The notes under the pieces: model-generated
What the model was told of the DNA's origin: nothing
Seen by the model: the letters and a program-made list of their open reading frames with translations, nothing else
Database searches by the model: none
Made by a program: the position numbers and the translations under genes
Part shown: one piece after another, positions 1 to 64,000 of the stretch
Numbering within the stretch: the first letter of the stretch is position 1
Layout of the letters: every line of letters starts with the position of its first letter
Assembly: GCA_965369835.1 (NCBI GenBank)
Contig: CBDUSE010000002.1
Location: forward strand, 1,346-65,345
DNA length: 64,000 nt
From: an uncultured bacterium
Lineage (GTDB): Bacteria; Auribacterota; JABMQX01; JAFGEW01
Direction: 5' to 3'

Positions 1-253
1 TTGAGGTCGTGCGCCACCCGACCGAAGGCGAAGCGTAGCATCGGCAGGCTATCACTCTCAAGCGTTCCCAGGCAAAGCTCCTGTGGCGACATCGCGTCTC
101 CTTCCTGACCTTGCTGCAGCAACCTAGCACGCCCTCAGCTACCTGACAAGCGGGATCGGCAGCCCTGAATGAACCACGGGGTTTCACGAATCAGCACCGA
201 TCATACCGCGTCGCGGCCGTCGGCGACAACGCTGGAGCGTCTACCGATTCCAC

Positions 254-1213
254 TTGAAGGCGAAAGACGACCCGACTAGACTGCCACTCACTTGCCTGGG
301 GGCGAAAGGTCGCTCGCGCCAGACACATCGCCAAGGTTCAACCCGGATCATGACGCAACAAAACAAGATCGCGCTCGTGCTTGGCTCCGGGGGCGTCAAG
401 GGGATCTCCCACGTGGGCATCCTGCAACGGCTTCGCGACGAGGCGATCTGCGTGGATGCGATCGTCGGGTGCAGCGTCGGGAGCCTGATCGCCGGCTTCT
501 ACGCGGGCGTGGGACTCGACCCGAACGAGATCCTCGAGCTCGGCAAGGGGCTGAACTGGTCGAACCTGTTCCACCACAGCCTGAGCCTGCGGCGCCTCGG
601 CACGCTGAGCCGCTACGCGGCACGCAAGGGCAAGTACGTTGCCGACACGCTCGACCAGCTCGCCCAGGCGAGCTTCGACAAGCTCTGGCACGACATCCGC
701 GAGCTCGGCATCGTCGCGTACGACAGGCTCAACGGGCGCGAGATCTTCTTCTGCACGGGGCTCCCGAACACCGGGTTCACGTTGCGCGACGCGGTCGGCG
801 TCTCGTGTCGCGTTCCGCTCTTTTACCCGGCCCGAAAACGCCGTGACGATTCGCGTTTGCTGGTTGATGGCGGGGTGATTCATCCGGTGCCGATTGACCG
901 GGCGTTCGGCAACCCGATCAACGCGACCAAGGCGATCGCGGTGGACGTGCGCCCGCTCGACAGAAAAAATAACTGGAGATGGAACGTCCTGATGCGGACG
1001 TTCTATCCCTATACCTCCCTGAAGGCGGTCGAGGTTGACGAGGCGGTCGCGCGCCGGCCCGACGACGTGGTGGTCGTGCGGCCGATCGAGAGGCACTACT
1101 CGATGTGGGGGCTCACGAACCCTCGGGTGGACGAGCTCGTGCGGCTCGGCTACGAGGCATTCACCGACGAGTGCCTCACCACCGTCCGGGCCTGGACCAC
1201 ACAGACCGCGTAA
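254..1213 (+). CDS. Patatin-like phospholipase. The true start is probably the ATG at 350 (MTQQNKIALVLGSGG...)
   Basis: Glycine-rich GSGGVKG motif and GCSVGS (GxSxG nucleophile elbow) read in the ORF translation. The first 32 codons of the ORF are likely 5' over-extension. Confidence 0.8.
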   Translation: MKAKDDPTRLPLTCLGAKGRSRQTHRQGSTRIMTQQNKIALVLGSGGVKGISHVGILQRLRDEAICVDAIVGCSVGSLIAGFYAGVGLDPNEILELGKGLNWSNLFHHSLSLRRLGTLSRYAARKGKYVADTLDQLAQASFDKLWHDIRELGIVAYDRLNGREIFFCTGLPNTGFTLRDAVGVSCRVPLFYPARKRRDDSRLLVDGGVIHPVPIDRAFGNPINATKAIAVDVRPLDRKNNWRWNVLMRTFYPYTSLKAVEVDEAVARRPDDVVVVRPIERHYSMWGLTNPRVDELVRLGYEAFTDECLTTVRAWTTQTA

Positions 1214-1314
1214 GGCCGACCGAAGGTCGGTCGGAACCAACCGAAAGCCGGTCGGATGCGCGAAGCCTATCTTGACCACAGAAGGGCGCGACCGTTTCAT
1301 CCCGGGGTCGGATC

Positions 1315-1827
1315 GTGAAGAAGGCGACTCGGAAAAAGCTCATCGAGTGGACGATCACCGTCCTGCTCGCGGCGCTTCTCGTCGTGGTAGCCTGGTACCG
1401 CTTCCTCGGACCAGGAAGTGAGCCGCGGCAAGCGATGCGCCGCTTCGGACCCGAATGGAGCGAGCTCCCGGCGGTCGCCACGGTCGAGGTGGTCAGGGAG
1501 GAGGAAGAGATTGCTCGCGGCCTGATGGGGCGCGACTCGCTCGCCCCCAACAGCGGGATGTATTTCCAATACGACGATACCGATGTTCGCACATTCTGGA
1601 TGCGGAACACGCGCATCCCGCTCTCGATCGCATTCATCCGCGCCGACGGCGTTATCACCTCGATCAAGCAGATGCAGCCATTCGACGAGACCCTCGTGAG
1701 CTCGGATGTCGAGGTCAAGGACGCGCTCGAGATGAACCAGGGCTGGTTCGCCGAGAACGGCATCGAGGCCGGTGACCGGGCCGAACTCGTGGAGAGTGAG
1801 GTCCACTTCTCGACGCGCTCGAGGTAG
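1315..1827 (+). CDS. DUF192 (COG1430-like) protein with an N-terminal TM/signal anchor
   Basis: GTG start. Conserved RGLMGR ... GMYFQY ... FWMRNTRIPLSIAFI ... MNQGWF pattern typical of the DUF192 family. Confidence 0.6.
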   Translation: MKKATRKKLIEWTITVLLAALLVVVAWYRFLGPGSEPRQAMRRFGPEWSELPAVATVEVVREEEEIARGLMGRDSLAPNSGMYFQYDDTDVRTFWMRNTRIPLSIAFIRADGVITSIKQMQPFDETLVSSDVEVKDALEMNQGWFAENGIEAGDRAELVESEVHFSTRSR

Positions 1828-1842
1828 GAGCGACGCCGGCCC

Positions 1843-2490
1843 TCAGTCACGGCCATACTGCTTGAGCAGCACGATTGATCGGTCCGCCAGCGGGGTGCGC
1901 GGGTAGTTCTGGCAAATGTTCTCGAGGATATCAAGACCCTCGGCGAGCCGGTGGGAGTCTACGAGCTTCCGCGCGCGGGCGAACTTGTCCCAGCCGCCCT
2001 TGATCCACTCCCACTCATCGAGCTCCTCGTACGCCCTCTTGACGTGCTTCTTGAGGAAGTCACTCTTCTTGTCAACGATCGTCTCGAGGATGTGGCGCGA
2101 CGATCCGGGATACGCCGGGTTCAGGAACGGCCGGTGCATCTGGTAGTGGGCCTTCTCGAGCATCTCCTCGGCCATGCCGTTCTTGGCCAGAAGCACGCTG
2201 AGATCAACCCGCTCGTCCACGCTGATCGCCGCGGCCCAGACTTCCACCGCCTCCTTGTACCGGCCCTGGCGCCGCAGGTCTTTGCCCTTCTCGAAGAGGT
2301 TCCGGGCGCGCGCCTCCGCCTGCTGGAACCGCCACTGCGCCTCGATCACCTGCTCGCGCTCCTCGCGCTCCTGCTCCGCGACGTCCTTGGCGCTCCTACG
2401 GCACCCGGCGCCCAACGTGAGCGCTCCAAGGCAGAGCGACACGCAAGCAAACCGGCCAATGCGAGCAAAGTAGCAGCTTCTCAACGACAT
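1843..2490 (-). CDS. Hypothetical lipoprotein (signal peptide with lipobox LTLGAGC)
   Basis: N-terminal hydrophobic stretch ending in a cysteine lipobox. No recognisable catalytic motif. Codon usage is consistent with the surrounding genes. Confidence 0.5.
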   Translation of the reverse strand: MSLRSCYFARIGRFACVSLCLGALTLGAGCRRSAKDVAEQEREEREQVIEAQWRFQQAEARARNLFEKGKDLRRQGRYKEAVEVWAAAISVDERVDLSVLLAKNGMAEEMLEKAHYQMHRPFLNPAYPGSSRHILETIVDKKSDFLKKHVKRAYEELDEWEWIKGGWDKFARARKLVDSHRLAEGLDILENICQNYPRTPLADRSIVLLKQYGRD

Positions 2491-2603
2491 GCGAGGAACC
2501 AGCCCTCCCGCTCACTCCGAATCGCTTGTTGGCCCACATTCTGCGCGGAGCGCGGCAACAGGTCAAGGCGCCTCGCAGGGCGAGGCGTGTCAGAGCGTAC
2601 TCG

Positions 2604-5006
2604 CTAAAGCGTGTAGACGAGCAAGATGATGAACAGCGCGAGCAGGATCAGTGCCTCGCCCGCAACGGTGGCGAAAAGCGAGAAGCGCTGCACGCCCGGT
2701 CGGAGCGTCTCGCGCTCGGCGACCGTCGTCCTGAGTTCCTCCTCGAGCCGGGCCTGTTGCTCGAGGTTCTTGTCAATCGGCGCGATCGCCTTCTTGAGCG
2801 TCGGCAGGTCGTGACCCTCTGCGTAGAGCGCCCGGCCCCACTCGTTTCGCGCATCGTCGAGGCGGCCCCGTGCCTCGGCAGTCCGGCGCTCGAGGTCACT
2901 CTTCTGCCGCTCGACCTGGGCGATTCTATCCTCGAGGTCGTTGCGAACCTCGCCCCACTTGCCCCGTGCAGCCTCGAGCTTCTGCTGGAGCTCGGCGGCC
3001 TTCCCGGCCTTTTCCTCCTCGTCCCGGCGCAGCCTGTCAAGGTTCGACGACGCTTTCTCTGCCTTGGACTTGTGCGTCTTGATCTGCGACTCGAGCTCGG
3101 CGATCTGCGACTCGACCTGCTTCTTTGCCTCGGCCGAGAGCGCCATCTCGCCGGTCGCTTCAAGCTGCGCCTTGCCCTCGCCGATGCGTCGCTCCGCCTG
3201 CTCTATGCCCGAGCGCGCCTGGTCGAGCGCGCTTTCCACCTCACTGCGCTTGTGGCGCGCCGCCGAAAGCTCGGCTACCGTGGCATCGGCGGCCTCCTTC
3301 GCCTTGGCGATCAGCCCCTCGTGCTTTGCACGTTTCTCGTTGAGCTCGCCCGCGAGCCCGGCGAGCTTCTCTTCCTGGTTCTTGAGCTCACCGTCGAGCT
3401 CGCGAAGCTCGCGGTCAATACCCGCGATCGTGGCGCGGTACTCGGCTGTCGGTTCATGTTCGACGTCCTTCTCGTCGGCAAGCTCGCCGAGCGCTCTGTA
3501 CAGCGACGGGACCTGATGCTCAAGCGCGCGTTTCCGGCCGCGCAGGTCGCCGCCGTGCCGACGGAGCTGAAAGGCGCGCCTCGCCGCCGAGAAGTCCTGC
3601 CGGAGCGAGCTCATCGCACGCCGTTCCTCCTCAAAGTCCTCGGGCCCGATGAGCTCGACCACCACCTCCTCATCGCTCGGCTTGTACTTGATGCTGACCA
3701 CGTCGCCCTTGATCGCGACAGCGGCGGACGTGTCGCCCGCCGGCATCCCGTCCATCACGTCGAGCCCCGTGACCGCACGCTGCAGGGCAAGGCCGTCCGG
3801 CTCCGGAACGAACTCGTTGCGGGCGCAGCGAGTCATTAGCCGCCGAATCCTCGATGAGGCGGCAGGCGAGTACTCGCCCCGCACCTCCTTGAGGATCTGC
3901 ACCCGCCACCAGCCCGTCAGCGCCGGGATCTGAATCCCCGCCAGGGCAACCATCGTCAACAGCCACGGCACCAGGTGCCACACATCCGTCCAGAATCTCT
4001 CCTCGGTCAGGCGGAACGCAAAGGCAACCGCGCCGAGACCGAAACACAGATAGGCGAACCGGAAATTCGTCCGGGCTACGATCAGCTTGAAGCGCAGGAG
4101 CCCCGGCCGTCGCATTGACCAGGCCGAGAGTGTCGCGAAGATGAAACCGACAAACATGATGAAGAAACCAAGCACCACAGGCGTGATGCCTCTGGAGAGC
4201 GCCTGCCGCGCCGCCTCGTCAATCCCGAGTTGAGGCCCGACGTCGGGCAGATACATGATCAGTGAGATCAACCCGAGGGAAAGGGCGAGGAAGGGCAGCA
4301 CGATCACACTGATGATCCCGCTCGTAAGCGTGGCAACCCGGTTTCCTTCCTGCAGCTCGGGGAAATAGCTCTTGATGCGCAAACTGGCCGCAAAGATTGA
4401 AGGAAGGAACACGACCAGGAAGCTGAACGCACCGAATCCGATCTGGAACGTGAGCGCGGCCGCTTCCCTCCCGTAGAAAATGAACACGAGCACGGGATAG
4501 ACAATCGCCGCGTACGCAACCCGGCCAAGAATGAAGAGAAATACCAATCGGCCCCGTCGAGCCGGATCGTTCACCTTCAGCCCGAGCCAGATCGCCGCCC
4601 CGCCCAGCCCGACCTCGATGAGCGCTCGGACCACCTCGAGCAGGATGACGCCGCCCTTGAGCCGGCTCCACTCGAGCTCGATGAGAGCGATGATGCTCAG
4701 AATGATATAGAGCGCGCCGCCGATGACAAGCTGGACCTTTTCCTGCTGGTCGGGCTTGCGCGACCGGAACCGCATGAACCACTGCCGGAACTTTGCTTTG
4801 ACCTGTTGCTCGTCCATAATGGGATCGGCCTCCATCGCAAAGACAACTTCGCCGGCCACAATGCCCCCGCTCCCGTGACCCGGCGGCATCGCACCGCCGC
4901 CACGATACGGGTGCAAAGCAAGCAACACTCGTGCCGACCGGATAAAATTGGGACAGCGCTCCCTATGCAAGCCTTTCAGGCTATGGGTTTCTGTTGGCTC
5001 GCTCAC
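2604..5006 (-). CDS. Large hypothetical protein: N-terminal polytopic membrane domain (~350 aa), ~350-aa charged coiled-coil, C-terminal TM anchor. The true start is possibly near 4835 (MEADPIMDEQQ)
   Basis: Multiple hydrophobic helices in the first third. Then heptad-like E/K/R/A/L-rich sequence (ELDGELKNQEEKLAGLAGELNEKRAKHEG...). The protein ends with hydrophobic LILLALFIILLVYTL. Confidence 0.55.
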   Translation of the reverse strand: MSEPTETHSLKGLHRERCPNFIRSARVLLALHPYRGGGAMPPGHGSGGIVAGEVVFAMEADPIMDEQQVKAKFRQWFMRFRSRKPDQQEKVQLVIGGALYIILSIIALIELEWSRLKGGVILLEVVRALIEVGLGGAAIWLGLKVNDPARRGRLVFLFILGRVAYAAIVYPVLVFIFYGREAAALTFQIGFGAFSFLVVFLPSIFAASLRIKSYFPELQEGNRVATLTSGIISVIVLPFLALSLGLISLIMYLPDVGPQLGIDEAARQALSRGITPVVLGFFIMFVGFIFATLSAWSMRRPGLLRFKLIVARTNFRFAYLCFGLGAVAFAFRLTEERFWTDVWHLVPWLLTMVALAGIQIPALTGWWRVQILKEVRGEYSPAASSRIRRLMTRCARNEFVPEPDGLALQRAVTGLDVMDGMPAGDTSAAVAIKGDVVSIKYKPSDEEVVVELIGPEDFEEERRAMSSLRQDFSAARRAFQLRRHGGDLRGRKRALEHQVPSLYRALGELADEKDVEHEPTAEYRATIAGIDRELRELDGELKNQEEKLAGLAGELNEKRAKHEGLIAKAKEAADATVAELSAARHKRSEVESALDQARSGIEQAERRIGEGKAQLEATGEMALSAEAKKQVESQIAELESQIKTHKSKAEKASSNLDRLRRDEEEKAGKAAELQQKLEAARGKWGEVRNDLEDRIAQVERQKSDLERRTAEARGRLDDARNEWGRALYAEGHDLPTLKKAIAPIDKNLEQQARLEEELRTTVAERETLRPGVQRFSLFATVAGEALILLALFIILLVYTL

Positions 5007-5134
5007 TCACCCAGGGTGGCCCTTCGATGGCACTCAGGGGAGCCGCTTCGCTGACCCTGGGCTTTTCTACGCAGCCCTTTCAGGGCACCGAGGAAACGGA
5101 CCATGTTTTGTGCAGGAGCTCCCGGGACAGAATA

Positions 5135-5746
5135 TTAAAGGAGGGAGATGAAGTTCTCGAGGACGCGCAGGCCGGCCGCCTGACTCTTCTCAGGGTGAAA
5201 CTGCGTTGAGAAGAAGCGCTCTTTCCAGACGACGGAGGCGAAGGTGTCCGTGTAGTCGGTCGTCGCGGCGACCAGCGACCCGTCCTCGGGAATGGGATAG
5301 TAGGAGTGAACGAAGTAGAAGTAGGCGCCGTCCTTGACGCCCTCGAGCAGCGGGCACGCCTTGCCCGCCTCGGTCTTGTGGATCGAGTTCCAGCCCATGT
5401 GCGGGATCTTCCTGCCGGGCGAGAAGCGCACCACCCGCCCCGGCATCAGGCCGAGCCCCTCGACACGCCCGCCTTCCTCGCTCTCCTCGAAGATCAATTG
5501 ATGCCCGAGGCACACGCCGAGGAACGGGCGTCCCGCCCGCACCCATTGGCGCAGGACCTCGACGAGCCCGAGTTCGTTGAGCTGCTGCATCGCGTCCGGA
5601 TAGCAGCCCTGGCCCGGGAACACCAGCCCTCTGGCCGACTCGATCGTCGCGCGATCCGAGGTGAGCACCGCCTCGGCGCCGATGTACTCGAACGCCTTCT
5701 GCACGCTGCGCAGGTTACCCATGCCGTAATCAACGATCGCGATCAC
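5135..5746 (-). CDS. hisH: Imidazole glycerol phosphate synthase glutamine amidotransferase subunit HisH (GTG start)
   Basis: IAIVDYGMGNLRSV N-terminus and a class-I GATase Cys (GVCLGHQL) with His-containing C-terminus. The start overlaps the hisB stop (GTGA). Confidence 0.9.
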   Translation of the reverse strand: MIAIVDYGMGNLRSVQKAFEYIGAEAVLTSDRATIESARGLVFPGQGCYPDAMQQLNELGLVEVLRQWVRAGRPFLGVCLGHQLIFEESEEGGRVEGLGLMPGRVVRFSPGRKIPHMGWNSIHKTEAGKACPLLEGVKDGAYFYFVHSYYPIPEDGSLVAATTDYTDTFASVVWKERFFSTQFHPEKSQAAGLRVLENFISLL

Positions 5747-6426
5747 AGCACCCCCTTGCTCGACGGCACGCCCGCGCGGCGCGCATCAACCCGCGTCGCC
5801 GCATCCAGCGCGCGGCCAACCGCCTTGAAGATCGCCTCGACGCAATGATGCGTGTTGCGGCCCGCCTCCAGCACGACGTGCAGCGTCATCTGCGCGTTGA
5901 AGGCGAACGCGCGCAAGAACTCCTCGAGGAGCTGCACCTCGAACCGCTTGATCTTCTTCGCCGGCAGCGCGGCGTCGTAGCGGAAGAACGCCCGGCCGCT
6001 CAGGTCCACGGCCGCGGTGGCGAGCGCCTCGTCCATCGGCACGGTGGCGCTGCCGTAGCGGACGATGCCCCGCTTGTCGCCGAGTGCCTCGACGAGCGCC
6101 TTGCCGAGCACGATGCCGACGTCCTCGACGAGGTGGTGGTCGTCCACGTCGGTGTCGCCGCGCGCCCTGATTGTGATGTCGAAGAGGCCATGGGTGGCGA
6201 CGAGCTCGAGCATGTGATTGAAGAACGGGATCGTCGTCGAGATCCGCGTCGTGCCGGTGCCGTCAAGCGCGAGCGCAAGCGCCACCTGGGTCTCCTTCGT
6301 CTTGCGGTCGAACGAGGCCGACCGTTTCGCACGCCGCTTCGTGCGCCCCTTCGTGGGCCCCTTCGTGGGCCCCTTCGTGGACCGCTTCGTGCGCCGCTTC
6401 GTGGGCCTTGTCTTCGCCATAGCCAC
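5743..6426 (-). CDS. hisB: Imidazoleglycerol-phosphate dehydratase HisB with a ~35-aa Lys/Arg/Thr-rich repetitive N-terminal tail. An ATG at 6420 is the likely start
   Basis: KTKETQV ... DTDVDDHHLVEDVGIVLG ... HHCVEAIFKA IGPD motifs. The N-terminus TKRRTKRSTKGPTKGPTKGRTKRRAKR is encoded by 12-bp tandem repeats. Confidence 0.85.
   Translation of the reverse strand: MAMAKTRPTKRRTKRSTKGPTKGPTKGRTKRRAKRSASFDRKTKETQVALALALDGTGTTRISTTIPFFNHMLELVATHGLFDITIRARGDTDVDDHHLVEDVGIVLGKALVEALGDKRGIVRYGSATVPMDEALATAAVDLSGRAFFRYDAALPAKKIKRFEVQLLEEFLRAFAFNAQMTLHVVLEAGRNTHHCVEAIFKAVGRALDAATRVDARRAGVPSSKGVL
6332..6415 (-). repeat. Six to seven tandem 12-bp repeats (consensus sSCCsCTTCGTG on the plus strand) inside the 5' end of hisB
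   Basis: Read directly: cgccgcttcgtg cgccccttcgtg ggccccttcgtg ggccccttcgtg gaccgcttcgtg cgccgcttcgtg ggccttgtcttc. Confidence 0.9.
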
Positions 6427-6432
6427 TGCTCC

Positions 6433-7638
6433 CTACAACTCAACGACGCCGGAGGGCGCGTCGGGCACTTCCATGCCGAGGCTGATCATTGTCAACTTCA
6501 TCGCCTCGAGCAGCTCGTGGTTCTGCTTCTCGCTGCCGACCGTGATGCGCAGGTAGTCGCTCACGCGCGGCCGGTCGAAGTAGCGCACGAGCACTTTCCG
6601 TGATACAAGCTCCTCCCAAAAAGCCTTCGCCGGCCGCTTCGGCGGTTTCGCAAAGACGAAGTTCGCCTCCGACGGCACGACCGTGAAGCCGAGCGCTCCG
6701 AGCGCCCTCGCGAGGAACTCACGCTGCTCGACAACGCGCCGGACGCACTGCTGCGAATACGCGCGGTCATCGAGGGCCGCTACCGCCGCGACCTGGCTCA
6801 GCGCGTTCATATTGTACGAATCCTTCACCTTCATCAAGCCGGAGATCAGCCCCGGCTGCGCAATCGCGAAGCCGACCCGCATGCCCGCGAGCGAGTACGA
6901 CTTCGACAGCGTCCGCAGCACGATGAGGTTCGAGCACTTGTGCACGAGCGCGAGGCCGTTTTCGCGGGCGAAATCGGCGTACGCCTCGTCGAGCACGACG
7001 ACGCCATTGCTCGTCTCGCACAGGCGGTCCACCTCGTCGAGCGAATGCAGGACGCCCGTTGGCGCGTTCGGGTTCGGCAGATAGACGAGCCTGGCGGGCC
7101 GGCCGAAAAAGCGCTCCGGCAGCGAAAAATCCCTGCGGAGCGGCACGCGGGTGAGCCGCGCCTCCTGGATCGCCACGAGCACTTCGACGAGCGTGTACGT
7201 CGGGTCGCCGACGAGAACGCGATCGCCCTTGTCGAGCAGTGCGCGCGTGATTATCGTGAGCACCTCGTCGGCGCCGTTGCCGACGAGCACCATCTCGGGC
7301 GTGACGCCGAACGTTGCCGCCGCGGCGACGCGGACCGACTCGGCCGTGGCGTTCGGATAGAGCGCGAGGCGTTCGTCCGCCGCTTTTCGCACGGCCTCGA
7401 GCACGCGCGGCGAGGGCGGGAAGGGGTTCTCGTTCGTATTAAGCTTGAGCCAGCCGTCCCCTTCGGGCTGGATGCCCGGCATGTATGCCTCCAGCGCCTC
7501 GACGGCCTTTCGGAAGTACCCGCGGCCGCTCATCGTTCCAGTCGCGCCCGGACGGCGCGCGCATGGGCCGGCAACTGCTCGGCTTCGGCCAGTTCCTCGA
7601 CGATAGGCGCGAGCTTCTCGAGCGCCGCGCGCGAGCAC
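6433..7638 (-). CDS. hisC: Histidinol-phosphate aminotransferase HisC. The likely start is ATG at 7533 (MSGRGYF...), overlapping the hisD stop
   Basis: Class-II aminotransferase fold with a PLP-lysine motif (SKSYSLAGMRVG) and NTNENP N-terminal motif. ATGA overlap with hisD at 7530-7533. Confidence 0.85.
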   Translation of the reverse strand: MLARGAREARAYRRGTGRSRAVAGPCARRPGATGTMSGRGYFRKAVEALEAYMPGIQPEGDGWLKLNTNENPFPPSPRVLEAVRKAADERLALYPNATAESVRVAAAATFGVTPEMVLVGNGADEVLTIITRALLDKGDRVLVGDPTYTLVEVLVAIQEARLTRVPLRRDFSLPERFFGRPARLVYLPNPNAPTGVLHSLDEVDRLCETSNGVVVLDEAYADFARENGLALVHKCSNLIVLRTLSKSYSLAGMRVGFAIAQPGLISGLMKVKDSYNMNALSQVAAVAALDDRAYSQQCVRRVVEQREFLARALGALGFTVVPSEANFVFAKPPKRPAKAFWEELVSRKVLVRYFDRPRVSDYLRITVGSEKQNHELLEAMKLTMISLGMEVPDAPSGVVEL

Positions 7639-8822
7639 TCGATCGTGCTGACGCGCTTGACGAAGTCATCCACGGAAAGGCCCGAGAACATCGCTGCCGC
7701 GCCGCCGGTGGGCAGGCAGTGGCTTGGCCCGGCGGCGAAGTCGCCGACGGGCACGGGCGAGTACGGACCTATAAAGATCGCGCCGGCGCTCGTGATCGAG
7801 GCGCTGAGGCGCCGTGCGTCGCGCGCGATGATCTCGAGGTGCTCAGCAGCGAACGCGTTGGCGAACTCGATCGCCTTCGGCATGCTCGGCGCGAGCACGA
7901 GCGCGATCCCGCGCTCGTGCCGTATGCGCATGCGTGAGAGCACCGGCAGCTCGTCGAGCTGCGCGCGGATCTGCATGCGGACCGCCTCGGCGAGACGCTT
8001 CGAGGTGGTCACAAGCACGGCGAACTCGTGACCGGTGCCGTGCTCGGCCTGCGAGACGATGTCGGCAGCGACCCAGCGTGGGTCAGCCGTCGCGTCCGCG
8101 AGCACGAGCACCTCGCTCGGCCCCAACGGCGCATCGAGCCCGACTACGCCGTAGACGAGCTTCTTGGCCGTCATCACGAAGATGTTGCCGGGACCGACGA
8201 TCTTGTCCACGCGCGCGACGCTACGGGTGCCGTAGGCGAGCGCGGCAATCGCCTGGGCGCCGCCGATCCGGTAGACCTCCTCGACGCCGCAGAGCGCGCA
8301 CGCGACGAGGATCGCCGGAGCGACTCGCCCGCGCTTGCCGGGTGGCGTGGCGATCACCACTTCGCCCACGCCGGCCACCTTGGCGGGCACAACGCTCATC
8401 AGCACCGTCGAGACAAGCGACGCCACGCCCCCGGGGACATAGGCGGCCACGCGCCGAAGCGGCAGAATGCGCTCGCCGAGCACGGCCCCGCTGCGCGCCT
8501 TCATCGTCCACGACTTGCGGCGCTGCCGGCGGTGATATGCCTCGATGTTGCGCTTGGCCGCCTTGAGCGCACGGACGAGCTTCGGCGGCGCGGCGTTCAG
8601 GGCCGCCTCGAGTTCCCGTCGCGACACGCGGATTCGGCCGGGCGAGAGTCTCACGCCATCGAACTTGCGCGTGAACTGGACGACAGCCGTGTCGCCGCGG
8701 CGGCGCACCGCCTCGACGATCGGGCGCACTCGGGCCTCGATGCCGCGCTCGATCGAACGCCGGTTCAGCAGCCGGTCGAGCAGCGCGCGGTCTTTTGACG
8801 CGCCAATGCGGAGCAATTCCAT
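7530..8822 (-). CDS. hisD: Histidinol dehydrogenase HisD
   Basis: Conserved SQAEHG and PTGG, Zn-binding His/Asp/Glu residues, and a full-length ~430-aa protein. Confidence 0.9.
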   Translation of the reverse strand: MELLRIGASKDRALLDRLLNRRSIERGIEARVRPIVEAVRRRGDTAVVQFTRKFDGVRLSPGRIRVSRRELEAALNAAPPKLVRALKAAKRNIEAYHRRQRRKSWTMKARSGAVLGERILPLRRVAAYVPGGVASLVSTVLMSVVPAKVAGVGEVVIATPPGKRGRVAPAILVACALCGVEEVYRIGGAQAIAALAYGTRSVARVDKIVGPGNIFVMTAKKLVYGVVGLDAPLGPSEVLVLADATADPRWVAADIVSQAEHGTGHEFAVLVTTSKRLAEAVRMQIRAQLDELPVLSRMRIRHERGIALVLAPSMPKAIEFANAFAAEHLEIIARDARRLSASITSAGAIFIGPYSPVPVGDFAAGPSHCLPTGGAAAMFSGLSVDDFVKRVSTIECSRAALEKLAPIVEELAEAEQLPAHARAVRARLER

Positions 8823-8920
8823 GGTTCACAGTTCCGTGGATACATCGGAGCAGCAGTATAGCACACCACGACGGGATGGGCTAAGGACGGAACGATCCTG
8901 GCGGGACGGTGCGCCGGCGG

Positions 8921-9553
8921 CTACTCGCCGCGCTTCTTCCTACCGAGGAAGCGACGGCGGGCCTTCTTCTTCGGCTTCGCTTCTTCCGCCGGCTCGCCGC
9001 TCGGCTCCGCCTTGGGAGGGGGCGCCTGGGCCTCGGCAGGCTCCTCTTCGCCGGCCACACCCTCGGCGGTCTCTTCCTGAGGCTCGGGCTGAGCCGCGTC
9101 GGCCTTAGGGGCGGCTTCCTCCGCGGCCTCGTCCGGCTCGGCGCGCTTTCTGCGCTTGCGTTTCGGCTTCTCCTCGGTGGTCGGGCCGGGCGCAGCGAAG
9201 CGACCGACGAGCTCGAGGATCGCCAGCTCTGCGCCGTCGCCCGTGCGAGGCGCGATGCGGATTACGCGCGTGTAGCCGCCGGGGCGATCCTGATAGCGCG
9301 GGCCGAGCACGGCAAAGAGCTTCTGGAGCACCTCCTTGTCGCGGATGCGCCGATGCGCCAGTCGCCGTGCGTGCAGGGTGTCGCGCTTGGCAAAGGTAAT
9401 CATGCGCTCGGCGACGCGCCGGGCCGCTTTGGCCTTGGTGACGGTCGTGCGGATGCGCTCGTGAGCGAAGAGCGATGTGATCATGTTGTTGATCATCGCG
9501 CGACGGTGCGCCGACGTCCGGCCGAGGTGTCCTCTGATCTTGCGGTGCCGCAT
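8921..9553 (-). CDS. rplQ: 50S ribosomal protein L17 with a ~90-aa Ala/Pro/Glu/Lys-rich C-terminal extension
   Basis: MRHRKIRGHLGRTSAHRRAM...TTVTKAKAARRVAERMITFAK is canonical L17. The C-terminus is low-complexity and ends in a basic KKKARRRFLGRKKRGE. Confidence 0.9.
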   Translation of the reverse strand: MRHRKIRGHLGRTSAHRRAMINNMITSLFAHERIRTTVTKAKAARRVAERMITFAKRDTLHARRLAHRRIRDKEVLQKLFAVLGPRYQDRPGGYTRVIRIAPRTGDGAELAILELVGRFAAPGPTTEEKPKRKRRKRAEPDEAAEEAAPKADAAQPEPQEETAEGVAGEEEPAEAQAPPPKAEPSGEPAEEAKPKKKARRRFLGRKKRGE

Positions 9554-9559
9554 GAGCTG

Positions 9560-10579
9560 CTAGTCCTCGCCCTGTTCCTCGTCGCCGTCCTCGCGCCGGG
9601 CGAGCACGGTATCAACCTTCATCCCAAGGCCAAGGCCCATCCCTTCGAGGATGCCCTTGATCTCGGCCAGCGACTTCTTGCCGAAGTTGCGGTACTTGAG
9701 CATGTCGGCCTCGGTCTTCTGCACGAGGTCGCCGATCGTGGCGATCTGCGCGTTGGCGATGCAGTTGGCGGCGCGCACGGAGAGCTCGATCTCGGTGATC
9801 GGCATCATGAGCAGCTTGCGCAGCTCCTCCTCCTCGTCCTTGCGCTCGCGCTTAGGCACCTCGAACTCAACGTACGCCTCCTCGTAATCAACGAACACGT
9901 CGAGGTGACGGCGCAGGATGGCGGACGCCTGCTTGAGCGCCTCGTCGGACGTGAGCCGGCCGTCGGTCCAGATTTCCACGACGAGGCGATCGTAGTTCAT
10001 CTGCTGGCCGACGCGCGTGTTCTCGGTGTAGTACTTGACCTTGCGCACCGGGCTGAACAGCGCGTCCATCGCGATCTTGCCGATGGGGTCGTCCTCGCCC
10101 TTGATGAGCTCGCTCGGCTTGTAGCCGCGACCGACGCTCACGTCGAGATCCATCTTGAGACGACGATTCTCGCTCAGCGTGCAGATGTGCTGCTCCGGGT
10201 TGAGGATCTCGACGGTGCCGTCGGTCTCGATGTCGGCGGCGGTCACCTCGCCCTCGCGCTTGACGCTGAGGCCGAGCTGGCGCGTCTTGCGCGAGTGCGA
10301 CACGCAGAGCACCTTCTTGAGGTTCAGCACGATCTCGGCGACGTCCTCGACCACGCCCTTCATCGTGGAGAACTCGTGCTGCACGCCGGCGATCTTGATG
10401 GCCGTGATCGCCGCGCCCTCGAGCGACGAGAGCAGCACGCGCCGCAGCGAGTTGCCGATCGTGTGGCCGAAGCCGGCCTCGAACGGCTCCGCGACGAAGC
10501 GGGCGTACGTGTCCGTCGCCGTTTTCTCGTCCTTCACCAACCGGTTCGGTAGTTCAAAACGACCAAGCTTGACGGCCAT
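9560..10579 (-). CDS. rpoA: DNA-directed RNA polymerase alpha subunit
   Basis: Full-length alpha with N-terminal domain and alpha-CTD motifs (ELSVRAANCIANAQIATIGDL). Confidence 0.95.
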   Translation of the reverse strand: MAVKLGRFELPNRLVKDEKTATDTYARFVAEPFEAGFGHTIGNSLRRVLLSSLEGAAITAIKIAGVQHEFSTMKGVVEDVAEIVLNLKKVLCVSHSRKTRQLGLSVKREGEVTAADIETDGTVEILNPEQHICTLSENRRLKMDLDVSVGRGYKPSELIKGEDDPIGKIAMDALFSPVRKVKYYTENTRVGQQMNYDRLVVEIWTDGRLTSDEALKQASAILRRHLDVFVDYEEAYVEFEVPKRERKDEEEELRKLLMMPITEIELSVRAANCIANAQIATIGDLVQKTEADMLKYRNFGKKSLAEIKGILEGMGLGLGMKVDTVLARREDGDEEQGED

Positions 10580-10676
10580 TTCGCTTCCACTCCCAACGTG
10601 TGTAGAGTCTCAAACCCCTGTTGCCCGGCGCGTGCTGCCGGAGCGCCCCGCTAGACACGCCGTCGCTTCGGTGCGC

Positions 10677-11087
10677 CTACACGCGCCGTCGCTTCGGCGC
10701 GCGACACCCGTTGTGCGGGATCGGTGTCACGTCCTTGATCATCGTGATGTTGAGCCCCACGGCTTGCAGGGCACGGATGGCGCTCTCGCGCCCACTGCCG
10801 GGGCCCTTGACGTAGACCTTGATCTCGCGCATCCCGTACGCCTTGGCGGCCTTGCCGGCGTCGTCGGCGACGAGCTGCGCGGCGAACGCGGTGCTCTTGC
10901 GCGAGCCGGAGAAGCCGACCTTGCCGCCGCTCGACCAGGCGAGCACCTTACCGGACGGGTCCGTGATCGTCACGATCGTGTTGTTGAACGTCGCCTGGAT
11001 GTGGGCAATGCCCCCAGGCACGACCTTGCTGATTCGTCGCCGGCCGGTCCCACGGCGGCCGGCGCGTTTCGGTTCACCCTTTGCCAC
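10677..11087 (-). CDS. rpsK: 30S ribosomal protein S11
   Basis: [30 protein letters not shown] signature. Confidence 0.9.
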
Positions 11088-11105
11088 AGGCCTCTCCCTC
11101 CTCGA

Positions 11106-11489
11106 CTACTTGGTCACCTTGCGCTTGAGCGCCACGGTGGCGCGACGCGGCCCCTTGCGGGTGCGCGCGTTGGTGTGCGTGCGCTGGCCGCGCGCCGGCA
11201 GGCTCAGCGTGTGGCGCTGCCCGCGATACGAGTGGATGCTGATGAGCCGCTTGATGTTGCCCTGCACCTCGCGGCGCAAGTCGCCCTCGATCGGGTACGG
11301 GACGCGTCCCAACACCTCGGTGATCCGCCCTACCTCGTCGGGCGTCAGGTTCTTCGCCCGCACGTCGAGATCAACGCCCGCCTCCTGCAGGACCGCCTTC
11401 GTGCGTGCCGGGCCGATCCCGTGGATGTAGGTGAGCGCCACCTCGATGCGCTTTTCTTTCGGAATGTCTACCCCAACGATACGTGGCAC
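11106..11489 (-). CDS. rpsM: 30S ribosomal protein S13
   Basis: [27 protein letters not shown]-terminus and a basic C-terminal tail. Confidence 0.9.
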
Positions 11490-11513
11490 GTTTGACCCTC
11501 CGTTCGATGCCGT

Positions 11514-11627
11514 CTAGCCCTGGCGCTGCTTGTGGCGCGGGTTCGTGCAGATAATGCGCAGCACGCCCTTGCGCCGGATCACCTTGCAGCGCTCGCAGAT
11601 GCGTTTGACTGATGCCCGGACCTTCAT
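11514..11627 (-). CDS. rpmJ: 50S ribosomal protein L36 (37 aa). It is not in the supplied ORF track because it is shorter than the cutoff
   Basis: I translated the minus strand by hand: [37 protein letters not shown], stop TAG. This is the canonical Zn-ribbon L36, and the start abuts the infA stop. Confidence 0.85.
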
Positions 11628-11851
11628 CTTTGATACTTCTCCCGATACACGATGCGCCCCTTGGTCAAATCGTAAGGCGTCATCTCGACGGTCACTCTGT
11701 CGCCGCGCAGGATGCGGATAAAGTGCATACGCATCTTGCCGGAGATGTGCGCCAAAATCCGGTGCCCGGTTTCAAGCTCCACCCGGAACATCGTGTTGGG
11801 CAGGAGCTCCTTGACCACGCCTTCGACGCGAATTACATCGTCTTTGGACAT
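11624..11851 (-). CDS. infA: Translation initiation factor IF-1
   Basis: [13 protein letters not shown] ... [16 protein letters not shown] is the canonical S1-like IF-1. Confidence 0.9.
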
Positions 11852-12591
11852 GCGGTCAGCACCTCGCGACCGTCCCGCGTCACTGCAACGGTGTGTTCAA
11901 AATGGACCGACGGCAGCCCATCGGCCGTCACCGCCGTCCAGTTGTTGTCAAGCACTCGCGTTTCGTACGTTCCCGCATTCACCATCGGCTCGATCGCGAT
12001 CACTATGCCGCGTCCGAGCGGCGGTCCCGTGCCGGGCCGCCCGTAGTTGGGCACCTTTGGCTCCTCGTGCATGTCGCGGCCCACGCCGTGACCGACGAAG
12101 TCGCGCACGACCGAAAAGCCCGCCGCCTCGGCGGTTGACTGCACGGCGTGCGAGACGTCGCCGAGCCGGCCCCTTTGGGTGACCGCAGAGATCGCGGCCT
12201 CGAGGCAGCGCTCGCCCACTTCGAGGAGGCGCCGCTTCAGCTCGTCCACGTCACCGACGGGGACCGTCCGGGCGGTATCGCCGATAAACCCCTCGTGGCG
12301 AATCCCCACGTCGAGGCTGACGATATCGCCCTCGACGAGCTCGCGCGGACCCGGGATGCCGTGCACGATCTCCTCGTTGACCGAAGCGCAAATGAAGCCC
12401 GGGTAGCCCCGATAGCCCTTGAACGCCGAGACGACGCCGTACTCCTCCATGAGCCGGCACGCCTCTCGCTCGAGGTCCTCGGTGGTCACCCCGGGCGCGA
12501 CCTGGGCGCAGATTGCGTCGCGAATGGTTGCCGCGATCCGGCCCGCCTCGCCGAGCTTCGCGATCTCCCGGTCACTCTTGTAAATGATCAT
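11833..12591 (-). CDS. map: Type I methionine aminopeptidase
   Basis: Conserved metal ligands in context ([27 protein letters not shown]). Confidence 0.9.
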
Positions 12592-13253
12592 GGCGCCGCA
12601 CCGAGGCTTGCCGCGATGGCCGGGTACGACTCCTCGGCCGGCAGGGCGCCGTCAATCTCAACGACCAGCCCCTGGTCCCGATAGAACCTCATCACGTCGG
12701 CGGTCTGCTCCTCGTAGACCCTGAGTCGGTTGAGGATCGTCGCCTCCGTGTCGTCGTCGCGCTGGTAGATCTCGCCGCCACAGGCGTCGCACACCCCCGC
12801 CGCCTTCGGCGGCATCGTCACGGTGTTGTACACCGCGCCGCACCGGCGACAAATGCGGCGGCTTGTGAGCCGCTTGACGATCACCTCGGGCGGCGTATTG
12901 AGATAGATCACCTTTTCGATCGGCGCGCCGACCCGCCGGGCCGCCTCGAAGAGCATCGTGGCCTGCGGGATCGTGCGCGGGAACCCGTCGAAGAGGAAGC
13001 CCCGCTCGGGGGGCGCCGCGCGCATCCGCTCCTCGACGATCGGGATAATCACCTCGTCGGGCACGAGCGTGCCCGCGTCCATATATTGCTTCGCCTGCCG
13101 GCCGAGCGGCGTGTCGCCCGCGACCGCTTCGCGCAAGATGTCGCCAGTGGCGACGTGCTCGAGATCGAAATCTCGGACGAGCCGCTCGGCCTGGGTCCCC
13201 TTGCCCGCGCCCGGAGGGCCAAAGATGACGATGGAGCGACGTCCGCTCATCAA
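12588..13253 (-). CDS. adk: Adenylate kinase with a Zn-finger LID
   Basis: GPPGAGKGTQ P-loop and LID CRRCGAVY...CDACGG. Confidence 0.9.
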   Translation of the reverse strand: MMSGRRSIVIFGPPGAGKGTQAERLVRDFDLEHVATGDILREAVAGDTPLGRQAKQYMDAGTLVPDEVIIPIVEERMRAAPPERGFLFDGFPRTIPQATMLFEAARRVGAPIEKVIYLNTPPEVIVKRLTSRRICRRCGAVYNTVTMPPKAAGVCDACGGEIYQRDDDTEATILNRLRVYEEQTADVMRFYRDQGLVVEIDGALPAEESYPAIAASLGAAP

Positions 13254-14632
13254 TACCGCCCCCGCAAGCGGCCCTTTTTCATAAAGCCGTCGTAATGGCG
13301 CATCAGTAGGTGCGACTCGACCGAGCCCATCGTGTCGAGCATCACGCCGACGATGATCAGCAGGCCCGTGCCGCCGAAGTACTGCGCCATCGAATAAGTA
13401 ACCCCCGCGTGCGCGCGCGTCAGCAGCGCCGGAAACACCGCGATCGCCGCCAGGAACAGCGCACCCGAGAGCACCAGGCGATTCATCGTGCGGTCGAGGA
13501 ACTCGGCGGTCGGCTTGCCGGGGCGCTTGCCGGGGATGAACGTGCCGTTTTTCTTCATATCGTTGGACATCTTGATCGGGTCAAACTGCGTCGCCGTCCA
13601 GAAGTAGCAGAAGAAGATGATCAGCAGCGCGTACACGCTCGTGTAGAGCCACGCCCCCGGCGAGAGCAGGTTCCTGAGCAACTCGAGCGCGCCCACGCCC
13701 GGGAAGAACTGCGCCAGCGTCGCCGGGAACATCAGCAGCGACGAGGCGAAGATGATCGGGATCACGCCGGCGTAGTTGACGCGCAGCGGCAGGTAGCTCG
13801 ACTGGCCGCTGTAGATGCGGCGGCCGACGATCCGCTTGGCCTGCTGTACCGGGATGCGGCGCTGGCCTCGTGTGACGATAATGATCCCCATCACGACCAC
13901 GACGAACACGGCGATGAGCAGCAGGAGCATGTATGGCGGCAGCACGCGGGCGTTCGGATCAATCAGCGACAGGTTGCGCCACGTGTCCGCAATCGCCACG
14001 GGCACGCGCGAGATAATGCCAATAGTAATAATGAGCGAAATCCCGTTGCCGACGCCGCGCTCGCTGATCTGCTCGCCGACCCACATCAGGAACATCGTCC
14101 CGACCGTCATCGTCAACGCTGTGACCAGTCGAAACCCGAGCCCGCCCTGCGTGACGACCTGGCTCGCGACGCCCATCGAGAGCGCCAACTGATTCATGTT
14201 CTCGATATACCCCGCCATAAAATAGCCCTGGAACAGGCATAAGATGACGGTGCCGTAGCGAGTGTACTGGGTGATCTTGCGCCGGCCTTCCTCGCCTTCC
14301 TCCTTGGCGAGCCGCTCGAGCGCCGGCACGACGGCCGTCAGAAGCTGTAGGATAATCGAGGCGCTGATGTAGGGCATGATGCCGAGCGCAACGATGGTCG
14401 CCCGCAGGAACGCGCCGCCGGAGAACATGTTGATGAAGCTCAGCAGCGTGCCGCCGACCCCGCCGGCCTGACTGCGGAAGATCTCTTCGAGCGCATCCCC
14501 GTTGACACCCGGCGTTGGGATGTGCGCTCCGACGCGGCACGCGGCCAGCAGCAGCAGGGTGATGATCACCTTGCGCCGCAGGTCGTGGATGCGAAAGACG
14601 TTGGCGAGCGCGCGCAGCATCGTTCTACCCAA
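13250..14632 (-). CDS. secY: Preprotein translocase subunit SecY
   Basis: 10-TM protein with a conserved SecY signature (GIMPYISASIILQLL), located between rplO and adk. Confidence 0.95.
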   Translation of the reverse strand: MGRTMLRALANVFRIHDLRRKVIITLLLLAACRVGAHIPTPGVNGDALEEIFRSQAGGVGGTLLSFINMFSGGAFLRATIVALGIMPYISASIILQLLTAVVPALERLAKEEGEEGRRKITQYTRYGTVILCLFQGYFMAGYIENMNQLALSMGVASQVVTQGGLGFRLVTALTMTVGTMFLMWVGEQISERGVGNGISLIITIGIISRVPVAIADTWRNLSLIDPNARVLPPYMLLLLIAVFVVVVMGIIIVTRGQRRIPVQQAKRIVGRRIYSGQSSYLPLRVNYAGVIPIIFASSLLMFPATLAQFFPGVGALELLRNLLSPGAWLYTSVYALLIIFFCYFWTATQFDPIKMSNDMKKNGTFIPGKRPGKPTAEFLDRTMNRLVLSGALFLAAIAVFPALLTRAHAGVTYSMAQYFGGTGLLIIVGVMLDTMGSVESHLLMRHYDGFMKKGRLRGRY

Positions 14633-15068
14633 TCACCGTGCAGGTGCCGCCGGCTTGCTCGATCTTGGCGCGCGCCCCCGCGCTGAAGCGGTGCGCCGTG
14701 ACCGCGAGCGCGACGCCGATCTCCCCGTCCCCGAGCACGGCCACTCCATCGAGCACCTTCTTGATGAGGCCGCGCGCCTTGAGGAGCTCGGGCGTCACCT
14801 CGGTGCCCGCGTCGAAGCGCGCGAGATCGCGCACGTTGACGAGCGCGTAGCGCTTCTTGAACCGGTTGTTATTGAAGCCCTTCTTCGGCAGCCGCCGATA
14901 GAGCGGCATCTGGCCGCCCTCATGCCACAACCGTCGGGGCGCGCCCGAACGGGCCCGTTGGCCCTTGTGGCCTTTGCCGGCGGTGCCGCCCTGGCCCGAC
15001 GCCGTGCCGCGGCCGATGCGCTTGCGCGCCTTGCGCCGCTCTGTGTTGCTGAGGCTACTCAGTGACAC
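14625..15068 (-). CDS. rplO: 50S ribosomal protein L15
   Basis: Gly/Arg-rich N-terminus ([21 protein letters not shown]) typical of L15. Confidence 0.9.
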
Positions 15069-15585
15069 GCCTGCCGGTCTCCTTGAGCCGTTCGATTTCC
15101 TCGCGGCGCCGCAGGGCCTTGAGCCCGGCGATAGTGGCGCTGACGACGTTGAGCGGGTTGTTCGAGCCGAGGCTCTTGGTCAGCACATCGCGCACCCCGC
15201 CCGCCTGCAGCACGGCGCGTGCGCCGCCGCCGGCGATGATCCCGGTCCCGGGCGAGGCCGGCTTGAGCATGACGCGGCCCGCGCCGAACTTGCCGATGAT
15301 CGGGTGCGGGATGGTGCTGTTCACCATCGGGATGGCGAACATCGCCCGCTTCGCCTGCTCGATCCCCTTCTTGATCGCCTCGGCCACGCCGTTCGCCTTG
15401 CCGAGCCCGGCGCCGACGCGGCCCGCGCCGTTGCCGACGACGACCAGCGCGCTGAAGCTGAACCGCCGGCCGCCCTTGACGACCTTGGCACAGCGGTTGA
15501 TGCTGACAATTGTCTCGATCAGCTCGCTCTGGGGCTTCTCCTCTCGGGGTCGCCCCCTTGATTGGGATCTCTGCTGGACCGCCAC
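15055..15585 (-). CDS. rpsE: 30S ribosomal protein S5
   Basis: [26 protein letters not shown] signature. L15 follows directly, with no L30 gene in between. Confidence 0.9.
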
Positions 15586-15610
15586 GATGACGCGCTCTCC
15601 TTCTGCTGAA

Positions 15611-15982
15611 TCAGACAGTGATCTTCGCGGCCCTCAGCGCCTCGGCGACCGCCTTGACACGCCCGTGGAACCGGTAGCCGCTGCGGTCGAAGACGACCGC
15701 CGTGATTTCCTTGTCGGCCAGGCGCTTGGCCAACAGGCCGGCGACGGCGCGGGCCGCTTCCATGTTCTTCGAGCCGGCAAGGCCGAGGCGGCGGTAGTCG
15801 GCCATGACGGTCGAGGCCGCAGCGAGCACCGCGCCCGCCTCGTCGTCAATCGCCTGCAGGTGCAGGTTCGTGTTGCTCTTGTAGACGCAGATGCGGGGCC
15901 GGTCCGCCGTGCCGCGTACCTTCTTGCGGATACGCCAGCGGCGCCGCTGCCGCCCTGTTCTCCTGTCAACGGCTTGTCCCAT
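15611..15982 (-). CDS. rplR: 50S ribosomal protein L18. The track ORF extends to 16123, but the likely start is ATG at 15982 ([15 protein letters not shown]...)
   Basis: [20 protein letters not shown] ... [24 protein letters not shown]. An upstream GAGG Shine-Dalgarno precedes the 15982 ATG. The longer ORF would overlap rplF. Confidence 0.85.
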
Positions 15983-15992
15983 TGCCTCGCCT

Positions 15993-16529
15993 CTAACCGA
16001 CGGTCTTTCCGGCCTTGCGCCGGACGTGCTCGTCGGCGTACCGGATCCCCTTGCCGAGGTACGGCTCCGGCGGGCGGAAGTGGCGAATATCGGCCGCCAC
16101 TTGCCCCACCAGCTGCTTATCAATGCCCGAGACCGTGAGCAGGGTGTTCCTCTCGATCGTCACCTCGATCCCCTCGGGAAGGGGATAGACGCACGGCCGC
16201 ACCTTGCCCACCGAGAGATCGAGCGTGCGGCCCGAGAGCCGTGCCCGATAGCCGACGCCGTGAATCTCGAGCTTTTTCTCGAAGCCCTTCGTGACGCCCT
16301 CGACCATGTTGGCCACGATCGCCCGGGTGGTGCCGTGCAGCGCCCGGTCCTGCTTGCTGTTGCCGGCCCGCTTGAAGCAGACCCGGCCGTCCTCGACGGT
16401 GCCCGTGATGCGCGGACTGATCGGCCGCGTCAGCGTCCCCTTCGGACCCTTCACGGTGATTGCGCCGTTGCCCACCTGAACCTCAACGCCTGGTTCGAGC
16501 GCGATCGGCAGTTGGCCAATCCTCGACAT
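15993..16529 (-). CDS. rplF: 50S ribosomal protein L6
   Basis: MSRIGQLPIALEPGVEVQVGNGAITVKGPKGTL is the canonical L6. Confidence 0.9.
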   Translation of the reverse strand: MSRIGQLPIALEPGVEVQVGNGAITVKGPKGTLTRPISPRITGTVEDGRVCFKRAGNSKQDRALHGTTRAIVANMVEGVTKGFEKKLEIHGVGYRARLSGRTLDLSVGKVRPCVYPLPEGIEVTIERNTLLTVSGIDKQLVGQVAADIRHFRPPEPYLGKGIRYADEHVRRKAGKTVG

Positions 16530-16547
16530 CGCTTCGTGTCTCCCTTC

Positions 16548-16946
16548 TCACCAGACGTAGCAGATCACTTCGCCGCCGACGTTCTCGCGGCGGCATTCCT
16601 CGTCGGTCATGACCCCTTTGGGGGTGGTGATGACCGCCACGCCGAGGCCGCCGAGCACGCGCGGCACCTGCTTGGCCTTGACGTACTTGCGGAGCCCGGG
16701 CCGGCTGACGCGGCGCAGGCCGGCGATCACGCGCTCACGCTCGGGCGTGTACTTGAGGTAGACGCGCAGCACCCCCTGCCTGTCGTCGTCGAGCGCGTCG
16801 AACCCGTCAATGTATCGCGTCTCGCGCAGCACGCGCAACACGTCGCCCTTGAGCCGTGAGGCGGGGACGTCCACGTACGGCTTGAGTGCCTGGTTCGCGT
16901 TGCGAATCCGCGTGAGCAGATCGGCTATCGGGTCGCTCATTGACAT
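16548..16946 (-). CDS. rpsH: 30S ribosomal protein S8
   Basis: MSMSDPIADLLTRIRNANQA is the canonical S8 N-terminus. Confidence 0.9.
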   Translation of the reverse strand: MSMSDPIADLLTRIRNANQALKPYVDVPASRLKGDVLRVLRETRYIDGFDALDDDRQGVLRVYLKYTPERERVIAGLRRVSRPGLRKYVKAKQVPRVLGGLGVAVITTPKGVMTDEECRRENVGGEVICYVW

Positions 16947-16989
16947 CGCTTGCGTCGCTCTCCTGTGTGCCCGGTCCTCGTCCGCCCCA

Positions 16990-17175
16990 TCACCAGCTTG
17001 CCTTGATTACGCCGGGGATCAGCCCGGCGCTCGCCAGCTCGCGGAAGCAGATCCGGCAGAGCTGGAACTTCCTCATGTAGCCCCGACGCCGGCCGCACCG
17101 GCGGCACCGGCTGTAGCGGCGCACGGCGAACTTGGGCTTGCGGTGACTCTTCTCGATCAATGCCTTTCGTGCCAC
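16990..17175 (-). CDS. rpsN: 30S ribosomal protein S14, zinc-binding type Z (61 aa)
   Basis: [25 protein letters not shown] Cys4 motif. Confidence 0.9.
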
Positions 17176-17200
17176 GACGTATCGGCTCCACCTGTTGCGG

Positions 17201-17740
17201 TTACGTGCGCTTGAACGGTATCCCCATGAGCTCGAAGAACCCGAGGGCCTCCTCGTCGGTCTTGGCCGAGGTGACGAGCGTGATGTTGAGCCCCTGCACC
17301 CGCTTGACCTTATCGGCGTTCACCTCGGGGAAGACGGTCGCCTCGGTCAGCCCCATGTTGAAATTGCCGCGGCCGTCAAGCGTGCGCGGCAGGCCCCGGA
17401 AGTCGCGGATGCGCGGGATCGCCACGCTCACCAGCCGCTCGACGAACTCGTACATGCGCGGACCGCGCAGCGTCACCTTGGCGCCGATCGGCATGCCCTG
17501 GCGCAGCTTGAAGCCCGCGATGCTCCGGCGCGCCTGGGTCACCACGGGCCGCTGGCCGCTGAGCATGGCGAGCTGCCCGACCGCGTCGCCAATGATCTCC
17601 TTGTCGCGCATCGCCTCGCCCAGCCCCATGTTGAGCACGACCTTGCGCAGGCGCGGCACCTGCATGGCGTTGCGGTAGCCGAACCGCTCCATCATCTTGG
17701 GCACGACGCTTTCCTTATACTGGTCGAGCAAGCGCGGCAT
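17201..17740 (-). CDS. rplE: 50S ribosomal protein L5
   Basis: [31 protein letters not shown] is the canonical L5. Confidence 0.9.
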
Positions 17741-17746
17741 CGGCTC

Positions 17747-18010
17747 CTACTCGGCTCCTCTCCTGGGCTTGGCGCCCTCGCTGACCCGGCGCAGGTTCGA
17801 GATATGGATCAGGCTCTCCTTCTTGAGGAAGCCACCGGACTGGTTCAGCTTCGGGTCGGGGCGCATCGCCTTGGTGATGAAGTTCACCCCTTCGACCAGG
17901 GCCCGCTCCTTCTTCGGGTAAACACGCAACACCCGCGCCCGCTTGCCGCGGTCGCGCCCGGCGAGCACCTCGACGATGTCGTCGCGCCGGATATGTGCCT
18001 TGATAGCCAT
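17747..18010 (-). CDS. rplX: 50S ribosomal protein L24
   Basis: KAHIRRDDIVEVLAGRDRGKRARVL KOW motif. Confidence 0.85.
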   Translation of the reverse strand: MAIKAHIRRDDIVEVLAGRDRGKRARVLRVYPKKERALVEGVNFITKAMRPDPKLNQSGGFLKKESLIHISNLRRVSEGAKPRRGAE

Positions 18011-18012
18011 TG

Positions 18013-18381
18013 CTAGAGCACCTCTTCCGCCAGCGAGATGATCTTCATGAAGTTCTTGTCCCTCAGCTCGCGTGCGACCGGGCCGAAGATGCGCGTCCCC
18101 TTCGGGTTGCGGTTGTCGTCAATGATGACGCACGCGTTCGAGTCGAACCGCAGCGTCGAGCCGTCGGCCCGATGGATCGCGCGGCGCGTGCGCACCACGA
18201 CCGCCTTGACGACCGATTTCTTCTTGACGGCCGCGTCGGGCGTCGCCTCCTTGATCGAGGCCACGATAATGTCGCCCACGTGCGCATAGCGGCGTCTCGA
18301 GCCGCCGAGCACCCGGATGCACTGGGCGCGCCGCGCGCCGGTATTGTCCGCCACGTCGAGCTTTGTCTCTTGTTGGATCAC
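18013..18381 (-). CDS. rplN: 50S ribosomal protein L14
   Basis: [27 protein letters not shown] is the canonical L14. Confidence 0.9.
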
Positions 18382-18734
18382 GCTCCGGGCCTACTCCCTG
18401 CCTCCGATCCATGCGCCGACTTGATCACCTCGACGACTCGCCAGCGCTTGAGCTTGCTCAGCGGCCGCGTCTCGCGGATGCGCACCGTGTCGCCCACGCG
18501 CGCGGTCTCGGCCTCATCGTGCGCGTAGAACTTGCGCGAGCGGCGCACCACCTTCTCGTACTGCGGGTGGCGATAGACCTGCTCGACGCGCACCACGACG
18601 GTCTTGCTCATTGTGTCGCTCACGACGACGCCGGTGCGCTCGCGGCGCCTGTTCTTGGACGATGGCGCAGCCGCTCTTGCCGCCGGCGCGCCGAGGTCCG
18701 TACTCGCCGATCTCTGTTGTTCCGCTTCGGTCAT
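18378..18734 (-). CDS. rpsQ: 30S ribosomal protein S17 with a ~25-aa N-terminal extension. The ATG at 18734 is chosen because the longer ORF would overlap rpmC
   Basis: [42 protein letters not shown] core. GGAGAG lies upstream of the ATG at 18734. Confidence 0.8.
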
Positions 18735-18766
18735 CGGTTCTGTCTCTCTCCCCTGCGGCCCGCGCC

Positions 18767-18964
18767 TCACGCGTGGCTGTAGCCGCCGTCCTTCAAGATC
18801 GTCAGCACGCGAGCGATCGTGCGGCGCACCTCTTTGACCCGGTGCGACTTCTCGAGCTGGGAGACCGCGCGCTGCGCCCGCAGCTTGAACAGTTCCTCGC
18901 GCAGGTCGTCGTAGAGCTCGTCGAGCTCGTCGCGCGTCCGCTCCCTCAGTTCCTTTGCCTTCAT
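18767..18964 (-). CDS. rpmC: 50S ribosomal protein L29
   Basis: [31 protein letters not shown]. The internal ATG of the longer track ORF was chosen because the longer form would overlap rplP. Confidence 0.85.
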
Positions 18965-18986
18965 GCCCGTCCTCTGCCCGCGGGCG

Positions 18987-19406
18987 CTAGCCGTAGTGCC
19001 GGCGCGCCACAAAACGCGTCGCAAACGGCAGCTTCGCCGCCGCGAGCCGGAACGCGTCCTGCGCCATGTTGTACGGCACACCCTCGAGCTCGAAGAGCAT
19101 CCGGCCCGGCCGCACGACGGCGACCCAGCCCTCCGGGGCGCCCTTGCCCTTGCCCATGCGGGTTTCCGCCGGTTTCTTCGTGTACGGCTTGTCCGGGAAG
19201 ACGCGAATCCACATCTTGCCGCGCCGCTTGATGTGGCGGTTGATCGCCACGCGGGCCGCCTCGATCTGGCGCGCCTCGATCCAGCCGCGGCCGAGGCTCT
19301 GGAGCCCGTACTCGCCGAAGCTGATCACGTTGGCGCGGCGGGCAAGCCCGGCCCGGCTGCCGCGATGCACCTTGCGATGCTTAACGCGCTTTGGCATGAG
19401 CGCCAT
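18987..19406 (-). CDS. rplP: 50S ribosomal protein L16. The start is ATG at 19406 (MALMPKRVK) or at 19397
   Basis: [17 protein letters not shown] ... [24 protein letters not shown] is the canonical L16. The longer track ORF overlaps rpsC. Confidence 0.85.
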
Positions 19407-20049
19407 GAGCCGACTCCTTCTTCGCGGGCAGCTTCTCGCCCTTGAAAACCCACACCTTGACGCCGATCGTGCCGTACGTGGTCCGCGCCTCGGCAAACCC
19501 GTAATCAATATCCGCCCGCAGCGTGTGCAGCGGGATCTTGCCCTCCTTGGCGTGCTCGGTGCGCGACATCTCGTGCCCGCCGAGCCGCCCGGCGACGGAG
19601 ACTTTGATGCCCTGCGCGCCGAAATCCATCGCCATGCCGATCGCCTTCTTCATGGCGCGCCGGAACGAGATCCGGTGCTCGAGCTGCAACGCAATGTTCT
19701 CGGCCACCAGTTGCGCCTCGAGCTCCGGTCGCTTGATCTCGCTCACGTCGAGGTAGACTTCCTTGCCCGTCATGTCGGAGAGCGCCTCCTTGAGGCGGTC
19801 AATCTCCTGGCCCTTGCGCCCGATGACAATGCCCGGACGCGAGGTGCGCAGCTTGACGATGACGCGGCTGCCCCGCTCGATTACGACTTCCGGGATACCG
19901 GCCGAGGGCAGGTGCTCGCGGATGAAGGCGCGGATCATAATGTCCTCGTGGACCAAGTCGCCGAATTCGCGCTTGGGCGCGTACCACACCGACCGCCAGT
20001 CCTTGTTGACGGTCACCCTGAACCCGATCGGGTTTACTTTCTGTCCCAT
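19381..20049 (-). CDS. rpsC: 30S ribosomal protein S3
   Basis: [12 protein letters not shown] ... KH domain ... [12 protein letters not shown]. Confidence 0.9.
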
Positions 20050-20079
20050 GCAACACCTCCGTACCGCCCGCGCGGCGCG

Positions 20080-20415
20080 CTAGGCTTCCTCGACCACCAC
20101 GGTGATATGACTCGTGCGCCGCCGAATGATGTTGATCGCGCCCCGACACCGGGTGCGCCGGCCTTTCCAAGTGATGCCCTCATCAACGATGGCGTCCTTG
20201 ACGATCAGCGCCGACCGGTCGAGCTTCGCGTTGTTCTCCGCGTTGGAGATCGCCGATTTGAGCACCCGGGCCACAAGCCGCGCGGCCTTGGACTTGACGA
20301 ACTGCATCCTCGCGAGCGCCGCCTCGGCGTTCTGCCGGCGGATGAGCGCGACAACGCGCCTCGCCTTGCGAGGCGGGACCCGCACGTACTTGGCTACCGC
20401 TTTGACCTCGGTCAT
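20080..20415 (-). CDS. rplV: 50S ribosomal protein L22
   Basis: [21 protein letters not shown] is the canonical L22. Confidence 0.9.
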
Positions 20416-20433
20416 GGACCAGGCGCTCCCCTG

Positions 20434-20697
20434 TTACTTCTGCCCGGCGTGCTTGCGAAACGTGCGCGTCGGCGCGAACTCGCCGAGCTTGTGCCCGACC
20501 ATGTTCTCGCTCACAAACACCGGCAGGTGCTTCCGCCCGTTGTGGACGGCGAACGTGTGGCCGACGAACTCCGGTACGATCATCGAGCGGCGCGACCACG
20601 TAGTGATCGTGCGCCGCTCGCCGGCGGCCTCCATCCGCTGCACCTTCTTGAGCAGCTTCGGGTCCACGTACGGTCCCTTCTTGATCGAACGCGACAT
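20434..20697 (-). CDS. rpsS: 30S ribosomal protein S19
   Basis: [19 protein letters not shown] ... [17 protein letters not shown]. Confidence 0.9.
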
Positions 20698-20708
20698 CTT
20701 CTCTGCCT

Positions 20709-21539
20709 CTATCGCTTCGCCGTTCGCGGCTTGACAATGTGCTTGGTTGACTTACGCCGCTTGCGCGTCCGGTAGCCCTTGGCGAGCTGGCCCCACGGCG
20801 AGCATGGGTGCCGGCCGCCGCTCGAGCGGCCCTCGCCGCCGCCCATCGGGTGGTCTACCGGGTTCATGGCGACGCCGCGCACGTGCGGCCGCTTGCCGAG
20901 CCAGCGCTTGCGCCCCGCCTTGCCGAGCGATTTCGACTCGTGCTCGGCGTTGCCCACCTGGCCGACGACGGCGCGGCACTCGACGCGCACGCGCCGGACC
21001 TCGCCCGACGGCAGCCTCAAGTGCGCGTACTTGCCCTCGCGCGCCAGAAGGTCGGCCCCCAGGCCGGCGCTGCGCACCAGCTTGGCGCCCTGACCCGGCC
21101 TGAGCTCGACGTTGTGCACCGTGGTGCCGAGCGGCATCGCGCTAAGCGGCATGCAGTTGCCGGCCTTCGTCTCGACCTCCTCGCCACTCACGACTGTGTC
21201 GCCCACACCGAGCCCTTGCGGCGCGATGATGTAGCGTTTCTCGCCGTCCTCGTACTTGAGGAGCGCGATGTTGGCCGTGCGGTTGGGGTCGTACTCGATC
21301 GCCTCGACTACCGCGGGCACGCCGTCCTTGTTGCGCCGGAAATCAATCCGCCGGTACAGCCGCTTGTGACCGCCGCCACGGAACCGCACCGTGATGCGCC
21401 CGTTCGAGTTGCGGCCGCCGGTCCTCTTGAGCGACTCGGTCAGGCTCTTCTCGGGCCGCTTCCGGGTGAGCCCCTTCGAGTCGAGCGTTACGGTGGACCG
21501 CAATGACGGGGTCACCGGCTTATGTTTCCTCACGCCCAT
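20709..21539 (-). CDS. rplB: 50S ribosomal protein L2
   Basis: [14 protein letters not shown] ... GGGHKRLYR ... [26 protein letters not shown]. Confidence 0.95.
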
Positions 21540-21555
21540 TGGTCGCGCTGTGCTC

Positions 21556-21840
21556 CTAGACGAACTCGATGGTGTGGCCTTCCTTCAACGTGACTACAGC
21601 CTTCTTCCAGTCCGGCGTGTAGCCGACTTTGCGGCGCAACTGCTTACGCTTGCCACTCATCCGCATCGTGTTGACGTTGGTCACCTTCACCTTGTAGAGC
21701 TTCTCGATGGCTCGCTTGATCTCGATCTTGTTGGCGTCGAGCGCCACCTTGAAAAAATACTGATTGTGCTTCTCGCCGAGGTCCGAGCCCTTCTCGCTGA
21801 GCAGCGGCTCGCGCACGATCGTGTACTCGCTCTTCCTCAT
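21556..21840 (-). CDS. rplW: 50S ribosomal protein L23 (94 aa). Only the C-terminal part of the 329-aa track ORF is L23
   Basis: [20 protein letters not shown]...[24 protein letters not shown] overlap with the rplD stop at 21837-21840. Confidence 0.9.
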
Positions 21841-22484
21841 GCCGCGCCTTCCTCGGCCGGCGCCGCGAGCCCCATCGGCTCGAGGCCGTCGCGAGTCACC
21901 ACCACCATGCCGGCCCGGAGCACGTCCATGGCGCTCACGTTCCGGGCCGCTTTGAGCGACAGGTTCGGAATGTTGCGCGCCGCAAGCCGCACGTTCTCGC
22001 CGACGTCCCCGGCCACGAGCAGCACCTTGCCGTCGAGCTTGAGCGACTTCATAAGCGCCGCCATGAGCCGGGTGCGCGGCTCGGCGATCTCGAGCGTCTC
22101 GAGCACGACGAGCTTTTCGGCGCGCACCTTGTCCGCGAGCGCGGTCTCGAGCGCCAAGCGCCTCACCTTCTTCGGCAGGTTCACGCGCACGCTCTTGCCC
22201 TTCGGCTTCGGGCCGTGGATCGTCCCGCCGCCACGGAACAACGGCGACTTGAGCGTGCCGGTCCGCGCCCGGCCGGTCCCCTTCTGACGCCACGGCTTGC
22301 GCGTCGAGCCGGTGACTTGGCTGCGATCGCGCGTGTTGGCCGACCACTGCCTCCGGTTCGCCTGCACTGCGACGACGTAGTCGCGGATCACCTGCGGGTG
22401 AGGCTCGCGTGCGGCGATCCGCTCGGCAATCGTCACCTCGCCGACCGCTTTGCCCTTTTCGTTGTAAACCGGCACCTGTGCCAC
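21837..22484 (-). CDS. rplD: 50S ribosomal protein L4. Probable GTG start at 22484, because the track ORF start at 22535 overlaps rplC
   Basis: VPVYNEKGKAVGEVTIAE ... QKGTGRARTG ... RGGGTIHGPKP signature. Confidence 0.85.
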   Translation of the reverse strand: MAQVPVYNEKGKAVGEVTIAERIAAREPHPQVIRDYVVAVQANRRQWSANTRDRSQVTGSTRKPWRQKGTGRARTGTLKSPLFRGGGTIHGPKPKGKSVRVNLPKKVRRLALETALADKVRAEKLVVLETLEIAEPRTRLMAALMKSLKLDGKVLLVAGDVGENVRLAARNIPNLSLKAARNVSAMDVLRAGMVVVTRDGLEPMGLAAPAEEGAA

Positions 22485-22498
22485 GGTTCTTCCCAAAA

Positions 22499-23140
22499 CT
22501 ACTTCTTGGTTGAATGCTTCTTGAGCGCCTGGCACACGGTGACAATCCCGTTGGTCGGGCCCGGGACCGCGCCCTCGATCAGGAGCTGGTTCTCGTCGGG
22601 GCGCACGGTCACGATGCGCAGGCTCTGGACCGTCACCTTCCGGGCCCCCATGTGGCCGGGCATCCGGGTGCCCTTGATCACGCGCGACGGGGTGGCCGAC
22701 TGGCCCGTCGAGCCGTGCTGGCGCTGGGTCCGGCCACCGTGGCTCTCGGGCGAGCGGCGCATCCCGTGCCGTTTGATCCCGCCGGCGAAGCCGCGGCCCT
22801 TGGAAACGCCCTGCACATCAACGAAATCACCCGGCTTGAAGAGCTCGCCGACCTTGAGCTCCTGACCAACTGTGTAGGCGCTCGCGTCTTCGACCCGGCT
22901 CTCGTGCAGCATGCGTTTTGGCGTCACGCCGGCCTTCTTGAAGTGCCCGCGCAGCGGCTTAGTCGTGACGCGCTCCCTCTTGTCGAGGAACCCGATCTGG
23001 ATCGCGTCATACCCGTCGCTCTCGGTGGTCTTAACCTGGGTGACCACACACGGGCCGGCCTCGAGCACGGTCACGCCGACGGCATGGCCGCGCTCGTCGA
23101 AGAGCTGCAGCATCCCGAGTTTTCGTCCTAACAGGTTCAT
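22499..23140 (-). CDS. rplC: 50S ribosomal protein L3. The likely start is ATG at 23140 (MNLLGRKLGMLQLF), preceded by AAGAAGG
   Basis: Canonical L3 N-terminus and GVSKGRGFAGGIKRHGM motif. The track ORF start at 23203 adds 21 non-conserved codons. Confidence 0.9.
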   Translation of the reverse strand: MNLLGRKLGMLQLFDERGHAVGVTVLEAGPCVVTQVKTTESDGYDAIQIGFLDKRERVTTKPLRGHFKKAGVTPKRMLHESRVEDASAYTVGQELKVGELFKPGDFVDVQGVSKGRGFAGGIKRHGMRRSPESHGGRTQRQHGSTGQSATPSRVIKGTRMPGHMGARKVTVQSLRIVTVRPDENQLLIEGAVPGPTNGIVTVCQALKKHSTKK

Positions 23141-23284
23141 CGCCACCTTCTTATGCTCCGCACAGCGCCTCACCGGGCCTCCCAGACGGCCCGAGAGACG
23201 CAAAACCTGAAAAATAGTCTAATTGAGCCCTCTTCGTCAAGATTGAATCTTTGACAACGCACCTTTTTCGCGCCCGCCGCCCTC

Positions 23285-23596
23285 CTAGACCAGCTTCACG
23301 TTGATGTGCACGCCGCCCGGAAGATTCAGCTTCTTCAGTTCGTCCACCGTCTTGGCCGTCGGGCTCAGGATGTCGAGCAGCCGCTTGTGCGTACGGATCT
23401 CGAACTGCTCACGCGACTTCTTGTCCACGTGAGGCGACCGTAGCACCGTGTAGCGCTCCTTGCGCGTCGGCATCGGGATCGGCCCCGTCACCGAAGCGCC
23501 CGTGCGCTTGGCCGTCTCGACGATCTCCTCGGCCCAATAGTCGAGGATCCGGTGATCGAACGCCTTGAGGCGTATGCGAATCCGTTGCCCTTCCAA
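23285..23596 (-). CDS. rpsJ: 30S ribosomal protein S10
   Basis: [16 protein letters not shown] ... TGPIPMPT ... HKRLLDI. Confidence 0.9.
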
Positions 23597-23660
23597 TGTC
23601 GTCCTCTCTCTGCTTCGTGCTTTCGTCTCTCCGACAGGTCTCCGAACGCTCGAGCCGAGG

Positions 23661-24866
<1,206 letters not shown>

Positions 24867-24933
24867 GACGCGCTCAGAGCCTCCTGCCCTCGGTCTCCTC
24901 GCATTTCTTTCATTCTCTTCGGATCTGTATCGT

Positions 24934-27027
24934 CTAGCCGATGATCCGCTGCTGGATCTCCGGCGGCACGACCTCGAACCGTACCGGCTCCATCGAATAG
25001 GCGGCGCGCCCCTTGGTGAGCGAGCGGATCGCCGTCGAGTAGCCGAACAGCTCGACGAGCGGCGCCTCGGCATGCACGATGTGCGTGTTCTGGTGCCGAT
25101 CAATGCTGCGCACCTTGCCCCGGCGGGTCTTGAGGTCGGCAATGATCTCGCCGACGTGCTCCTCGGGCATGGTTACGTCGAGGCGCATCACGGGCTCGAG
25201 CAGCACGGGTTCGGCATGGCGCATGGCGTCCCAAAATGCGTGGCCGGCCGCGATCTCGTAGGCGAGCGCGGAGGCGTCCACCTCGTGTGTGGACCCCCCA
25301 ATGAGCCGCACCCGCACGTCCACGACCGTGGCCCCACCGAGCGACCCGCTGGCGAGACTGTCGCGGATGCTCTTCTCGATCGCGGTGATGAACTCCTTCG
25401 GAATCTCGCCGCCCGTGACGGCGTTCTCGAACTCGAAGCCGCCGCCGCGCTCGAGCGGCTCGACCTCTAGGATGACATGCCCGTACTGGCCCCTGCCCCC
25501 CGTTTGCTTGATGCATTTGCCCTCGCCGCGGTGCGACCGGGTGACGGTCTCGCGATAGGCCACCTGCGGCCGGCCGACGTTGGCGTGCACCTTGAACTCG
25601 CGCAGCATCCGGTCCTTGAGCACCTCGAGGTGCAGCTCGCCCATGCCGGAGATGATCAGTTGGCCGGTCTCCTTGTCCACGTACGTGACGAAGGTGGGAT
25701 CCTCGTCGCGCAGGCGCCGGAGCGTCTCGTTGAGCTTCTCGCGGTCGGCCTTGGTTTTCGGCTCGATCGCCACGGAGATCACCGGCTCGGGAAACGTGAT
25801 CGGCTCGAGCCGGAGCGGATGCTTCTGGTCGCACAGCGTGTCGCCGGTGTGCGAGGCGCGCAGACCGACGACGGCGGCGATCTCGCCGGCGCTCAACGCC
25901 TCGCGCTCCTCGCTGCTGTTGGCGTGCATCCTGAGGATGCGCAAGAGCCGCTCGCGCTTGCCGGTGTTGGCGTTGAGCACGGTCGTACCCTTGGCGGCGC
26001 GGCCCGAGTAGACGCGCACGTACGCGAGGCGTCCGACATAGCTGTCGCTCTGGACCTTGAAGACGAGGGCCGCAAACGGCTCCTCGACGTCGGCACGGCG
26101 GTGTTCCTCGCCGCCGCTCTTGGGATGCTCGCCGAACACGGACGGCACGTCGAGCGGCGACGGCAGGTAGCAGGTCACGGCGTCGAGCAGCGGCTGGATC
26201 CCCTTGTTCTTGAGCGCCGAGCCGCACAGCACCGGGTAGAGCTTGGTGGCCACGGTGAGCCGGCGCACCGCGGCGCGCACGTCCTCGGCGGTAAAGGAGT
26301 GGGCCAGGAACTGCTCGAGAAACGTCTCGTCGTGCTCGGCGAGGTGCTCGAGCAGCCACGCGCGGTGATGCTCCGCCTCCTCGACGAGCTCGGCGGGCAC
26401 CTCGATCTCGTCGAAGCGTTCGCCCTGATTCTCCTCTTGCCAGACGGTGCCCTTCATCTCGATGAGATCCACGACCCCCCGAAAGGAGTCCTCAACGCCG
26501 ATCGGGATCTGGATCGCGACGGCCTCGGCGCCGAGCCGCGTGCGCAACTGTTCAATGGCGCGTTCGAAGTCCGCGCCGACGCGGTCCATCTTGTTGACTA
26601 AGACGATGCGTGGGACGTGGTAGCGGTCGGCCTGGCGCCAGACGGTCTCGGACTGAGGCTCGACGCCGCCGACGGCGCATAGCACGGTGATGGCGCCATC
26701 GAGCACGCGGAGCGACCGCTCGACCTCGGCGGTGAAATCTACGTGGCCGGGCGTGTCAATAATGTTGATCCGGTGGTCGCGCCAGTAGCAGGTGGTGGCG
26801 GCGGCGGTGATAGTGATGCCTCGCTCCTTCTCCTGAGGCATCCAGTCCATCGCCGTCGTGCCCTCGTCCACCTCGCCAAGCCGGTAGAGCTTGCCGGTGT
26901 AGAAGAGGATCCGCTCGGTCGTGGTGGTCTTGCCCGCGTCAATATGGGCAGCAATCCCGATATTGCGCGTCCTCTCTAGGGCCACCTCCGACGACACCTT
27001 GACCACTCCTCTATTCGCCTGCACCAT
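24934..27027 (-). CDS. fusA: Elongation factor G
   Basis: [23 protein letters not shown]1 motif and a 697-aa five-domain EF-G. Confidence 0.95.
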
Positions 27028-27100
27028 TTCGACTCGTTATGCTGTTCTGTGGCGTTGCCTCTCGTGCCTGTGGCTGCCACTGCCAACGGCAGCGGACTCC

Positions 27101-27577
27101 CTACCAGCGGTAGTGTGCGAAGGCCTTGTTGGCCTCGGCCATCTTGTGCGTGTCCTCGCGCCGCTTGACCGCCGAGCCCTGGCCGTTGTAAGCGTCCATC
27201 AGCTCGCCCGCGAGCGCAGGCGCCATCGGCATGCCCTTGCGGGCGCGGGCGAACTCGATGAGCCAGCGTATCGCAAGGGCGATCTGCCGGTGCGTCGGCA
27301 CCTCGATCGGGATCTGATAGGTGGCGCCGCCGATCCGGCGCGACTTGACGGCGAGCAACGGCCTGACGTTGTCTATCGCCTTCTCGAGCACAGCCACCTG
27401 GTCCGACTCGCCAAGCTTGTGCGAGGCCGTCTCGATCGCCTCGTAGAAGATGCGCTCGGCAATGCTCTTCTTGCCTTGGATCATCACCTTGTTAATGAAC
27501 CGCTGGATCAGCTCGCTGCCGAAGCGGGAATCCTGCGGGATCTCTCGTTTGAGGCCGACTCGCTTGCGTCTCGGCAT
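27101..27577 (-). CDS. rpsG: 30S ribosomal protein S7. Start at ATG 27577 (MPRRKRV...)
   Basis: Canonical S7 core (KFINKVMIQGKKSIAERIFY). The longer track ORF start overlaps rpsL. Confidence 0.9.
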   Translation of the reverse strand: MPRRKRVGLKREIPQDSRFGSELIQRFINKVMIQGKKSIAERIFYEAIETASHKLGESDQVAVLEKAIDNVRPLLAVKSRRIGGATYQIPIEVPTHRQIALAIRWLIEFARARKGMPMAPALAGELMDAYNGQGSAVKRREDTHKMAEANKAFAHYRW

Positions 27578-27587
27578 GGCGGCTCTC

Positions 27588-27962
27588 CTACTGCTTCGGC
27601 CGCTTGGCGCCGTACTTGGAACGCCCGCGGCGCCGCCCGTCAACGCCGAGCGCATCGAGCGCGCCGCGCACGATGTGATAGCGCACGCCCGGCAGGTCCT
27701 TGACGCGGCCGCCGCGCACGAGCACCATCGAGTGCTCCTGCAGGTTGTGTCCCTCTCCCGGGATGTAGGCGGAAACCTCCACGCCGTTCGAGAGCCTGAC
27801 GCGCGCGACCTTGCGCAGCGCCGAGTTCGGCTTCTTCGGCGTCTGGGTCTTGACCAGGAGGCAGACCCCGCGCCGCTGCGGGCAGCGCTGGAGCGCAGGC
27901 GCCTTGGTCTTGTGATGCTTGGGCCTCCGACCCTTGCGAATCAACTGATTGATTGTCGGCAT
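27588..27962 (-). CDS. rpsL: 30S ribosomal protein S12. Start at ATG 27962 ([12 protein letters not shown])
   Basis: [11 protein letters not shown] ... [19 protein letters not shown] is the canonical S12. Confidence 0.9.
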
Positions 27963-28051
27963 TGAGTTCTCGTCCTCTCGCTTGAGCCCCTGTCCCGAAG
28001 AACAGGGACGGCATTGTGTGCCCTGCTTCACAGACCCATTCGTAGGCCCGC

Positions 28052-32164
<4,113 letters not shown>

Positions 32165-32183
32165 CGGTCTGTCTCCTTTCCCC

Positions 32184-35100
32184 TCAGGCGCGCTCGGCCC
32201 GAACGTCCAGGCATAGTGATTGCATTTCCTTGATGAGCACGTTGAAGCTCTCGGGCGTGCCCGGCTCGAACATGTGCTCGCCCTTGACGATCGATTCGTA
32301 GATGCGCGTGCGCCCGGCCACGTCGTCGCTCTTGACCGTCAGCAGCTCCTGCAGGCAGTAAGCGGCGCCGTAGGCTTCGAGCGCCCAAACCTCCATCTCG
32401 CCGAAGCGCTGGCCGCCCATCTGCGCCTTGCCGCCCAGCGGCTGCTGGGTCACGAGCGAGTACGGGCCGATCGCGCGCGCGTGGATCTTGTCGGCCACCA
32501 GGTGGCTCAGTTTCATCATGTAGATCTGACCGACGACGACCTCCTGGGCAAACGGCTCACCGGTGCGCCCGTCGCAAAGCGTGATCTTGCCGTTCTCGGG
32601 AAGCTCGGCTTTCTTCAAGAGCTTCTTGATCTCGTCTTCTTTCATCCCGTCGAACACCGGGGTCGCCACGTAGAGGCCGAGCGCCTTGGCCGCCCACCCC
32701 AGATGCGTCTCGAGCACCTGGCCGATGTTCATGCGCGAGGGGACCCCGAGCGGGTTGAGCACCATGTCCACGGGCGTCCCGTCGGGCAGAAACGGCATCT
32801 CCTCATCGGACATGATCTTGGCGATGACGCCCTTGTTGCCGTGGCGGCCGGCCATCTTGTCGCCGACCTGCAGCTTGCGCTTGCTCGCCACGTAGACCTT
32901 CACCTGCTTGATGACGCCCGGGTCGAGCTCGTCGCCGCGCTTGACCTTCTCGATCTCGCGGCTCTGGCGCATCTCGAGCTCCTCGACGCCCTGGCGATGC
33001 TCCATGAACATCTCCTTGATCTCGACGGTGACCTCGGTGTCCGGCATGAAGTAGCTCTCGAGGTCTTTCTCGCTGAGCTGGGTGAGCATCTGGCGGGTGA
33101 TCTTCTTGCGCGGGGGAATCACCACCTCGCCGGTCTGCACGTCAATGATCTGCACGTCGAGCTTCTCACCGAGCAGGAGGCCCGAGAGCTGCTCGAGGAA
33201 GTCCTTGTTCAGCTTGACGAGCCGCTCGCGGTACTCGGCCTCGATCTCCTCGATCTGCTCTTTCTCCTCGAGCTTCTCTTCCTCGGTCGCCTCGAAGCTG
33301 TCCTTGCGCGAAAAGACGCGCACGTCGAGCACGATCCCCTCGGTGCCGCTCGGCACCGTGAGCGAGGCGTCGCGCACGTCGGCGGCCTTCTCGCCGAAGA
33401 TGGCGCGCAGCAGCCGCTCCTCGGGGGTGAGCTCGGTCTCGCTCTTCGGGGTAATCTTGCCGACAAGGATGTCGCCGGGCCGCACCTCGGCGCCGACGCG
33501 GATGATCCCGTCCTCGTTGAGGTTGCGGAGCGCGTCCTCGCCCACGTTGGGAATGTCGCGCGTAATCTCCTCGCGGCCGAGCTTGGTGTCGCGGGCGCCG
33601 ATCTCGAACTCCTCGATGTGGATCGAGGTGTAGAGGTCCTCCTTGACGAGTCGCTCGCTTACGAGGATCGCGTCCTCAAAGTTGTAACCACACCACGCCA
33701 TGAATGCCACGAGTACGCTGCGGCCGAGCGCGAGCTCGCCGCCGTAGGTGCTTGGCCCGTCGGCGAGCACGTCACCCGCCTTGACCTTGTCGCCCCTCGA
33801 GACGATCGGCCGCTGGTTGACGCAGGTGCCGGCGTTCGACCGCATGTACTTGCGCAGCGTGCACTCCCAGTGGTCGTCGCGCCACTTGCAGGCGCCCTCA
33901 TCCGGGCGTTTGTGCTCCCGGGCCTCCTTCTTGCCCGCCGGTTTGAGCCAGATCGTGTCGCCGTCCACGTAGGTGATCCGCCCGCTCTCCGGCGCCTGCA
34001 GCATTACGCCGGAGTCGCGAGCGGCGCGCGCCTCGAGGCCGGTCCCGACGAGCGTTGGCTCAGTCGTGAGCAGCGGCACCGCCTGGCGCTGCATGTTCGA
34101 GCCCATCAGCGCGCGGTTCGCGTCGTCGTGCTCGAGGAACGGGATGAGGCCGGAGACGACGCTCACGATCTGGCGCGGCGAGACGTCCACGAAGTCCAAC
34201 TTCTCCGGCGGCACCCGCTTGAAGTCGCCGTACTCGTAGGCCGAGACGAGCTTGCCTGTGATCCGCCGATAGCGGTCCACGGGCACGTTCGCCTCGGCAA
34301 TGATGTACCGTTCCTCCTCGTCCGCCGCCAAGTAGACGGGCTCGTCGATGATCTTGCCCTGCTTGACGCGCAGGTAGGGGGTGACGATGAAGCCGTACTC
34401 GTTGATCTTTGCGTAGGTCGCGAGCGACGAGATCAGACCGATATTCGGCCCCTCGGGCGTCTCGATCGGGCAAATGCGGCCGTAGTGGCTCGGATGCACA
34501 TCGCGCACCTCGAACCCGGCGCGCTCGCGGCTCAGGCCGCCGGGACCGAGCGCGCTCAGGCGCCGCTTGTGCGTCAGCTCGGCCACCGGGTTGGTCTGGT
34601 CCATGAACTGCGAAAGCTGGCTGCGGCCGAAGAAGTCGCGGATCACGCCACTCAGCCCCTTCGGGTTGACGAGCTTGTGCGGGGCGACCGCCTCGGCCTG
34701 CATGTCGAACAGGTTCATCCGCTCCTTGCTGATCTTCTCCATGCGCGCCAGCCCGATGCGGCACTGGTTCTCGAGTAGCTCGCCCACCGAGCGTACGCGG
34801 CGATTGCCGAGATGGTCAATGTCATCAACCGCGAAGCCCTCCTCGCCCAGGTGCAGCCCGATGAGGTACTTGAGCGCGTAAACCACGTCCTCTTTGTGCA
34901 GCGTGAGCGCTTCCTCGTCGCCCTCGGGCGGCGGCGCCCCGTCGTTGAGGTCGAGCTTCTTGTTGATCTTGAAGCGGCCCACGCGCCCGAGGTTGTAGCG
35001 CTTCGGGTCGAAGAAGAGCCGCTTGATCATGGCGCGGGCGTTGGGGATCGTGGTCGGGTCGCCCGGGCGCAGCTTTTTGTAAATATCCTTGAGGGCCGAC

Positions 35101-35984
35101 TCGTAGCTGTCGGTCGGGTCCTTCTCGATCATCTTGATGAGCGGGTGGTCGGCCGTGGCGCCGCGGCAGACGGCGAACTCCTTGATGTCACCCGCCTGGA
35201 GCCGCGCGAGCAGGTTCTTGTCCACCGGGTCGCCCGCCTTGCCGTAGACGATGCCGTCCTCGACCCCGACGATGTTCCTCGCGAGGAACTGGCCGATGAG
35301 CCGCTCCTCCTTCGTGGCCAGAGTGACGTCCCTGGCCTCGAAGAACAGCTCGAGGAGCTCCTCGTTTGTGCCGTAACCGAGCGCCTTGATGAAGGTCGTC
35401 GCAAGAATCTTGCGCCGGCGCCGGCGCCGGTCAATGTAGACGTGCACGAGGTCGTTCGTGTCGAACTCCGCCTCGATCCACGAGCCGCGGTATGGGATGA
35501 CGCGGAACGAGTAGATCGTGTCCCCCTTCGGGTGCTGCTTCGTCTCGAAGCAGATGCCCGGCGAGCGATGGAGCTGACTCACGACGACCCGCTCGGCCCC
35601 GTTGATGACGAAGGTGCCCTGCTCGGTCATGATGGGGATCGTGCCCATGTAGACCGTCTCTTCGCGCACCACCTCGTTTTGTATGAGGCGAAAGGTCACC
35701 TTGAGCGAGACCGCGTAGGTGAGCCCGCGGCGCTGGCACTCGATTGGGTCGTACTTGGGCACGCCGAGCGAGTAGTTGACGAACTCGAGGATGCAGTTGC
35801 CGTCGTAGCTCGCGATCGGGAAGATCTCGTTGAAGACCGCCTGCAGGCCATGGTTCACCCGCTCGTTGGGCGGCACGCTCGCCTGCAGGAAGTCGTCGTA
35901 GCTCTGACGCTGCATCTCGATCAGGTTCGGCAACTCGACGAGTTCTTCGCGCTTACCGAAGCTAATCCGTTCAACCGTTCTCAC
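32184..35984 (-). CDS. rpoB: DNA-directed RNA polymerase beta subunit
   Basis: 1266 aa with conserved beta motifs (GRHGNKGV, rifampicin-cluster region [12 protein letters not shown]). Confidence 0.95.
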
Positions 35985-36027
35985 GTTCAGTCATCTCCTG
36001 TGATGCGCGTGGTCAAGCCGTCCGTTT

Positions 36028-36050
36028 TCGCGCGCGAAACTCGCGCGCGA
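36028..36050 (-). promoter_or_regulatory. GC-rich hairpin (9-bp stem, 5-nt loop) in the rplL-rpoB intergenic region. It may be an analogue of the rplL-rpoB attenuator
   Basis: tcgcgcgcg-aaact-cgcgcgcga is perfectly complementary. It is followed on the transcript by AAAAC rather than a U-tract. Confidence 0.35.
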
Positions 36051-36071
36051 GGCGCGGGGCCTCCGTCACAC

Positions 36072-36458
36072 CTACTTGACCTCGACCGTGGCGCCCACCT
36101 CTTCGAGTTTGGCCTTCATGGTCTCGGACTCCTCCTTCGAGACCTTCTCCTTGACCGGGCCGGGCGCGTCGTCCACGACCGCCTTGGCCTCCTTGAGCCC
36201 GAGGCCTGTGAGCTCGCGAACGACCTTGATCACCTGGATCTTCTTGTCGCCCACGGCCGCCAGGACCACGTCGAATTCCGTTTGCTCCTCTTCGACCGCG
36301 GCCTCGCCCCCGGCGCCCATCATCATGCCAGGCGCCATCGCTATCGCCGGCGCCGCGGCGCTCACGCCCCATTTGTCCTCGAGCCGCTTGACGAAGTTCG
36401 ACAGCTCCAGCACGGTCATCGAGTCAACCAGCTCTTCGGCTTGTTCAATCTTATCCAC
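36072..36458 (-). CDS. rplL: 50S ribosomal protein L7/L12
   Basis: NTD dimerisation helix, Ala/Gly/Met hinge and the [22 protein letters not shown]. Confidence 0.9.
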
Positions 36459-36553
36459 CGCTTGTCCCTCACTTTACTGCTGGGTTGTTCGCCAGTGATT
36501 ATCCGTCAAACCGCCGGGCGTTCGGGGCGATGAACCGCCGCCGTTCCAGGCGG

Positions 36554-37180
36554 TCATTCGTCCCCCGCTTCCCCGGCAGGCGGTTCGCTTTTCGGCTCGG
36601 CCCCCGACGCGCCGGCGTCGGCCGACTCTTGGTCATCCGACCCTTTGTCGGCCTCGGCCGGGGCGCCGCCCTGCTTTTCGATGTAAGCGTTGATGAGGTG
36701 CAGCACGCTCCGGAGCCGGCCCGCCAGCACGGAGACAAACCCGCGCGGCACCACCTGAAAGGTGCCGAGCACCTGTGCCCGCATGAGCGGCTTGGGCGGC
36801 AGCTTCGAGAGCTCCTTGAGCTCGTCGGCTGTGTACGGCTTGCCGCCCACGAAGCCGCCGAGCAGTGCGACCGCCTCGTGCTCCTTGCGGAAGTCCACCA
36901 GCGCCTTGAGCACCGGGACCGACGACTCCTCGTCGGTAAAGGCGACGCCGACCTGCCCCGCAAATCCCGGCAGCTCGCTCTCGAACCCGGCGGCCTTCGC
37001 CGCCAGGGTGAAGAGCCGGTTCTTGACCACCATGTAGCGTCCGTTCCGCTCGTGGAGTGCGTGGCGCAGGATCACCATCTGCTCGGCGCCCGCGCCGGCG
37101 TAATCGGTAAAGATGACGGCCGTGGCGCCCTCGATCCTTTCCTTCAGCTCTTCGATGGCGAACTGTTTCTCAGTTCTCAC
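36554..37180 (-). CDS. rplJ: 50S ribosomal protein L10 with an acidic low-complexity C-terminal tail
   Basis: MRTEKQFAIEELKERIEGATAVIFTDYAG is the canonical L10, sitting between rplA and rplL. Confidence 0.9.
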   Translation of the reverse strand: MRTEKQFAIEELKERIEGATAVIFTDYAGAGAEQMVILRHALHERNGRYMVVKNRLFTLAAKAAGFESELPGFAGQVGVAFTDEESSVPVLKALVDFRKEHEAVALLGGFVGGKPYTADELKELSKLPPKPLMRAQVLGTFQVVPRGFVSVLAGRLRSVLHLINAYIEKQGGAPAEADKGSDDQESADAGASGAEPKSEPPAGEAGDE

Positions 37181-37222
37181 GCCAGCCTCGTTGTCCTCGT
37201 GTGATTGATCCGTTGCGCGCCG

Positions 37223-37924
37223 CTACTTGCCGAGGGCGGCGATCTCCTTGAGATCGAGCCGGATACCCGGGCCCATCGTCGAGCTGAGCGCAGCGCTCCT
37301 GATGTACTCGCCTCGGGCGGCGGCCGGCTTGGCCTTGAGCACAGCGCTCAGCGCCGCCACGCCGTTTTCCTTGAGCTTCGCCGCCGCGAACGACGCCTTG
37401 CCGATGGGCAAGTGTAGGTTCGCGTTCTTGTCAATCTTGAACTTGATCTTGCCGGCCTTGACCGCCGTGACCGCCTCGCCCACGTTCGGGGTGACGGTGC
37501 CGCTTTTCGGGCTCGGCATCAGACCACGCGGCCCGAGCAGCCGCCCGAGCTTGCCGACCTCGCGCATCGTGTCGGGCGCCGCCACTATCACGTCGAAGTC
37601 GAGCCAGCCGCCCTGGATCTTCTCGACGATGTCGGTAAATCCGATAAAGTCGGCCCCGGCGTCGGCGGCCTCGCGCGCCTGATCGCCCTGGCAAATAGCA
37701 ACGACGCGCACCGTCTTGCCGGTACCGTGCGGGAGCGCCACGGTCCCACGCACCATTTGGTCCGACTTCCTTGCATCCACGCCGAGCTGCACGGCGACCT
37801 CGACCGTCTCGTCGAACTTGGCCTTGGGCAGCTTCTGGAGCAGCTCGATCGCCTCGTCCATCCGGTGCGCTCTGGAGCGATCAACCATCTGCGCGGCGCC
37901 GTTGTACCGCCGACTCGACCTCAT
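37223..37924 (-). CDS. rplA: 50S ribosomal protein L1
   Basis: L1 fold motifs ([23 protein letters not shown]). Its start overlaps the rplK stop by 4 nt. Confidence 0.9.
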
Positions 37925-38349
37925 GGGGCCACCTCGATGCCCATGCTGCGCGCGGTGCCCTCGACGATGCGCGACGCCGCATCGAGGTTGCGCGCGTTGA
38001 GGTCTTCCATCTTCTGCCTGGCAATCTCCTCGACCTGCGCGCGAGTGACCGTGCCGACCTTGGTCTTGTTCGGCTCGCCGGAGCCCTTGGCGATCACGGC
38101 CGCTTTCTTGAGCAAGGTCGCCGCCGGCGGCGACTTGAGCACGAAGCTGATCGTCTTGTCGTGATAGACCGTGATGACCACCGGGATAATCAACCCGCCG
38201 GGCATCTCTTTGGTCTTAGCGTTGAACTGCTTGCAGAAGTCCATGATATTGACCCCGTGCTGCCCCAGCGACGGGCCCACCGGCGGCGCGGGATTCGCCT
38301 GGCCCGCCGGAATCTGTAGCTTGATCAAGCCTGTTGCCTTCTTCGCCAT
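37921..38349 (-). CDS. rplK: 50S ribosomal protein L11
   Basis: [43 protein letters not shown] is the canonical L11. Confidence 0.9.
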
Positions 38350-38429
38350 CGTCTCCTCGTCTTCCGTTGGCTTCGTGCGGGGTCAAAAAATGCACGAGCG
38401 ACCTCGCGTCCGTGCGTTTTTCGGGCCGA

Positions 38430-38966
38430 TCAAGTTCTCTCGACCTGCCAGTACTCGAGCTCGAGCGGCGTCGAGCGTCCAAAGATCGAGACCATCACCT
38501 TGAGCTTGCCCTTGTCGGGGTTGATCTCGTTGACGACGCCGCTGAAGTTCACAAACGGCCCCTCGGTCACCTTGACCGCCTCGCCGACCTCGAACAACAC
38601 CTTCGGCTTGACCTTCTCCTTCTTCGCCTCAATCTGGTTGAGGATGTCGCCGATCTCATCGTCCTTGAGCGGGATCGGCTCCTGGTCACCCAAAAAACCA
38701 AGCACGCCGTTGGTCTGCCGGACGAAGTGATACGTCCGCTCATTGAGCTCCATCTCGACCAGGATGTAGCCCGGGAAAAAGAGCCGGCTTGTGATCGTCC
38801 GCTTGCCGGCCTTGACCTCCGAGACGTTCTCGGTCGGAATGAGCACCCGGCCGACATAGTCGCCGAGCTCCTCGACCTCGATGCGCGCCTCAATGTTGGA
38901 GCGCACCTTGCGCTCCTGGCCGCTCATCGCTTTGACGACGTACCACTTCAGGGCCATCCCGCCCGC
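38430..38966 (-). CDS. nusG: Transcription termination/antitermination factor NusG. Start at ATG 38966 (MALKWYVV...)
   Basis: NGN domain (KWYVVKAMSGQERKV) and KOW domain (GEAVKVTEGPFVNFSGVV). The longer track ORF overlaps secE in another region. Confidence 0.9.
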   Translation of the reverse strand, partial: AGGMALKWYVVKAMSGQERKVRSNIEARIEVEELGDYVGRVLIPTENVSEVKAGKRTITSRLFFPGYILVEMELNERTYHFVRQTNGVLGFLGDQEPIPLKDDEIGDILNQIEAKKEKVKPKVLFEVGEAVKVTEGPFVNFSGVVNEINPDKGKLKVMVSIFGRSTPLELEYWQVERT

Positions 38967-38971
38967 TACTC

Positions 38972-39253
38972 CTAGAAGAACAGTCTGATGATCTTGTCGA
39001 GAACGAAGTCCACGAGCACCACGAATAGGGTCATCAGCGCCGTCGAGACGATCACCACGCCCGTGGCGCTCCACAGCTCCGGCTTCGAGGGCCACGAGAC
39101 CTTCTTGAGCTCGGCGCGCACGTCGGCAAGGAATGCGTTGGTCCTGACAAACCAATTGCCCCGGATCGCCAGGATCAGCAGCACCACGATACCGACGATC
39201 AGCACCGCGTACCAGATAGTCGCGGTCACCGCCACAAGCGGCACGTCGAGCAT
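38972..39253 (-). CDS. secE: Preprotein translocase subunit SecE
   Basis: Small single-TM protein (ELKKVSWPSKPELWSATGVVIVSTALMTLFVVLVD) in the canonical position upstream of nusG. Confidence 0.8.
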   Translation of the reverse strand: MLDVPLVAVTATIWYAVLIVGIVVLLILAIRGNWFVRTNAFLADVRAELKKVSWPSKPELWSATGVVIVSTALMTLFVVLVDFVLDKIIRLFF

Positions 39254-39335
39254 CGCGCTTCCTCCTCGTCGAGAGGCTCGCCATTCCTCTGAGCATACAC
39301 GCTCACCGAAAGAACCGTTCCCTCACCGTTGAAAG

Positions 39336-39412
39336 TGGCAGGCCAGGAGGGATTCGAACCCCCAACCATCGGATTTGGAGTCCGCTGCTCTACCAGTTAG
39401 AGCTACTGGCCT
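39336..39412 (-). tRNA. tRNA-Trp (anticodon CCA), with CCA 3' end encoded
   Basis: Hand-folded from the reverse complement: acceptor AGGCCAG/CTGGCCT, D-arm GCTC..GAGC, anticodon stem CGGAC/GTCCG? (GCGGA/TCCGA) with loop CTCCAAA, T-arm GGGGG-TTCGAAT-CCCTC, discriminator G, CCA. It is in the classic rpmG-trpT-secE position. Confidence 0.85.
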
Positions 39413-39443
39413 GTCGAGCAAGACGCTCCATCGCCGACTCTGA

Positions 39444-39596
39444 CTACTTCGTCTCGCGATGGATTGTATGTTTCCTGTCGAAGCGGCAATACGTCTTCAG
39501 CTCGAGCCGCCCCGACCCCTTCTTCTTGTTCTTGCGCGTCGTGTAGTTACGCCGGTTACACTCGGTACACGCAAGGGTGATGATCTCGCGCGGCAT
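39444..39596 (-). CDS. rpmG: 50S ribosomal protein L33 (50 aa)
   Basis: [50 protein letters not shown] with a CxxC...C Zn ribbon. It was read from the tail of a spurious longer track ORF. Confidence 0.85.
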
Positions 39597-39598
39597 GG

Positions 39599-40804
<1,206 letters not shown>

Positions 40805-40859
40805 GACGCGCTCAGAGCCTCCTCACATGCGTCGTATATCGCGTGCCTCCCGAAGCCAC

Positions 40860-40932
<73 letters not shown>

Positions 40933-41074
40933 AATCCGGTGGGACAGCGTGCTGCCGGGCCAAAAGGTCGCCAAACGAAGAGTAAAAACAACCCCTCTTT
41001 CAGGCGAGGCCGATCTCGGCCGCCACCCCGTCTGCACACAAAATATCCCTTAGAACGCAAAGAGGTTATTCTTT

Positions 41075-41125
41075 ATTCTATCCGCGCCAGATATGTCAAG
41101 GAGAAAAACCAATTTTTCCGCCCCG
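41075..41125 (-). promoter_or_regulatory. Candidate promoter for the tRNA-Thr-tuf transcript: TTGACA -35, TAGAAT -10-like hexamer (spacer only 13 nt) and an A/T-rich UP-like tract
   Basis: Reverse complement reads ggggcggaaaaattggtttttctccTTGACAtatctggcgcggaTAGAATaaag. This is the only AT-rich tract upstream of the tRNA. The spacing is non-canonical, so the call is weak. Confidence 0.3.
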
Positions 41126-41794
41126 GCTTATAGGCCCTTTTTCGGGCCAAATCGGGGCGGCTTCAGGAACTCCGTCCTCGAGGTTCCTGCCCGGCCGGCG
41201 GCTGGTGAGCGCACCTCGCTCGCGCGCGTCGCGGCGGACGCTCTCGAAAAACGCCAGGTGGGCGGGGTCTCGATAGTCGGAGTAGGTCCACTCGAGCGGC
41301 TGGAACCCCTTGTCCCTGTAGACGAGCATCGGCTGGGCGTAGATCCCGCCTCCGAGGTACACCCTGTACGACGCTTCTTTGGTGGAAGCGATGACGAGGT
41401 TGCTCAGGGTAAGGTAGCCGGGATCGACGTTGAAGACGCGGCGCCCGCCCCGCGCGTGCGCACGCTCGAGAGCCCCGGTCTCTACTTTGGTTTGCCCAAG
41501 CGCGCCCGGGTCCACGGGCCACTCGAAGGCAAGGAACCAGCGCGTCAGCTCCGGCCCCATCTCGGCGGCGTAGTAGCGGCTCCAGGTAAACGGGGCCGCT
41601 TCGCTCGCCATGCGCACCGGGCCGTGGCGCGCCTCCATCAGCGAGGTCGCGAGGCCGAGCGCGTCCTCGCCCGCAGCGAGCACCCCGGCGATCAGCACCG
41701 CGTCCGGCACGCGCTTGCGCCTCTCTTCACCACGCTCCTTTGTAGCAAGACAAACATACGCCGCCCACGGAATCCACAGAAGAAGCTCACCCAC
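41096..41794 (-). CDS. DUF4416-like hypothetical protein. The start is uncertain, and the conserved part begins near VLIAGVL
   Basis: Pattern FTWSRYYAAEMG ... RVFNVDPGYLTLSNLVIASTKE ... RVYLGGGIYAQPMLVY ... WTYSDY matches my recollection of the DUF4416 family. High GC, like the core genome. Confidence 0.5.
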   Translation of the reverse strand: MGELLLWIPWAAYVCLATKERGEERRKRVPDAVLIAGVLAAGEDALGLATSLMEARHGPVRMASEAAPFTWSRYYAAEMGPELTRWFLAFEWPVDPGALGQTKVETGALERAHARGGRRVFNVDPGYLTLSNLVIASTKEASYRVYLGGGIYAQPMLVYRDKGFQPLEWTYSDYRDPAHLAFFESVRRDARERGALTSRRPGRNLEDGVPEAAPIWPEKGPISRGGKIGFSP

Positions 41795-41812
41795 CGGAGG
41801 TGGACCGGCTCC

Positions 41813-42319
41813 CTACTCCCCGGAGAACTGCTTGAGCAGGCGGCTCATCGCCTGCTCGCCCTTGAAGAGGTAGCGGTCGAAGAGCTTGCGGTCGAGGGCG
41901 TTGCCCTCCGCAACGAAGGTCTCGAATGAGTCGAGGGCGAGCTGGAGGTAGTTACACACCTGCAGGAAATCCTGGGCGAACGATACGTCCTGGTGCTCGT
42001 CGAGGGCCGCCTCGCGCTTGAGCTTCGTGCCGCACTTGACCAGCACGGCGAGGAACTTCTCGTTGCGGTCGAGCTCGATGTTCGCCTCCTCTTTCGTCAG
42101 CAGGCCCGCCCGGTAGGCGTTCATCGTCATCACGGTCGAGGAGTAGATCGCCGTCAGGCCGTAGAGCATCAGCTCGACCTTGCCGAAATCGTCCTGTGCA
42201 CGAACCGGCAGCGGCGCCCCCACGAGGCCGATGCCAACCACGACCGCTATCGTCATCCCGATCAGTCTCTTCACTGTCCGCCTCCTTTGAATCGCCTTCG
42301 TCCCTCTCGCCCGCCGCAC
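41813..42319 (-). CDS. Hypothetical secreted protein (signal peptide ... PLPVRAQDD)
   Basis: N-terminal basic region followed by a hydrophobic helix and AxA-like site, then a mostly helical sequence. I recognised no known motif. Confidence 0.45.
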   Translation of the reverse strand: MRRARGTKAIQRRRTVKRLIGMTIAVVVGIGLVGAPLPVRAQDDFGKVELMLYGLTAIYSSTVMTMNAYRAGLLTKEEANIELDRNEKFLAVLVKCGTKLKREAALDEHQDVSFAQDFLQVCNYLQLALDSFETFVAEGNALDRKLFDRYLFKGEQAMSRLLKQFSGE

Positions 42320-42409
42320 GGTAAGCGCTCCGGCCTGCCCGCCCCGCTTGAAGAGACGATACCCCCGCCCACCGTGTTCGTCAAGGCAACACGTGCCCGC
42401 ATAGAGCGC

Positions 42410-42910
42410 TCAGGCCGGTAATCGAAGCAACACCATCAGGACGTACGACGCGAAGTTCATGCCCACGGCGGTCACGGCGGCGCGCCTCAACTGCCAGCGG
42501 CCAAACAGGAGCATGAGTGGAGCGCCCTCGACTCCGAGCGATATCCCAAGGACTGCGAACAGGTGCGGCTGGAAGTTGAAGCCCCAGTAGTCGAAGTACA
42601 CGCCGGTTGTAAGTCCAATGACAGCGGAAGCGCCGTTGAGTGCCCCAGCCAGCAGAAGCGCCCTCGGCCAGCTCGGCCCGTCGATTCTGAAGAGCGCCAG
42701 CTTGATTACGGCCCCCTCAAGGAGCACGATGAGCGCGTAGATGTAGACGATGATGACCGCCTGCCGCGCGGTGAACAAGGATGAACCGACGGGGTTGGCC
42801 CAAGCAGGCGTCGGCGCAAGGGCCACAAGGTCAAGAAGTAAGGGAGCGAAGAGGCGGATCGCGTGTCGGCGCGCGCCCATAGGGCACCTCCTTTCCCCGG
42901 GCGCGCTCAC
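42410..42910 (-). CDS. Hypothetical integral membrane protein (4-5 TM)
   Basis: Strong Shine-Dalgarno (GGAAAGGAGG) and alternating hydrophobic segments. No recognised motif. Confidence 0.5.
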   Translation of the reverse strand: MSAPGERRCPMGARRHAIRLFAPLLLDLVALAPTPAWANPVGSSLFTARQAVIIVYIYALIVLLEGAVIKLALFRIDGPSWPRALLLAGALNGASAVIGLTTGVYFDYWGFNFQPHLFAVLGISLGVEGAPLMLLFGRWQLRRAAVTAVGMNFASYVLMVLLRLPA

Positions 42911-42977
42911 CTCTTATCTCGCCCTGAAAGCCTGCGACGTCAAGAGAGTTGTCGTGACGTGACGTGCCGTGCGGGGA

Positions 42978-43658
42978 TCAGGAGGCGACTTGGCGGAGGA
43001 AGCTCTTCACTTGGTCGAATGCGCTGTCGCTCCAGGGCCAGTAGTCTTTGAAGGCTGCTAGCCCGAGATGCTTCTGAAACTCCTGCTCTGAAGCCAAGAG
43101 CACGTGCATTCTTGCCTTGGACTCTTGCTGAGGCCGCGGCATGCCGCGTTCGTCAAGACACTCGAAGAACCGATCGGCGCACGCCATCGCAGGGCTACCC
43201 TGGAAGGCTCGCAGGCAGAGATCCTCAAAGCTTCCCGGTGTTCTCTCGTCGGGCAACACCATCACCGTGACCTTGACCGGGCCGGTCGATGTGACCAACG
43301 GACGCTTGGGAACCGGTAACTTCACGAGCAGCTTGGGATTCTGCAGAGCACCGCGGATCTTGTCGAATGCCGCTTGTGGGTTGTCATGTGCATCCAGCTC
43401 AATGCCGATGGACTTGACCAGCGGGTCAAACCGCCTGTTCTTTACGACGGCGTCAAGCGCAGGGCGCAGGTTGTTTTCGCCCTGGATGTTGATGACCTGA
43501 ATCTGGCACAAGCCCAAGTGCTTAGCTAGGGCTTTGAAGAAGGGAAGTTCGTCATCGCCTTCGACAAGGAGGAGACTTGGTGCCTCGATCGTGAGGCGCT
43601 CAAAGCCGCGTGCGTGGGCATGTACCAGCTCGTCCTGCTCGGTTTGCCCCTCGTTCAT
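42978..43658 (-). CDS. Small partner protein of the ATPase, with a TOPRIM-like/DUF4276-like N-terminus (LLLVEGDDE...)
   Basis: Its start overlaps the ATPase stop by 4 nt. An N-terminal acidic LVEGxxE motif is followed by downstream Asp-rich segments (IGIELDAHD, VMVLPDE), resembling OLD-family/RloB/DUF4276 partners. Lower GC than the flanks. Confidence 0.5.
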   Translation of the reverse strand: MNEGQTEQDELVHAHARGFERLTIEAPSLLLVEGDDELPFFKALAKHLGLCQIQVINIQGENNLRPALDAVVKNRRFDPLVKSIGIELDAHDNPQAAFDKIRGALQNPKLLVKLPVPKRPLVTSTGPVKVTVMVLPDERTPGSFEDLCLRAFQGSPAMACADRFFECLDERGMPRPQQESKARMHVLLASEQEFQKHLGLAAFKDYWPWSDSAFDQVKSFLRQVAS

Positions 43659-44710
43659 CGCACCTCCAGACGGGCTTTGATCGCTCCCTCGATGGAATCC
43701 TCGTCGTATGTTACAGCGCGCACAACGTCATCAACCCTGTCAAGCCTGTGCAAGCGGAAGTCGTACTCGGGGGATCCGGCGAACGCCCTGTGGGCCGCGA
43801 AGATGCACTCCCAGCTGTGAGTGGTGGCAAAGACCTGCGCATCGAATTTCCGGGCGGCTTCTGCGATGGCTCGCCACAAGTCCACCAGAACTGAGTGGTG
43901 AAGACCGTTTTCAATTTCATCAACGAGAACTACTCCGCCACGAGCAGCTCCAATTGCCAAGATCAAGCTGGTTATGCGGACCATGCCCTCTCCCATGTAT
44001 AGGAGGGGCAATGGTGGGCCATTCGCCACATAGCCGAATCTCAATGGCACGCCGCCCGCTGGGAAGCCCAAGCTCACTTTCTCCAGCCTTGGCTCAATGA
44101 GCTTGAGAGCTTCTAGGAGAACGTCCAAGTGGCCCTTGCCCTCAAGCTCCGTAAATCGCTTTGCGTCCTCGTCCAGGGGCACGCGCGTCCTGGCGGGAAT
44201 GATAATCGTTGGGAAGGGCGCAGATGGACCCTGCCTCAAGAGCTTAGGCATGCCACCCTGAATGAACCAAAAGACTTTGCCTGTGCGTTGCTTTTCGCGG
44301 TACTCAAGCTCGAGTAACTGTGGCAAGAGGAACGCGGGCGCGTCCTTACGCGCGATCTCCTGCAACTCTTTTTGGTCCCGGACGACACGGAGTTGCAGGA
44401 GGCGTTGCGTCGTGCCGTCAAAGGAGCCCGATAGCTTTATCTCTGTGGATGTATCGAGCATGTGGAACAGTGAAGCCCACGGGCCTTCAGCCCATCCTCC
44501 TGTCTCAGATGTCAGCGTTGGCACCCCGCGGTGCCCCTCCACAGCCCTTATGAGATCCGGGTTGTAGGCCCCGCCGTGGAGGAAGAGGGCCTCCAAGAGC
44601 GCGGTCTTTCCGGCGTTGTTCAGGCCTGCTATGAGATTGACGCGGGCCAGGTCTTTGATCGTGAAGTCGCGAAAGCACCGGAAGTTTCTTGCTTCAAACG
44701 ACTGGTACAT
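43655..44710 (-). CDS. ABC-type (AAA_21/OLD-like) P-loop ATPase. Likely start at ATG 44710 (MYQSFEARNFRCF...), preceded by GAGGTG. The track ORF extends to 44815
   Basis: Walker A GLNNAGKTALLEALF, Walker B VVLVDEIENGLH, His-loop ATTHS and a signature-like MGEGMVRIT. No transporter TM partner. Visibly lower GC. Confidence 0.7.
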   Translation of the reverse strand: MYQSFEARNFRCFRDFTIKDLARVNLIAGLNNAGKTALLEALFLHGGAYNPDLIRAVEGHRGVPTLTSETGGWAEGPWASLFHMLDTSTEIKLSGSFDGTTQRLLQLRVVRDQKELQEIARKDAPAFLLPQLLELEYREKQRTGKVFWFIQGGMPKLLRQGPSAPFPTIIIPARTRVPLDEDAKRFTELEGKGHLDVLLEALKLIEPRLEKVSLGFPAGGVPLRFGYVANGPPLPLLYMGEGMVRITSLILAIGAARGGVVLVDEIENGLHHSVLVDLWRAIAEAARKFDAQVFATTHSWECIFAAHRAFAGSPEYDFRLHRLDRVDDVVRAVTYDEDSIEGAIKARLEVR

Positions 44711-44831
44711 GGCGCACCTCTCGAACCGCTGGCATATCATGCCTTGACACGCCTTACGCTTACCAGCCGGTGTTGCCGAAGTCAATTCGATTCGGAAGCC
44801 GCCGGAGACGACCAACCCGAAGAGTGCGAAG

Positions 44832-45014
44832 TCACTCTCTGAGCGTCTCCACTTTCTCGATGGTGAGGGTGTGGTGCGTGTGGTCGTTTTGGACGGTACC
44901 GGTGAGCAGGTAGGGGCCCGGCGTGGCGAGGAGGTGGCCGTAGCGGGCGTAGGCGTCGGGGAAGAGGACGGTCTCGAGGACGCCCGTTATGTCCTCGACG
45001 CTGAGGAAGCGCAT
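44832..45014 (-). pseudogene. dnaE: Orphan C-terminal fragment (60 codons) of DNA polymerase III alpha subunit (OB-fold region)
   Basis: MRFLSVEDITGVLETVLFPDAYARYGHLLATPGPYLLTGTVQ...LTIEKVETL aligns by eye with the DnaE C-terminal OB segment (xxLDDxSGxLEVxLFxDAxxKYxxLLxxDxxLxVxGxV). There is no room for the remaining ~1100 codons, because mrdA ends 45 nt upstream. Confidence 0.5.
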
Positions 45015-45059
45015 CTGCTCGCCGCGCGCGGGAAAATGTGAGAAAAAGAAGAACTGCTT

Positions 45060-46889
45060 CTAATCTCTGGCGAAGTAGGCTTCGAGGAACTCGGCAGCAA
45101 GGGGCGCGGCGGTCCGGCCGCCGGTCTCTCCCTCTTCCACCAACACCACCACCACGATCTCGGGCGCATCCGCCGGCGCGAACGCGATGAACCACGCCAG
45201 GTTCGTGCCCGACTCCTTCGACCCGACCTCGGCGGTGCTTGTCTTGCCCGCCACCTCGAGGTGCTGCAGGTTCCTGAACGCCCGGTAGCCCGTCCCCCCC
45301 TCGCGCGTGACCTCACGGAGCCCCTCCTTGACGAGCGCGAGGCTCTCGGGGCTCAGCTCGATGCGCCGCGACTGCGGCGGAAACTCCTCGACGCCGTCGG
45401 CCCGGACGATCCGGGTGACGAGCCGAGGCTTGAACTGCACGCCGTCCATTGCCACGGCCGAGTAGATCTGCGCGACCTGCAGCGGCGTCACCTCGAGCGG
45501 ATACTGCCCGATGCTCAGGTTGATTGTGTAGCCGGGGAGCCAGGAGCGGTACGTCCTGGCGCGCCAGTCGCTCGAGGCCTGCCATTCGGGAGTCGGGTTG
45601 ACGCCTGCGCGTTCGTTCGGCAGCTTCACGCCGGTCGGCTTGCCCAGCCCAAGCTCGGCCGCGAGCGACACGATCGGCTCGCGGCCGATATGGTGGCCGG
45701 TCTTGTAGAAGAAGACGTTGCACGACTTCTTGATGGCTGTGACGACGTTGACGTCGCCGTGCGAGTGCCGGCGGTAGCAGTCCCACGTGTATCGCCCCAG
45801 GCTGAACGTGCCCGGGCAGTTGAAGATCGTCTCGCCCGTGATGCGCCGCTTCTCGTCGGGCAGGTTGAGCGCCGCGAGCGCTACCACCACCTTGAAGGCG
45901 GAGCCGAGCGGGTACTGGTCGTTGATGCACCGGTTCCAGAGCGGGCGCGACGTGTCTTTGTTGAGGCGTTGGATCTCGGCGACCGCCTCGGGCGGTCTTG
46001 GGATGGCGAAGACGTTCGGGTCGAAGCTCGGCGTGCTGGCAAGCACAAGCACGTCCCCGTTGCGGGGATCCATCGCCACGAGCGCGCCGCGCCTCTCACC
46101 GAGGATCCCATAGGCGAGGCGCTGCAGATCGGTGTTGATCGTCGTGTAGATGTCGCTCCCCGCGGTAGGCTTGTCTTTGTCGTCGAGGATGCGCCGACGC
46201 CGCCCGTGGTTGTCCACCTCGAGCATGGTCGAGCCTTTGCGCCCGTGCAGCTCGGCCTCGAACCAGAGCTCGAGGCCCGCCAGGCCGACCACGTCCCGCC
46301 CATCGTATTCGAGCTCAGGCCACTTGGTCCTGAGCCTCTCAAGTGCCTCCTTGCCCGGCACGAGGCCGGTGTAGCCGAGCGTCTGCGCGGCATGCGCGCC
46401 GTGCCGGTAGCGCCGGGCAAAGTTCGTCATCGGCATGAGGCCCGGCGTGACCGGTTCGAGCACCTTGAGCTTCGTGTACTCCTCAAAAGAAATGTCGCGC
46501 TTGATCGTGACCGGCACGTAGGGGATCACGTTCCGGGGGTCGAGCCGCGCGCGGATCGTCTCCTCGGGCATGCCAAGCACGTCGCGCAGCACCTCGACGA
46601 CCCGCTTGAGCTCAGCCCGGCTCGTCGCCTCGCTGTAGTCCACGCACGCGTCGAGCCGGGCCCGGTTGTCGGCAAGCGGACGGCCGGAGCGGTCAAGGAT
46701 CCGGCCACGCGCCGGCCGCACGGTCACGCCGCGCTTGCGGTTGCGCAGCCCGAGTTCCCGGTAGCGGGTTGCGTGCACGACCTGGAGCGACCAGAGCCGC
46801 AGCATGAGGATCACGAAGCAGATCGTCAGCAGCATGAGGATCGCGCGCGGTCGCCCCGTCAGACCCGGTCGTGGACGCGGCTCAATCAT
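45060..46889 (-). CDS. mrdA: Peptidoglycan D,D-transpeptidase PBP2
   Basis: N-terminal TM anchor, dimerisation domain, and transpeptidase motifs SAFK, SxN (SCN) and KTGT in order. Confidence 0.9.
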   Translation of the reverse strand: MIEPRPRPGLTGRPRAILMLLTICFVILMLRLWSLQVVHATRYRELGLRNRKRGVTVRPARGRILDRSGRPLADNRARLDACVDYSEATSRAELKRVVEVLRDVLGMPEETIRARLDPRNVIPYVPVTIKRDISFEEYTKLKVLEPVTPGLMPMTNFARRYRHGAHAAQTLGYTGLVPGKEALERLRTKWPELEYDGRDVVGLAGLELWFEAELHGRKGSTMLEVDNHGRRRRILDDKDKPTAGSDIYTTINTDLQRLAYGILGERRGALVAMDPRNGDVLVLASTPSFDPNVFAIPRPPEAVAEIQRLNKDTSRPLWNRCINDQYPLGSAFKVVVALAALNLPDEKRRITGETIFNCPGTFSLGRYTWDCYRRHSHGDVNVVTAIKKSCNVFFYKTGHHIGREPIVSLAAELGLGKPTGVKLPNERAGVNPTPEWQASSDWRARTYRSWLPGYTINLSIGQYPLEVTPLQVAQIYSAVAMDGVQFKPRLVTRIVRADGVEEFPPQSRRIELSPESLALVKEGLREVTREGGTGYRAFRNLQHLEVAGKTSTAEVGSKESGTNLAWFIAFAPADAPEIVVVVLVEEGETGGRTAAPLAAEFLEAYFARD

Positions 46890-47376
46890 GGCGACGGTAC
46901 TCCATCCAACGGCGCTCCATCCGGGCGAGCACGAATGGGGCCACGACCGCTGTGGCGGCCGCGGCGGGCAGGAGCGACCGCCTCAGCTCGACGAGGTAGT
47001 TGTGCGTTGGGCCGTAGAGGCGCAGCACGTAGTAGATCACGCCCGAGCAAATCGCCGCCGCAACGAGCACGAGCAGCGCGCGCAGCACGACGGCGCCCTT
47101 GAAGAAGGTCTCCTGCAGGCCACCGACCACGAAACCGACCGCGCCGTAGCCCAGGGCGCAGACGCCGAGCTGTCCGCCGCCGAGCAGATCGGTCGCCAGT
47201 CCCGCCAGCACGCCGAGCAGGAAGCCACGCTGCTCGTCGGCACGCAGCGCAAAGCCCACGAGCGCGATAAGGCACAGATCCATGCGCACCGTGCGGAACA
47301 GCGGCACGAGGCGCGCGAGCGCGCTCTGGGCCAGCGCGCACACCATGAAGACCACGAATGCCTGCAGCGTCTTCAT
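46882..47376 (-). CDS. mreD: Rod shape-determining protein MreD. Start at ATG 47376 (MKTLQAFVVF...), overlapping the mreC stop
   Basis: Small polytopic membrane protein between mreC and mrdA. The longer track ORF would overlap mreC. Confidence 0.7.
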   Translation of the reverse strand: MKTLQAFVVFMVCALAQSALARLVPLFRTVRMDLCLIALVGFALRADEQRGFLLGVLAGLATDLLGGGQLGVCALGYGAVGFVVGGLQETFFKGAVVLRALLVLVAAAICSGVIYYVLRLYGPTHNYLVELRRSLLPAAAATAVVAPFVLARMERRWMEYRRHD

Positions 47377-48233
47377 TGGCCGATGCTGCCCTGCGGAGTG
47401 CGCTCCGTAGCACGAGTCACCACCAGCACCTCGCTCAACCGGTCCAGCGCCGCGGGCCGCTCGAGCACCGCTGTTTGCCACCCGGCCTCCTCGCCGCGCA
47501 CCGCCTTGACCGTGCCGATCTCGAACCCCTCGACGAAATACATCTCGGCGGCCTCGCCCTCCGTGGCCGCGCCTTGGGCGCGCGCGCGCCAGGTGACGAT
47601 CCTGTCGCCGATCTGGACCTCCGGTTCATCGGCAAGGTACTTGAACAGAAGCGTGTGCGTGCTCGTCGTCTCGACGAGGCCGCGCGTGCCGCGACCGGCG
47701 ACCGTTGCGGGCACGGCGCTGCGGGCATCCAGCGCAAGCATCACACGGCTCCAGCCCGGGCCCACTTCGTGAACCCGGCCGACGTACCAGCGGCCCTTGA
47801 CCACCTGCATGCCACGGCGCACGCCGCTCCCCGTGCCGACGTTGATCACCGCCGTGTCGTACCAACTCGTCGGGTCGCGGCCCACCACGCGCGCCGGCAC
47901 GAGCTGCAGGTCGAAGTCCGCCAGCTCGTCGAGCTGGGCCGAGGTCGCGCGCACCGACTCGAGCTCCGCTTCGAGCGCCGCTCGCTCGGCCTCAAGCGTC
48001 TCGACCCGGCGCTTCAGGTCGTCGCGTTCGATCACAATGCCCCGGCCGGCGACCGCCTCGGCGACGCGCCCGAACCATCGCCCCACCGCCTCGACGCCGC
48101 GCAGCACGGGCGTCACCACCGTCATCACCGGCTGGCGCGCCCAGCGCGAGACGGGATGCTTGAGGCTCAGCGCGACGAAGATCGCCACGAGCACAAGCAG
48201 CGTAACGATGATGCGTTGCCGCACGGGCCGCAT
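47373..48233 (-). CDS. mreC: Rod shape-determining protein MreC
   Basis: N-terminal TM followed by coiled-coil (LEAERAALEAELESV), then a beta-rich C-terminal domain with the Gly-rich VINVGTGSGVRRGMQVV. Confidence 0.85.
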   Translation of the reverse strand: MRPVRQRIIVTLLVLVAIFVALSLKHPVSRWARQPVMTVVTPVLRGVEAVGRWFGRVAEAVAGRGIVIERDDLKRRVETLEAERAALEAELESVRATSAQLDELADFDLQLVPARVVGRDPTSWYDTAVINVGTGSGVRRGMQVVKGRWYVGRVHEVGPGWSRVMLALDARSAVPATVAGRGTRGLVETTSTHTLLFKYLADEPEVQIGDRIVTWRARAQGAATEGEAAEMYFVEGFEIGTVKAVRGEEAGWQTAVLERPAALDRLSEVLVVTRATERTPQGSIGQ

Positions 48234-48257
48234 GAGCGCCTTCGGGGCTCCGTTGGG

Positions 48258-48953
48258 TTAGAGTGCGTCGTCGTCCTTGAAGCTATAATAGTCGCCATCG
48301 CCGATGATGATGTGATCGAGGAGCGGGATGCCGACGAGATCGCCCGCCTCCTTGATCCGGCACGTCGTCTCGCGGTCCTCGTGCGAGGGCCGGCAGTCGC
48401 CCGTCGGGTGGTTGTGGCAGACGACGACGGCCGCGCTGCTGGCGCGGATGGCGCTGCGGAACACCTCGCGCGGGTGCACCAGGCTCGCGTTGAGCGTGCC
48501 GACCGAGACTGTCTCGTGGCGGATGAGGCGGTTCTTCGTGTCGAGCAGCAGGATCTTGAACCGCTCCTCCTCGTACAGGCGCATCTCGTCGGCCACGAGC
48601 GCCATCACGTCGCGCGACGTGCGCACCTCAGGCCGCTCCGGCCCGCGCGAGGCGCCGAGCCGTGAGCCGAGCGCGAACGCCGCCTTGATCTGCACCGCCT
48701 TCGCCTCGCCGATCCCCTCGATGGCGCAGAGCTCCTCGATCGGCGCCTTCGCCACGCCCGGCAGCCCGCCGAAGCGGTGGAGCAGCTCGCTCGCCAGCTC
48801 GCGCGCGTTACGCTGCTGTCGTCCCGTGCGCAGGATGATGGCCAGCAGCTCGCTCGTCGAGAGCGCGCCGGCGCCGTGCTTGAGCAGCCGCTCGCGCGGC
48901 CGCTCGTCGGCCGGCAGCTCCTTGATCTTGAAATAGCCCGTCCCCTCGCTCAT
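48258..48953 (-). CDS. radC: RadC-like JAB-domain protein (UPF0758)
   Basis: HhH N-terminus (LSTSELLAIIL) and the JAMM motif HNHPTGD...S. Confidence 0.85.
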   Translation of the reverse strand: MSEGTGYFKIKELPADERPRERLLKHGAGALSTSELLAIILRTGRQQRNARELASELLHRFGGLPGVAKAPIEELCAIEGIGEAKAVQIKAAFALGSRLGASRGPERPEVRTSRDVMALVADEMRLYEEERFKILLLDTKNRLIRHETVSVGTLNASLVHPREVFRSAIRASSAAVVVCHNHPTGDCRPSHEDRETTCRIKEAGDLVGIPLLDHIIIGDGDYYSFKDDDAL

Positions 48954-50566
48954 TGCTCCCCCGCTGCACCAGGCGCTGTCTTCTTGATCTGATCAATCAT
49001 GTCCTTGAACGCCGTGTTGCCCGTCCTGGCGTAGGCGTCGGACAGAAGGCGCTCGACCATCTTCCGATCGCGGCTCGGCGATATGAAGAACTCCCGGATT
49101 CGCTCGCGGCCGTACTTGTTGTGGGCGCGATACGTCTCGATGAGATACCGGGCCACCGCCTCGCCACTGTACGACGTGATGGCCAGGATTGCATGAGAGC
49201 GAATCATCTGGTCAGGCGACTCCGTCATCGGGCCAATGGTCTCGAGGACAAGGGGATCGGCGAGGCGGTCCCGCGGATATGGACACCTCGCCAATTCGAG
49301 CGCCTTGATTGCGCGTTGGTCGTTCGCACTGTGCGTCTGCGCCATCAAGTACGCGAAGGCCTCCTGATCGTCGAACGTGAAGGCAAGCGGCATGCTGGCC
49401 AGCAGCTTGAGTTTGTCGTCGTCGCCCTCGAAGAGAGTGCGCAGCCGCTCGTGCACGCGTGGCCTGTACTTGGGCTCGACGCACTGCCAGGCCCAGGGAA
49501 TTGCTGCTTCGAGTGTGTCTCGATTGTCGCTGTTGAGGGCCTTCATTGCGACGGCTGGGAAACAGTTGCCCCTGCTCCTGGAGCCAAAGGCGAGAGCGCT
49601 GATAACCACCCTGGTCATCCCATCCTGGGAGGCATCGAGTAGGGCCGACACAGGACCGAGGCACTCCTCGTTGCAAACGTTCCCCACGCCGGCGAAGATA
49701 TGCCAGACATCGCCATGACCTTCCTCCCACCAGTGCTTCCCTTGCGCGAACTGGGCGGTCCTCTCCACGATGACACTCAGCTTCCCCGCGTGGTCGTACG
49801 CCGCAACCAGCCGACGCAGGATCTCTTTCCGGTGGTCCAAAGGCTTGTACGGCATGTGCTCGAGCGCCCGCTCGTACGCCTCAATCGCCCTGTCGGGTTC
49901 GCCGAGCTGGTCATACGCTTGACCTAGCACGTCGAGCAGGGCCTCGTCCTCCCGGAACCGTTCGGCGCAGGCAGGCTCGAGCATGGCTCGGACTCGCTCC
50001 GGATCGCCAAATCGCAGTAGCAGTGCGGCGCATGCCGTGTAGGCCGGTGCCCAGTCCGGCATCTCCGACAGACAGTCGTGGATCAGGTCGAGCGCGGCCG
50101 CGCGCTCGCGGGCCTTGAATCGGGCCTCGATGGCCTTCAGGAAGTAGTCGCCGAGCTGCTGTTTCAGCGTCGAGGTGGCGTCCGGCAACGAGGCGACCTG
50201 ATGCCGGTGGATCGTGATCAGCGCCTCCCAGCACTCGGCTTCGGTCAGCTCGGTGATCAACTCGTCCAGGAGGTCGCCGTAGCGCGAATCGATGCTCCTC
50301 AACGGTTCAATGTGGCGCGCCGCGGGGGAGAAGTCGCCTTCGCTTGCGCAGAGGCGGGCCAGTCGCTTAATGGCCCGGAGCCTTTGCTCCTCCAAAAGTT
50401 GGATCCTCTTGCTTCGATCCGTCTCCGTTGCTTCGGTAGCCGCCCCCGTGGGCGAGAGCGTACACACACTCAGCCAGAGGGCGACAAGCAAACAGGTTTT
50501 CAGAGTTCCAGCCACTGGCGCGACCTTGCTCTCGTATCTGCACACGGTGGTGATGGGCGGCACCAC
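48950..50566 (-). CDS. Hypothetical secreted TPR/HEAT-like repeat protein
   Basis: Signal peptide followed by repeated helical-hairpin sequence (AIEAYERALEHMPYKP...). Overlaps the radC start by 4 nt. Confidence 0.5.
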   Translation of the reverse strand: MVPPITTVCRYESKVAPVAGTLKTCLLVALWLSVCTLSPTGAATEATETDRSKRIQLLEEQRLRAIKRLARLCASEGDFSPAARHIEPLRSIDSRYGDLLDELITELTEAECWEALITIHRHQVASLPDATSTLKQQLGDYFLKAIEARFKARERAAALDLIHDCLSEMPDWAPAYTACAALLLRFGDPERVRAMLEPACAERFREDEALLDVLGQAYDQLGEPDRAIEAYERALEHMPYKPLDHRKEILRRLVAAYDHAGKLSVIVERTAQFAQGKHWWEEGHGDVWHIFAGVGNVCNEECLGPVSALLDASQDGMTRVVISALAFGSRSRGNCFPAVAMKALNSDNRDTLEAAIPWAWQCVEPKYRPRVHERLRTLFEGDDDKLKLLASMPLAFTFDDQEAFAYLMAQTHSANDQRAIKALELARCPYPRDRLADPLVLETIGPMTESPDQMIRSHAILAITSYSGEAVARYLIETYRAHNKYGRERIREFFISPSRDRKMVERLLSDAYARTGNTAFKDMIDQIKKTAPGAAGEQ

Positions 50567-50617
50567 CTTCCCTTTAGCGACACTTTCCGACAGGCAAAGT
50601 TCCTTTGATTCCCTCCA

Positions 50618-51904
50618 TCATGAGCTCTCCTCGACTAGAAAGCGCTTGTACGCCGGGGCGCGCTCGCGGCGGAGCTCGACGGTCACGAGCGCCATGTTGT
50701 TGTCGTATTGCGTGTCGAGCACGTGGCCTTCCTCGTGCAGCCGGGCGATCCAGCGCGACTCACGCTGCGGCACGCGGTACGTGGCGATCAGGAGCTCGGC
50801 GGCGAACTGCTCCTCGATCAGCTCGAGGAGCTCGTCGAGCCCCGTGCCGTCTTTCGCCGAGATCGGCGCGGCGTTCGGCACGCGGCGCGCCCAGCGCTCG
50901 GCCACCTCGATGCGCTCGAGCCGGTCAATCTTGTTGAGCGCGGTGGCCATCGGCTTGTCGTGCGCGCCCAGCTCTTTCAGCACGGCCTCAACCGCCTCGA
51001 CCTGTTCCTCGACGGCCGGGTGGCTCACGTCGAGCACGTGCAGCAGCAGGTCGGCCTCGAGCGTTTCCTCGAACGTCGCCTTGAAGGCCTCGACGAGCAT
51101 GTGCGGCAGCTTGCGGATAAAGCCGACCGTGTCGGAAAAGAGCACGGCGCGGCCGCTCGGGATCTCGAGCTTGCGCGTCGTCGGGTCGAGCGTGGCGAAG
51201 AGCTTGTTCTCGACGAACGCGTCGGCGCCCGTGAGCCGGTTGAGCAGCGTGGTCTTGCCCGCGTTCGTGTAGCCGATGATGGCCACCGTGCGCAGGTGGT
51301 GGCGGGCGCGTGCCTTGCGCTGCGTGGCGCGCCGGCGGCGGACCGCTTCGATCTCCTGGCCGAGGTGGTGAAGGCGCTCGCGCACGCGGCGGCGGTCCAC
51401 CTCGATCTGCGTCTCGCCCGGGCCGCGTGTGCCGATGCCGCCCGGCTGCCGCTCGAGGTGCGTCCACAGCCCACGCAGGCGCGGGAGCATGTATTGGTGC
51501 TGGGCGAGCTCGACCTGGAGCTTCGCCTCCTTCGTCTGCGCGCGGCCCGCGAAGATGTCGAGGATGAGCGCCGTGCGGTCCACGATCTTGCGCCCGGTCT
51601 CGCGCTCGAGGTTGCGCTGCTGCGCGGGCGAGAGCTCCTCGTCGAACACGAGCGTGTCGGCGCGCTCGGCCTCGCACAGCAGCTTGAGGTCCTCGACCTT
51701 GCCGCGGCCGATGAGGAACGGCGCCGTTGGCCGGTCGCGCTTGATGATCTCCTCGGTAACGACCGTTGCGCCCGCCGTCTGAACGAGCTGCGCGAGCTCG
51801 GCGAGGTGATCCTGGACCGCCCACTCGTCGGTGTCCCGAAACTGCACACCGACGAGTACGGCTCGCTCCTGCGGCTCCTCCTGTGTTTCGATCAGCTTGG
51901 TCAT
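50618..51904 (-). CDS. hflX: GTPase HflX
   Basis: HflX N-domain followed by a G-domain with GYTNAGKTTLLN (G1), DTVGF (G3) and NKID (G4). Confidence 0.9.
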   Translation of the reverse strand: MTKLIETQEEPQERAVLVGVQFRDTDEWAVQDHLAELAQLVQTAGATVVTEEIIKRDRPTAPFLIGRGKVEDLKLLCEAERADTLVFDEELSPAQQRNLERETGRKIVDRTALILDIFAGRAQTKEAKLQVELAQHQYMLPRLRGLWTHLERQPGGIGTRGPGETQIEVDRRRVRERLHHLGQEIEAVRRRRATQRKARARHHLRTVAIIGYTNAGKTTLLNRLTGADAFVENKLFATLDPTTRKLEIPSGRAVLFSDTVGFIRKLPHMLVEAFKATFEETLEADLLLHVLDVSHPAVEEQVEAVEAVLKELGAHDKPMATALNKIDRLERIEVAERWARRVPNAAPISAKDGTGLDELLELIEEQFAAELLIATYRVPQRESRWIARLHEEGHVLDTQYDNNMALVTVELRRERAPAYKRFLVEESS

Positions 51905-52838
51905 TGCAGGTCCGGCGATTCTCCGTGTGCTTCGAGAGCGTTCACGAGGGCGGCGACGTGGCTGCCGTTAGTCACAACGTCGTACCACCGTATTCTAGCG
52001 TCCTTGCGGAACCAGGTCAACTGGCGCTTGGCGTAGCGGCGCGTCTGCGCCTTGATGGCGCGCCTCGCCGCATCGAGCGTGCGCTCGCCGCGCAAGGCGG
52101 AAGCGATCTCGGCGACGCCTATCGCCTGCATCGCCGTCGGGCTTTGCTCGATGCCGGCGTCCATGAGTCGCTTGACTTCCTCGACCACGCCCGCGTCGAA
52201 CATGGCGTCCACGCGCGCCTCGATGCGCCGGTAGAGCATGGCGCGTGGCATGCGCAAGCCGAGCATGAGGCATGGCCGCGGGCGCTGCCACTCGGTCTGG
52301 TGCTCGCTGATCGGACGGCCCGTTGTCTCGTACACCTCGAGTGCGCGCACGATGCGCCGCAGGTCGTGGCGCGCGATGCGCCCGGCGGCCGCGGGGTCCA
52401 CTTCGGCGAGCCGCGCGTGCAGCGCCTCCGGGCCTCGTGCTTCCGCTTCGGCCCGGAGCCTTGCGCGAACTGTGGACGGCGCTTCCTCGACTTCAAAAAG
52501 GCCGTCGGCCAGCGCCTTGACATACAGCCCCGTGCCGCCGACGACGAGCGGGAGCTTGCCGTGCCCACGGATGGCCACAATTGCCTCGTCGGCGAGGCGC
52601 CTGAACTCGGCCGCGCTGAAGGTCTCGGTCACGTCGAGGATGTCCACGAGGTGGTGGGGCACGCGGGCGCGCTCGTCGGGCGACGGCTTTGCGCTGAGGA
52701 TGTCGAGGCCGCGATAGATCTGCATCGAGTCGGCCGAGACGATTTCTAGAGGGATGCGCTCGGCCAGCGCAAGCGCCGCGGCGCTCTTGCCGACGCCCGT
52801 CGGCCCGACGAGGTAGACCGGTTCGGGCCCGTCCATCA
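51901..52838 (-). CDS. miaA: tRNA dimethylallyltransferase. Start at ATG 52838 (MDGPEPVYLVGPTGVGKS), overlapping the mutL stop
   Basis: P-loop GPTGVGKS, DSMQIYRGLDI and the rest of the IPT family pattern. The track ORF over-extends to 53094. Confidence 0.9.
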
Positions 52839-54719
52839 GCGCCGCTTGAACTCCTTCTCGAGATCGTGTTCGGTCATGCGGATCATCGTCGGTCGCCCGT
52901 GTGGGCAGGTAAACGGCCGTTCGCACGCCGCCAGATCGGCGAGGAGTCGGACGCTCTCGTCGCGCGTGAGCGAGTCGTGCGCTTTGACCGCCGCCGTGCA
53001 GGCCGCGGTGATGAGCGTCTCTTCGGGCCGTCGGCGGTACTCCTTCTGATTCGCATCCACCTCGTCGAGGATATCGCGAAAGACCCCGTCCCATTCGGCG
53101 TCCGGCATGTAGGTCGGCATCGCCTCGACGAGGACCGTATTCGGCCCGAACGCGCGCAGCTCGAAGCCCATCCGCCTAAACAGGTCGAGGTGCTCCTCGA
53201 TCACGAGCGCCTCGCGGCGCGTCAGCTCGATCGTGCGCGGCACGAGCAGCCGTTGCGACGTGCGGCCCCGGCCGTCGAGCGCCGCCATGATCCGCTCGTA
53301 CAGTACCCGCTCATGCGCGGCGTGCTGGTCAACGATGACAAGCCCCTCGTCGTTCTCGGCGAGTAGATACGACTCCAGAAGCTGCGCCAGGAATTTGAGG
53401 CTGACCGACCCGTGCCTCACCTCGGGCTGCTCACGCGGTTCTTCGCGTTTGGCGTCGCCAACACGCTCCGGGGCGATCTCGACGTCAGGTTCTGTTCCCT
53501 TGACGAGCTCGCGGCCCGTCTTCCGCTCGAAAAGCTCGGCGGCTGCCGCGCCGACCGGCTCGTTCTTCGCCCGGAACTGCTTGGCCGACGACTCGGCCAG
53601 CTCCTTCTCGAACGCGGTCCGTTCGGCCGCCGGCTGTTCCTCTTCCGGCGCCGCAGGCGCCTTTTGATCTGTGTAATCTGTGCCAATCGGTGGTTCATTC
53701 TTTGTACTCACGCTCGCCGTCGGCGCGAGGTCGGCGCCCTTGAGCGCCTCGGCCACGGCGGCCGCGATCGCTTCCTTGAGATCCCACTCGTTACGGAAGC
53801 GGACCTGGCGCTTCGTCGGGTGCACGTTCGGGTCCACCTGCGCCGGGTCCACCTCGATGAACAGCACCGCCACCGGGTATCGCCCGCGCATCAGGAGCGA
53901 CTTGAACCCCACCTCGACGGCGCGGCTCACGCCGGTGTGCCAGATCGGTCGCCGGTTCACGTAGTAGTATTGCTGCATCCGGTTCGAGCGCGTCAGCGCG
54001 GGCTTGCCGACGTAGCCGCTGATCGAGAAGCCGCCCGCGTCGTGTTCGACCGGCACCATCTGCTTGAGCATCTGCCGCCCGAAGACGGCCGCCATGCGGT
54101 CGGCCAGAGAACCCGCCTTCGGCATGAGCGCCACGACCTTGCCGTTGTGCATGAGCGAGACGTACACGCCCGAGTGCGCGAGCGCGTAGGTGTCCACGCA
54201 GCGGGCGATTTCGCCCATCTCGCGCTCGGCGCTCCGGAGGTACTTGCGCCGCGCGGGCACGTTGCGGAAGAGCTGCTTCACCTCGACCGTCGTGCCCGGC
54301 GCGCGGCCGACTTCGACGACGTTGATGAGTCGCCCGCCGTCGGCCTTGACGAAGGTGCCGGTCTCGGCGCCGCGCTCACAGGTAGTGATCGTCAGGCGCG
54401 AGACCGACGCAATCGAGGGAAGCGCCTCGCCGCGGAAGCCCATCGTCGTGAGGCTCGCGAGGTCGCCCGGCTCATGGAGCTTGCTCGTCGAGTGACGCTC
54501 GAGGCAGAGGATCGCGTCGTCGCGGTTCATGCCGGTGCCGTCGTCGCTCACGCGCACCAAGCTCCGGCCGCCGCCGGCGACCTCGACCTCGATCTCGCGC
54601 GCCCCCGCGTCGAGCGCGTTCTCGACGAGCTCCTTAACGACCGACGCGGGCCGCTCGATCACCTCGCCCGCGGCGATCTTGTTCGCCATGTCCTCGCTGA
54701 GCACCTCGATGCGGTTCAT
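52836..54719 (-). CDS. mutL: DNA mismatch repair protein MutL
   Basis: GHKL ATPase motifs (IAAGEVIERPASVVKELVENALDAG, DDGTGM) and a C-terminal dimerisation domain. Confidence 0.9.
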   Translation of the reverse strand: MNRIEVLSEDMANKIAAGEVIERPASVVKELVENALDAGAREIEVEVAGGGRSLVRVSDDGTGMNRDDAILCLERHSTSKLHEPGDLASLTTMGFRGEALPSIASVSRLTITTCERGAETGTFVKADGGRLINVVEVGRAPGTTVEVKQLFRNVPARRKYLRSAEREMGEIARCVDTYALAHSGVYVSLMHNGKVVALMPKAGSLADRMAAVFGRQMLKQMVPVEHDAGGFSISGYVGKPALTRSNRMQQYYYVNRRPIWHTGVSRAVEVGFKSLLMRGRYPVAVLFIEVDPAQVDPNVHPTKRQVRFRNEWDLKEAIAAAVAEALKGADLAPTASVSTKNEPPIGTDYTDQKAPAAPEEEQPAAERTAFEKELAESSAKQFRAKNEPVGAAAAELFERKTGRELVKGTEPDVEIAPERVGDAKREEPREQPEVRHGSVSLKFLAQLLESYLLAENDEGLVIVDQHAAHERVLYERIMAALDGRGRTSQRLLVPRTIELTRREALVIEEHLDLFRRMGFELRAFGPNTVLVEAMPTYMPDAEWDGVFRDILDEVDANQKEYRRRPEETLITAACTAAVKAHDSLTRDESVRLLADLAACERPFTCPHGRPTMIRMTEHDLEKEFKRR

Positions 54720-55040
54720 CGCCGAAAAAACTCCTCCTCAAGAACCCCGACGCAGCGTAGCGCACACACGGGCGCGTGTCAAACTGCGCACAAGCGGCGG
54801 CAGACGGCGGGCAAGATGCCCGCCACACAGCCGGCGAGACGCCGGCGCTACGCCAAATCGTGCGGCCCAGCAGGATACCGGCGCTACGCCGCACCGTACC
54901 ACACAGCCGGCGTGACGCTGGCACTACGAGACGGCGACAAATGTAGCGCCGGCATCTTGCCGGCTGTCTCGGGGGCGTCTCGCCCCCGGGTTGACCACGG
55001 GCCGCGGTCACGCCCGCCGACCGGTTCGCCACAGTCCTTG

Positions 55041-55143
55041 CGAAGGCGGACCTGTCGTTCGTGGCCTTGACGAAGGAGGACTTGTCCTCCGTAGCTTCAG
55101 CGAAGGAGGACTTGTCCTCCGTAGCTTCAGCGAAGGAGGATGC
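55041..55143 (+). repeat. About 3.4 tandem copies of a 30-bp unit (cgaaggaggacttgtcctccgtagcttcag), each with an internal 7-bp inverted repeat (ggaggac/gtcctcc)
   Basis: Read directly. Copies at 55071-55100 and 55101-55130 are identical. There is a degenerate copy at 55041-55070 and a partial copy at 55131-55143. Confidence 0.85.
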
Positions 55144-55351
55144 GTCATTCTCGCGCGCAGGAAATGAAAAGCACGCGACCCTGTGCGAGTTGTCCGCAGG
55201 GGGACGGCATATTGATCCTCCCTTATGCCTTGCCCTCAAGCGCGTTGACGCAACAGACCAGTCTGTCTCCTGCTTCTGGTCTCGAAAGTGCGTAGAGCGG
55301 ATGACGATGACCCCGAGGGCTCCTGGAAGAGGGGATCAGGGTGGAGCCGAT

Positions 55352-56011
55352 ATGAGAAGCGCCTCCGTGTTTGGAGTTTTGATTGTCCTCGCTTTGATAC
55401 TCGTACTGGCTGCGATGATCCGGCCGGCTTTCCAGAAAGCGAGGAACGGTCTTCGCTCCCCCTGTATAAGACACCTGAAGCAGCTCGGGCTTGCGCTCAA
55501 GCAGTATTCCCACGACTACAGCGACCGCTATCCGTGGGAGGCCGGCTTGTCGCAACCACAGTGGACCTTTCTGGGGAAGCTTTGTCCAACGTACATCGAG
55601 GATCGGGTCATCTTTACATGCCCAGTTTCTAAGGACCGGAAGCTCAAGCGGCTTGGGTGGAAAGAGAGCAAGCCTTTTGCATCCTTCCGCCAATCTGACG
55701 TGATCAGTTATGCGTACGGCAAGGACTCGCGTAATCCGGGTCGGCCGATCGCATGGACCGAGAACGCGCGCTCGACCATCCGTCTTCTCGCCGACAAGAA
55801 GGCGGGCATTGGCTTGACCAAGCGGTCGAACCACAAGCTCGATGGTCGGAACGTCCTCTATCACGATGGCCACGTCAGGTGGAAGCCGGGCCCACGCGCC
55901 CTCGATCCCGACGAGGCCTTGTCTAGCGACGAGGACGACGACGCGATCGGCGCGCCCGGCGCCGCCGACTACTGCGCCTGGTGGTCCGACCCGCCGTACT
56001 ATGGCGAGTAG
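55352..56011 (+). CDS. DUF1559/H-X9-DG-like pseudopilin-like protein with an N-terminal TM anchor. An alternative GTG start at 55061 would put 30-bp repeats inside the coding sequence
   Basis: GGTGGAG Shine-Dalgarno 5 nt before ATG 55352. After the TM helix, KARNGLRSPCIRHLKQLGLALKQYSHDYSDRYP resembles the GspG-like helix of DUF1559 proteins. The C-terminal NVLYHDGHVRW resembles the H-X9-DG motif. It lacks a canonical GFTLIE prepilin leader. Confidence 0.55.
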   Translation: MRSASVFGVLIVLALILVLAAMIRPAFQKARNGLRSPCIRHLKQLGLALKQYSHDYSDRYPWEAGLSQPQWTFLGKLCPTYIEDRVIFTCPVSKDRKLKRLGWKESKPFASFRQSDVISYAYGKDSRNPGRPIAWTENARSTIRLLADKKAGIGLTKRSNHKLDGRNVLYHDGHVRWKPGPRALDPDEALSSDEDDDAIGAPGAADYCAWWSDPPYYGE

Positions 56012-56509
56012 GTACGCGAAGGGCGATTCGCGGATGAGCGATCTCTGTTGGACATCCTCACGAAGTGCGCGGCGCTTCACGCGGCCTGCATAGACGAAGG
56101 CTCATCGAGATTGAAGGCTTGCGCTTTTCAGCGACGGAGCGGGGCTGGTCGGCGAACAGAAGCAACTGTCCTGCATGGCATACCGTCCCGGCCGGCCCCG
56201 TCCCCGTTGTTCAAAGGAATGCCGGGCACAACGGCCGATTTCCCGAGATTCGCCATCCCGCACGCCCTTTGAGCACGTGCGGGATTGGGCGGCGGCCTCC
56301 AGTCCTCATCTACACCAGTACCGATCGGTAGCGGTGCATTGCCTTGAACCCGAACTGATAGTCGAGCGTCTCCGCCGTCGAGCGGAGGATCCCTTTCGGC
56401 ATGCTGAGCAGCCCAAGCAGGCGGCTTTCATACGGCGCGCGCGCTTCGCGCCCCGTCCGGCGCGGCCGGTACAGTTTGAAGATGAACATTGCTCCATGCC
56501 CGCACGCGA

Positions 56510-57856
56510 TCACTCTTCGCCGCAGATCACGCCGGAGTTCCAGACGTAGTCGGCGCTCAGCCAGCGGGGCTTCCTCTCCTTGATCTTTCCGCCGTCGTCT
56601 TTAAGATTCGCGCCGACGCTCCAGAGCGTGAACGAGCCGTCCGCCTCGCGCCTATAGCGTAGCAGTCCCCCCGAAAACGGATCAATCCCGCGGAACAGCA
56701 TGAGCGCCTTCGCGTCGTGGAGCCTCGCGGGGTACCTTCCGTGCCTCGCCCTGTACCGTGCCAGGGCCAGGAAGACGTCGGTGACCATCCATACCACCTC
56801 CTGCTGCGCGTGCAGGATGGGATACCTCATCATGGTGCTGTGACTAACAAACGGGCCCATGTCTTGGCCGCGCACGGAAGCGCGTAACTGGGCCTGAGCA
56901 CGTCGGAGCCGGTCATGCCTCGTTTTCGACATGAGCATTTTCGGTTTCACATACTCCGGGGTCGGCAACTGAGCCGCCGCCTCGAAGGCATCCCAGAACT
57001 CTATGTCTGCTCTGCGGATCCATGCCTGGACTTGCGGCAAAGGTGCCCCATCCAGTCGAAACACGTAGTCCATCGCCGCTCGCAACTGGACGCGCTCGGA
57101 CCGGATGATGGCGAGGTGGCTTGGGCAGAGCTTGCGCAGCCTCACCAGCCGCATCTGGGCGCCAAGTAGGACCTCGTTAGGGACCTGGCGCTCGGCGGCG
57201 CAAACCCGCACTCCCTTGATGCCGATCCTGCAAATGCACATGGCAGTTAATGCATCCAGAAGCCGCCTGTCCTGGCTGACGTGCGCGCCAAGCGCCACTG
57301 CGGTCAGGTACGTGTCCATCGCGACGGCCAAATCCCCGTCGTGCTCGTGCAGCAAGCCGACAAACCAGAGGAACCGCGCCAGCTCGCGCTCTTGTCGGTA
57401 CAGCGGAAGGTGCGGCGCGCCGAAGATCACCCGCTCGGGCCCTGCGAAAACGCCAGGAGGCGCCTCGACGAACGGGAAATGCGACGCCTGCTTCACCGCC
57501 CCGGCACGCAGGTGCTTCAACGTCTCCTGGTTCTCAGCCACGTACTCTCTCAGTTCCTTGTCGTCGTCAGGCCATCCTTCGCGCAGCACATCCAGGGGGT
57601 CACGACCAGTCTCGCCCTGCCAAGGCTTATAGGCATTGATCGTCTTGAGATAGTCGGTCGCCGCGTTCTTCTCGGGAGGGACGTCCGAGAACTGGTAGCC
57701 CATCTTGCGGAAGACCTCGTCGGGGATGACGCGGTACTCCTTGCCGGCAATCGTGATCGTCTCCGGCTCGGCTGGTTCGGCGGCGGACACACTGATGCCA
57801 CACCCGATGATGTGCGGCATCAGGACGGCAAGGGAGAAACAAACTGCGCGCTTCAT
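56510..57856 (-). CDS. Paralog A of a secreted protein family (lipoprotein signal ...HIIGC) with a GspG-pseudopilin-like C-terminus
   Basis: C-terminus YRARHGRYPARLHDAKAL...DPFSGGLLRYRREADGSFTLWSVGANLKDDGG...VWN mirrors the GspG pattern (YRLDNxRYPTTEQGLxAL...DPWGxxY...G.DG..G). It shares about 30-40% identity by eye with the next two ORFs. Confidence 0.55.
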   Translation of the reverse strand: MKRAVCFSLAVLMPHIIGCGISVSAAEPAEPETITIAGKEYRVIPDEVFRKMGYQFSDVPPEKNAATDYLKTINAYKPWQGETGRDPLDVLREGWPDDDKELREYVAENQETLKHLRAGAVKQASHFPFVEAPPGVFAGPERVIFGAPHLPLYRQERELARFLWFVGLLHEHDGDLAVAMDTYLTAVALGAHVSQDRRLLDALTAMCICRIGIKGVRVCAAERQVPNEVLLGAQMRLVRLRKLCPSHLAIIRSERVQLRAAMDYVFRLDGAPLPQVQAWIRRADIEFWDAFEAAAQLPTPEYVKPKMLMSKTRHDRLRRAQAQLRASVRGQDMGPFVSHSTMMRYPILHAQQEVVWMVTDVFLALARYRARHGRYPARLHDAKALMLFRGIDPFSGGLLRYRREADGSFTLWSVGANLKDDGGKIKERKPRWLSADYVWNSGVICGEE

Positions 57857-57910
57857 CTGGCTCGTTCGACCTCCGCGACAAATACCACAGATATTATACA
57901 ACGCCGGGCG

Positions 57911-59275
57911 TTAGTCTGCACCGCAAAGCAATCCGGAGTTCCACACGTGGTCGTCCCCGCGCCAGGGGTTGTGCCGTTTCCCCACGTCGCCGCCGTCGTC
58001 CTCGAGGTTGCCACCGACGCTCCAGATCGTGAACGAGCCGTCCGGTTCGAGGCGATAGTTCAGCGGCTCGTCCGAGTACGGGTCCACACCGGCGGAGAGC
58101 ATCAGTCCCTCGAGCCCGTCAAGCGTTTCGGGGTACATGCCATGCTCGGCCGCGTAGCGCGCCAGGGCGAACTCGACGTCGAGGACGGTCCAGCAGAGTT
58201 CATCTCGGCCGTATTGAACGCGCGCGCCCCACAGCGCCGGCACGAGCATCCTCACAGTGCTCATCCGCGAAGTCTTCGCGTGCACTCGAGCCCGGAACTC
58301 GTCTTCCTTAGTGATGTACTCGTGAAGCGGCAATGCGAGCAGTTCGTCCATAAGGCGCCAGAACTCGCGCATCTCCCGTCGCACCTGCGCCTTCCCGCGC
58401 TCAGTTTGGAGCAGGAGCGCGAAGATGATCTCGCGTGGCTCGGGCTTTCCGCCCCACAGCTTCCAGATCCTCGCCGGGTGACGGATGAAGTACTCAGTCA
58501 TCTCCATCGAGAAGACCTGCTCGCCTCGCATGGCGACAGCGACGCGCGGCCGGTGCTCGGCAAGCTCGTGGACGCGCTTCTGCACTCGGGCGAGCGTCTC
58601 CTCGTCTATTTCGTAGCGCGCGAGGCACTGCTCGATCGCCTTCATGCCGATCGCATTGCAGGCGATACCGACCAGACCGTTGATGAGGATTGGATCCTGC
58701 GCGACATGGTCGCCGAGCCGAGGAATGAGCAGGTAGGCGTCGAGCGCATCCGCGTAGCGTCCCTCGAACTCGCGCGCCTTGCCTTCGGTCACAAGGAACC
58801 GCGCAAGCTCGCGGATTACCGACAGGTGGGGCAGCAGGATACCCGCGACCGATACGTCCTCGAGCGATTTGCCCTCATCAACCAGGAAAGGGAAATGGCA
58901 TACTGCCTTGGCGCCGGCTTGCTCAATCAGCGCCAACGGCTTCTCGTTCTCCTCGAGGTACTTCGCCAGCGGGCCGGACTCCTCGGTCCAGCAATCACGC
59001 AGCACTGCATCGCGCAGCTTGTTGGCTTGCGAACGATGCTCCAGCCCCGCATACGCCTCGATTACTTGAAGGTAGTAGGTCGCTGCATTCTCCTCGGGCG
59101 GCACCTCCGGCAGCACAAATCCCATGGCCCGGAACACCTCATCGGGCACAACGGTGTAGGTCCTATCATGAATCGTGATCGTTTCCGCCTTTGGCTCATC
59201 CGTGACCGCTTTGTCCTGCGCCAGGGCCGGCGCCGCCATGCACACCACCAGCAGAATCAGAATGAATACTCTCAT
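57911..59275 (-). CDS. Paralog B (Sec signal peptide ...APALA/QD), same family
   Basis: Conserved PDEVFRAMGF...PPEENAATYYL near the N-terminus and YAAEHGMYPETLDGLEGL...DPYSDEPLNYRLEPDGSFTIWSVGGNLEDDGG at the C-terminus. Strong GGAGGAGGAG Shine-Dalgarno. Confidence 0.55.
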   Translation of the reverse strand: MRVFILILLVVCMAAPALAQDKAVTDEPKAETITIHDRTYTVVPDEVFRAMGFVLPEVPPEENAATYYLQVIEAYAGLEHRSQANKLRDAVLRDCWTEESGPLAKYLEENEKPLALIEQAGAKAVCHFPFLVDEGKSLEDVSVAGILLPHLSVIRELARFLVTEGKAREFEGRYADALDAYLLIPRLGDHVAQDPILINGLVGIACNAIGMKAIEQCLARYEIDEETLARVQKRVHELAEHRPRVAVAMRGEQVFSMEMTEYFIRHPARIWKLWGGKPEPREIIFALLLQTERGKAQVRREMREFWRLMDELLALPLHEYITKEDEFRARVHAKTSRMSTVRMLVPALWGARVQYGRDELCWTVLDVEFALARYAAEHGMYPETLDGLEGLMLSAGVDPYSDEPLNYRLEPDGSFTIWSVGGNLEDDGGDVGKRHNPWRGDDHVWNSGLLCGAD

Positions 59276-59338
59276 CGTCTCCTCCTCCAATCCGAGCGTG
59301 TGCCGCAGGCTCCGTGGTTTCCGTGCTGCATGCAACGA

Positions 59339-60862
59339 TTACTCCTCCGCGTGCCGCTCGGTTGACCAGCCTTCCGCAGGCCGCCGGCCGTCGTGCTTCA
59401 CGTACTCCTCGAACGGTGGGGCAGGCGCAAGATGCGAAGGGAAGACCAGGTCATCGCCCGCCGGGGGAACTGCGGCCTGCCCAATGGGCCGGAAAAGCGT
59501 TTCACCCCACCGTAGATCTGGGATCTTGGTCTTGTCCACGCGCTGGTCCAATCCGCCATCGTCCTGAAGGTTCGGACCGACGCTGTAGAACACGTAACCG
59601 TCTCCCTCGAGCCGGTAGTGGAAGGGTTCCTCGACGTACGGATCGAGTGGGATGGTGCCCAGATACGGTTTGATCTCATCGAGCGTGTCAGGATACCCGC
59701 CGTGCTCGCCCTTGTAGAGCGCCAGACCGATGCGGACCTCCGCGGCCGCATAGCGCAACTCAAGGAACCCGTGTCGGGTATGCGCCTCAAGAGCCAACTG
59801 AGCGAATCCGCCAGCCAGCCCCGCCCACCGATCTCCGGGCGACGCATACACAGCTCCTCGCGCTTTCGCCAGGGCCCGTTGCCTTGCAGGACCCGTCACC
59901 CCCTCCACGTCGGCCACCTTATCGAACAGCGCCTCAGTTGCTCGCTTCATCTTGCTGCGCAGTGTCCGGGAGCGCCCGAGCACGGGCCCTTCGAGGGAAC
60001 AAAGGTGCAATCCGCCCAATTCGTCTCGGGTAAACTTGCCGAAGGAGTCGACGTAGTTCAGCGCCAGCGCCCGCTCGCCGCTGACAACGGTGGCCACGCC
60101 CGGAAGCCGTGCCTCGATCTGCCGGAGCCTTGTGAGCGCCCCGCCCAGCACACGGGGAGATGGATTGCTCAGGACCCATCGCTCAAGGGCCGTAAGACCA
60201 ATGTCGTTCACGGCGGCGCCGACTAGGAAATAAATCAGCGAGGGGCCTTCGGCAAGATGGATGCCCAGCTGAAGTGGAGCGAGGAAATCCTCGAGCGCTT
60301 CCTCTTCGTCACCCTCGGCCACGGCGAGCCAGCCCTTGCACACCAAACCCCGGCCGAGACTGCGGGCACCGGCAAGGCCAGGGTACTCGGCGTTATAGAG
60401 CAACTCGTCGTTCATCCGGATCGGCCATTTGGCGCGGGCTTTGACGATGCCCCTACTGGCCTGCTCGAACGCCGGCTCGGCAGCGGCCAGGTAGCTCCAC
60501 AGCAGCTCACACTCACCGGGCCAGCCGTGCCGCATGACGTAGTCATGTTGCTCCCAAAATACGGCTCGCTGGTCCTTGTCCTTCGGTCTCGGCGGCAGCA
60601 TCTCGGCTGCGGCCAGGTAATCGAATGCCGCATTCTCCTCCGTGGGCAGATCGGGCACGTCCAGGCCCTTCGCTCGAAGGTAGTAGTCGGGTGTCACGAT
60701 CCAGTCGAAGCCGGCATGCGACACGATCATGGTCGGCGCATGCCTGTCACTAGGAGACCAGTCGAAGTCGAGGACGATGAAGATGACCAGGAGGCCGAGG
60801 AGTACCAGCATCACGCGCCCAACGATGCGGCGCCCGAACTTCTTTCGCGGCCGTTGAGACAT
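59339..60862 (-). CDS. Paralog C (N-terminal signal-anchor), same family
   Basis: PTEENAAFDYL motif and YKGEHGGYPDTLDEIKPYLG...DPYVEEPFHYRLEGDGYVFYSVGPNLQDDGG C-terminus. Confidence 0.55.
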   Translation of the reverse strand: MSQRPRKKFGRRIVGRVMLVLLGLLVIFIVLDFDWSPSDRHAPTMIVSHAGFDWIVTPDYYLRAKGLDVPDLPTEENAAFDYLAAAEMLPPRPKDKDQRAVFWEQHDYVMRHGWPGECELLWSYLAAAEPAFEQASRGIVKARAKWPIRMNDELLYNAEYPGLAGARSLGRGLVCKGWLAVAEGDEEEALEDFLAPLQLGIHLAEGPSLIYFLVGAAVNDIGLTALERWVLSNPSPRVLGGALTRLRQIEARLPGVATVVSGERALALNYVDSFGKFTRDELGGLHLCSLEGPVLGRSRTLRSKMKRATEALFDKVADVEGVTGPARQRALAKARGAVYASPGDRWAGLAGGFAQLALEAHTRHGFLELRYAAAEVRIGLALYKGEHGGYPDTLDEIKPYLGTIPLDPYVEEPFHYRLEGDGYVFYSVGPNLQDDGGLDQRVDKTKIPDLRWGETLFRPIGQAAVPPAGDDLVFPSHLAPAPPFEEYVKHDGRRPAEGWSTERHAEE

Positions 60863-61118
60863 GGCCGACCTTCCTCCACCGTCATCGGCATGCGAGTTGA
60901 GCGTATCTGCAAACCCGGACGAATAGAACGATACGCCCAAACGGGTGCACGATCAATGCCAGCGCGTGGGGACAATGCTAACTTGCGTTGCCGCAAGGGG
61001 TTACACAAAACCACCGCGCTCTCGTGTTCGCCCGATGCATAGGCAAATGGCGAGATTCACCGGATCGCCGTGAAAATGACCGGACATCCGCAGCTCGCAG
61101 CGTATCGTGACGACCGGC

Positions 61119-62207
61119 TCAGCGTTTCTTCTTCCTTCGGGCGCGGGGGTCGGAAAAACCCTCGAGCGAGCCGAAGGCGCCGAAGTTGGGGAAGGCGTCG
61201 AAGTCGGGGGTGACTTCCTGGGGGAAGCGGGCGGCGCGCCAGGCGCCGAGGCCGGCGACCATGGCGGCGTTGTCGGTGCAGAGTTCTTTGGGGGGGAAGT
61301 AAACGGGAACGCCGCGCTCGGATGCGGCGTCCTCGAACATCGCGCGGAGCGCCTGGTTGCGCGAGACGCCGCCACAGACGACGACCGACTGCGCGACGAA
61401 CTCCTCGGCCGCCCACATCGCTTTCTTGACGAGCGGCTCGAAGGCGGCAGCCTGATAGCCGGCGGCGATGTCGGCCCGTTCGGCATCGGCGATCAAGTCT
61501 GCATCACGCCGCGAAGCGGCGTACCCCTTCATGTGGTAGAGCACGGCGGTCTTGAGACCAGCGTAGCTGAAATCGTAGTTGCCCCGGCGCATCATCGCGC
61601 GGGGAAACTCGATTACCCTCGGGTTACCCTCGGCCGCGAGCTTCTCGACGAGCGGCCCGCCCAGGTACGGCAGGCCGAGCAGCGTGGCGACCTTGTCGCC
61701 CGCTTCGCCAACGGCGTCGTCCACCGTGCCGCCGAGCCAGCGGTACCGGCCGAAATCCTCCATCAGGAAAAGGACGGTGTGGCCGCCGCTGATGGCGAGG
61801 CCGATAGCGGGGAAGGCGACGCCGTCGTTCGACATCACCGCGGAATAGAGGTGCGCCTCGACGTGGTTTACACCGATGATGCGCGTTCCAAGGGAACGCG
61901 AAAGGCTCTTCGCGAAGCTCACGCCGATGAGCAGCGCGCCGATCAGGCCCGGGCCTTTGACCACGCTGATCAGACCGACATCGCGCATCGCGACGCCCGC
62001 CTCGTCGAGCGCGCTCTCGACCGTCTGCGAGATCACCTCGACGTGGCGCCGGCAGGCGAGCTCCGGCACGACGCCGCCGTATCTCGCGTGCAGATCGAAC
62101 TGTGAGGCGACGATGTTGGAGCGTATCCGGCGCTCACCCTCGACGACGGCGGCCGAGGTCTCGTCGCAGCTCGTCTCGATCCCAAGCGTCAGCATCGGGT
62201 GTATCAC
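61119..62207 (-). CDS. tsaD: tRNA N6-adenosine threonylcarbamoyltransferase TsaD
   Basis: LGIETSCDETSAAVV ... GVNHVEAHL ... GGVSRNQALR. Confidence 0.9.
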   Translation of the reverse strand: MIHPMLTLGIETSCDETSAAVVEGERRIRSNIVASQFDLHARYGGVVPELACRRHVEVISQTVESALDEAGVAMRDVGLISVVKGPGLIGALLIGVSFAKSLSRSLGTRIIGVNHVEAHLYSAVMSNDGVAFPAIGLAISGGHTVLFLMEDFGRYRWLGGTVDDAVGEAGDKVATLLGLPYLGGPLVEKLAAEGNPRVIEFPRAMMRRGNYDFSYAGLKTAVLYHMKGYAASRRDADLIADAERADIAAGYQAAAFEPLVKKAMWAAEEFVAQSVVVCGGVSRNQALRAMFEDAASERGVPVYFPPKELCTDNAAMVAGLGAWRAARFPQEVTPDFDAFPNFGAFGSLEGFSDPRARRKKKR

Positions 62208-62308
62208 GGAAGGGCCATCTCGTTCGGCTGTATAGGTAGTCTGCTTGCGCTCATTTTGGCCGAACGGGAGACGCGTAGCAAGGCAGGACTCCGCGTGCTC
62301 GGGACGCG

Positions 62309-62839
62309 TTACTTGACGATCTTGAACATGGTGGCGCCGGGCCGGCGATCGGGAAAATCGGTGACCGGGCGGCTCGGGCCCACCGGCACGATGGCTACCG
62401 GGCGCAGGTGGTCGGGGATGTTGAGCACCTCGCGGACCGCGTCCTCGTCAAACGAGCCGACCCAGCATGCGCCGTAGCCGAGCATGTTCGCCACGATCAG
62501 CAGGTTCTCGACCGCTGCGCCGCTGTCCTGGTAACAGTACAGGTCGCGCCCCCGGTCCTTGTATGTAGTGGCGGAGAGTTCCGGATCGGCACAGATAACA
62601 AAAACGAGCGACGCTTTCTCGATGAAGTACTGGCGGTTGGCTGCCGTGGCGAGGTCCGACTGCACGTCCTGGCTCGCTACCGCGTAGAAGAACCAGGGCT
62701 GGACGTTGCCGGCCGACGGCGCCGAACGCAGCGCCTCCATCAACAGGTCCACGTCCTCCGGTTCGACGGGCTCGTTCAGGAACTCGCGGGCCGAATGCCG
62801 TTGAAGGACATACTCAACCGCTTGCCGACCTTCTGTCAT
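62309..62839 (-). CDS. Nitroreductase-family protein
   Basis: RHSAREF ... PSAGNVQPW ... GYGACWVG pattern of an FMN-dependent nitroreductase. Confidence 0.8.
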   Translation of the reverse strand: MTEGRQAVEYVLQRHSAREFLNEPVEPEDVDLLMEALRSAPSAGNVQPWFFYAVASQDVQSDLATAANRQYFIEKASLVFVICADPELSATTYKDRGRDLYCYQDSGAAVENLLIVANMLGYGACWVGSFDEDAVREVLNIPDHLRPVAIVPVGPSRPVTDFPDRRPGATMFKIVK

Positions 62840-62923
62840 CGTTCCGCCTCCGCTGCCGTGGGTCGTTGCCCGTGAAACGATCTGATTGAGCGAGCGCCGG
62901 CGTGCGCTCGCCGCCCCGATCCT

Positions 62924-63715
62924 TTACGACATTACCTGGCCGCCGTCAACATTCAATGCCTGGCCGGTGACGTAGCTCGCCTCGTCGCTCGAGAGGTAGA
63001 GCACGGCCGCGACCACGTCCGCGTAGGTACCGCCCCGCCCGAGCGGCACCTGCGAGACGTGGCGGGCCCGGACCTCCTCCTTGCTGAGGCCCCACTTGTC
63101 CGCGTCCTGCGCGTAGAAGCTCTCGACCCAGAGCGGCGAATCGAGCAGGTTGCCCGGGCAGACAGCGTTGACGCGGATGGCGTACGGCGCGAGCTCGAGC
63201 GCGAGGCTCTGCGTCAGGCCGATGCCGCCGAACTTCGACGCGGCGTAGGCCGAGTTCCTGGAGCTGCCGACGCGGCCGGACTTCGAGTTGATCTGCACGA
63301 TCGCCCCGCCGCCGCGCTCCTTCATTGCGCGCGCCGCGTGCTTGGCGCAGAGGAAGTAGCCGACGAGGTTGACCTCGATCACCCGCCGCCACGCCGCGGC
63401 GTCGAACTCGGTCACATCTGCGGCGGTCAGGGTTTCCGCGTTGCTCACCAGCACGTCGAGGCGCTTGTACACGTCGAGCGTCGCCTGGACCATTCGCTGC
63501 ACGCTGCGCTCGTTGGTGACATCCGTCTGCACCGGGATCACGCGCGTCGGCGCCATCTCGTGCAGACGATGTGCCGTCTCGTCGAGCGTTACCGCATTGA
63601 CGTCCGCCAGCGCGACGGACGCGCCTTCCGCCAGGTAGGCCTCGGCAACCGCCAGGCCGAGTCCGCGCGCCGCGCCGGTGACAACGACCACTTTGTTTTT
63701 GAATCGCTCGCCCAT
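62924..63715 (-). CDS. Short-chain dehydrogenase/reductase (SDR) family oxidoreductase
   Basis: TGAARGLG Rossmann motif, NAET and YAASK catalytic tetrad elements. Confidence 0.85.
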   Translation of the reverse strand: MGERFKNKVVVVTGAARGLGLAVAEAYLAEGASVALADVNAVTLDETAHRLHEMAPTRVIPVQTDVTNERSVQRMVQATLDVYKRLDVLVSNAETLTAADVTEFDAAAWRRVIEVNLVGYFLCAKHAARAMKERGGGAIVQINSKSGRVGSSRNSAYAASKFGGIGLTQSLALELAPYAIRVNAVCPGNLLDSPLWVESFYAQDADKWGLSKEEVRARHVSQVPLGRGGTYADVVAAVLYLSSDEASYVTGQALNVDGGQVMS

Positions 63716-64000
63716 CAGCCGAATCCTATCACCGATCTCAACCCGTCGCCACGCCTAACAGATCCCTGAAAGAAGCGAGAGCTCCGCGTGTCGAGATACG
63801 TCTGTCCTCGACGAGCTCGGCCGAACCGTTTGCCGCGAAAGACCCTTCGTGCTTGCACGCCGCGTGAGCCGCCCCAGCGGCGACCGCCAAACGCCCCTGC
63901 GGGGCTCGGAATCCTTCCGGCGTGAGGATGCCTGCCGTGGCAACGAGAAGCGCTGTGCGCGCCACATGCCGAGCGACCCGACTTGCCACCTGATTCCTCC

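Follow-up and report, generated by a model that had tools for sequence, protein, structure and literature searches.

Two overlapping genes at positions 42978-44710 of the window (the whole 64-kb stretch of DNA analysed) encode a compact ABC-type ATPase and a DUF3226 protein. Judged from HMM E-values, match spans and gene adjacency, the pair is a member of the widespread, already catalogued candidate anti-phage system PDC-M38. Its function is most likely that of a split OLD/PARIS/AbiL-like defence or addiction module, in which the ATPase would serve as the sensor and a TOPRIM nuclease as the effector. For DUF3226, a large domain of unknown function with about 2800 clusters at 50% identity and, since 2007, a structure without a function, the result provides a concrete fold together with a likely role. 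In bacteria and archaea alike, this domain would supply the TOPRIM part of an ATPase-nuclease cassette that resembles OLD, PARIS and AbiL and is split over two genes. The pair in the window is an ordinary instance of this catalogued family and is mainly useful as a divergent sequence for comparison.

Gene structure and chromosomal setting

Both ORFs were found on the minus strand where the initial annotation had placed them. The partner gene (42978..43658, 226 aa, ATG start) encodes an OLD-type TOPRIM domain together with a helical lobe. The ATPase ORF extends in its maximal form from a TTG codon over 386 aa (43655..44815). The two genes share the four nucleotides ATGA (43655..43658), an overlap that had also been described correctly and that suggests translational coupling. 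The true start of the ATPase gene is almost certainly the ATG at 44710 (43655..44710, 351 aa, MYQSFE...), because every profile match begins at residue 36 of the 386-aa ORF, independent gene calls in two other assemblies (L002 and L003) give 351 aa, homologues begin with MYxSFE, and a Shine-Dalgarno-like GAGAGG motif is located 6 nt upstream (44717-44722). The 5' extension of the maximal ORF (44711..44815, minus strand), which carries this motif, is probably an untranslated leader or promoter region. Scans for sigma-70 promoters and intrinsic terminators yielded nothing convincing for the operon. Chance ORFs are excluded by 2340 database homologues of the ATPase (E<=1e-10) and 2782 cluster representatives for the partner (E<=1e-3).

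The surroundings consist of housekeeping genes, as reported before, and include rpoB, rpoC, fusA, tuf, two tRNAs, mrdA, mreC, mreD, radC and mutL. The pair itself is flanked by a dnaE remnant, mrdA and a small membrane ORF. The remnant (44835..45026, minus strand) lies outside the system and comprises the last 64 codons of dnaE with the OB-fold. It matches NCBIfam DnaE models and shares 78% identity with the 64 terminal residues of a genuine DnaE C-terminus in the sister locus L001, which bears out its earlier description as a dnaE fragment. In L001 at least 264 aa of the DnaE C-terminus are present at the same place. The remnant marks an ancestral location of the pair immediately downstream of dnaE. 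Apart from the pair itself, this part of the window contains no defence or mobility gene. No insertion mechanism was identified: the module is not bounded by repeats (direct or inverted), an integrase, a transposase or an att-like feature, and at least 2 kb with other genes separate it from either tRNA. Two further candidates were rejected. The 166-aa membrane ORF downstream of the pair (42410-42910) might have been a third component, but neither the sister locus nor any other locus contains it. A link to a retron or another non-coding RNA was dismissed as well: the two tRNAs are all that Rfam finds between 36 and 52 kb, and a reverse transcriptase gene is lacking.

The GC content over 42978-44710 is 58.3%, compared with an average of 65.3% for the whole window (sd 2.2 among segments of equal length), and no other segment of this length within the 64 kb is lower than these 1.7 kb. 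GC3 of the pair is 68-72% as against 87-91% in mrdA, mreC, mreD and tuf; in the nearer genes at 42410-42910 and 41096-41794 it is 78%. The lower GC content noted at the outset was thus confirmed, but the real contrast is smaller than the "mid-50s vs high-60s" then given. The foreign composition also agrees with the proposed horizontal acquisition. This acquisition was not recent, however, because a sister lineage keeps an orthologous pair (61-63% identity) at the same site, between dnaE and the same downstream gene. The residence at this site since the split from the sister lineage exceeds that of many defence cassettes, which counts against a defence reading.

The ATPase and its DUF3226 partner

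The ATPase matches the Pfam families AAA_15 and AAA_21. It is covered over the full length of two PADLOC models, PDC-M38A (PDLC04611, E 1.9e-56, positions 1-383/383, residues 36-386 of the long ORF) and AbiLi (PDLC02336, 1.8e-53, positions 1-340/340). The AriA HMMs cover it partially (7e-23 vs 2e-56 for PDC-M38A). Among defence ATPases, its closest relatives are those of the group formed by AbiLi, PDC-M38A and AriA. All motifs quoted in the initial annotation (Walker A GLNNAGKT, Walker B VVLVDEIENGLH and H-loop TTHS) are present. In the numbering of the 351-aa protein they correspond to G29-L-N-N-A-G-K35-T, VVLVD264-E265 and T-T-H298-S, and a signature-like motif, MGEG, is formed by residues 239-242. 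The motif residues are invariant or nearly so among 73 homologues. The insert (residues 46-230) is predicted to consist mostly of β-strands with short helices and contains no coiled coil. The ATPase is a compact ABC protein of the Rad50/SMC-like type without a coiled coil. A best similarity to transporter nucleotide-binding domains together with an adjacent permease gene was not found, in line with the earlier remark that it has no transporter partner.

The partner had been regarded as unassignable to any named family and as possibly DUF4276-like; neither description held. It is a full-length member of Pfam DUF3226 (PF11536, E 8e-27, 94.8 bits vs a cut-off of 27, positions 2-206/208) with a solved relative (PDB-entry 2P62), and all 67 aligned relatives match DUF3226 as well. 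DUF4276 was matched neither by the window protein nor by any of the 67 relatives at E<=0.05. Pfam DUF4435 gave no match for the partner and weak matches for 3 of the 67 family members, and PADLOC AriB models gave none for the partner at E<=0.1. The PADLOC model PDC-M38B (PDLC04624) matches residues 26-202 (positions 12-195/220) with an E-value of 4.4e-11. Its modest level is explained by the origin of the PADLOC models, which were derived from RefSeq genomes, whereas the window copy comes from an uncultured bacterium of the PVC group. A word-indexed search with the partner returned the protein itself and one orthologue, and an exhaustive profile search revealed the family. Likewise, a PDB sequence search with the single protein resulted in noise, and the DUF3226 family profile found 2P62 as a weak match. 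A search of GTDB genomes with a two-sequence partner alignment yielded no loci.

The AlphaFold model of the partner is confident (pLDDT 94.4). Its matches are PH0156 (2P62) and, after it, OLD-family proteins in their nuclease regions; in Foldseek, C-terminal regions of class 2 OLD proteins take the first three places (probability 0.99-1.0). Sub-threshold matches to OLD-like_TOPRIM were found in 32 of the 67 family members. The fold agrees with a TOPRIM-type alpha/beta core, in which a conserved glutamate follows strand 1 and the Asp-x-Asp motif comes behind strand 3. The TOPRIM-like character first proposed for this protein, which indeed contains LLLVEGDDE, is thus supported: the predicted fold is a TOPRIM of the OLD type, and its Glu and Asp motif is conserved.

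Residues E33, G34, G60, D89, E145, D146 and K181 of the partner are conserved across the family. C160 and C167 are invariant within the subfamily, where C148 is conserved too; the C160/C167 pair is invariant in the environmental clade and missing from the enterobacterial plasmid clade. These two cysteines might act as a switch that senses redox state or metals. In place of DxD the window copy has D89-A-H91, i.e. the second aspartate is replaced by histidine. Among 73 pairs this position is occupied by Asp (44), Glu (21) or Asn (7), with His in the window copy alone; the sister orthologue has Asn. The catalytic competence of the window copy is therefore not assured.

Distribution and evolution of the family

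A profile of the ATPase matches at least 567 species genomes from many bacterial phyla and from archaea, with an ATPase identity of ~50% between phyla. The DUF3226 gene directly follows the ATPase gene on the same strand in 72 out of 80 inspected GTDB loci, and the pair is complete in all eight metagenome or genome loci retrieved by other routes. The junction is tight in most of the 72 paired loci (most often -4 or -1 nt, otherwise 0 to +5). The two proteins co-evolve: their pairwise identities correlate with r = 0.73 (Mantel test, 0/2000 permutations). Both genes are under purifying selection; compared with the sister locus, dN/dS is 0.13 (ATPase) and 0.24 (partner).

The pair is poorer in GC than its flanks in 53 of 60 loci by a median of -7.5 points, the same value as for the window copy. 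It is nearly the sole cargo of non-mobilizable, 4.2-kb ColE1-type (ColRNAI) plasmids from Klebsiella, of which there are more than 110 records; in p48896_6 (NZ_CP024435.1) it occupies positions 437-2184. Of 18 viral contigs in IMG/VR that encode a related ATPase, 11 hold the full pair, and no homologue of the partner was found in GenBank phage genomes. Among 144 genes flanking 18 related loci, no enrichment for defence islands was evident. Most of these genes encode transporters, glycosyltransferases, flagellar proteins or two-component systems, with few defence-type matches, so that the clade is not typically located within defence islands. This setting and the lack of partner homologues in GenBank phage genomes count against a defence role.

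Proposed function and relation to known systems

Based on these observations and on analogy, we consider it probable that the pair is a translationally coupled cassette of the PDC-M38 family and that its ATPase and TOPRIM nuclease act as in PARIS, AbiL and OLD. The ATPase would bind the TOPRIM protein and hold it inactive. A phage- or plasmid-derived trigger, or remodelling driven by ATP, would then free or activate the TOPRIM protein. In the next step the latter would cut nucleic acid in a metal-dependent manner, by way of E33, D89, E145, D146 and K181. The substrate could be DNA, which OLD and GajA cut, or tRNA, the target of AriB. The outcome would be either growth arrest of the infected cell or destruction of the invader. 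Thus, complex formation, nuclease activity, trigger, substrate and the defence phenotype of the pair are what we infer from its relatives.

The proposal of a candidate anti-phage system in the initial annotation is in accordance with the matches of both proteins to PDC-M38 models. The same matches dispose of the suggested new variant, because PADLOC already lists the combination of ATPase and DUF3226 as PDC-M38, and the ATPase profile alone matches no fewer than the 567 species genomes mentioned above. PDC-M38 was proposed because it occurs embedded in BREX, DISARM and type I RM systems ("guilt-by-embedding"; Payne et al., 10.1101/2024.01.29.577857). PARIS and AbiL, in each of which an ABC ATPase is paired with a TOPRIM protein, are defence systems (PMC11464382, PMC13064643). 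For HEC-01, a related ATPase+TOPRIM candidate, no defence was observed (10.1101/2024.01.29.577857). A search of main texts in the literature for DUF3226, PF11536 and PDC-M38 found nothing relevant. If confirmed as defence, the pair would join the ABC-ATPase/TOPRIM group as a compact variant of ~580 aa in total, one that already circulates on small Klebsiella plasmids.

Instead of a dedicated anti-phage role, the pair might have a purely selfish one, with a TOPRIM toxin and an ATPase neutraliser forming an addiction module that resembles toxin-antitoxin systems and acts by post-segregational killing. We regard this as rather unlikely, even though it agrees with the near-exclusive cargo of the Klebsiella plasmids, with the tight coupling and co-evolution of the two genes, with the usual position of the pair alone among ordinary genes outside defence islands, and with the finding that PARIS itself acts as a toxin-antitoxin pair (PMC13064643). 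Such a module would also be compatible with defence, because many toxin-antitoxin-like pairs are abortive-infection systems. Moreover, family members are embedded in BREX, DISARM and RM systems (10.1101/2024.01.29.577857), and a purely selfish element would not need long vertical retention in a chromosome under purifying selection. The long stay at one site beside dnaE, the purifying selection and the location outside any defence island could have another meaning, and for these reasons the pair might, though this is quite improbable, have been domesticated in this PVC lineage for a non-defence role. It is distinctly unlikely that the change from DxD to DxH has ended TOPRIM catalysis, leaving the window pair in decay or with a non-nuclease role, e.g. 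nucleic-acid binding. The unique H91, the Asn of the sister orthologue and the rearrangement of the locus indicated by the dnaE truncation point in this direction. However, both ORFs are intact and retain E33, D89, E145, D146, K181, C160, C167 and every ATPase motif, and the dN/dS values of 0.13-0.24 speak against decay. Asn is found at the second DxD position in ~10% of otherwise well-conserved members, so this position tolerates change, and His91 and the adjacent D92 could still bind a metal ion.

A role in DNA repair or chromosome maintenance, as kin of RecF, RecN, SbcCD or RecR whose position near dnaE has a functional basis, is extremely improbable. The RecF and Rad50 matches of the ATPase span ~40 residues around the P-loop and are far below the curated cut-offs; for RecF (TIGR00611) the match is confined to residues 39-80 of the long ORF and scores 32.9 bits vs an NCBIfam cut-off of 172. 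A housekeeping identity of this kind, which the initial annotation had named as the outcome that would speak against its proposal, is also at odds with the lack of a coiled coil, the patchy distribution across phyla and domains, the variable context, the foreign base composition in most loci and the occurrence on small plasmids. In the 18 loci with neighbours scanned, neither dnaE nor repair genes were consistently linked to the pair. Finally, pairs of this ATPase and DUF3226 could constitute a distinct, mechanistically different branch of split OLD-like systems, since a compact ATPase without a coiled coil, a clade-specific cysteine pair and a relaxed second DxD position would fit; we consider this quite improbable. 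The preferred reading as a PDC-M38-family cassette with PARIS/AbiL/OLD-like action can be compared with known systems as follows.

In PARIS, AriA (~55 kDa) forms a hexameric scaffold by means of coiled-coil inserts, whereas the ATPase described here has 351 aa and a predicted β-rich insert without a coiled-coil bundle. AriB is a ~35 kDa DUF4435 protein, in contrast to the 226-aa partner, which matches neither DUF4435 nor the PADLOC AriB models. PH0156 from Pyrococcus horikoshii (2P62), a DUF3226 protein from structural genomics with 14% identity to the partner, is the listed structural match of a lactococcal AriB (PMC11381338). The OLD classes 1-3 (P2 Old/TsOLD; GajA/BpOLD; retron Eco8) differ by the fusion of ATPase and TOPRIM, which are separate ORFs in our pair. 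A UvrD-like helicase, the additional partner in class 2, and a reverse transcriptase, as in class 3, are both missing from the vicinity of the pair. Modules of AAA_21 and DUF4276 are distinguished by their partner, as the one found here is DUF3226.

For the ATPase, the similarity to AbiL from Lactococcus is closer. It matches the AbiLi model over its full length, and AbiLii is described as an OLD-like TOPRIM protein that superimposes on 6NJV (PMC13064643), as does the partner. No AbiLii model matches the partner in PADLOC (E<=0.1); a tblastn search of plasmids with the ATPase gave no Lactococcus record. With the PADLOC candidate PDC-M38, the pair agrees in HMM matches and in arrangement: gene A matches PDC-M38A and gene B matches PDC-M38B, in the same order, adjacent and on the same strand, with no difference in kind.

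Organization of the gene pair

The pair consists of two minus-strand ORFs; their overlap is as the initial annotation had described for 42978-44815. The partner ORF (42978..43658, minus strand) starts with ATG and encodes 226 aa. An ATGA start/stop overlap joins it to the ATPase ORF, which in its maximal form (43655..44815, minus strand) starts with TTG and comprises 386 aa. Since every ATPase profile match begins at residue 36 of this long ORF, the protein is called with 351 aa in each of two assemblies obtained independently for this organism, its homologues have the N-terminus MYxSFE and a GAGAGG lies 6 nt 5' of the ATG at 44710, the ATPase gene probably spans 43655-44710 (minus strand, 351 aa). 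The first 35 codons of the 386-aa ORF are probably left untranslated.

The Walker A, Walker B and H-loop motifs quoted initially, as well as LLLVEGDDE in the partner, are all present. Among 73 homologous pairs, the Walker A residues G29, N31, N32, G34, K35 and T36, the glycines of an MGEG signature-like motif (G240 and G242), the Walker B residues D264 and E265 and the H-loop residues T297, H298 and S299 (351-aa numbering) are invariant or nearly so. In Pfam the ATPase matches AAA_15 and AAA_21. The NCBIfam matches to RecF, Rad50 and MAD3 are confined to the P-loop region and lie far under the cut-offs.

The surrounding genes are indeed housekeeping genes: to one side lie rpoB, rpoC, fusA, tuf, the genes for tRNA-Thr and tRNA-Trp and a DUF4416 gene, to the other mrdA, mreD, mreC, radC, hflX, miaA and mutL. 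RpoB shares 87% identity with a MAG labelled Verrucomicrobia and ~64% with sequences from Auribacterota and Chlamydiae, which places the host among the uncultured bacteria of the PVC group. A search of the window for an integrase, a transposase, flanking repeats or a non-coding RNA that would bound the pair was negative. A gene at 41813-42319 (minus strand) encodes a 168-aa protein with a hydrophobic N-terminus and no Pfam family. Its orthologue in L001, a 3.6-kb metagenome contig from a sister lineage, is 66% identical, syntenic and located directly 3' of the cassette. A 166-aa ORF (42410-42910, minus strand) separates the pair from the next conserved gene; it contains hydrophobic segments and matches no Pfam family. 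It is missing in L001, which has about 300 bp instead, and in all other loci; we rejected it as a cassette component on these grounds, and it is either spurious or an insertion specific to this lineage.

Fold and conserved residues of the partner

The partner, initially considered unassignable to a named family, scores 94.8 bits (cut-off 27) with Pfam DUF3226 (PF11536) and is a full-length member of that family. A sub-threshold Pfam match to OLD-like_TOPRIM runs across the LLLVEG strand. The suggested likeness to DUF4276 was abandoned (0 of 67 relatives match), and DUF4435 is marginal, with matches in 3 of 67. An exhaustive profile search with the partner yielded 2782 family cluster representatives at E<=1e-3, typically of ~205 aa.

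An AlphaFold2 model based on an alignment of 67 sequences is confident (pLDDT 94.4, pTM 0.88). Its best three Foldseek matches are C-terminal regions of class 2 OLD proteins (probability 0.99-1.0); retron Ec67, RecR, Spo11 and DnaG follow further down the list. Because of these matches we describe the partner, as modeled, as an OLD-type TOPRIM domain with a helical lobe, and the TOPRIM-like fold anticipated at the outset is borne out.

Conservation was judged on two samples of 67 and 73 sequences. Across them, E33-G34, G60, D89, E145, K181, C160 and C167 vary little or not at all, and D36 and D146 are conserved for the most part. The family consensus around D89 is R-D-A-D-x-D. In the window the TOPRIM DxD reads D-A-H (H91, codon ~43386-43388) and in the sister orthologue D-A-N. 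Across the 73 pairs, the second position is occupied by D (44), E (21), N (7) or H (1), the sole histidine being the window copy. The catalytic metal site may thus be altered in the window lineage. The more distant homologue from Klebsiella plasmids keeps E33, G34, G60, D89, E145, D146 and K181 and lacks the conserved C148, C160 and C167.

All three cysteines are located on a single helix or close to it. C160 and C167, spaced by seven residues, are invariant in the 67 and in the 73 relatives, and C148 is kept in ~90% of the 67. They might form a metal site or act as a redox switch.

Distribution, inheritance and base composition

At every metagenome or genome locus fetched via either protein, the two genes are adjacent. 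An ATPase-profile scan of GTDB gave at least 567 loci, in Chloroflexota, Cyanobacteriota, Planctomycetota, Latescibacterota, Spirochaetota, Bacillota and Pseudomonadota as well as in methanogenic or ANME archaea. Eighty of these loci were kept for counting. In 72 the ATPase gene is immediately followed, on its own strand, by a DUF3226 ORF, usually at a spacing of -4, -1 or 0 to +5 nt; in 6-7 the ATPase is an orphan, and one locus has a DUF3226 remnant. Since the pairwise identities of ATPase and partner correlate (r = 0.73, a value reached in 0 of 2000 permutations), both genes are inherited and diverging together.

No downstream DUF3226 was detected for ~8% of the related ATPase genes (orphans L049, L064, L066, L072, L076 and L077), and one locus (L081) keeps a 32-aa C-terminal remnant. 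Such loci may be decaying cassettes, or their ATPases may have another partner.

Most of the 144 genes around 18 loci are ordinary ones, with only occasional TIR, AAA_21 and methyltransferase matches; the clade is therefore not usually sited in defence islands. Single loci nevertheless have neighbours of a defence or mobile type: one (L006) neighbours an N6_N4 methyltransferase-DUF559 gene and a DUF4258/DUF2283 pair, and mobile elements occur beside two others (a DDE transposase in L005, IS3 in L007). Over 110 ColRNAI plasmids of clinical Klebsiella, ~4.2 kb in size, contain besides rop and an HTH gene only a pair of the same families as in the window (for example K. pneumoniae p48896_6, L089, NZ_CP024435.1, 4167 bp). 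A few such plasmids occur in E. coli, Salmonella and Raoultella. With these Klebsiella plasmids, a model for experiments on the family is at hand. GenBank phages contain no partner homologue; 18 IMG/VR contigs carry a related ATPase, 11 of them with the full pair.

In L001 the orthologous ATPase and partner (63% and 61% identical) have on one side the true C-terminal part of DnaE, of at least 264 aa, and on the other the orthologue of the 41813-42319 gene. The dnaE fragment noticed initially beside the window pair comprises the last 64 codons (OB-fold; 45026-44835, minus strand), is 78% identical to L001 DnaE and has a dN/dS of ~0.15 against it; the 64-kb window holds no other dnaE sequence. 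Since the pair adjoins dnaE in L001 and a remnant in the window, its ancestral site was downstream of dnaE, already occupied in the common ancestor of both lineages. The homology ends ~30 nt past the mrdA stop codon (junction ~45027-45062). This implies either a later rearrangement that broke within dnaE and truncated or separated the gene in the window lineage, or an assembly join; the mrdA/dnaE-remnant junction is present in two assemblies. The dN/dS values against L001 (ATPase 0.13, partner 0.24), approximate because dS is saturated, indicate purifying selection on both cassette genes.

Three loci (L008, L013 from a Chthonomonadia MAG, and L015) share the context CLP1_P, NTP_transf_5, pair, flhA, flhF and glycosyltransferase; there, too, the pair has been kept by vertical descent next to flagellar genes.

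The low-GC, foreign composition noted initially holds in a windowed calculation: the pair's 58.3% is the lowest of 1246 equal-size windows across the 64 kb (mean 65.3%, sd 2.2). Its GC3 is 68-72%, against 87-91% in mrdA, mreC, mreD and tuf, with an intermediate 78% in the nearer genes at 42410-42910 and 41096-41794. L001 likewise has a GC-poor pair. Among 60 GTDB loci (from L009-L088) whose flanks extend for 8 kb or more, the pair lies below the flanks in 53 (median -7.5 points), and the window's deficit of -7.5 points is the family norm; regression of pair GC on flank GC has a slope of 0.67. Even where apparently inherited vertically (window, L001), the pair stays GC-poor, a persistent lack of amelioration.

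Proposed function and relation to known systems

In PARIS, the AriA scaffold keeps the TOPRIM nuclease AriB inactive until a phage trigger frees it to cleave tRNA (PMC11464382, PMC13064643). OLD and GajA proteins cleave DNA in a metal-dependent manner (PMC10568477), and AbiL is grouped with PARIS- and OLD-type systems (PMC13064643). By analogy with these systems we propose that the ATPase would act as sensor and regulator and the DUF3226 protein as a nuclease effector using E33, D89, E145, D146 and K181, with the caveat that His91 in the second DxD position qualifies catalysis by the window partner. On balance, the cassette is plausibly a module resembling abortive infection, directed against phages or plasmids.

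Similarity to the methylation-associated defence system MADS is weak: the Klebsiella DUF3226 protein (L089, 437-1069) matches mad4 (E 7e-4), four neighbour proteins in related loci match mad3, and the window ATPase N-terminus scores 34 bits with NCBIfam MAD3 (cut-off 420). This hints at a distant relationship between the ATPase and small-protein pair of MADS and the present one.

A PADLOC search agrees with the candidate-defence reading. The ATPase is matched over its full length by PDC-M38A (1.9e-56) and AbiLi (PDLC02336, 1.8e-53), with AriA (7e-23), HEC-01A, NsnB, GajA and PtuA far below, and the partner by PDC-M38B (4.4e-11), which also matches partners from cyanobacterial, archaeal and Klebsiella loci. 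PDC-M38 comprises cassettes CAS_00138 and CAS_00155, a predicted candidate from the supplement to the 2024 study by Payne et al. (10.1101/2024.01.29.577857); the literature searched has no main-text mention of DUF3226, PF11536 or PDC-M38. Of the first interpretation, the architecture, TOPRIM fold, foreign composition and candidate-defence role stand, whereas the DUF4276 likeness, the unassignable partner and the new variant do not, the last because the pair is already catalogued and its ATPase family is widespread.

Unlike PARIS, the window pair has neither a DUF4435 partner nor a coiled-coil AriA. It differs from OLD classes 1-3 and Gabija in its unfused domains and the lack of a helicase or reverse transcriptase, and from AAA_21+DUF4276 modules in a partner without DUF4276. 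With AbiL it shares the AbiLi match of the ATPase, but the partner does not match AbiLii. Since the cassette has both the HMM matches and the gene adjacency of PDC-M38 and lacks defining features of the other systems, it belongs to an already catalogued, uncharacterised kind and is very probably a PDC-M38-type ATPase+DUF3226 cassette.

Follow-up and report, generated by a model that had tools for sequence, protein, structure and literature searches.

The window, by which we mean the whole stretch of 64,000 nucleotides analysed here, contains the gene order mrdA-'dnaE-(AbiL)-g166-g168-DUF4416-tuf, in which 'dnaE is a short orphan ORF resembling the 3' end of a DNA polymerase III alpha gene. The features of this region are the following.

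45060..46889, minus strand: mrdA (PBP2), 609 aa, with PBP_dimer and Transpeptidase domains (Pfam); closes the radC-mreC-mreD-mrdA block that became attached to the dnaE tail
45032..45059, minus strand: native 3' flank of mrdA, 28 nt, up to the new junction (J1), beyond which lies the dnaE segment (alignment)
44848..45031, minus strand: 184-nt repeat copy, also present at the 3' end of the complete dnaE elsewhere in the genome (BLASTN)
44832..45014, minus strand: orphan ORF of 60 codons, matching the final 60 of dnaE (from OB strand beta2 through to the stop codon; Pfam, NCBIfam, tblastn)
42951..44846, minus strand: window-specific insertion, 1,896 nt, with an AbiL/PDC-M38-like pair (alignment to contig L044, GC content)
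43655..44815, minus strand: AAA_15/AAA_21 ATPase, AbiLi/PDC-M38A-like, likely true start ATG at 44710 (Pfam, PADLOC)
42978..43658, minus strand: DUF3226/PDC-M38B-like partner with a weak OLD-like TOPRIM match (Pfam DUF3226 8.3e-27; PADLOC PDC-M38B 4.4e-11)
41096..42910, minus strand: g166, g168 and the DUF4416 gene, native downstream neighbours of dnaE (same order right after intact dnaE in L002-L005), then tRNA-Thr and tuf
40860-40932: tRNA-Thr

The product of the orphan ORF, MRFLSVEDITGVLETVLFPDAYARYGHLLATPGPYLLTGTVQNDHTHHTLTIEKVETLRE, matches the Pfam OB fold PF01336 (E=3.6e-4) over profile positions 18-75 of 75, so that strand beta1 is missing, and its score of 20.9 bits lies under the gathering cut-off of 27. 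It is also matched by the NCBIfam DnaE models, NF005616 with E=3.2e-9 and NF004226 over model positions 1001-1063 of 1146. A word-indexed protein search gave a single candidate, being too insensitive for a 60-aa query, whereas an exhaustive search and a cluster look-up were effective. The former returned 742 matches at E<=1e-3, the full-length proteins (1010-1120 aa) being aligned at their extreme C-terminus; the latter placed the public gene call P0270, identical to the orphan product, in a 90% cluster with intact DnaE proteins of 1117-1120 aa. With the DnaE of an intact relative as tblastn query, residues 1054-1117 were the sole match in the 64-kb window (92% identity), and neither a full dnaE nor any other DnaE segment was detected there. 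The significant match to the OB part of DnaE is genuine and far above chance, and the original prediction of a DnaE C-terminal OB fragment in a region devoid of a complete dnaE is confirmed.

Set against the OB fold at the C-terminus of DnaE (C-family DNA polymerase III alpha), the orphan covers the same model positions (~1001-1063) and the last residues of the lineage's own 1117-aa DnaE, but it is a partial domain only. The catalytic domains are absent, and PHP, pol3-alpha, finger, HHH_6 and a complete OB fold, all five of which are carried by the intact relatives, are not united in its ORF. The parent protein itself stops at the OB fold, with nothing that corresponds to the DnaE model past position ~1063, and passes the equivalog cut-off of neither DnaE nor error-prone DnaE2.

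Intact dnaE genes align to the window only across 44848-45031, with 95-97% identity: 96.7% (6 mismatches) to positions 5006-5189 of contig L042 and 95.1% to positions 3249-3430 of contig L045 (BLASTN). Homology begins 17 nt upstream of the orphan ATG, at a point corresponding to the loop that links OB strands beta1 and beta2. The repeat comprises the last ~64 codons of dnaE and, probably, about 23 nt past its stop; the segment probably extends to about 220 nt. Comparison of the 3' ends, which had been proposed together with the original prediction, was decisive. Since an intact dnaE with a 95-97% identical 3' end is present in the same assemblies, the fragment is a duplicated segment and not the diverged relic of a lost gene. 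The alternative that dnaE once followed mrdA, or that a deletion fused two loci, with all but the last 60 codons lost and the polymerase gene gone from the genome, is left with a very small chance. It would account for a window holding DnaE residues 1054-1117 only and for an ORF without strand beta1, but the intact gene occurs in the same assembly, and in the same MAG, as the fragment. Moreover, it is joined there to the former downstream genes of mrdA, a reciprocal junction that cannot arise by deletion.

The relatives compared are all metagenome contigs (<=65 kb) or MAGs. In the outgroup contigs L002-L005, an intact dnaE (1057-1076 aa) lies directly upstream of g166/g168/DUF4416(/tuf) and is itself preceded by GAF-GGDEF. 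In two others, L006 and L007, mrdA (77% amino acid identity) is followed by YjbQ/FkbM and then by the 286-aa gene and the PAS gene, and the OB fragment is absent. Distant relatives therefore show both ancestral adjacencies, GGDEF-dnaE-g166-g168-DUF4416-tuf and radC-mreCD-mrdA-YjbQ-286aa-PAS, with the segment in single copy.

Both reciprocal novel junctions, each with the duplicated segment, are found together in one genome in ERZ25748669 and, independently, in the NCBI MAG GCA_030669985.1. In the first, L043 (NODE_316, coverage 6.90) is 99.992% identical to the window over 55014..41751, and L042 (NODE_359, coverage 6.61) carries GGDEF-intact dnaE (1117 aa)-AP_endo(-)-YjbQ-...-PAS; the two contigs were assigned to one genome by their shared assembly, similar coverage and the logic of reciprocal junctions. 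In the MAG, L044 has the order mrdA-fragment-g166-g168, and L045 has an intact 1120-aa dnaE followed by downstream sequence of the L042 type. The mrdA/'dnaE junction is of the same type in four assemblies (the window, L043, L001 and L044), and in all four the 28-nt flank 45032..45059, which has no similarity to intact dnaE, is conserved on the mrdA side. A chimeric join made by the assembler is hardly credible. The relatives are indeed metagenome assemblies and a 184-nt repeat can mislead assemblers, but no repeat boundary shared with mrdA coincides with the junction, which recurs with strain-specific SNPs in the four assemblies; these represent three or more samples.

We consider it probable, at roughly 0.8, that the orphan is a copy of a dnaE tail duplicated during a partner exchange between two chromosomal loci. 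The reciprocal junctions in ERZ25748669 and GCA_030669985.1 and the ancestral gene orders of the outgroups bear out the earlier view that the fragment marks a past rearrangement. The accompanying proposal, that the integration of an element displaced a dnaE 3' end to this place, is contradicted by the gene order. The orphan occupies the native position of dnaE relative to g166-g168-DUF4416-tuf, and the novel side is that of mrdA; downstream of the orphan, L044 retains the outgroup-type dnaE 3' region and the g166 upstream region.

Before the event, one locus (IV) would have read GGDEF-dnaE-g166-g168-DUF4416-tuf and the other (V) radC-mreC-mreD-mrdA-(AP_endo)-YjbQ-286aa-PAS. A first break ~28 nt past the mrdA stop and a second, staggered one within the dnaE 3' end would have left the segment at both new junctions, giving mrdA-'dnaE-g166...tuf in the window (junction III) and GGDEF-complete dnaE-AP_endo-YjbQ elsewhere in the genome (junction I). 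The duplication at the breakpoint would have kept the polymerase gene whole. A segment present at both junctions is the signature of a reciprocal rearrangement with breakpoint duplication, most simply an inversion. We infer that the two copies are inverted on one chromosome, which a single reciprocal exchange would have cut in two had the sites been in direct orientation; cointegration of two replicons would yield the same two junctions. The exchange may have taken one step, through staggered breaks, or two, through a small duplicative insertion followed by homologous recombination. Block transposition was rejected, as it requires the DNA to be broken three times and the block to be circularly permuted, and it is at odds with the outgroups, where mrdA and YjbQ are linked.

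The stop codon of mrdA is TAG and is followed by 15 sense codons, KQFFFFSHFPARGEQ, and then by the orphan ATG, so that the orphan ORF begins 45 nt downstream of the stop in the frame of mrdA, exactly as had been noted. It is very unlikely that this arrangement reflects a functional small gene, or a PBP2-OB fusion made by TAG readthrough, with an acquired role. The orphan ORF is open and the 15-codon spacer free of stops in the window, L001 and L044, and across three lineages 4 of the changes in the orphan are nonsynonymous and 4 are synonymous (dN/dS about 0.33; p about 0.11 in a binomial test that is underpowered with 8 substitutions). However, these 8 lineage-specific changes do not depart significantly from neutrality, being compatible with neutrality or weak constraint, and the open frame is accounted for either by the youth of the copy, 95-97% identical to its source, or by gene conversion, of which there are hints. 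The last five codons vary between strains, and the product would be an OB fold without strand beta1 and with a sub-gathering score. The sequence upstream of the orphan ATG, GGCGAGCAG, has no Shine-Dalgarno-like motif comparable with GGAGG (g166) or GAGAGG (ATPase). Consensus scans for promoters and terminators found neither, and an Rfam scan of 42800-45300 returned nothing. The C-terminus of PBP2 is periplasmic, where an OB piece of a DNA polymerase makes little sense, and the shared frame is consistent with a 1-in-3 chance; the suggested readthrough fusion is accordingly not retained. The orphan is most likely a non-functional scar of the exchange.

Immediately downstream, the window differs from L044. 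The latter aligns to 46056..44847 (97.6%) and to 42950..41668 (82.0%), and in it 36 nt replace 42951..44846. The insertion, which has replaced the final 15 nt of the orphan ORF together with its original 3' flank, has a GC content of 58.5% compared with 67.7% for mrdA. Its ATPase matches PDC-M38A (1.9e-56) and AbiLi (1.8e-53) in PADLOC, with alignments beginning at residue 36, and the adjacency of A (ATPase) and B (DUF3226-type) components qualifies the pair as a candidate AbiL/PDC-M38 defence system. The fragment thus does abut a low-GC defence module, as originally described, but the suspected link between them did not hold. The pair is absent from L044, which has mrdA-fragment-g166 without it, and is a separate insertion that arrived later, just downstream of the orphan.

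The same data bear on the possibility that the dnaE 3' end was the target of an integrative element (the defence module itself or a wider island) that brought a replacement and left the original orphaned at its far border. This is extremely unlikely, even though the orphan directly adjoins the lower-GC module and interstrain homology ends close to the end of the ORF. Besides the evidence of L044, the module encodes by Pfam only the ATPase and the DUF3226 protein, with no integrase, and its ends show no direct repeats or shared k-mers of >=7 nt and no target-site duplications. Furthermore, what lies between the orphan and any complete dnaE is core DNA (mutL, miaA, hflX, radC, mreCD, mrdA), and the intact copy is flanked by the former neighbours of mrdA.

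Contig L001, from ERZ23498719, presents a third combination, mrdA-'dnaE-AP_endo, with the 5' junction of the orphan and the 3' end and downstream genes of the intact copy. It fits the two-step model or a reversible flip, but the 184-nt repeat may also have led the assembler to a mis-join. A flip is a doubtful extension: in natural populations, recombination between the two dnaE-tail copies would turn a large part of the chromosome back and forth between two orientations, and the same tail would have served as the conserved left border when a divergent AbiL-g166-g168 tract was acquired. The two states may be represented by the window and L044 on one side and by L001, with mrdA-'dnaE joined to AP_endo-YjbQ, on the other. 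If this were true, each flip would swap the 3' end of dnaE and the attached downstream operon and move the tuf-rpoBC cluster, and the duplicated 3' end of an essential gene would be a standing hotspot for structural variation and island acquisition.

Under the exchange between two loci that we favour, the orphan polymerase fragment is explained by a concrete evolutionary event, as an ordinary but cleanly documented rearrangement relic, and the AbiL/PDC-M38 pair is an independent and later arrival. The 60-aa ORF should consequently not be annotated as a gene, although P0270 has exactly its sequence. The locus would be a clean bacterial case of a reciprocal rearrangement in which a polymerase gene survived a breakpoint in its own sequence through duplication of the broken segment. 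Since the duplication polarises the event, it can be used as a phylogenetic marker for this lineage. The mechanism of breakpoint duplication is well documented in flies but, to our knowledge, has rarely been pointed out for bacteria.

Three known types of structure invite comparison. With the att duplications of integrative elements in the 3' ends of tRNA or protein genes, the locus shares a duplicated gene tail beside acquired, lower-GC defence genes, but it differs in the lack of a recombinase and of direct repeats around the module, in the occurrence of the orphan without the module, and in the core chromosome lying between the two copies.

Large inversions in bacteria are mostly ascribed to repeats that were already present, IS elements and rrn operons among them, and that recombine with each other (PMC9584773); no such repeat was seen at the junctions studied here. 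Reversible, repeat-mediated inversions include the unstable rearrangements of Staphylococcus aureus (PMC6778178) and replication-associated inversions (PMC9584773). The two dnaE-tail copies resemble these systems as a repeat pair able to recombine, L001 joining the 5' part of the orphan to the 3' part of the intact copy, and sites 111 and 126 are common to both repeat copies of the same genome. In contrast to them, the repeat measures only 184-220 nt and derives from the 3' end of an essential gene rather than from an IS or rrn sequence, and the alternative isomer is represented by one metagenome scaffold, perhaps a mis-join.

In Drosophila, inverted duplications of single-copy sequence were found at the breakpoints of 17 of 29 inversions and explained by staggered breaks, and often just one of the two breakpoints was duplicated (Ranz et al. 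2007, PMC1885836). That model comes from Drosophila, and here the copies are known from separate contigs, their inverted orientation being deduced. The likeness is nevertheless close: an ancestrally single-copy coding stretch is found at each of the two junctions that a reciprocal rearrangement created, one breakpoint of two is duplicated, one of the copies is a decaying or non-functional gene fragment, and the duplication polarises the event, with the outgroups in the ancestral state.

The mrdA gene is followed in the same frame by a short stand-alone ORF, translated as MRFLSVEDITGVLETVLFPDAYARYGHLLATPGPYLLTGTVQNDHTHHTLTIEKVETLRE, whose ATG lies 45 nt (15 sense codons) beyond the mrdA TAG.

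44832..45014, minus strand, orphan dnaE-tail ORF of 60 codons
45060..46889, mrdA (PBP2, 609 aa; Pfam PBP_dimer + Transpeptidase)

The original prediction that this ORF is a C-terminal OB fragment of DnaE is borne out. It matches the NCBIfam DnaE model NF005616 (E=3.2e-9) and aligns with positions 1001-1063 of the 1146 of a second, NF004226. Of 1.84 billion representatives searched exhaustively, 742 matched it at E<=1e-3, the full-length ones being proteins of 1010-1120 aa aligned by their extreme C-terminus. The orphan lacks OB strand beta1 and any catalytic domain, and the Pfam OB fold PF01336 matches it at profile positions 18-75 of 75 only, with a score below the gathering threshold.

Relatives carry the two loci in a different arrangement. 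In contig L002, the dnaE 3' end, 81% identical and including strand beta1, is followed by the small genes g166 and g168, then DUF4416, tuf, rpmG, secE, nusG, rplKAJL and rpoB, which is exactly the order of the window below 42910. The dnaE genes of three Verrucomicrobiota MAG contigs (L003-L005) are intact (1057-1076 aa, with PHP, pol3-alpha, finger, HHH_6 and OB domains), with GAF-GGDEF upstream and g166/g168/DUF4416 directly downstream, and the C-termini of their products are 84-86% identical to the orphan. Since dnaE precedes the same g166/g168/DUF4416 genes in all four contigs, the orphan occupies the native end position of dnaE, and the novel junction is the mrdA side. On contigs L006 and L007, mrdA (77% identical to that of the window) also lies in a radC-mreC-mreD-mrdA block; it is followed by YjbQ/UPF0047 or an FkbM methyltransferase gene, respectively, then by a 286-aa gene and a PAS protein gene, and no OB fragment follows mrdA on either contig.

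The extreme dnaE 3' end varies among relatives (L004, about 2740-2880; L005, about 4340-4450; L002, 307-388), the variants including tandem VEVVD-type repeats in L004 and extensions of 25-35 codons that overlap the g166 upstream region; only 0-3 nt separate the dnaE stop from the g166 start. In the window, tuf belongs to the classic tuf-secE-nusG-rplKAJL-rpoBC cluster and lies between two tRNA genes; an ORF at 40792-41037 was rejected as a spurious translation across the second.

39336-39412, tRNA-Trp, flanking tuf
40860-40932, tRNA-Thr, flanking tuf

The intact gene was found by a search with the L003 DnaE. Its product, P0153 (1117 aa), is 93% identical at the C-terminus to the window orphan and 97% to that of contig L001; besides three intact proteins of 1117-1120 aa, its 90% cluster contains a pair of 60-aa ORFs, of which P0270 has exactly the sequence of the window ORF. 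This parent dnaE, like others of its clade, stops with the OB fold; the DnaE model beyond position ~1063 has no counterpart in it. Of the NCBIfam cut-offs, it clears that of the TIGR00594 superfamily alone, reaching neither the DnaE equivalog cut-off (807 vs 1002) nor that of error-prone DnaE2 (700 vs 939).

Clade dnaE genes ending at the OB fold (1057-1120 aa)
L042, 1852-5205
L003, 6974-10204
L005, 1277-4450

Contig L042 (ENA ERZ25748669 NODE_359, coverage 6.61) carries GAF-GGDEF, intact dnaE, AP_endonuc_2 (minus strand), YjbQ, DUF2905, Pkinase (minus strand), 268-aa, 132-aa and PAS kinase genes, an order in which dnaE is attached to the former downstream genes of mrdA. In the same assembly, contig L043 (NODE_316, coverage 6.90) has mutL-miaA-hflX-TPR-radC-mreC-mreD-mrdA-60-aa ORF-AAA_15-DUF3226-g166-g168 and is 99.992% identical to window 55014..41751. 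In the NCBI MAG GCA_030669985.1, contig L044 has mrdA-60-aa ORF-g166-g168, and L045 an intact dnaE (1120 aa) with a minus-strand gene after it; through the AP_endo region, L045 and L042 are 97.8% identical. Both reciprocal junctions are therefore found together in two independent assemblies.

Intact dnaE genes match the window at 44848..45031 only, a 184-nt repeat with 96.7% identity to L042 and 95.1% to L045. The similarity starts 17 nt upstream of the orphan ATG, in the loop between strands beta1 and beta2, and is preceded by 28 nt of native mrdA flank. Direct reading of the alignment of L044 with the intact copies extends it roughly 23 nt past the orphan stop, to TTCGCAA, so the original duplication probably spanned about 220 nt. 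In L044, the sequence after the orphan is still the outgroup dnaE 3'-extension/g166 upstream sequence, TTGAC...GAGATAAG.

We interpret these junctions as two loci that swapped partners, with a clean break after mrdA and a duplicated one at the dnaE 3' end; because of that duplication, dnaE stayed whole in one product and a tail of ~64 codons was left in the other. An inversion would be the simplest viable topology, since the chromosome would be split if directly oriented sites underwent a single exchange. The same outcome would also be reached in two steps, the first a small duplicative insertion behind mrdA and the second homologous recombination with the intact gene.

Contig L001 (ENA sample ERZ23498719) combines both types. 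Its 60-aa ORF, P0001, is 92% identical to the orphan, and its DNA is 97.4% identical to window 46354..44831, the similarity ending just past the orphan's stop codon. The 5' junction is orphan-type (diagnostic sites -13, -5, -4); the 3' end is intact-type, and after it come AP_endo, a truncated YjbQ and the genes for the 286-aa and PAS proteins. Positions 1324-2214 match L042 5006-5896 at 97%, and about 0.7 kb and about 2.4 kb of L042 (YjbQ 3' part, DUF2905, Pkinase) are missing from L001 1324-5365. An N-gap within its AP_endo gene is spurious, as the contig ends overlap. L001 may be an alternative chromosomal isomer from recombination between the two copies, an intermediate on the two-step route or the product of misassembly across the 184-nt repeat. 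Within one assembly, orphan and intact copy agree at sites 111 and 126, which hints at gene conversion between them.

As for function, direct reading found no good Shine-Dalgarno motif before the orphan, a consensus scan no promoter or terminator and Rfam no match at it. Over codons 1-56, the orphan lineage has accumulated four nonsynonymous changes in 126.7 sites and four synonymous changes in 41.3 (dN/dS about 0.33), a difference from neutrality that is not significant (p about 0.11, binomial on 8 changes). The open frame is explained by the youth of the copy, which is 95-97% identical to its source. The established topology of PBP2 would put a C-terminal extension in the periplasm. The suggested readthrough fusion of PBP2 to the OB segment was not borne out: a polymerase piece would land in that compartment, and nothing supports the fusion.

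Between the orphan and g166, window 42951-44846 (1,896 nt, 58.5% GC) stands in place of 36 nt of L044. It contains genes for an AAA_15/AAA_21 ATPase (PADLOC PDC-M38A 1.9e-56, AbiLi 1.8e-53) and a DUF3226 protein (PDC-M38B 4.4e-11; Pfam for both families), with a weak OLD-type TOPRIM match; 42978-44815 is a two-gene AbiL/PDC-M38-like candidate defence module. It encodes no recombinase, and direct repeats were not found at its flanks. The final 15 nt of the orphan ORF are overwritten by the module, which accounts for the strain differences in the ORF's last five codons. Window 41668-42950 (g166-g168) is only 82% identical to L044 1250-2549, the mrdA side 97.6%, which suggests that homologous replacement by a divergent tract brought in the module; the low identity could also reflect fast-evolving small genes. 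The module, absent from L044, postdates the dnaE duplication and is independent of it.

Other stand-alone tails were also seen. About eleven of the best 150 of the 742 matches start exactly at the conserved Met of strand beta2, and two short, low-coverage metagenome contigs from unrelated samples carry DnaE-OB ORFs of 114 and 63 aa (L046 138-482; L047 139-330) with non-DnaE sequence upstream. Tails of this kind may have arisen repeatedly, or gene calling in broken genes may have produced them artefactually. P0003 (JGI 3300042731), a 157-aa DnaE C-terminal ORF 76% identical to the orphan, begins 187 nt inside a 1195-bp contig, away from the contig edge, and could represent either a further truncated copy or a gene with a frameshift.

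We conclude that the orphan is the breakpoint-duplication scar of a chromosomal rearrangement, the complete gene being preserved at the reciprocal junction. Bacterial inversions are mostly ascribed to pre-existing repeats (PMC9584773). In Drosophila, single-copy genes are well documented to be duplicated in inverted orientation where inversions broke the chromosome, in many cases at just one of the two breakpoints, and staggered breaks explain this (PMC1885836). The orphan dnaE tail adds another example to this known phenomenon of breakpoint duplication.
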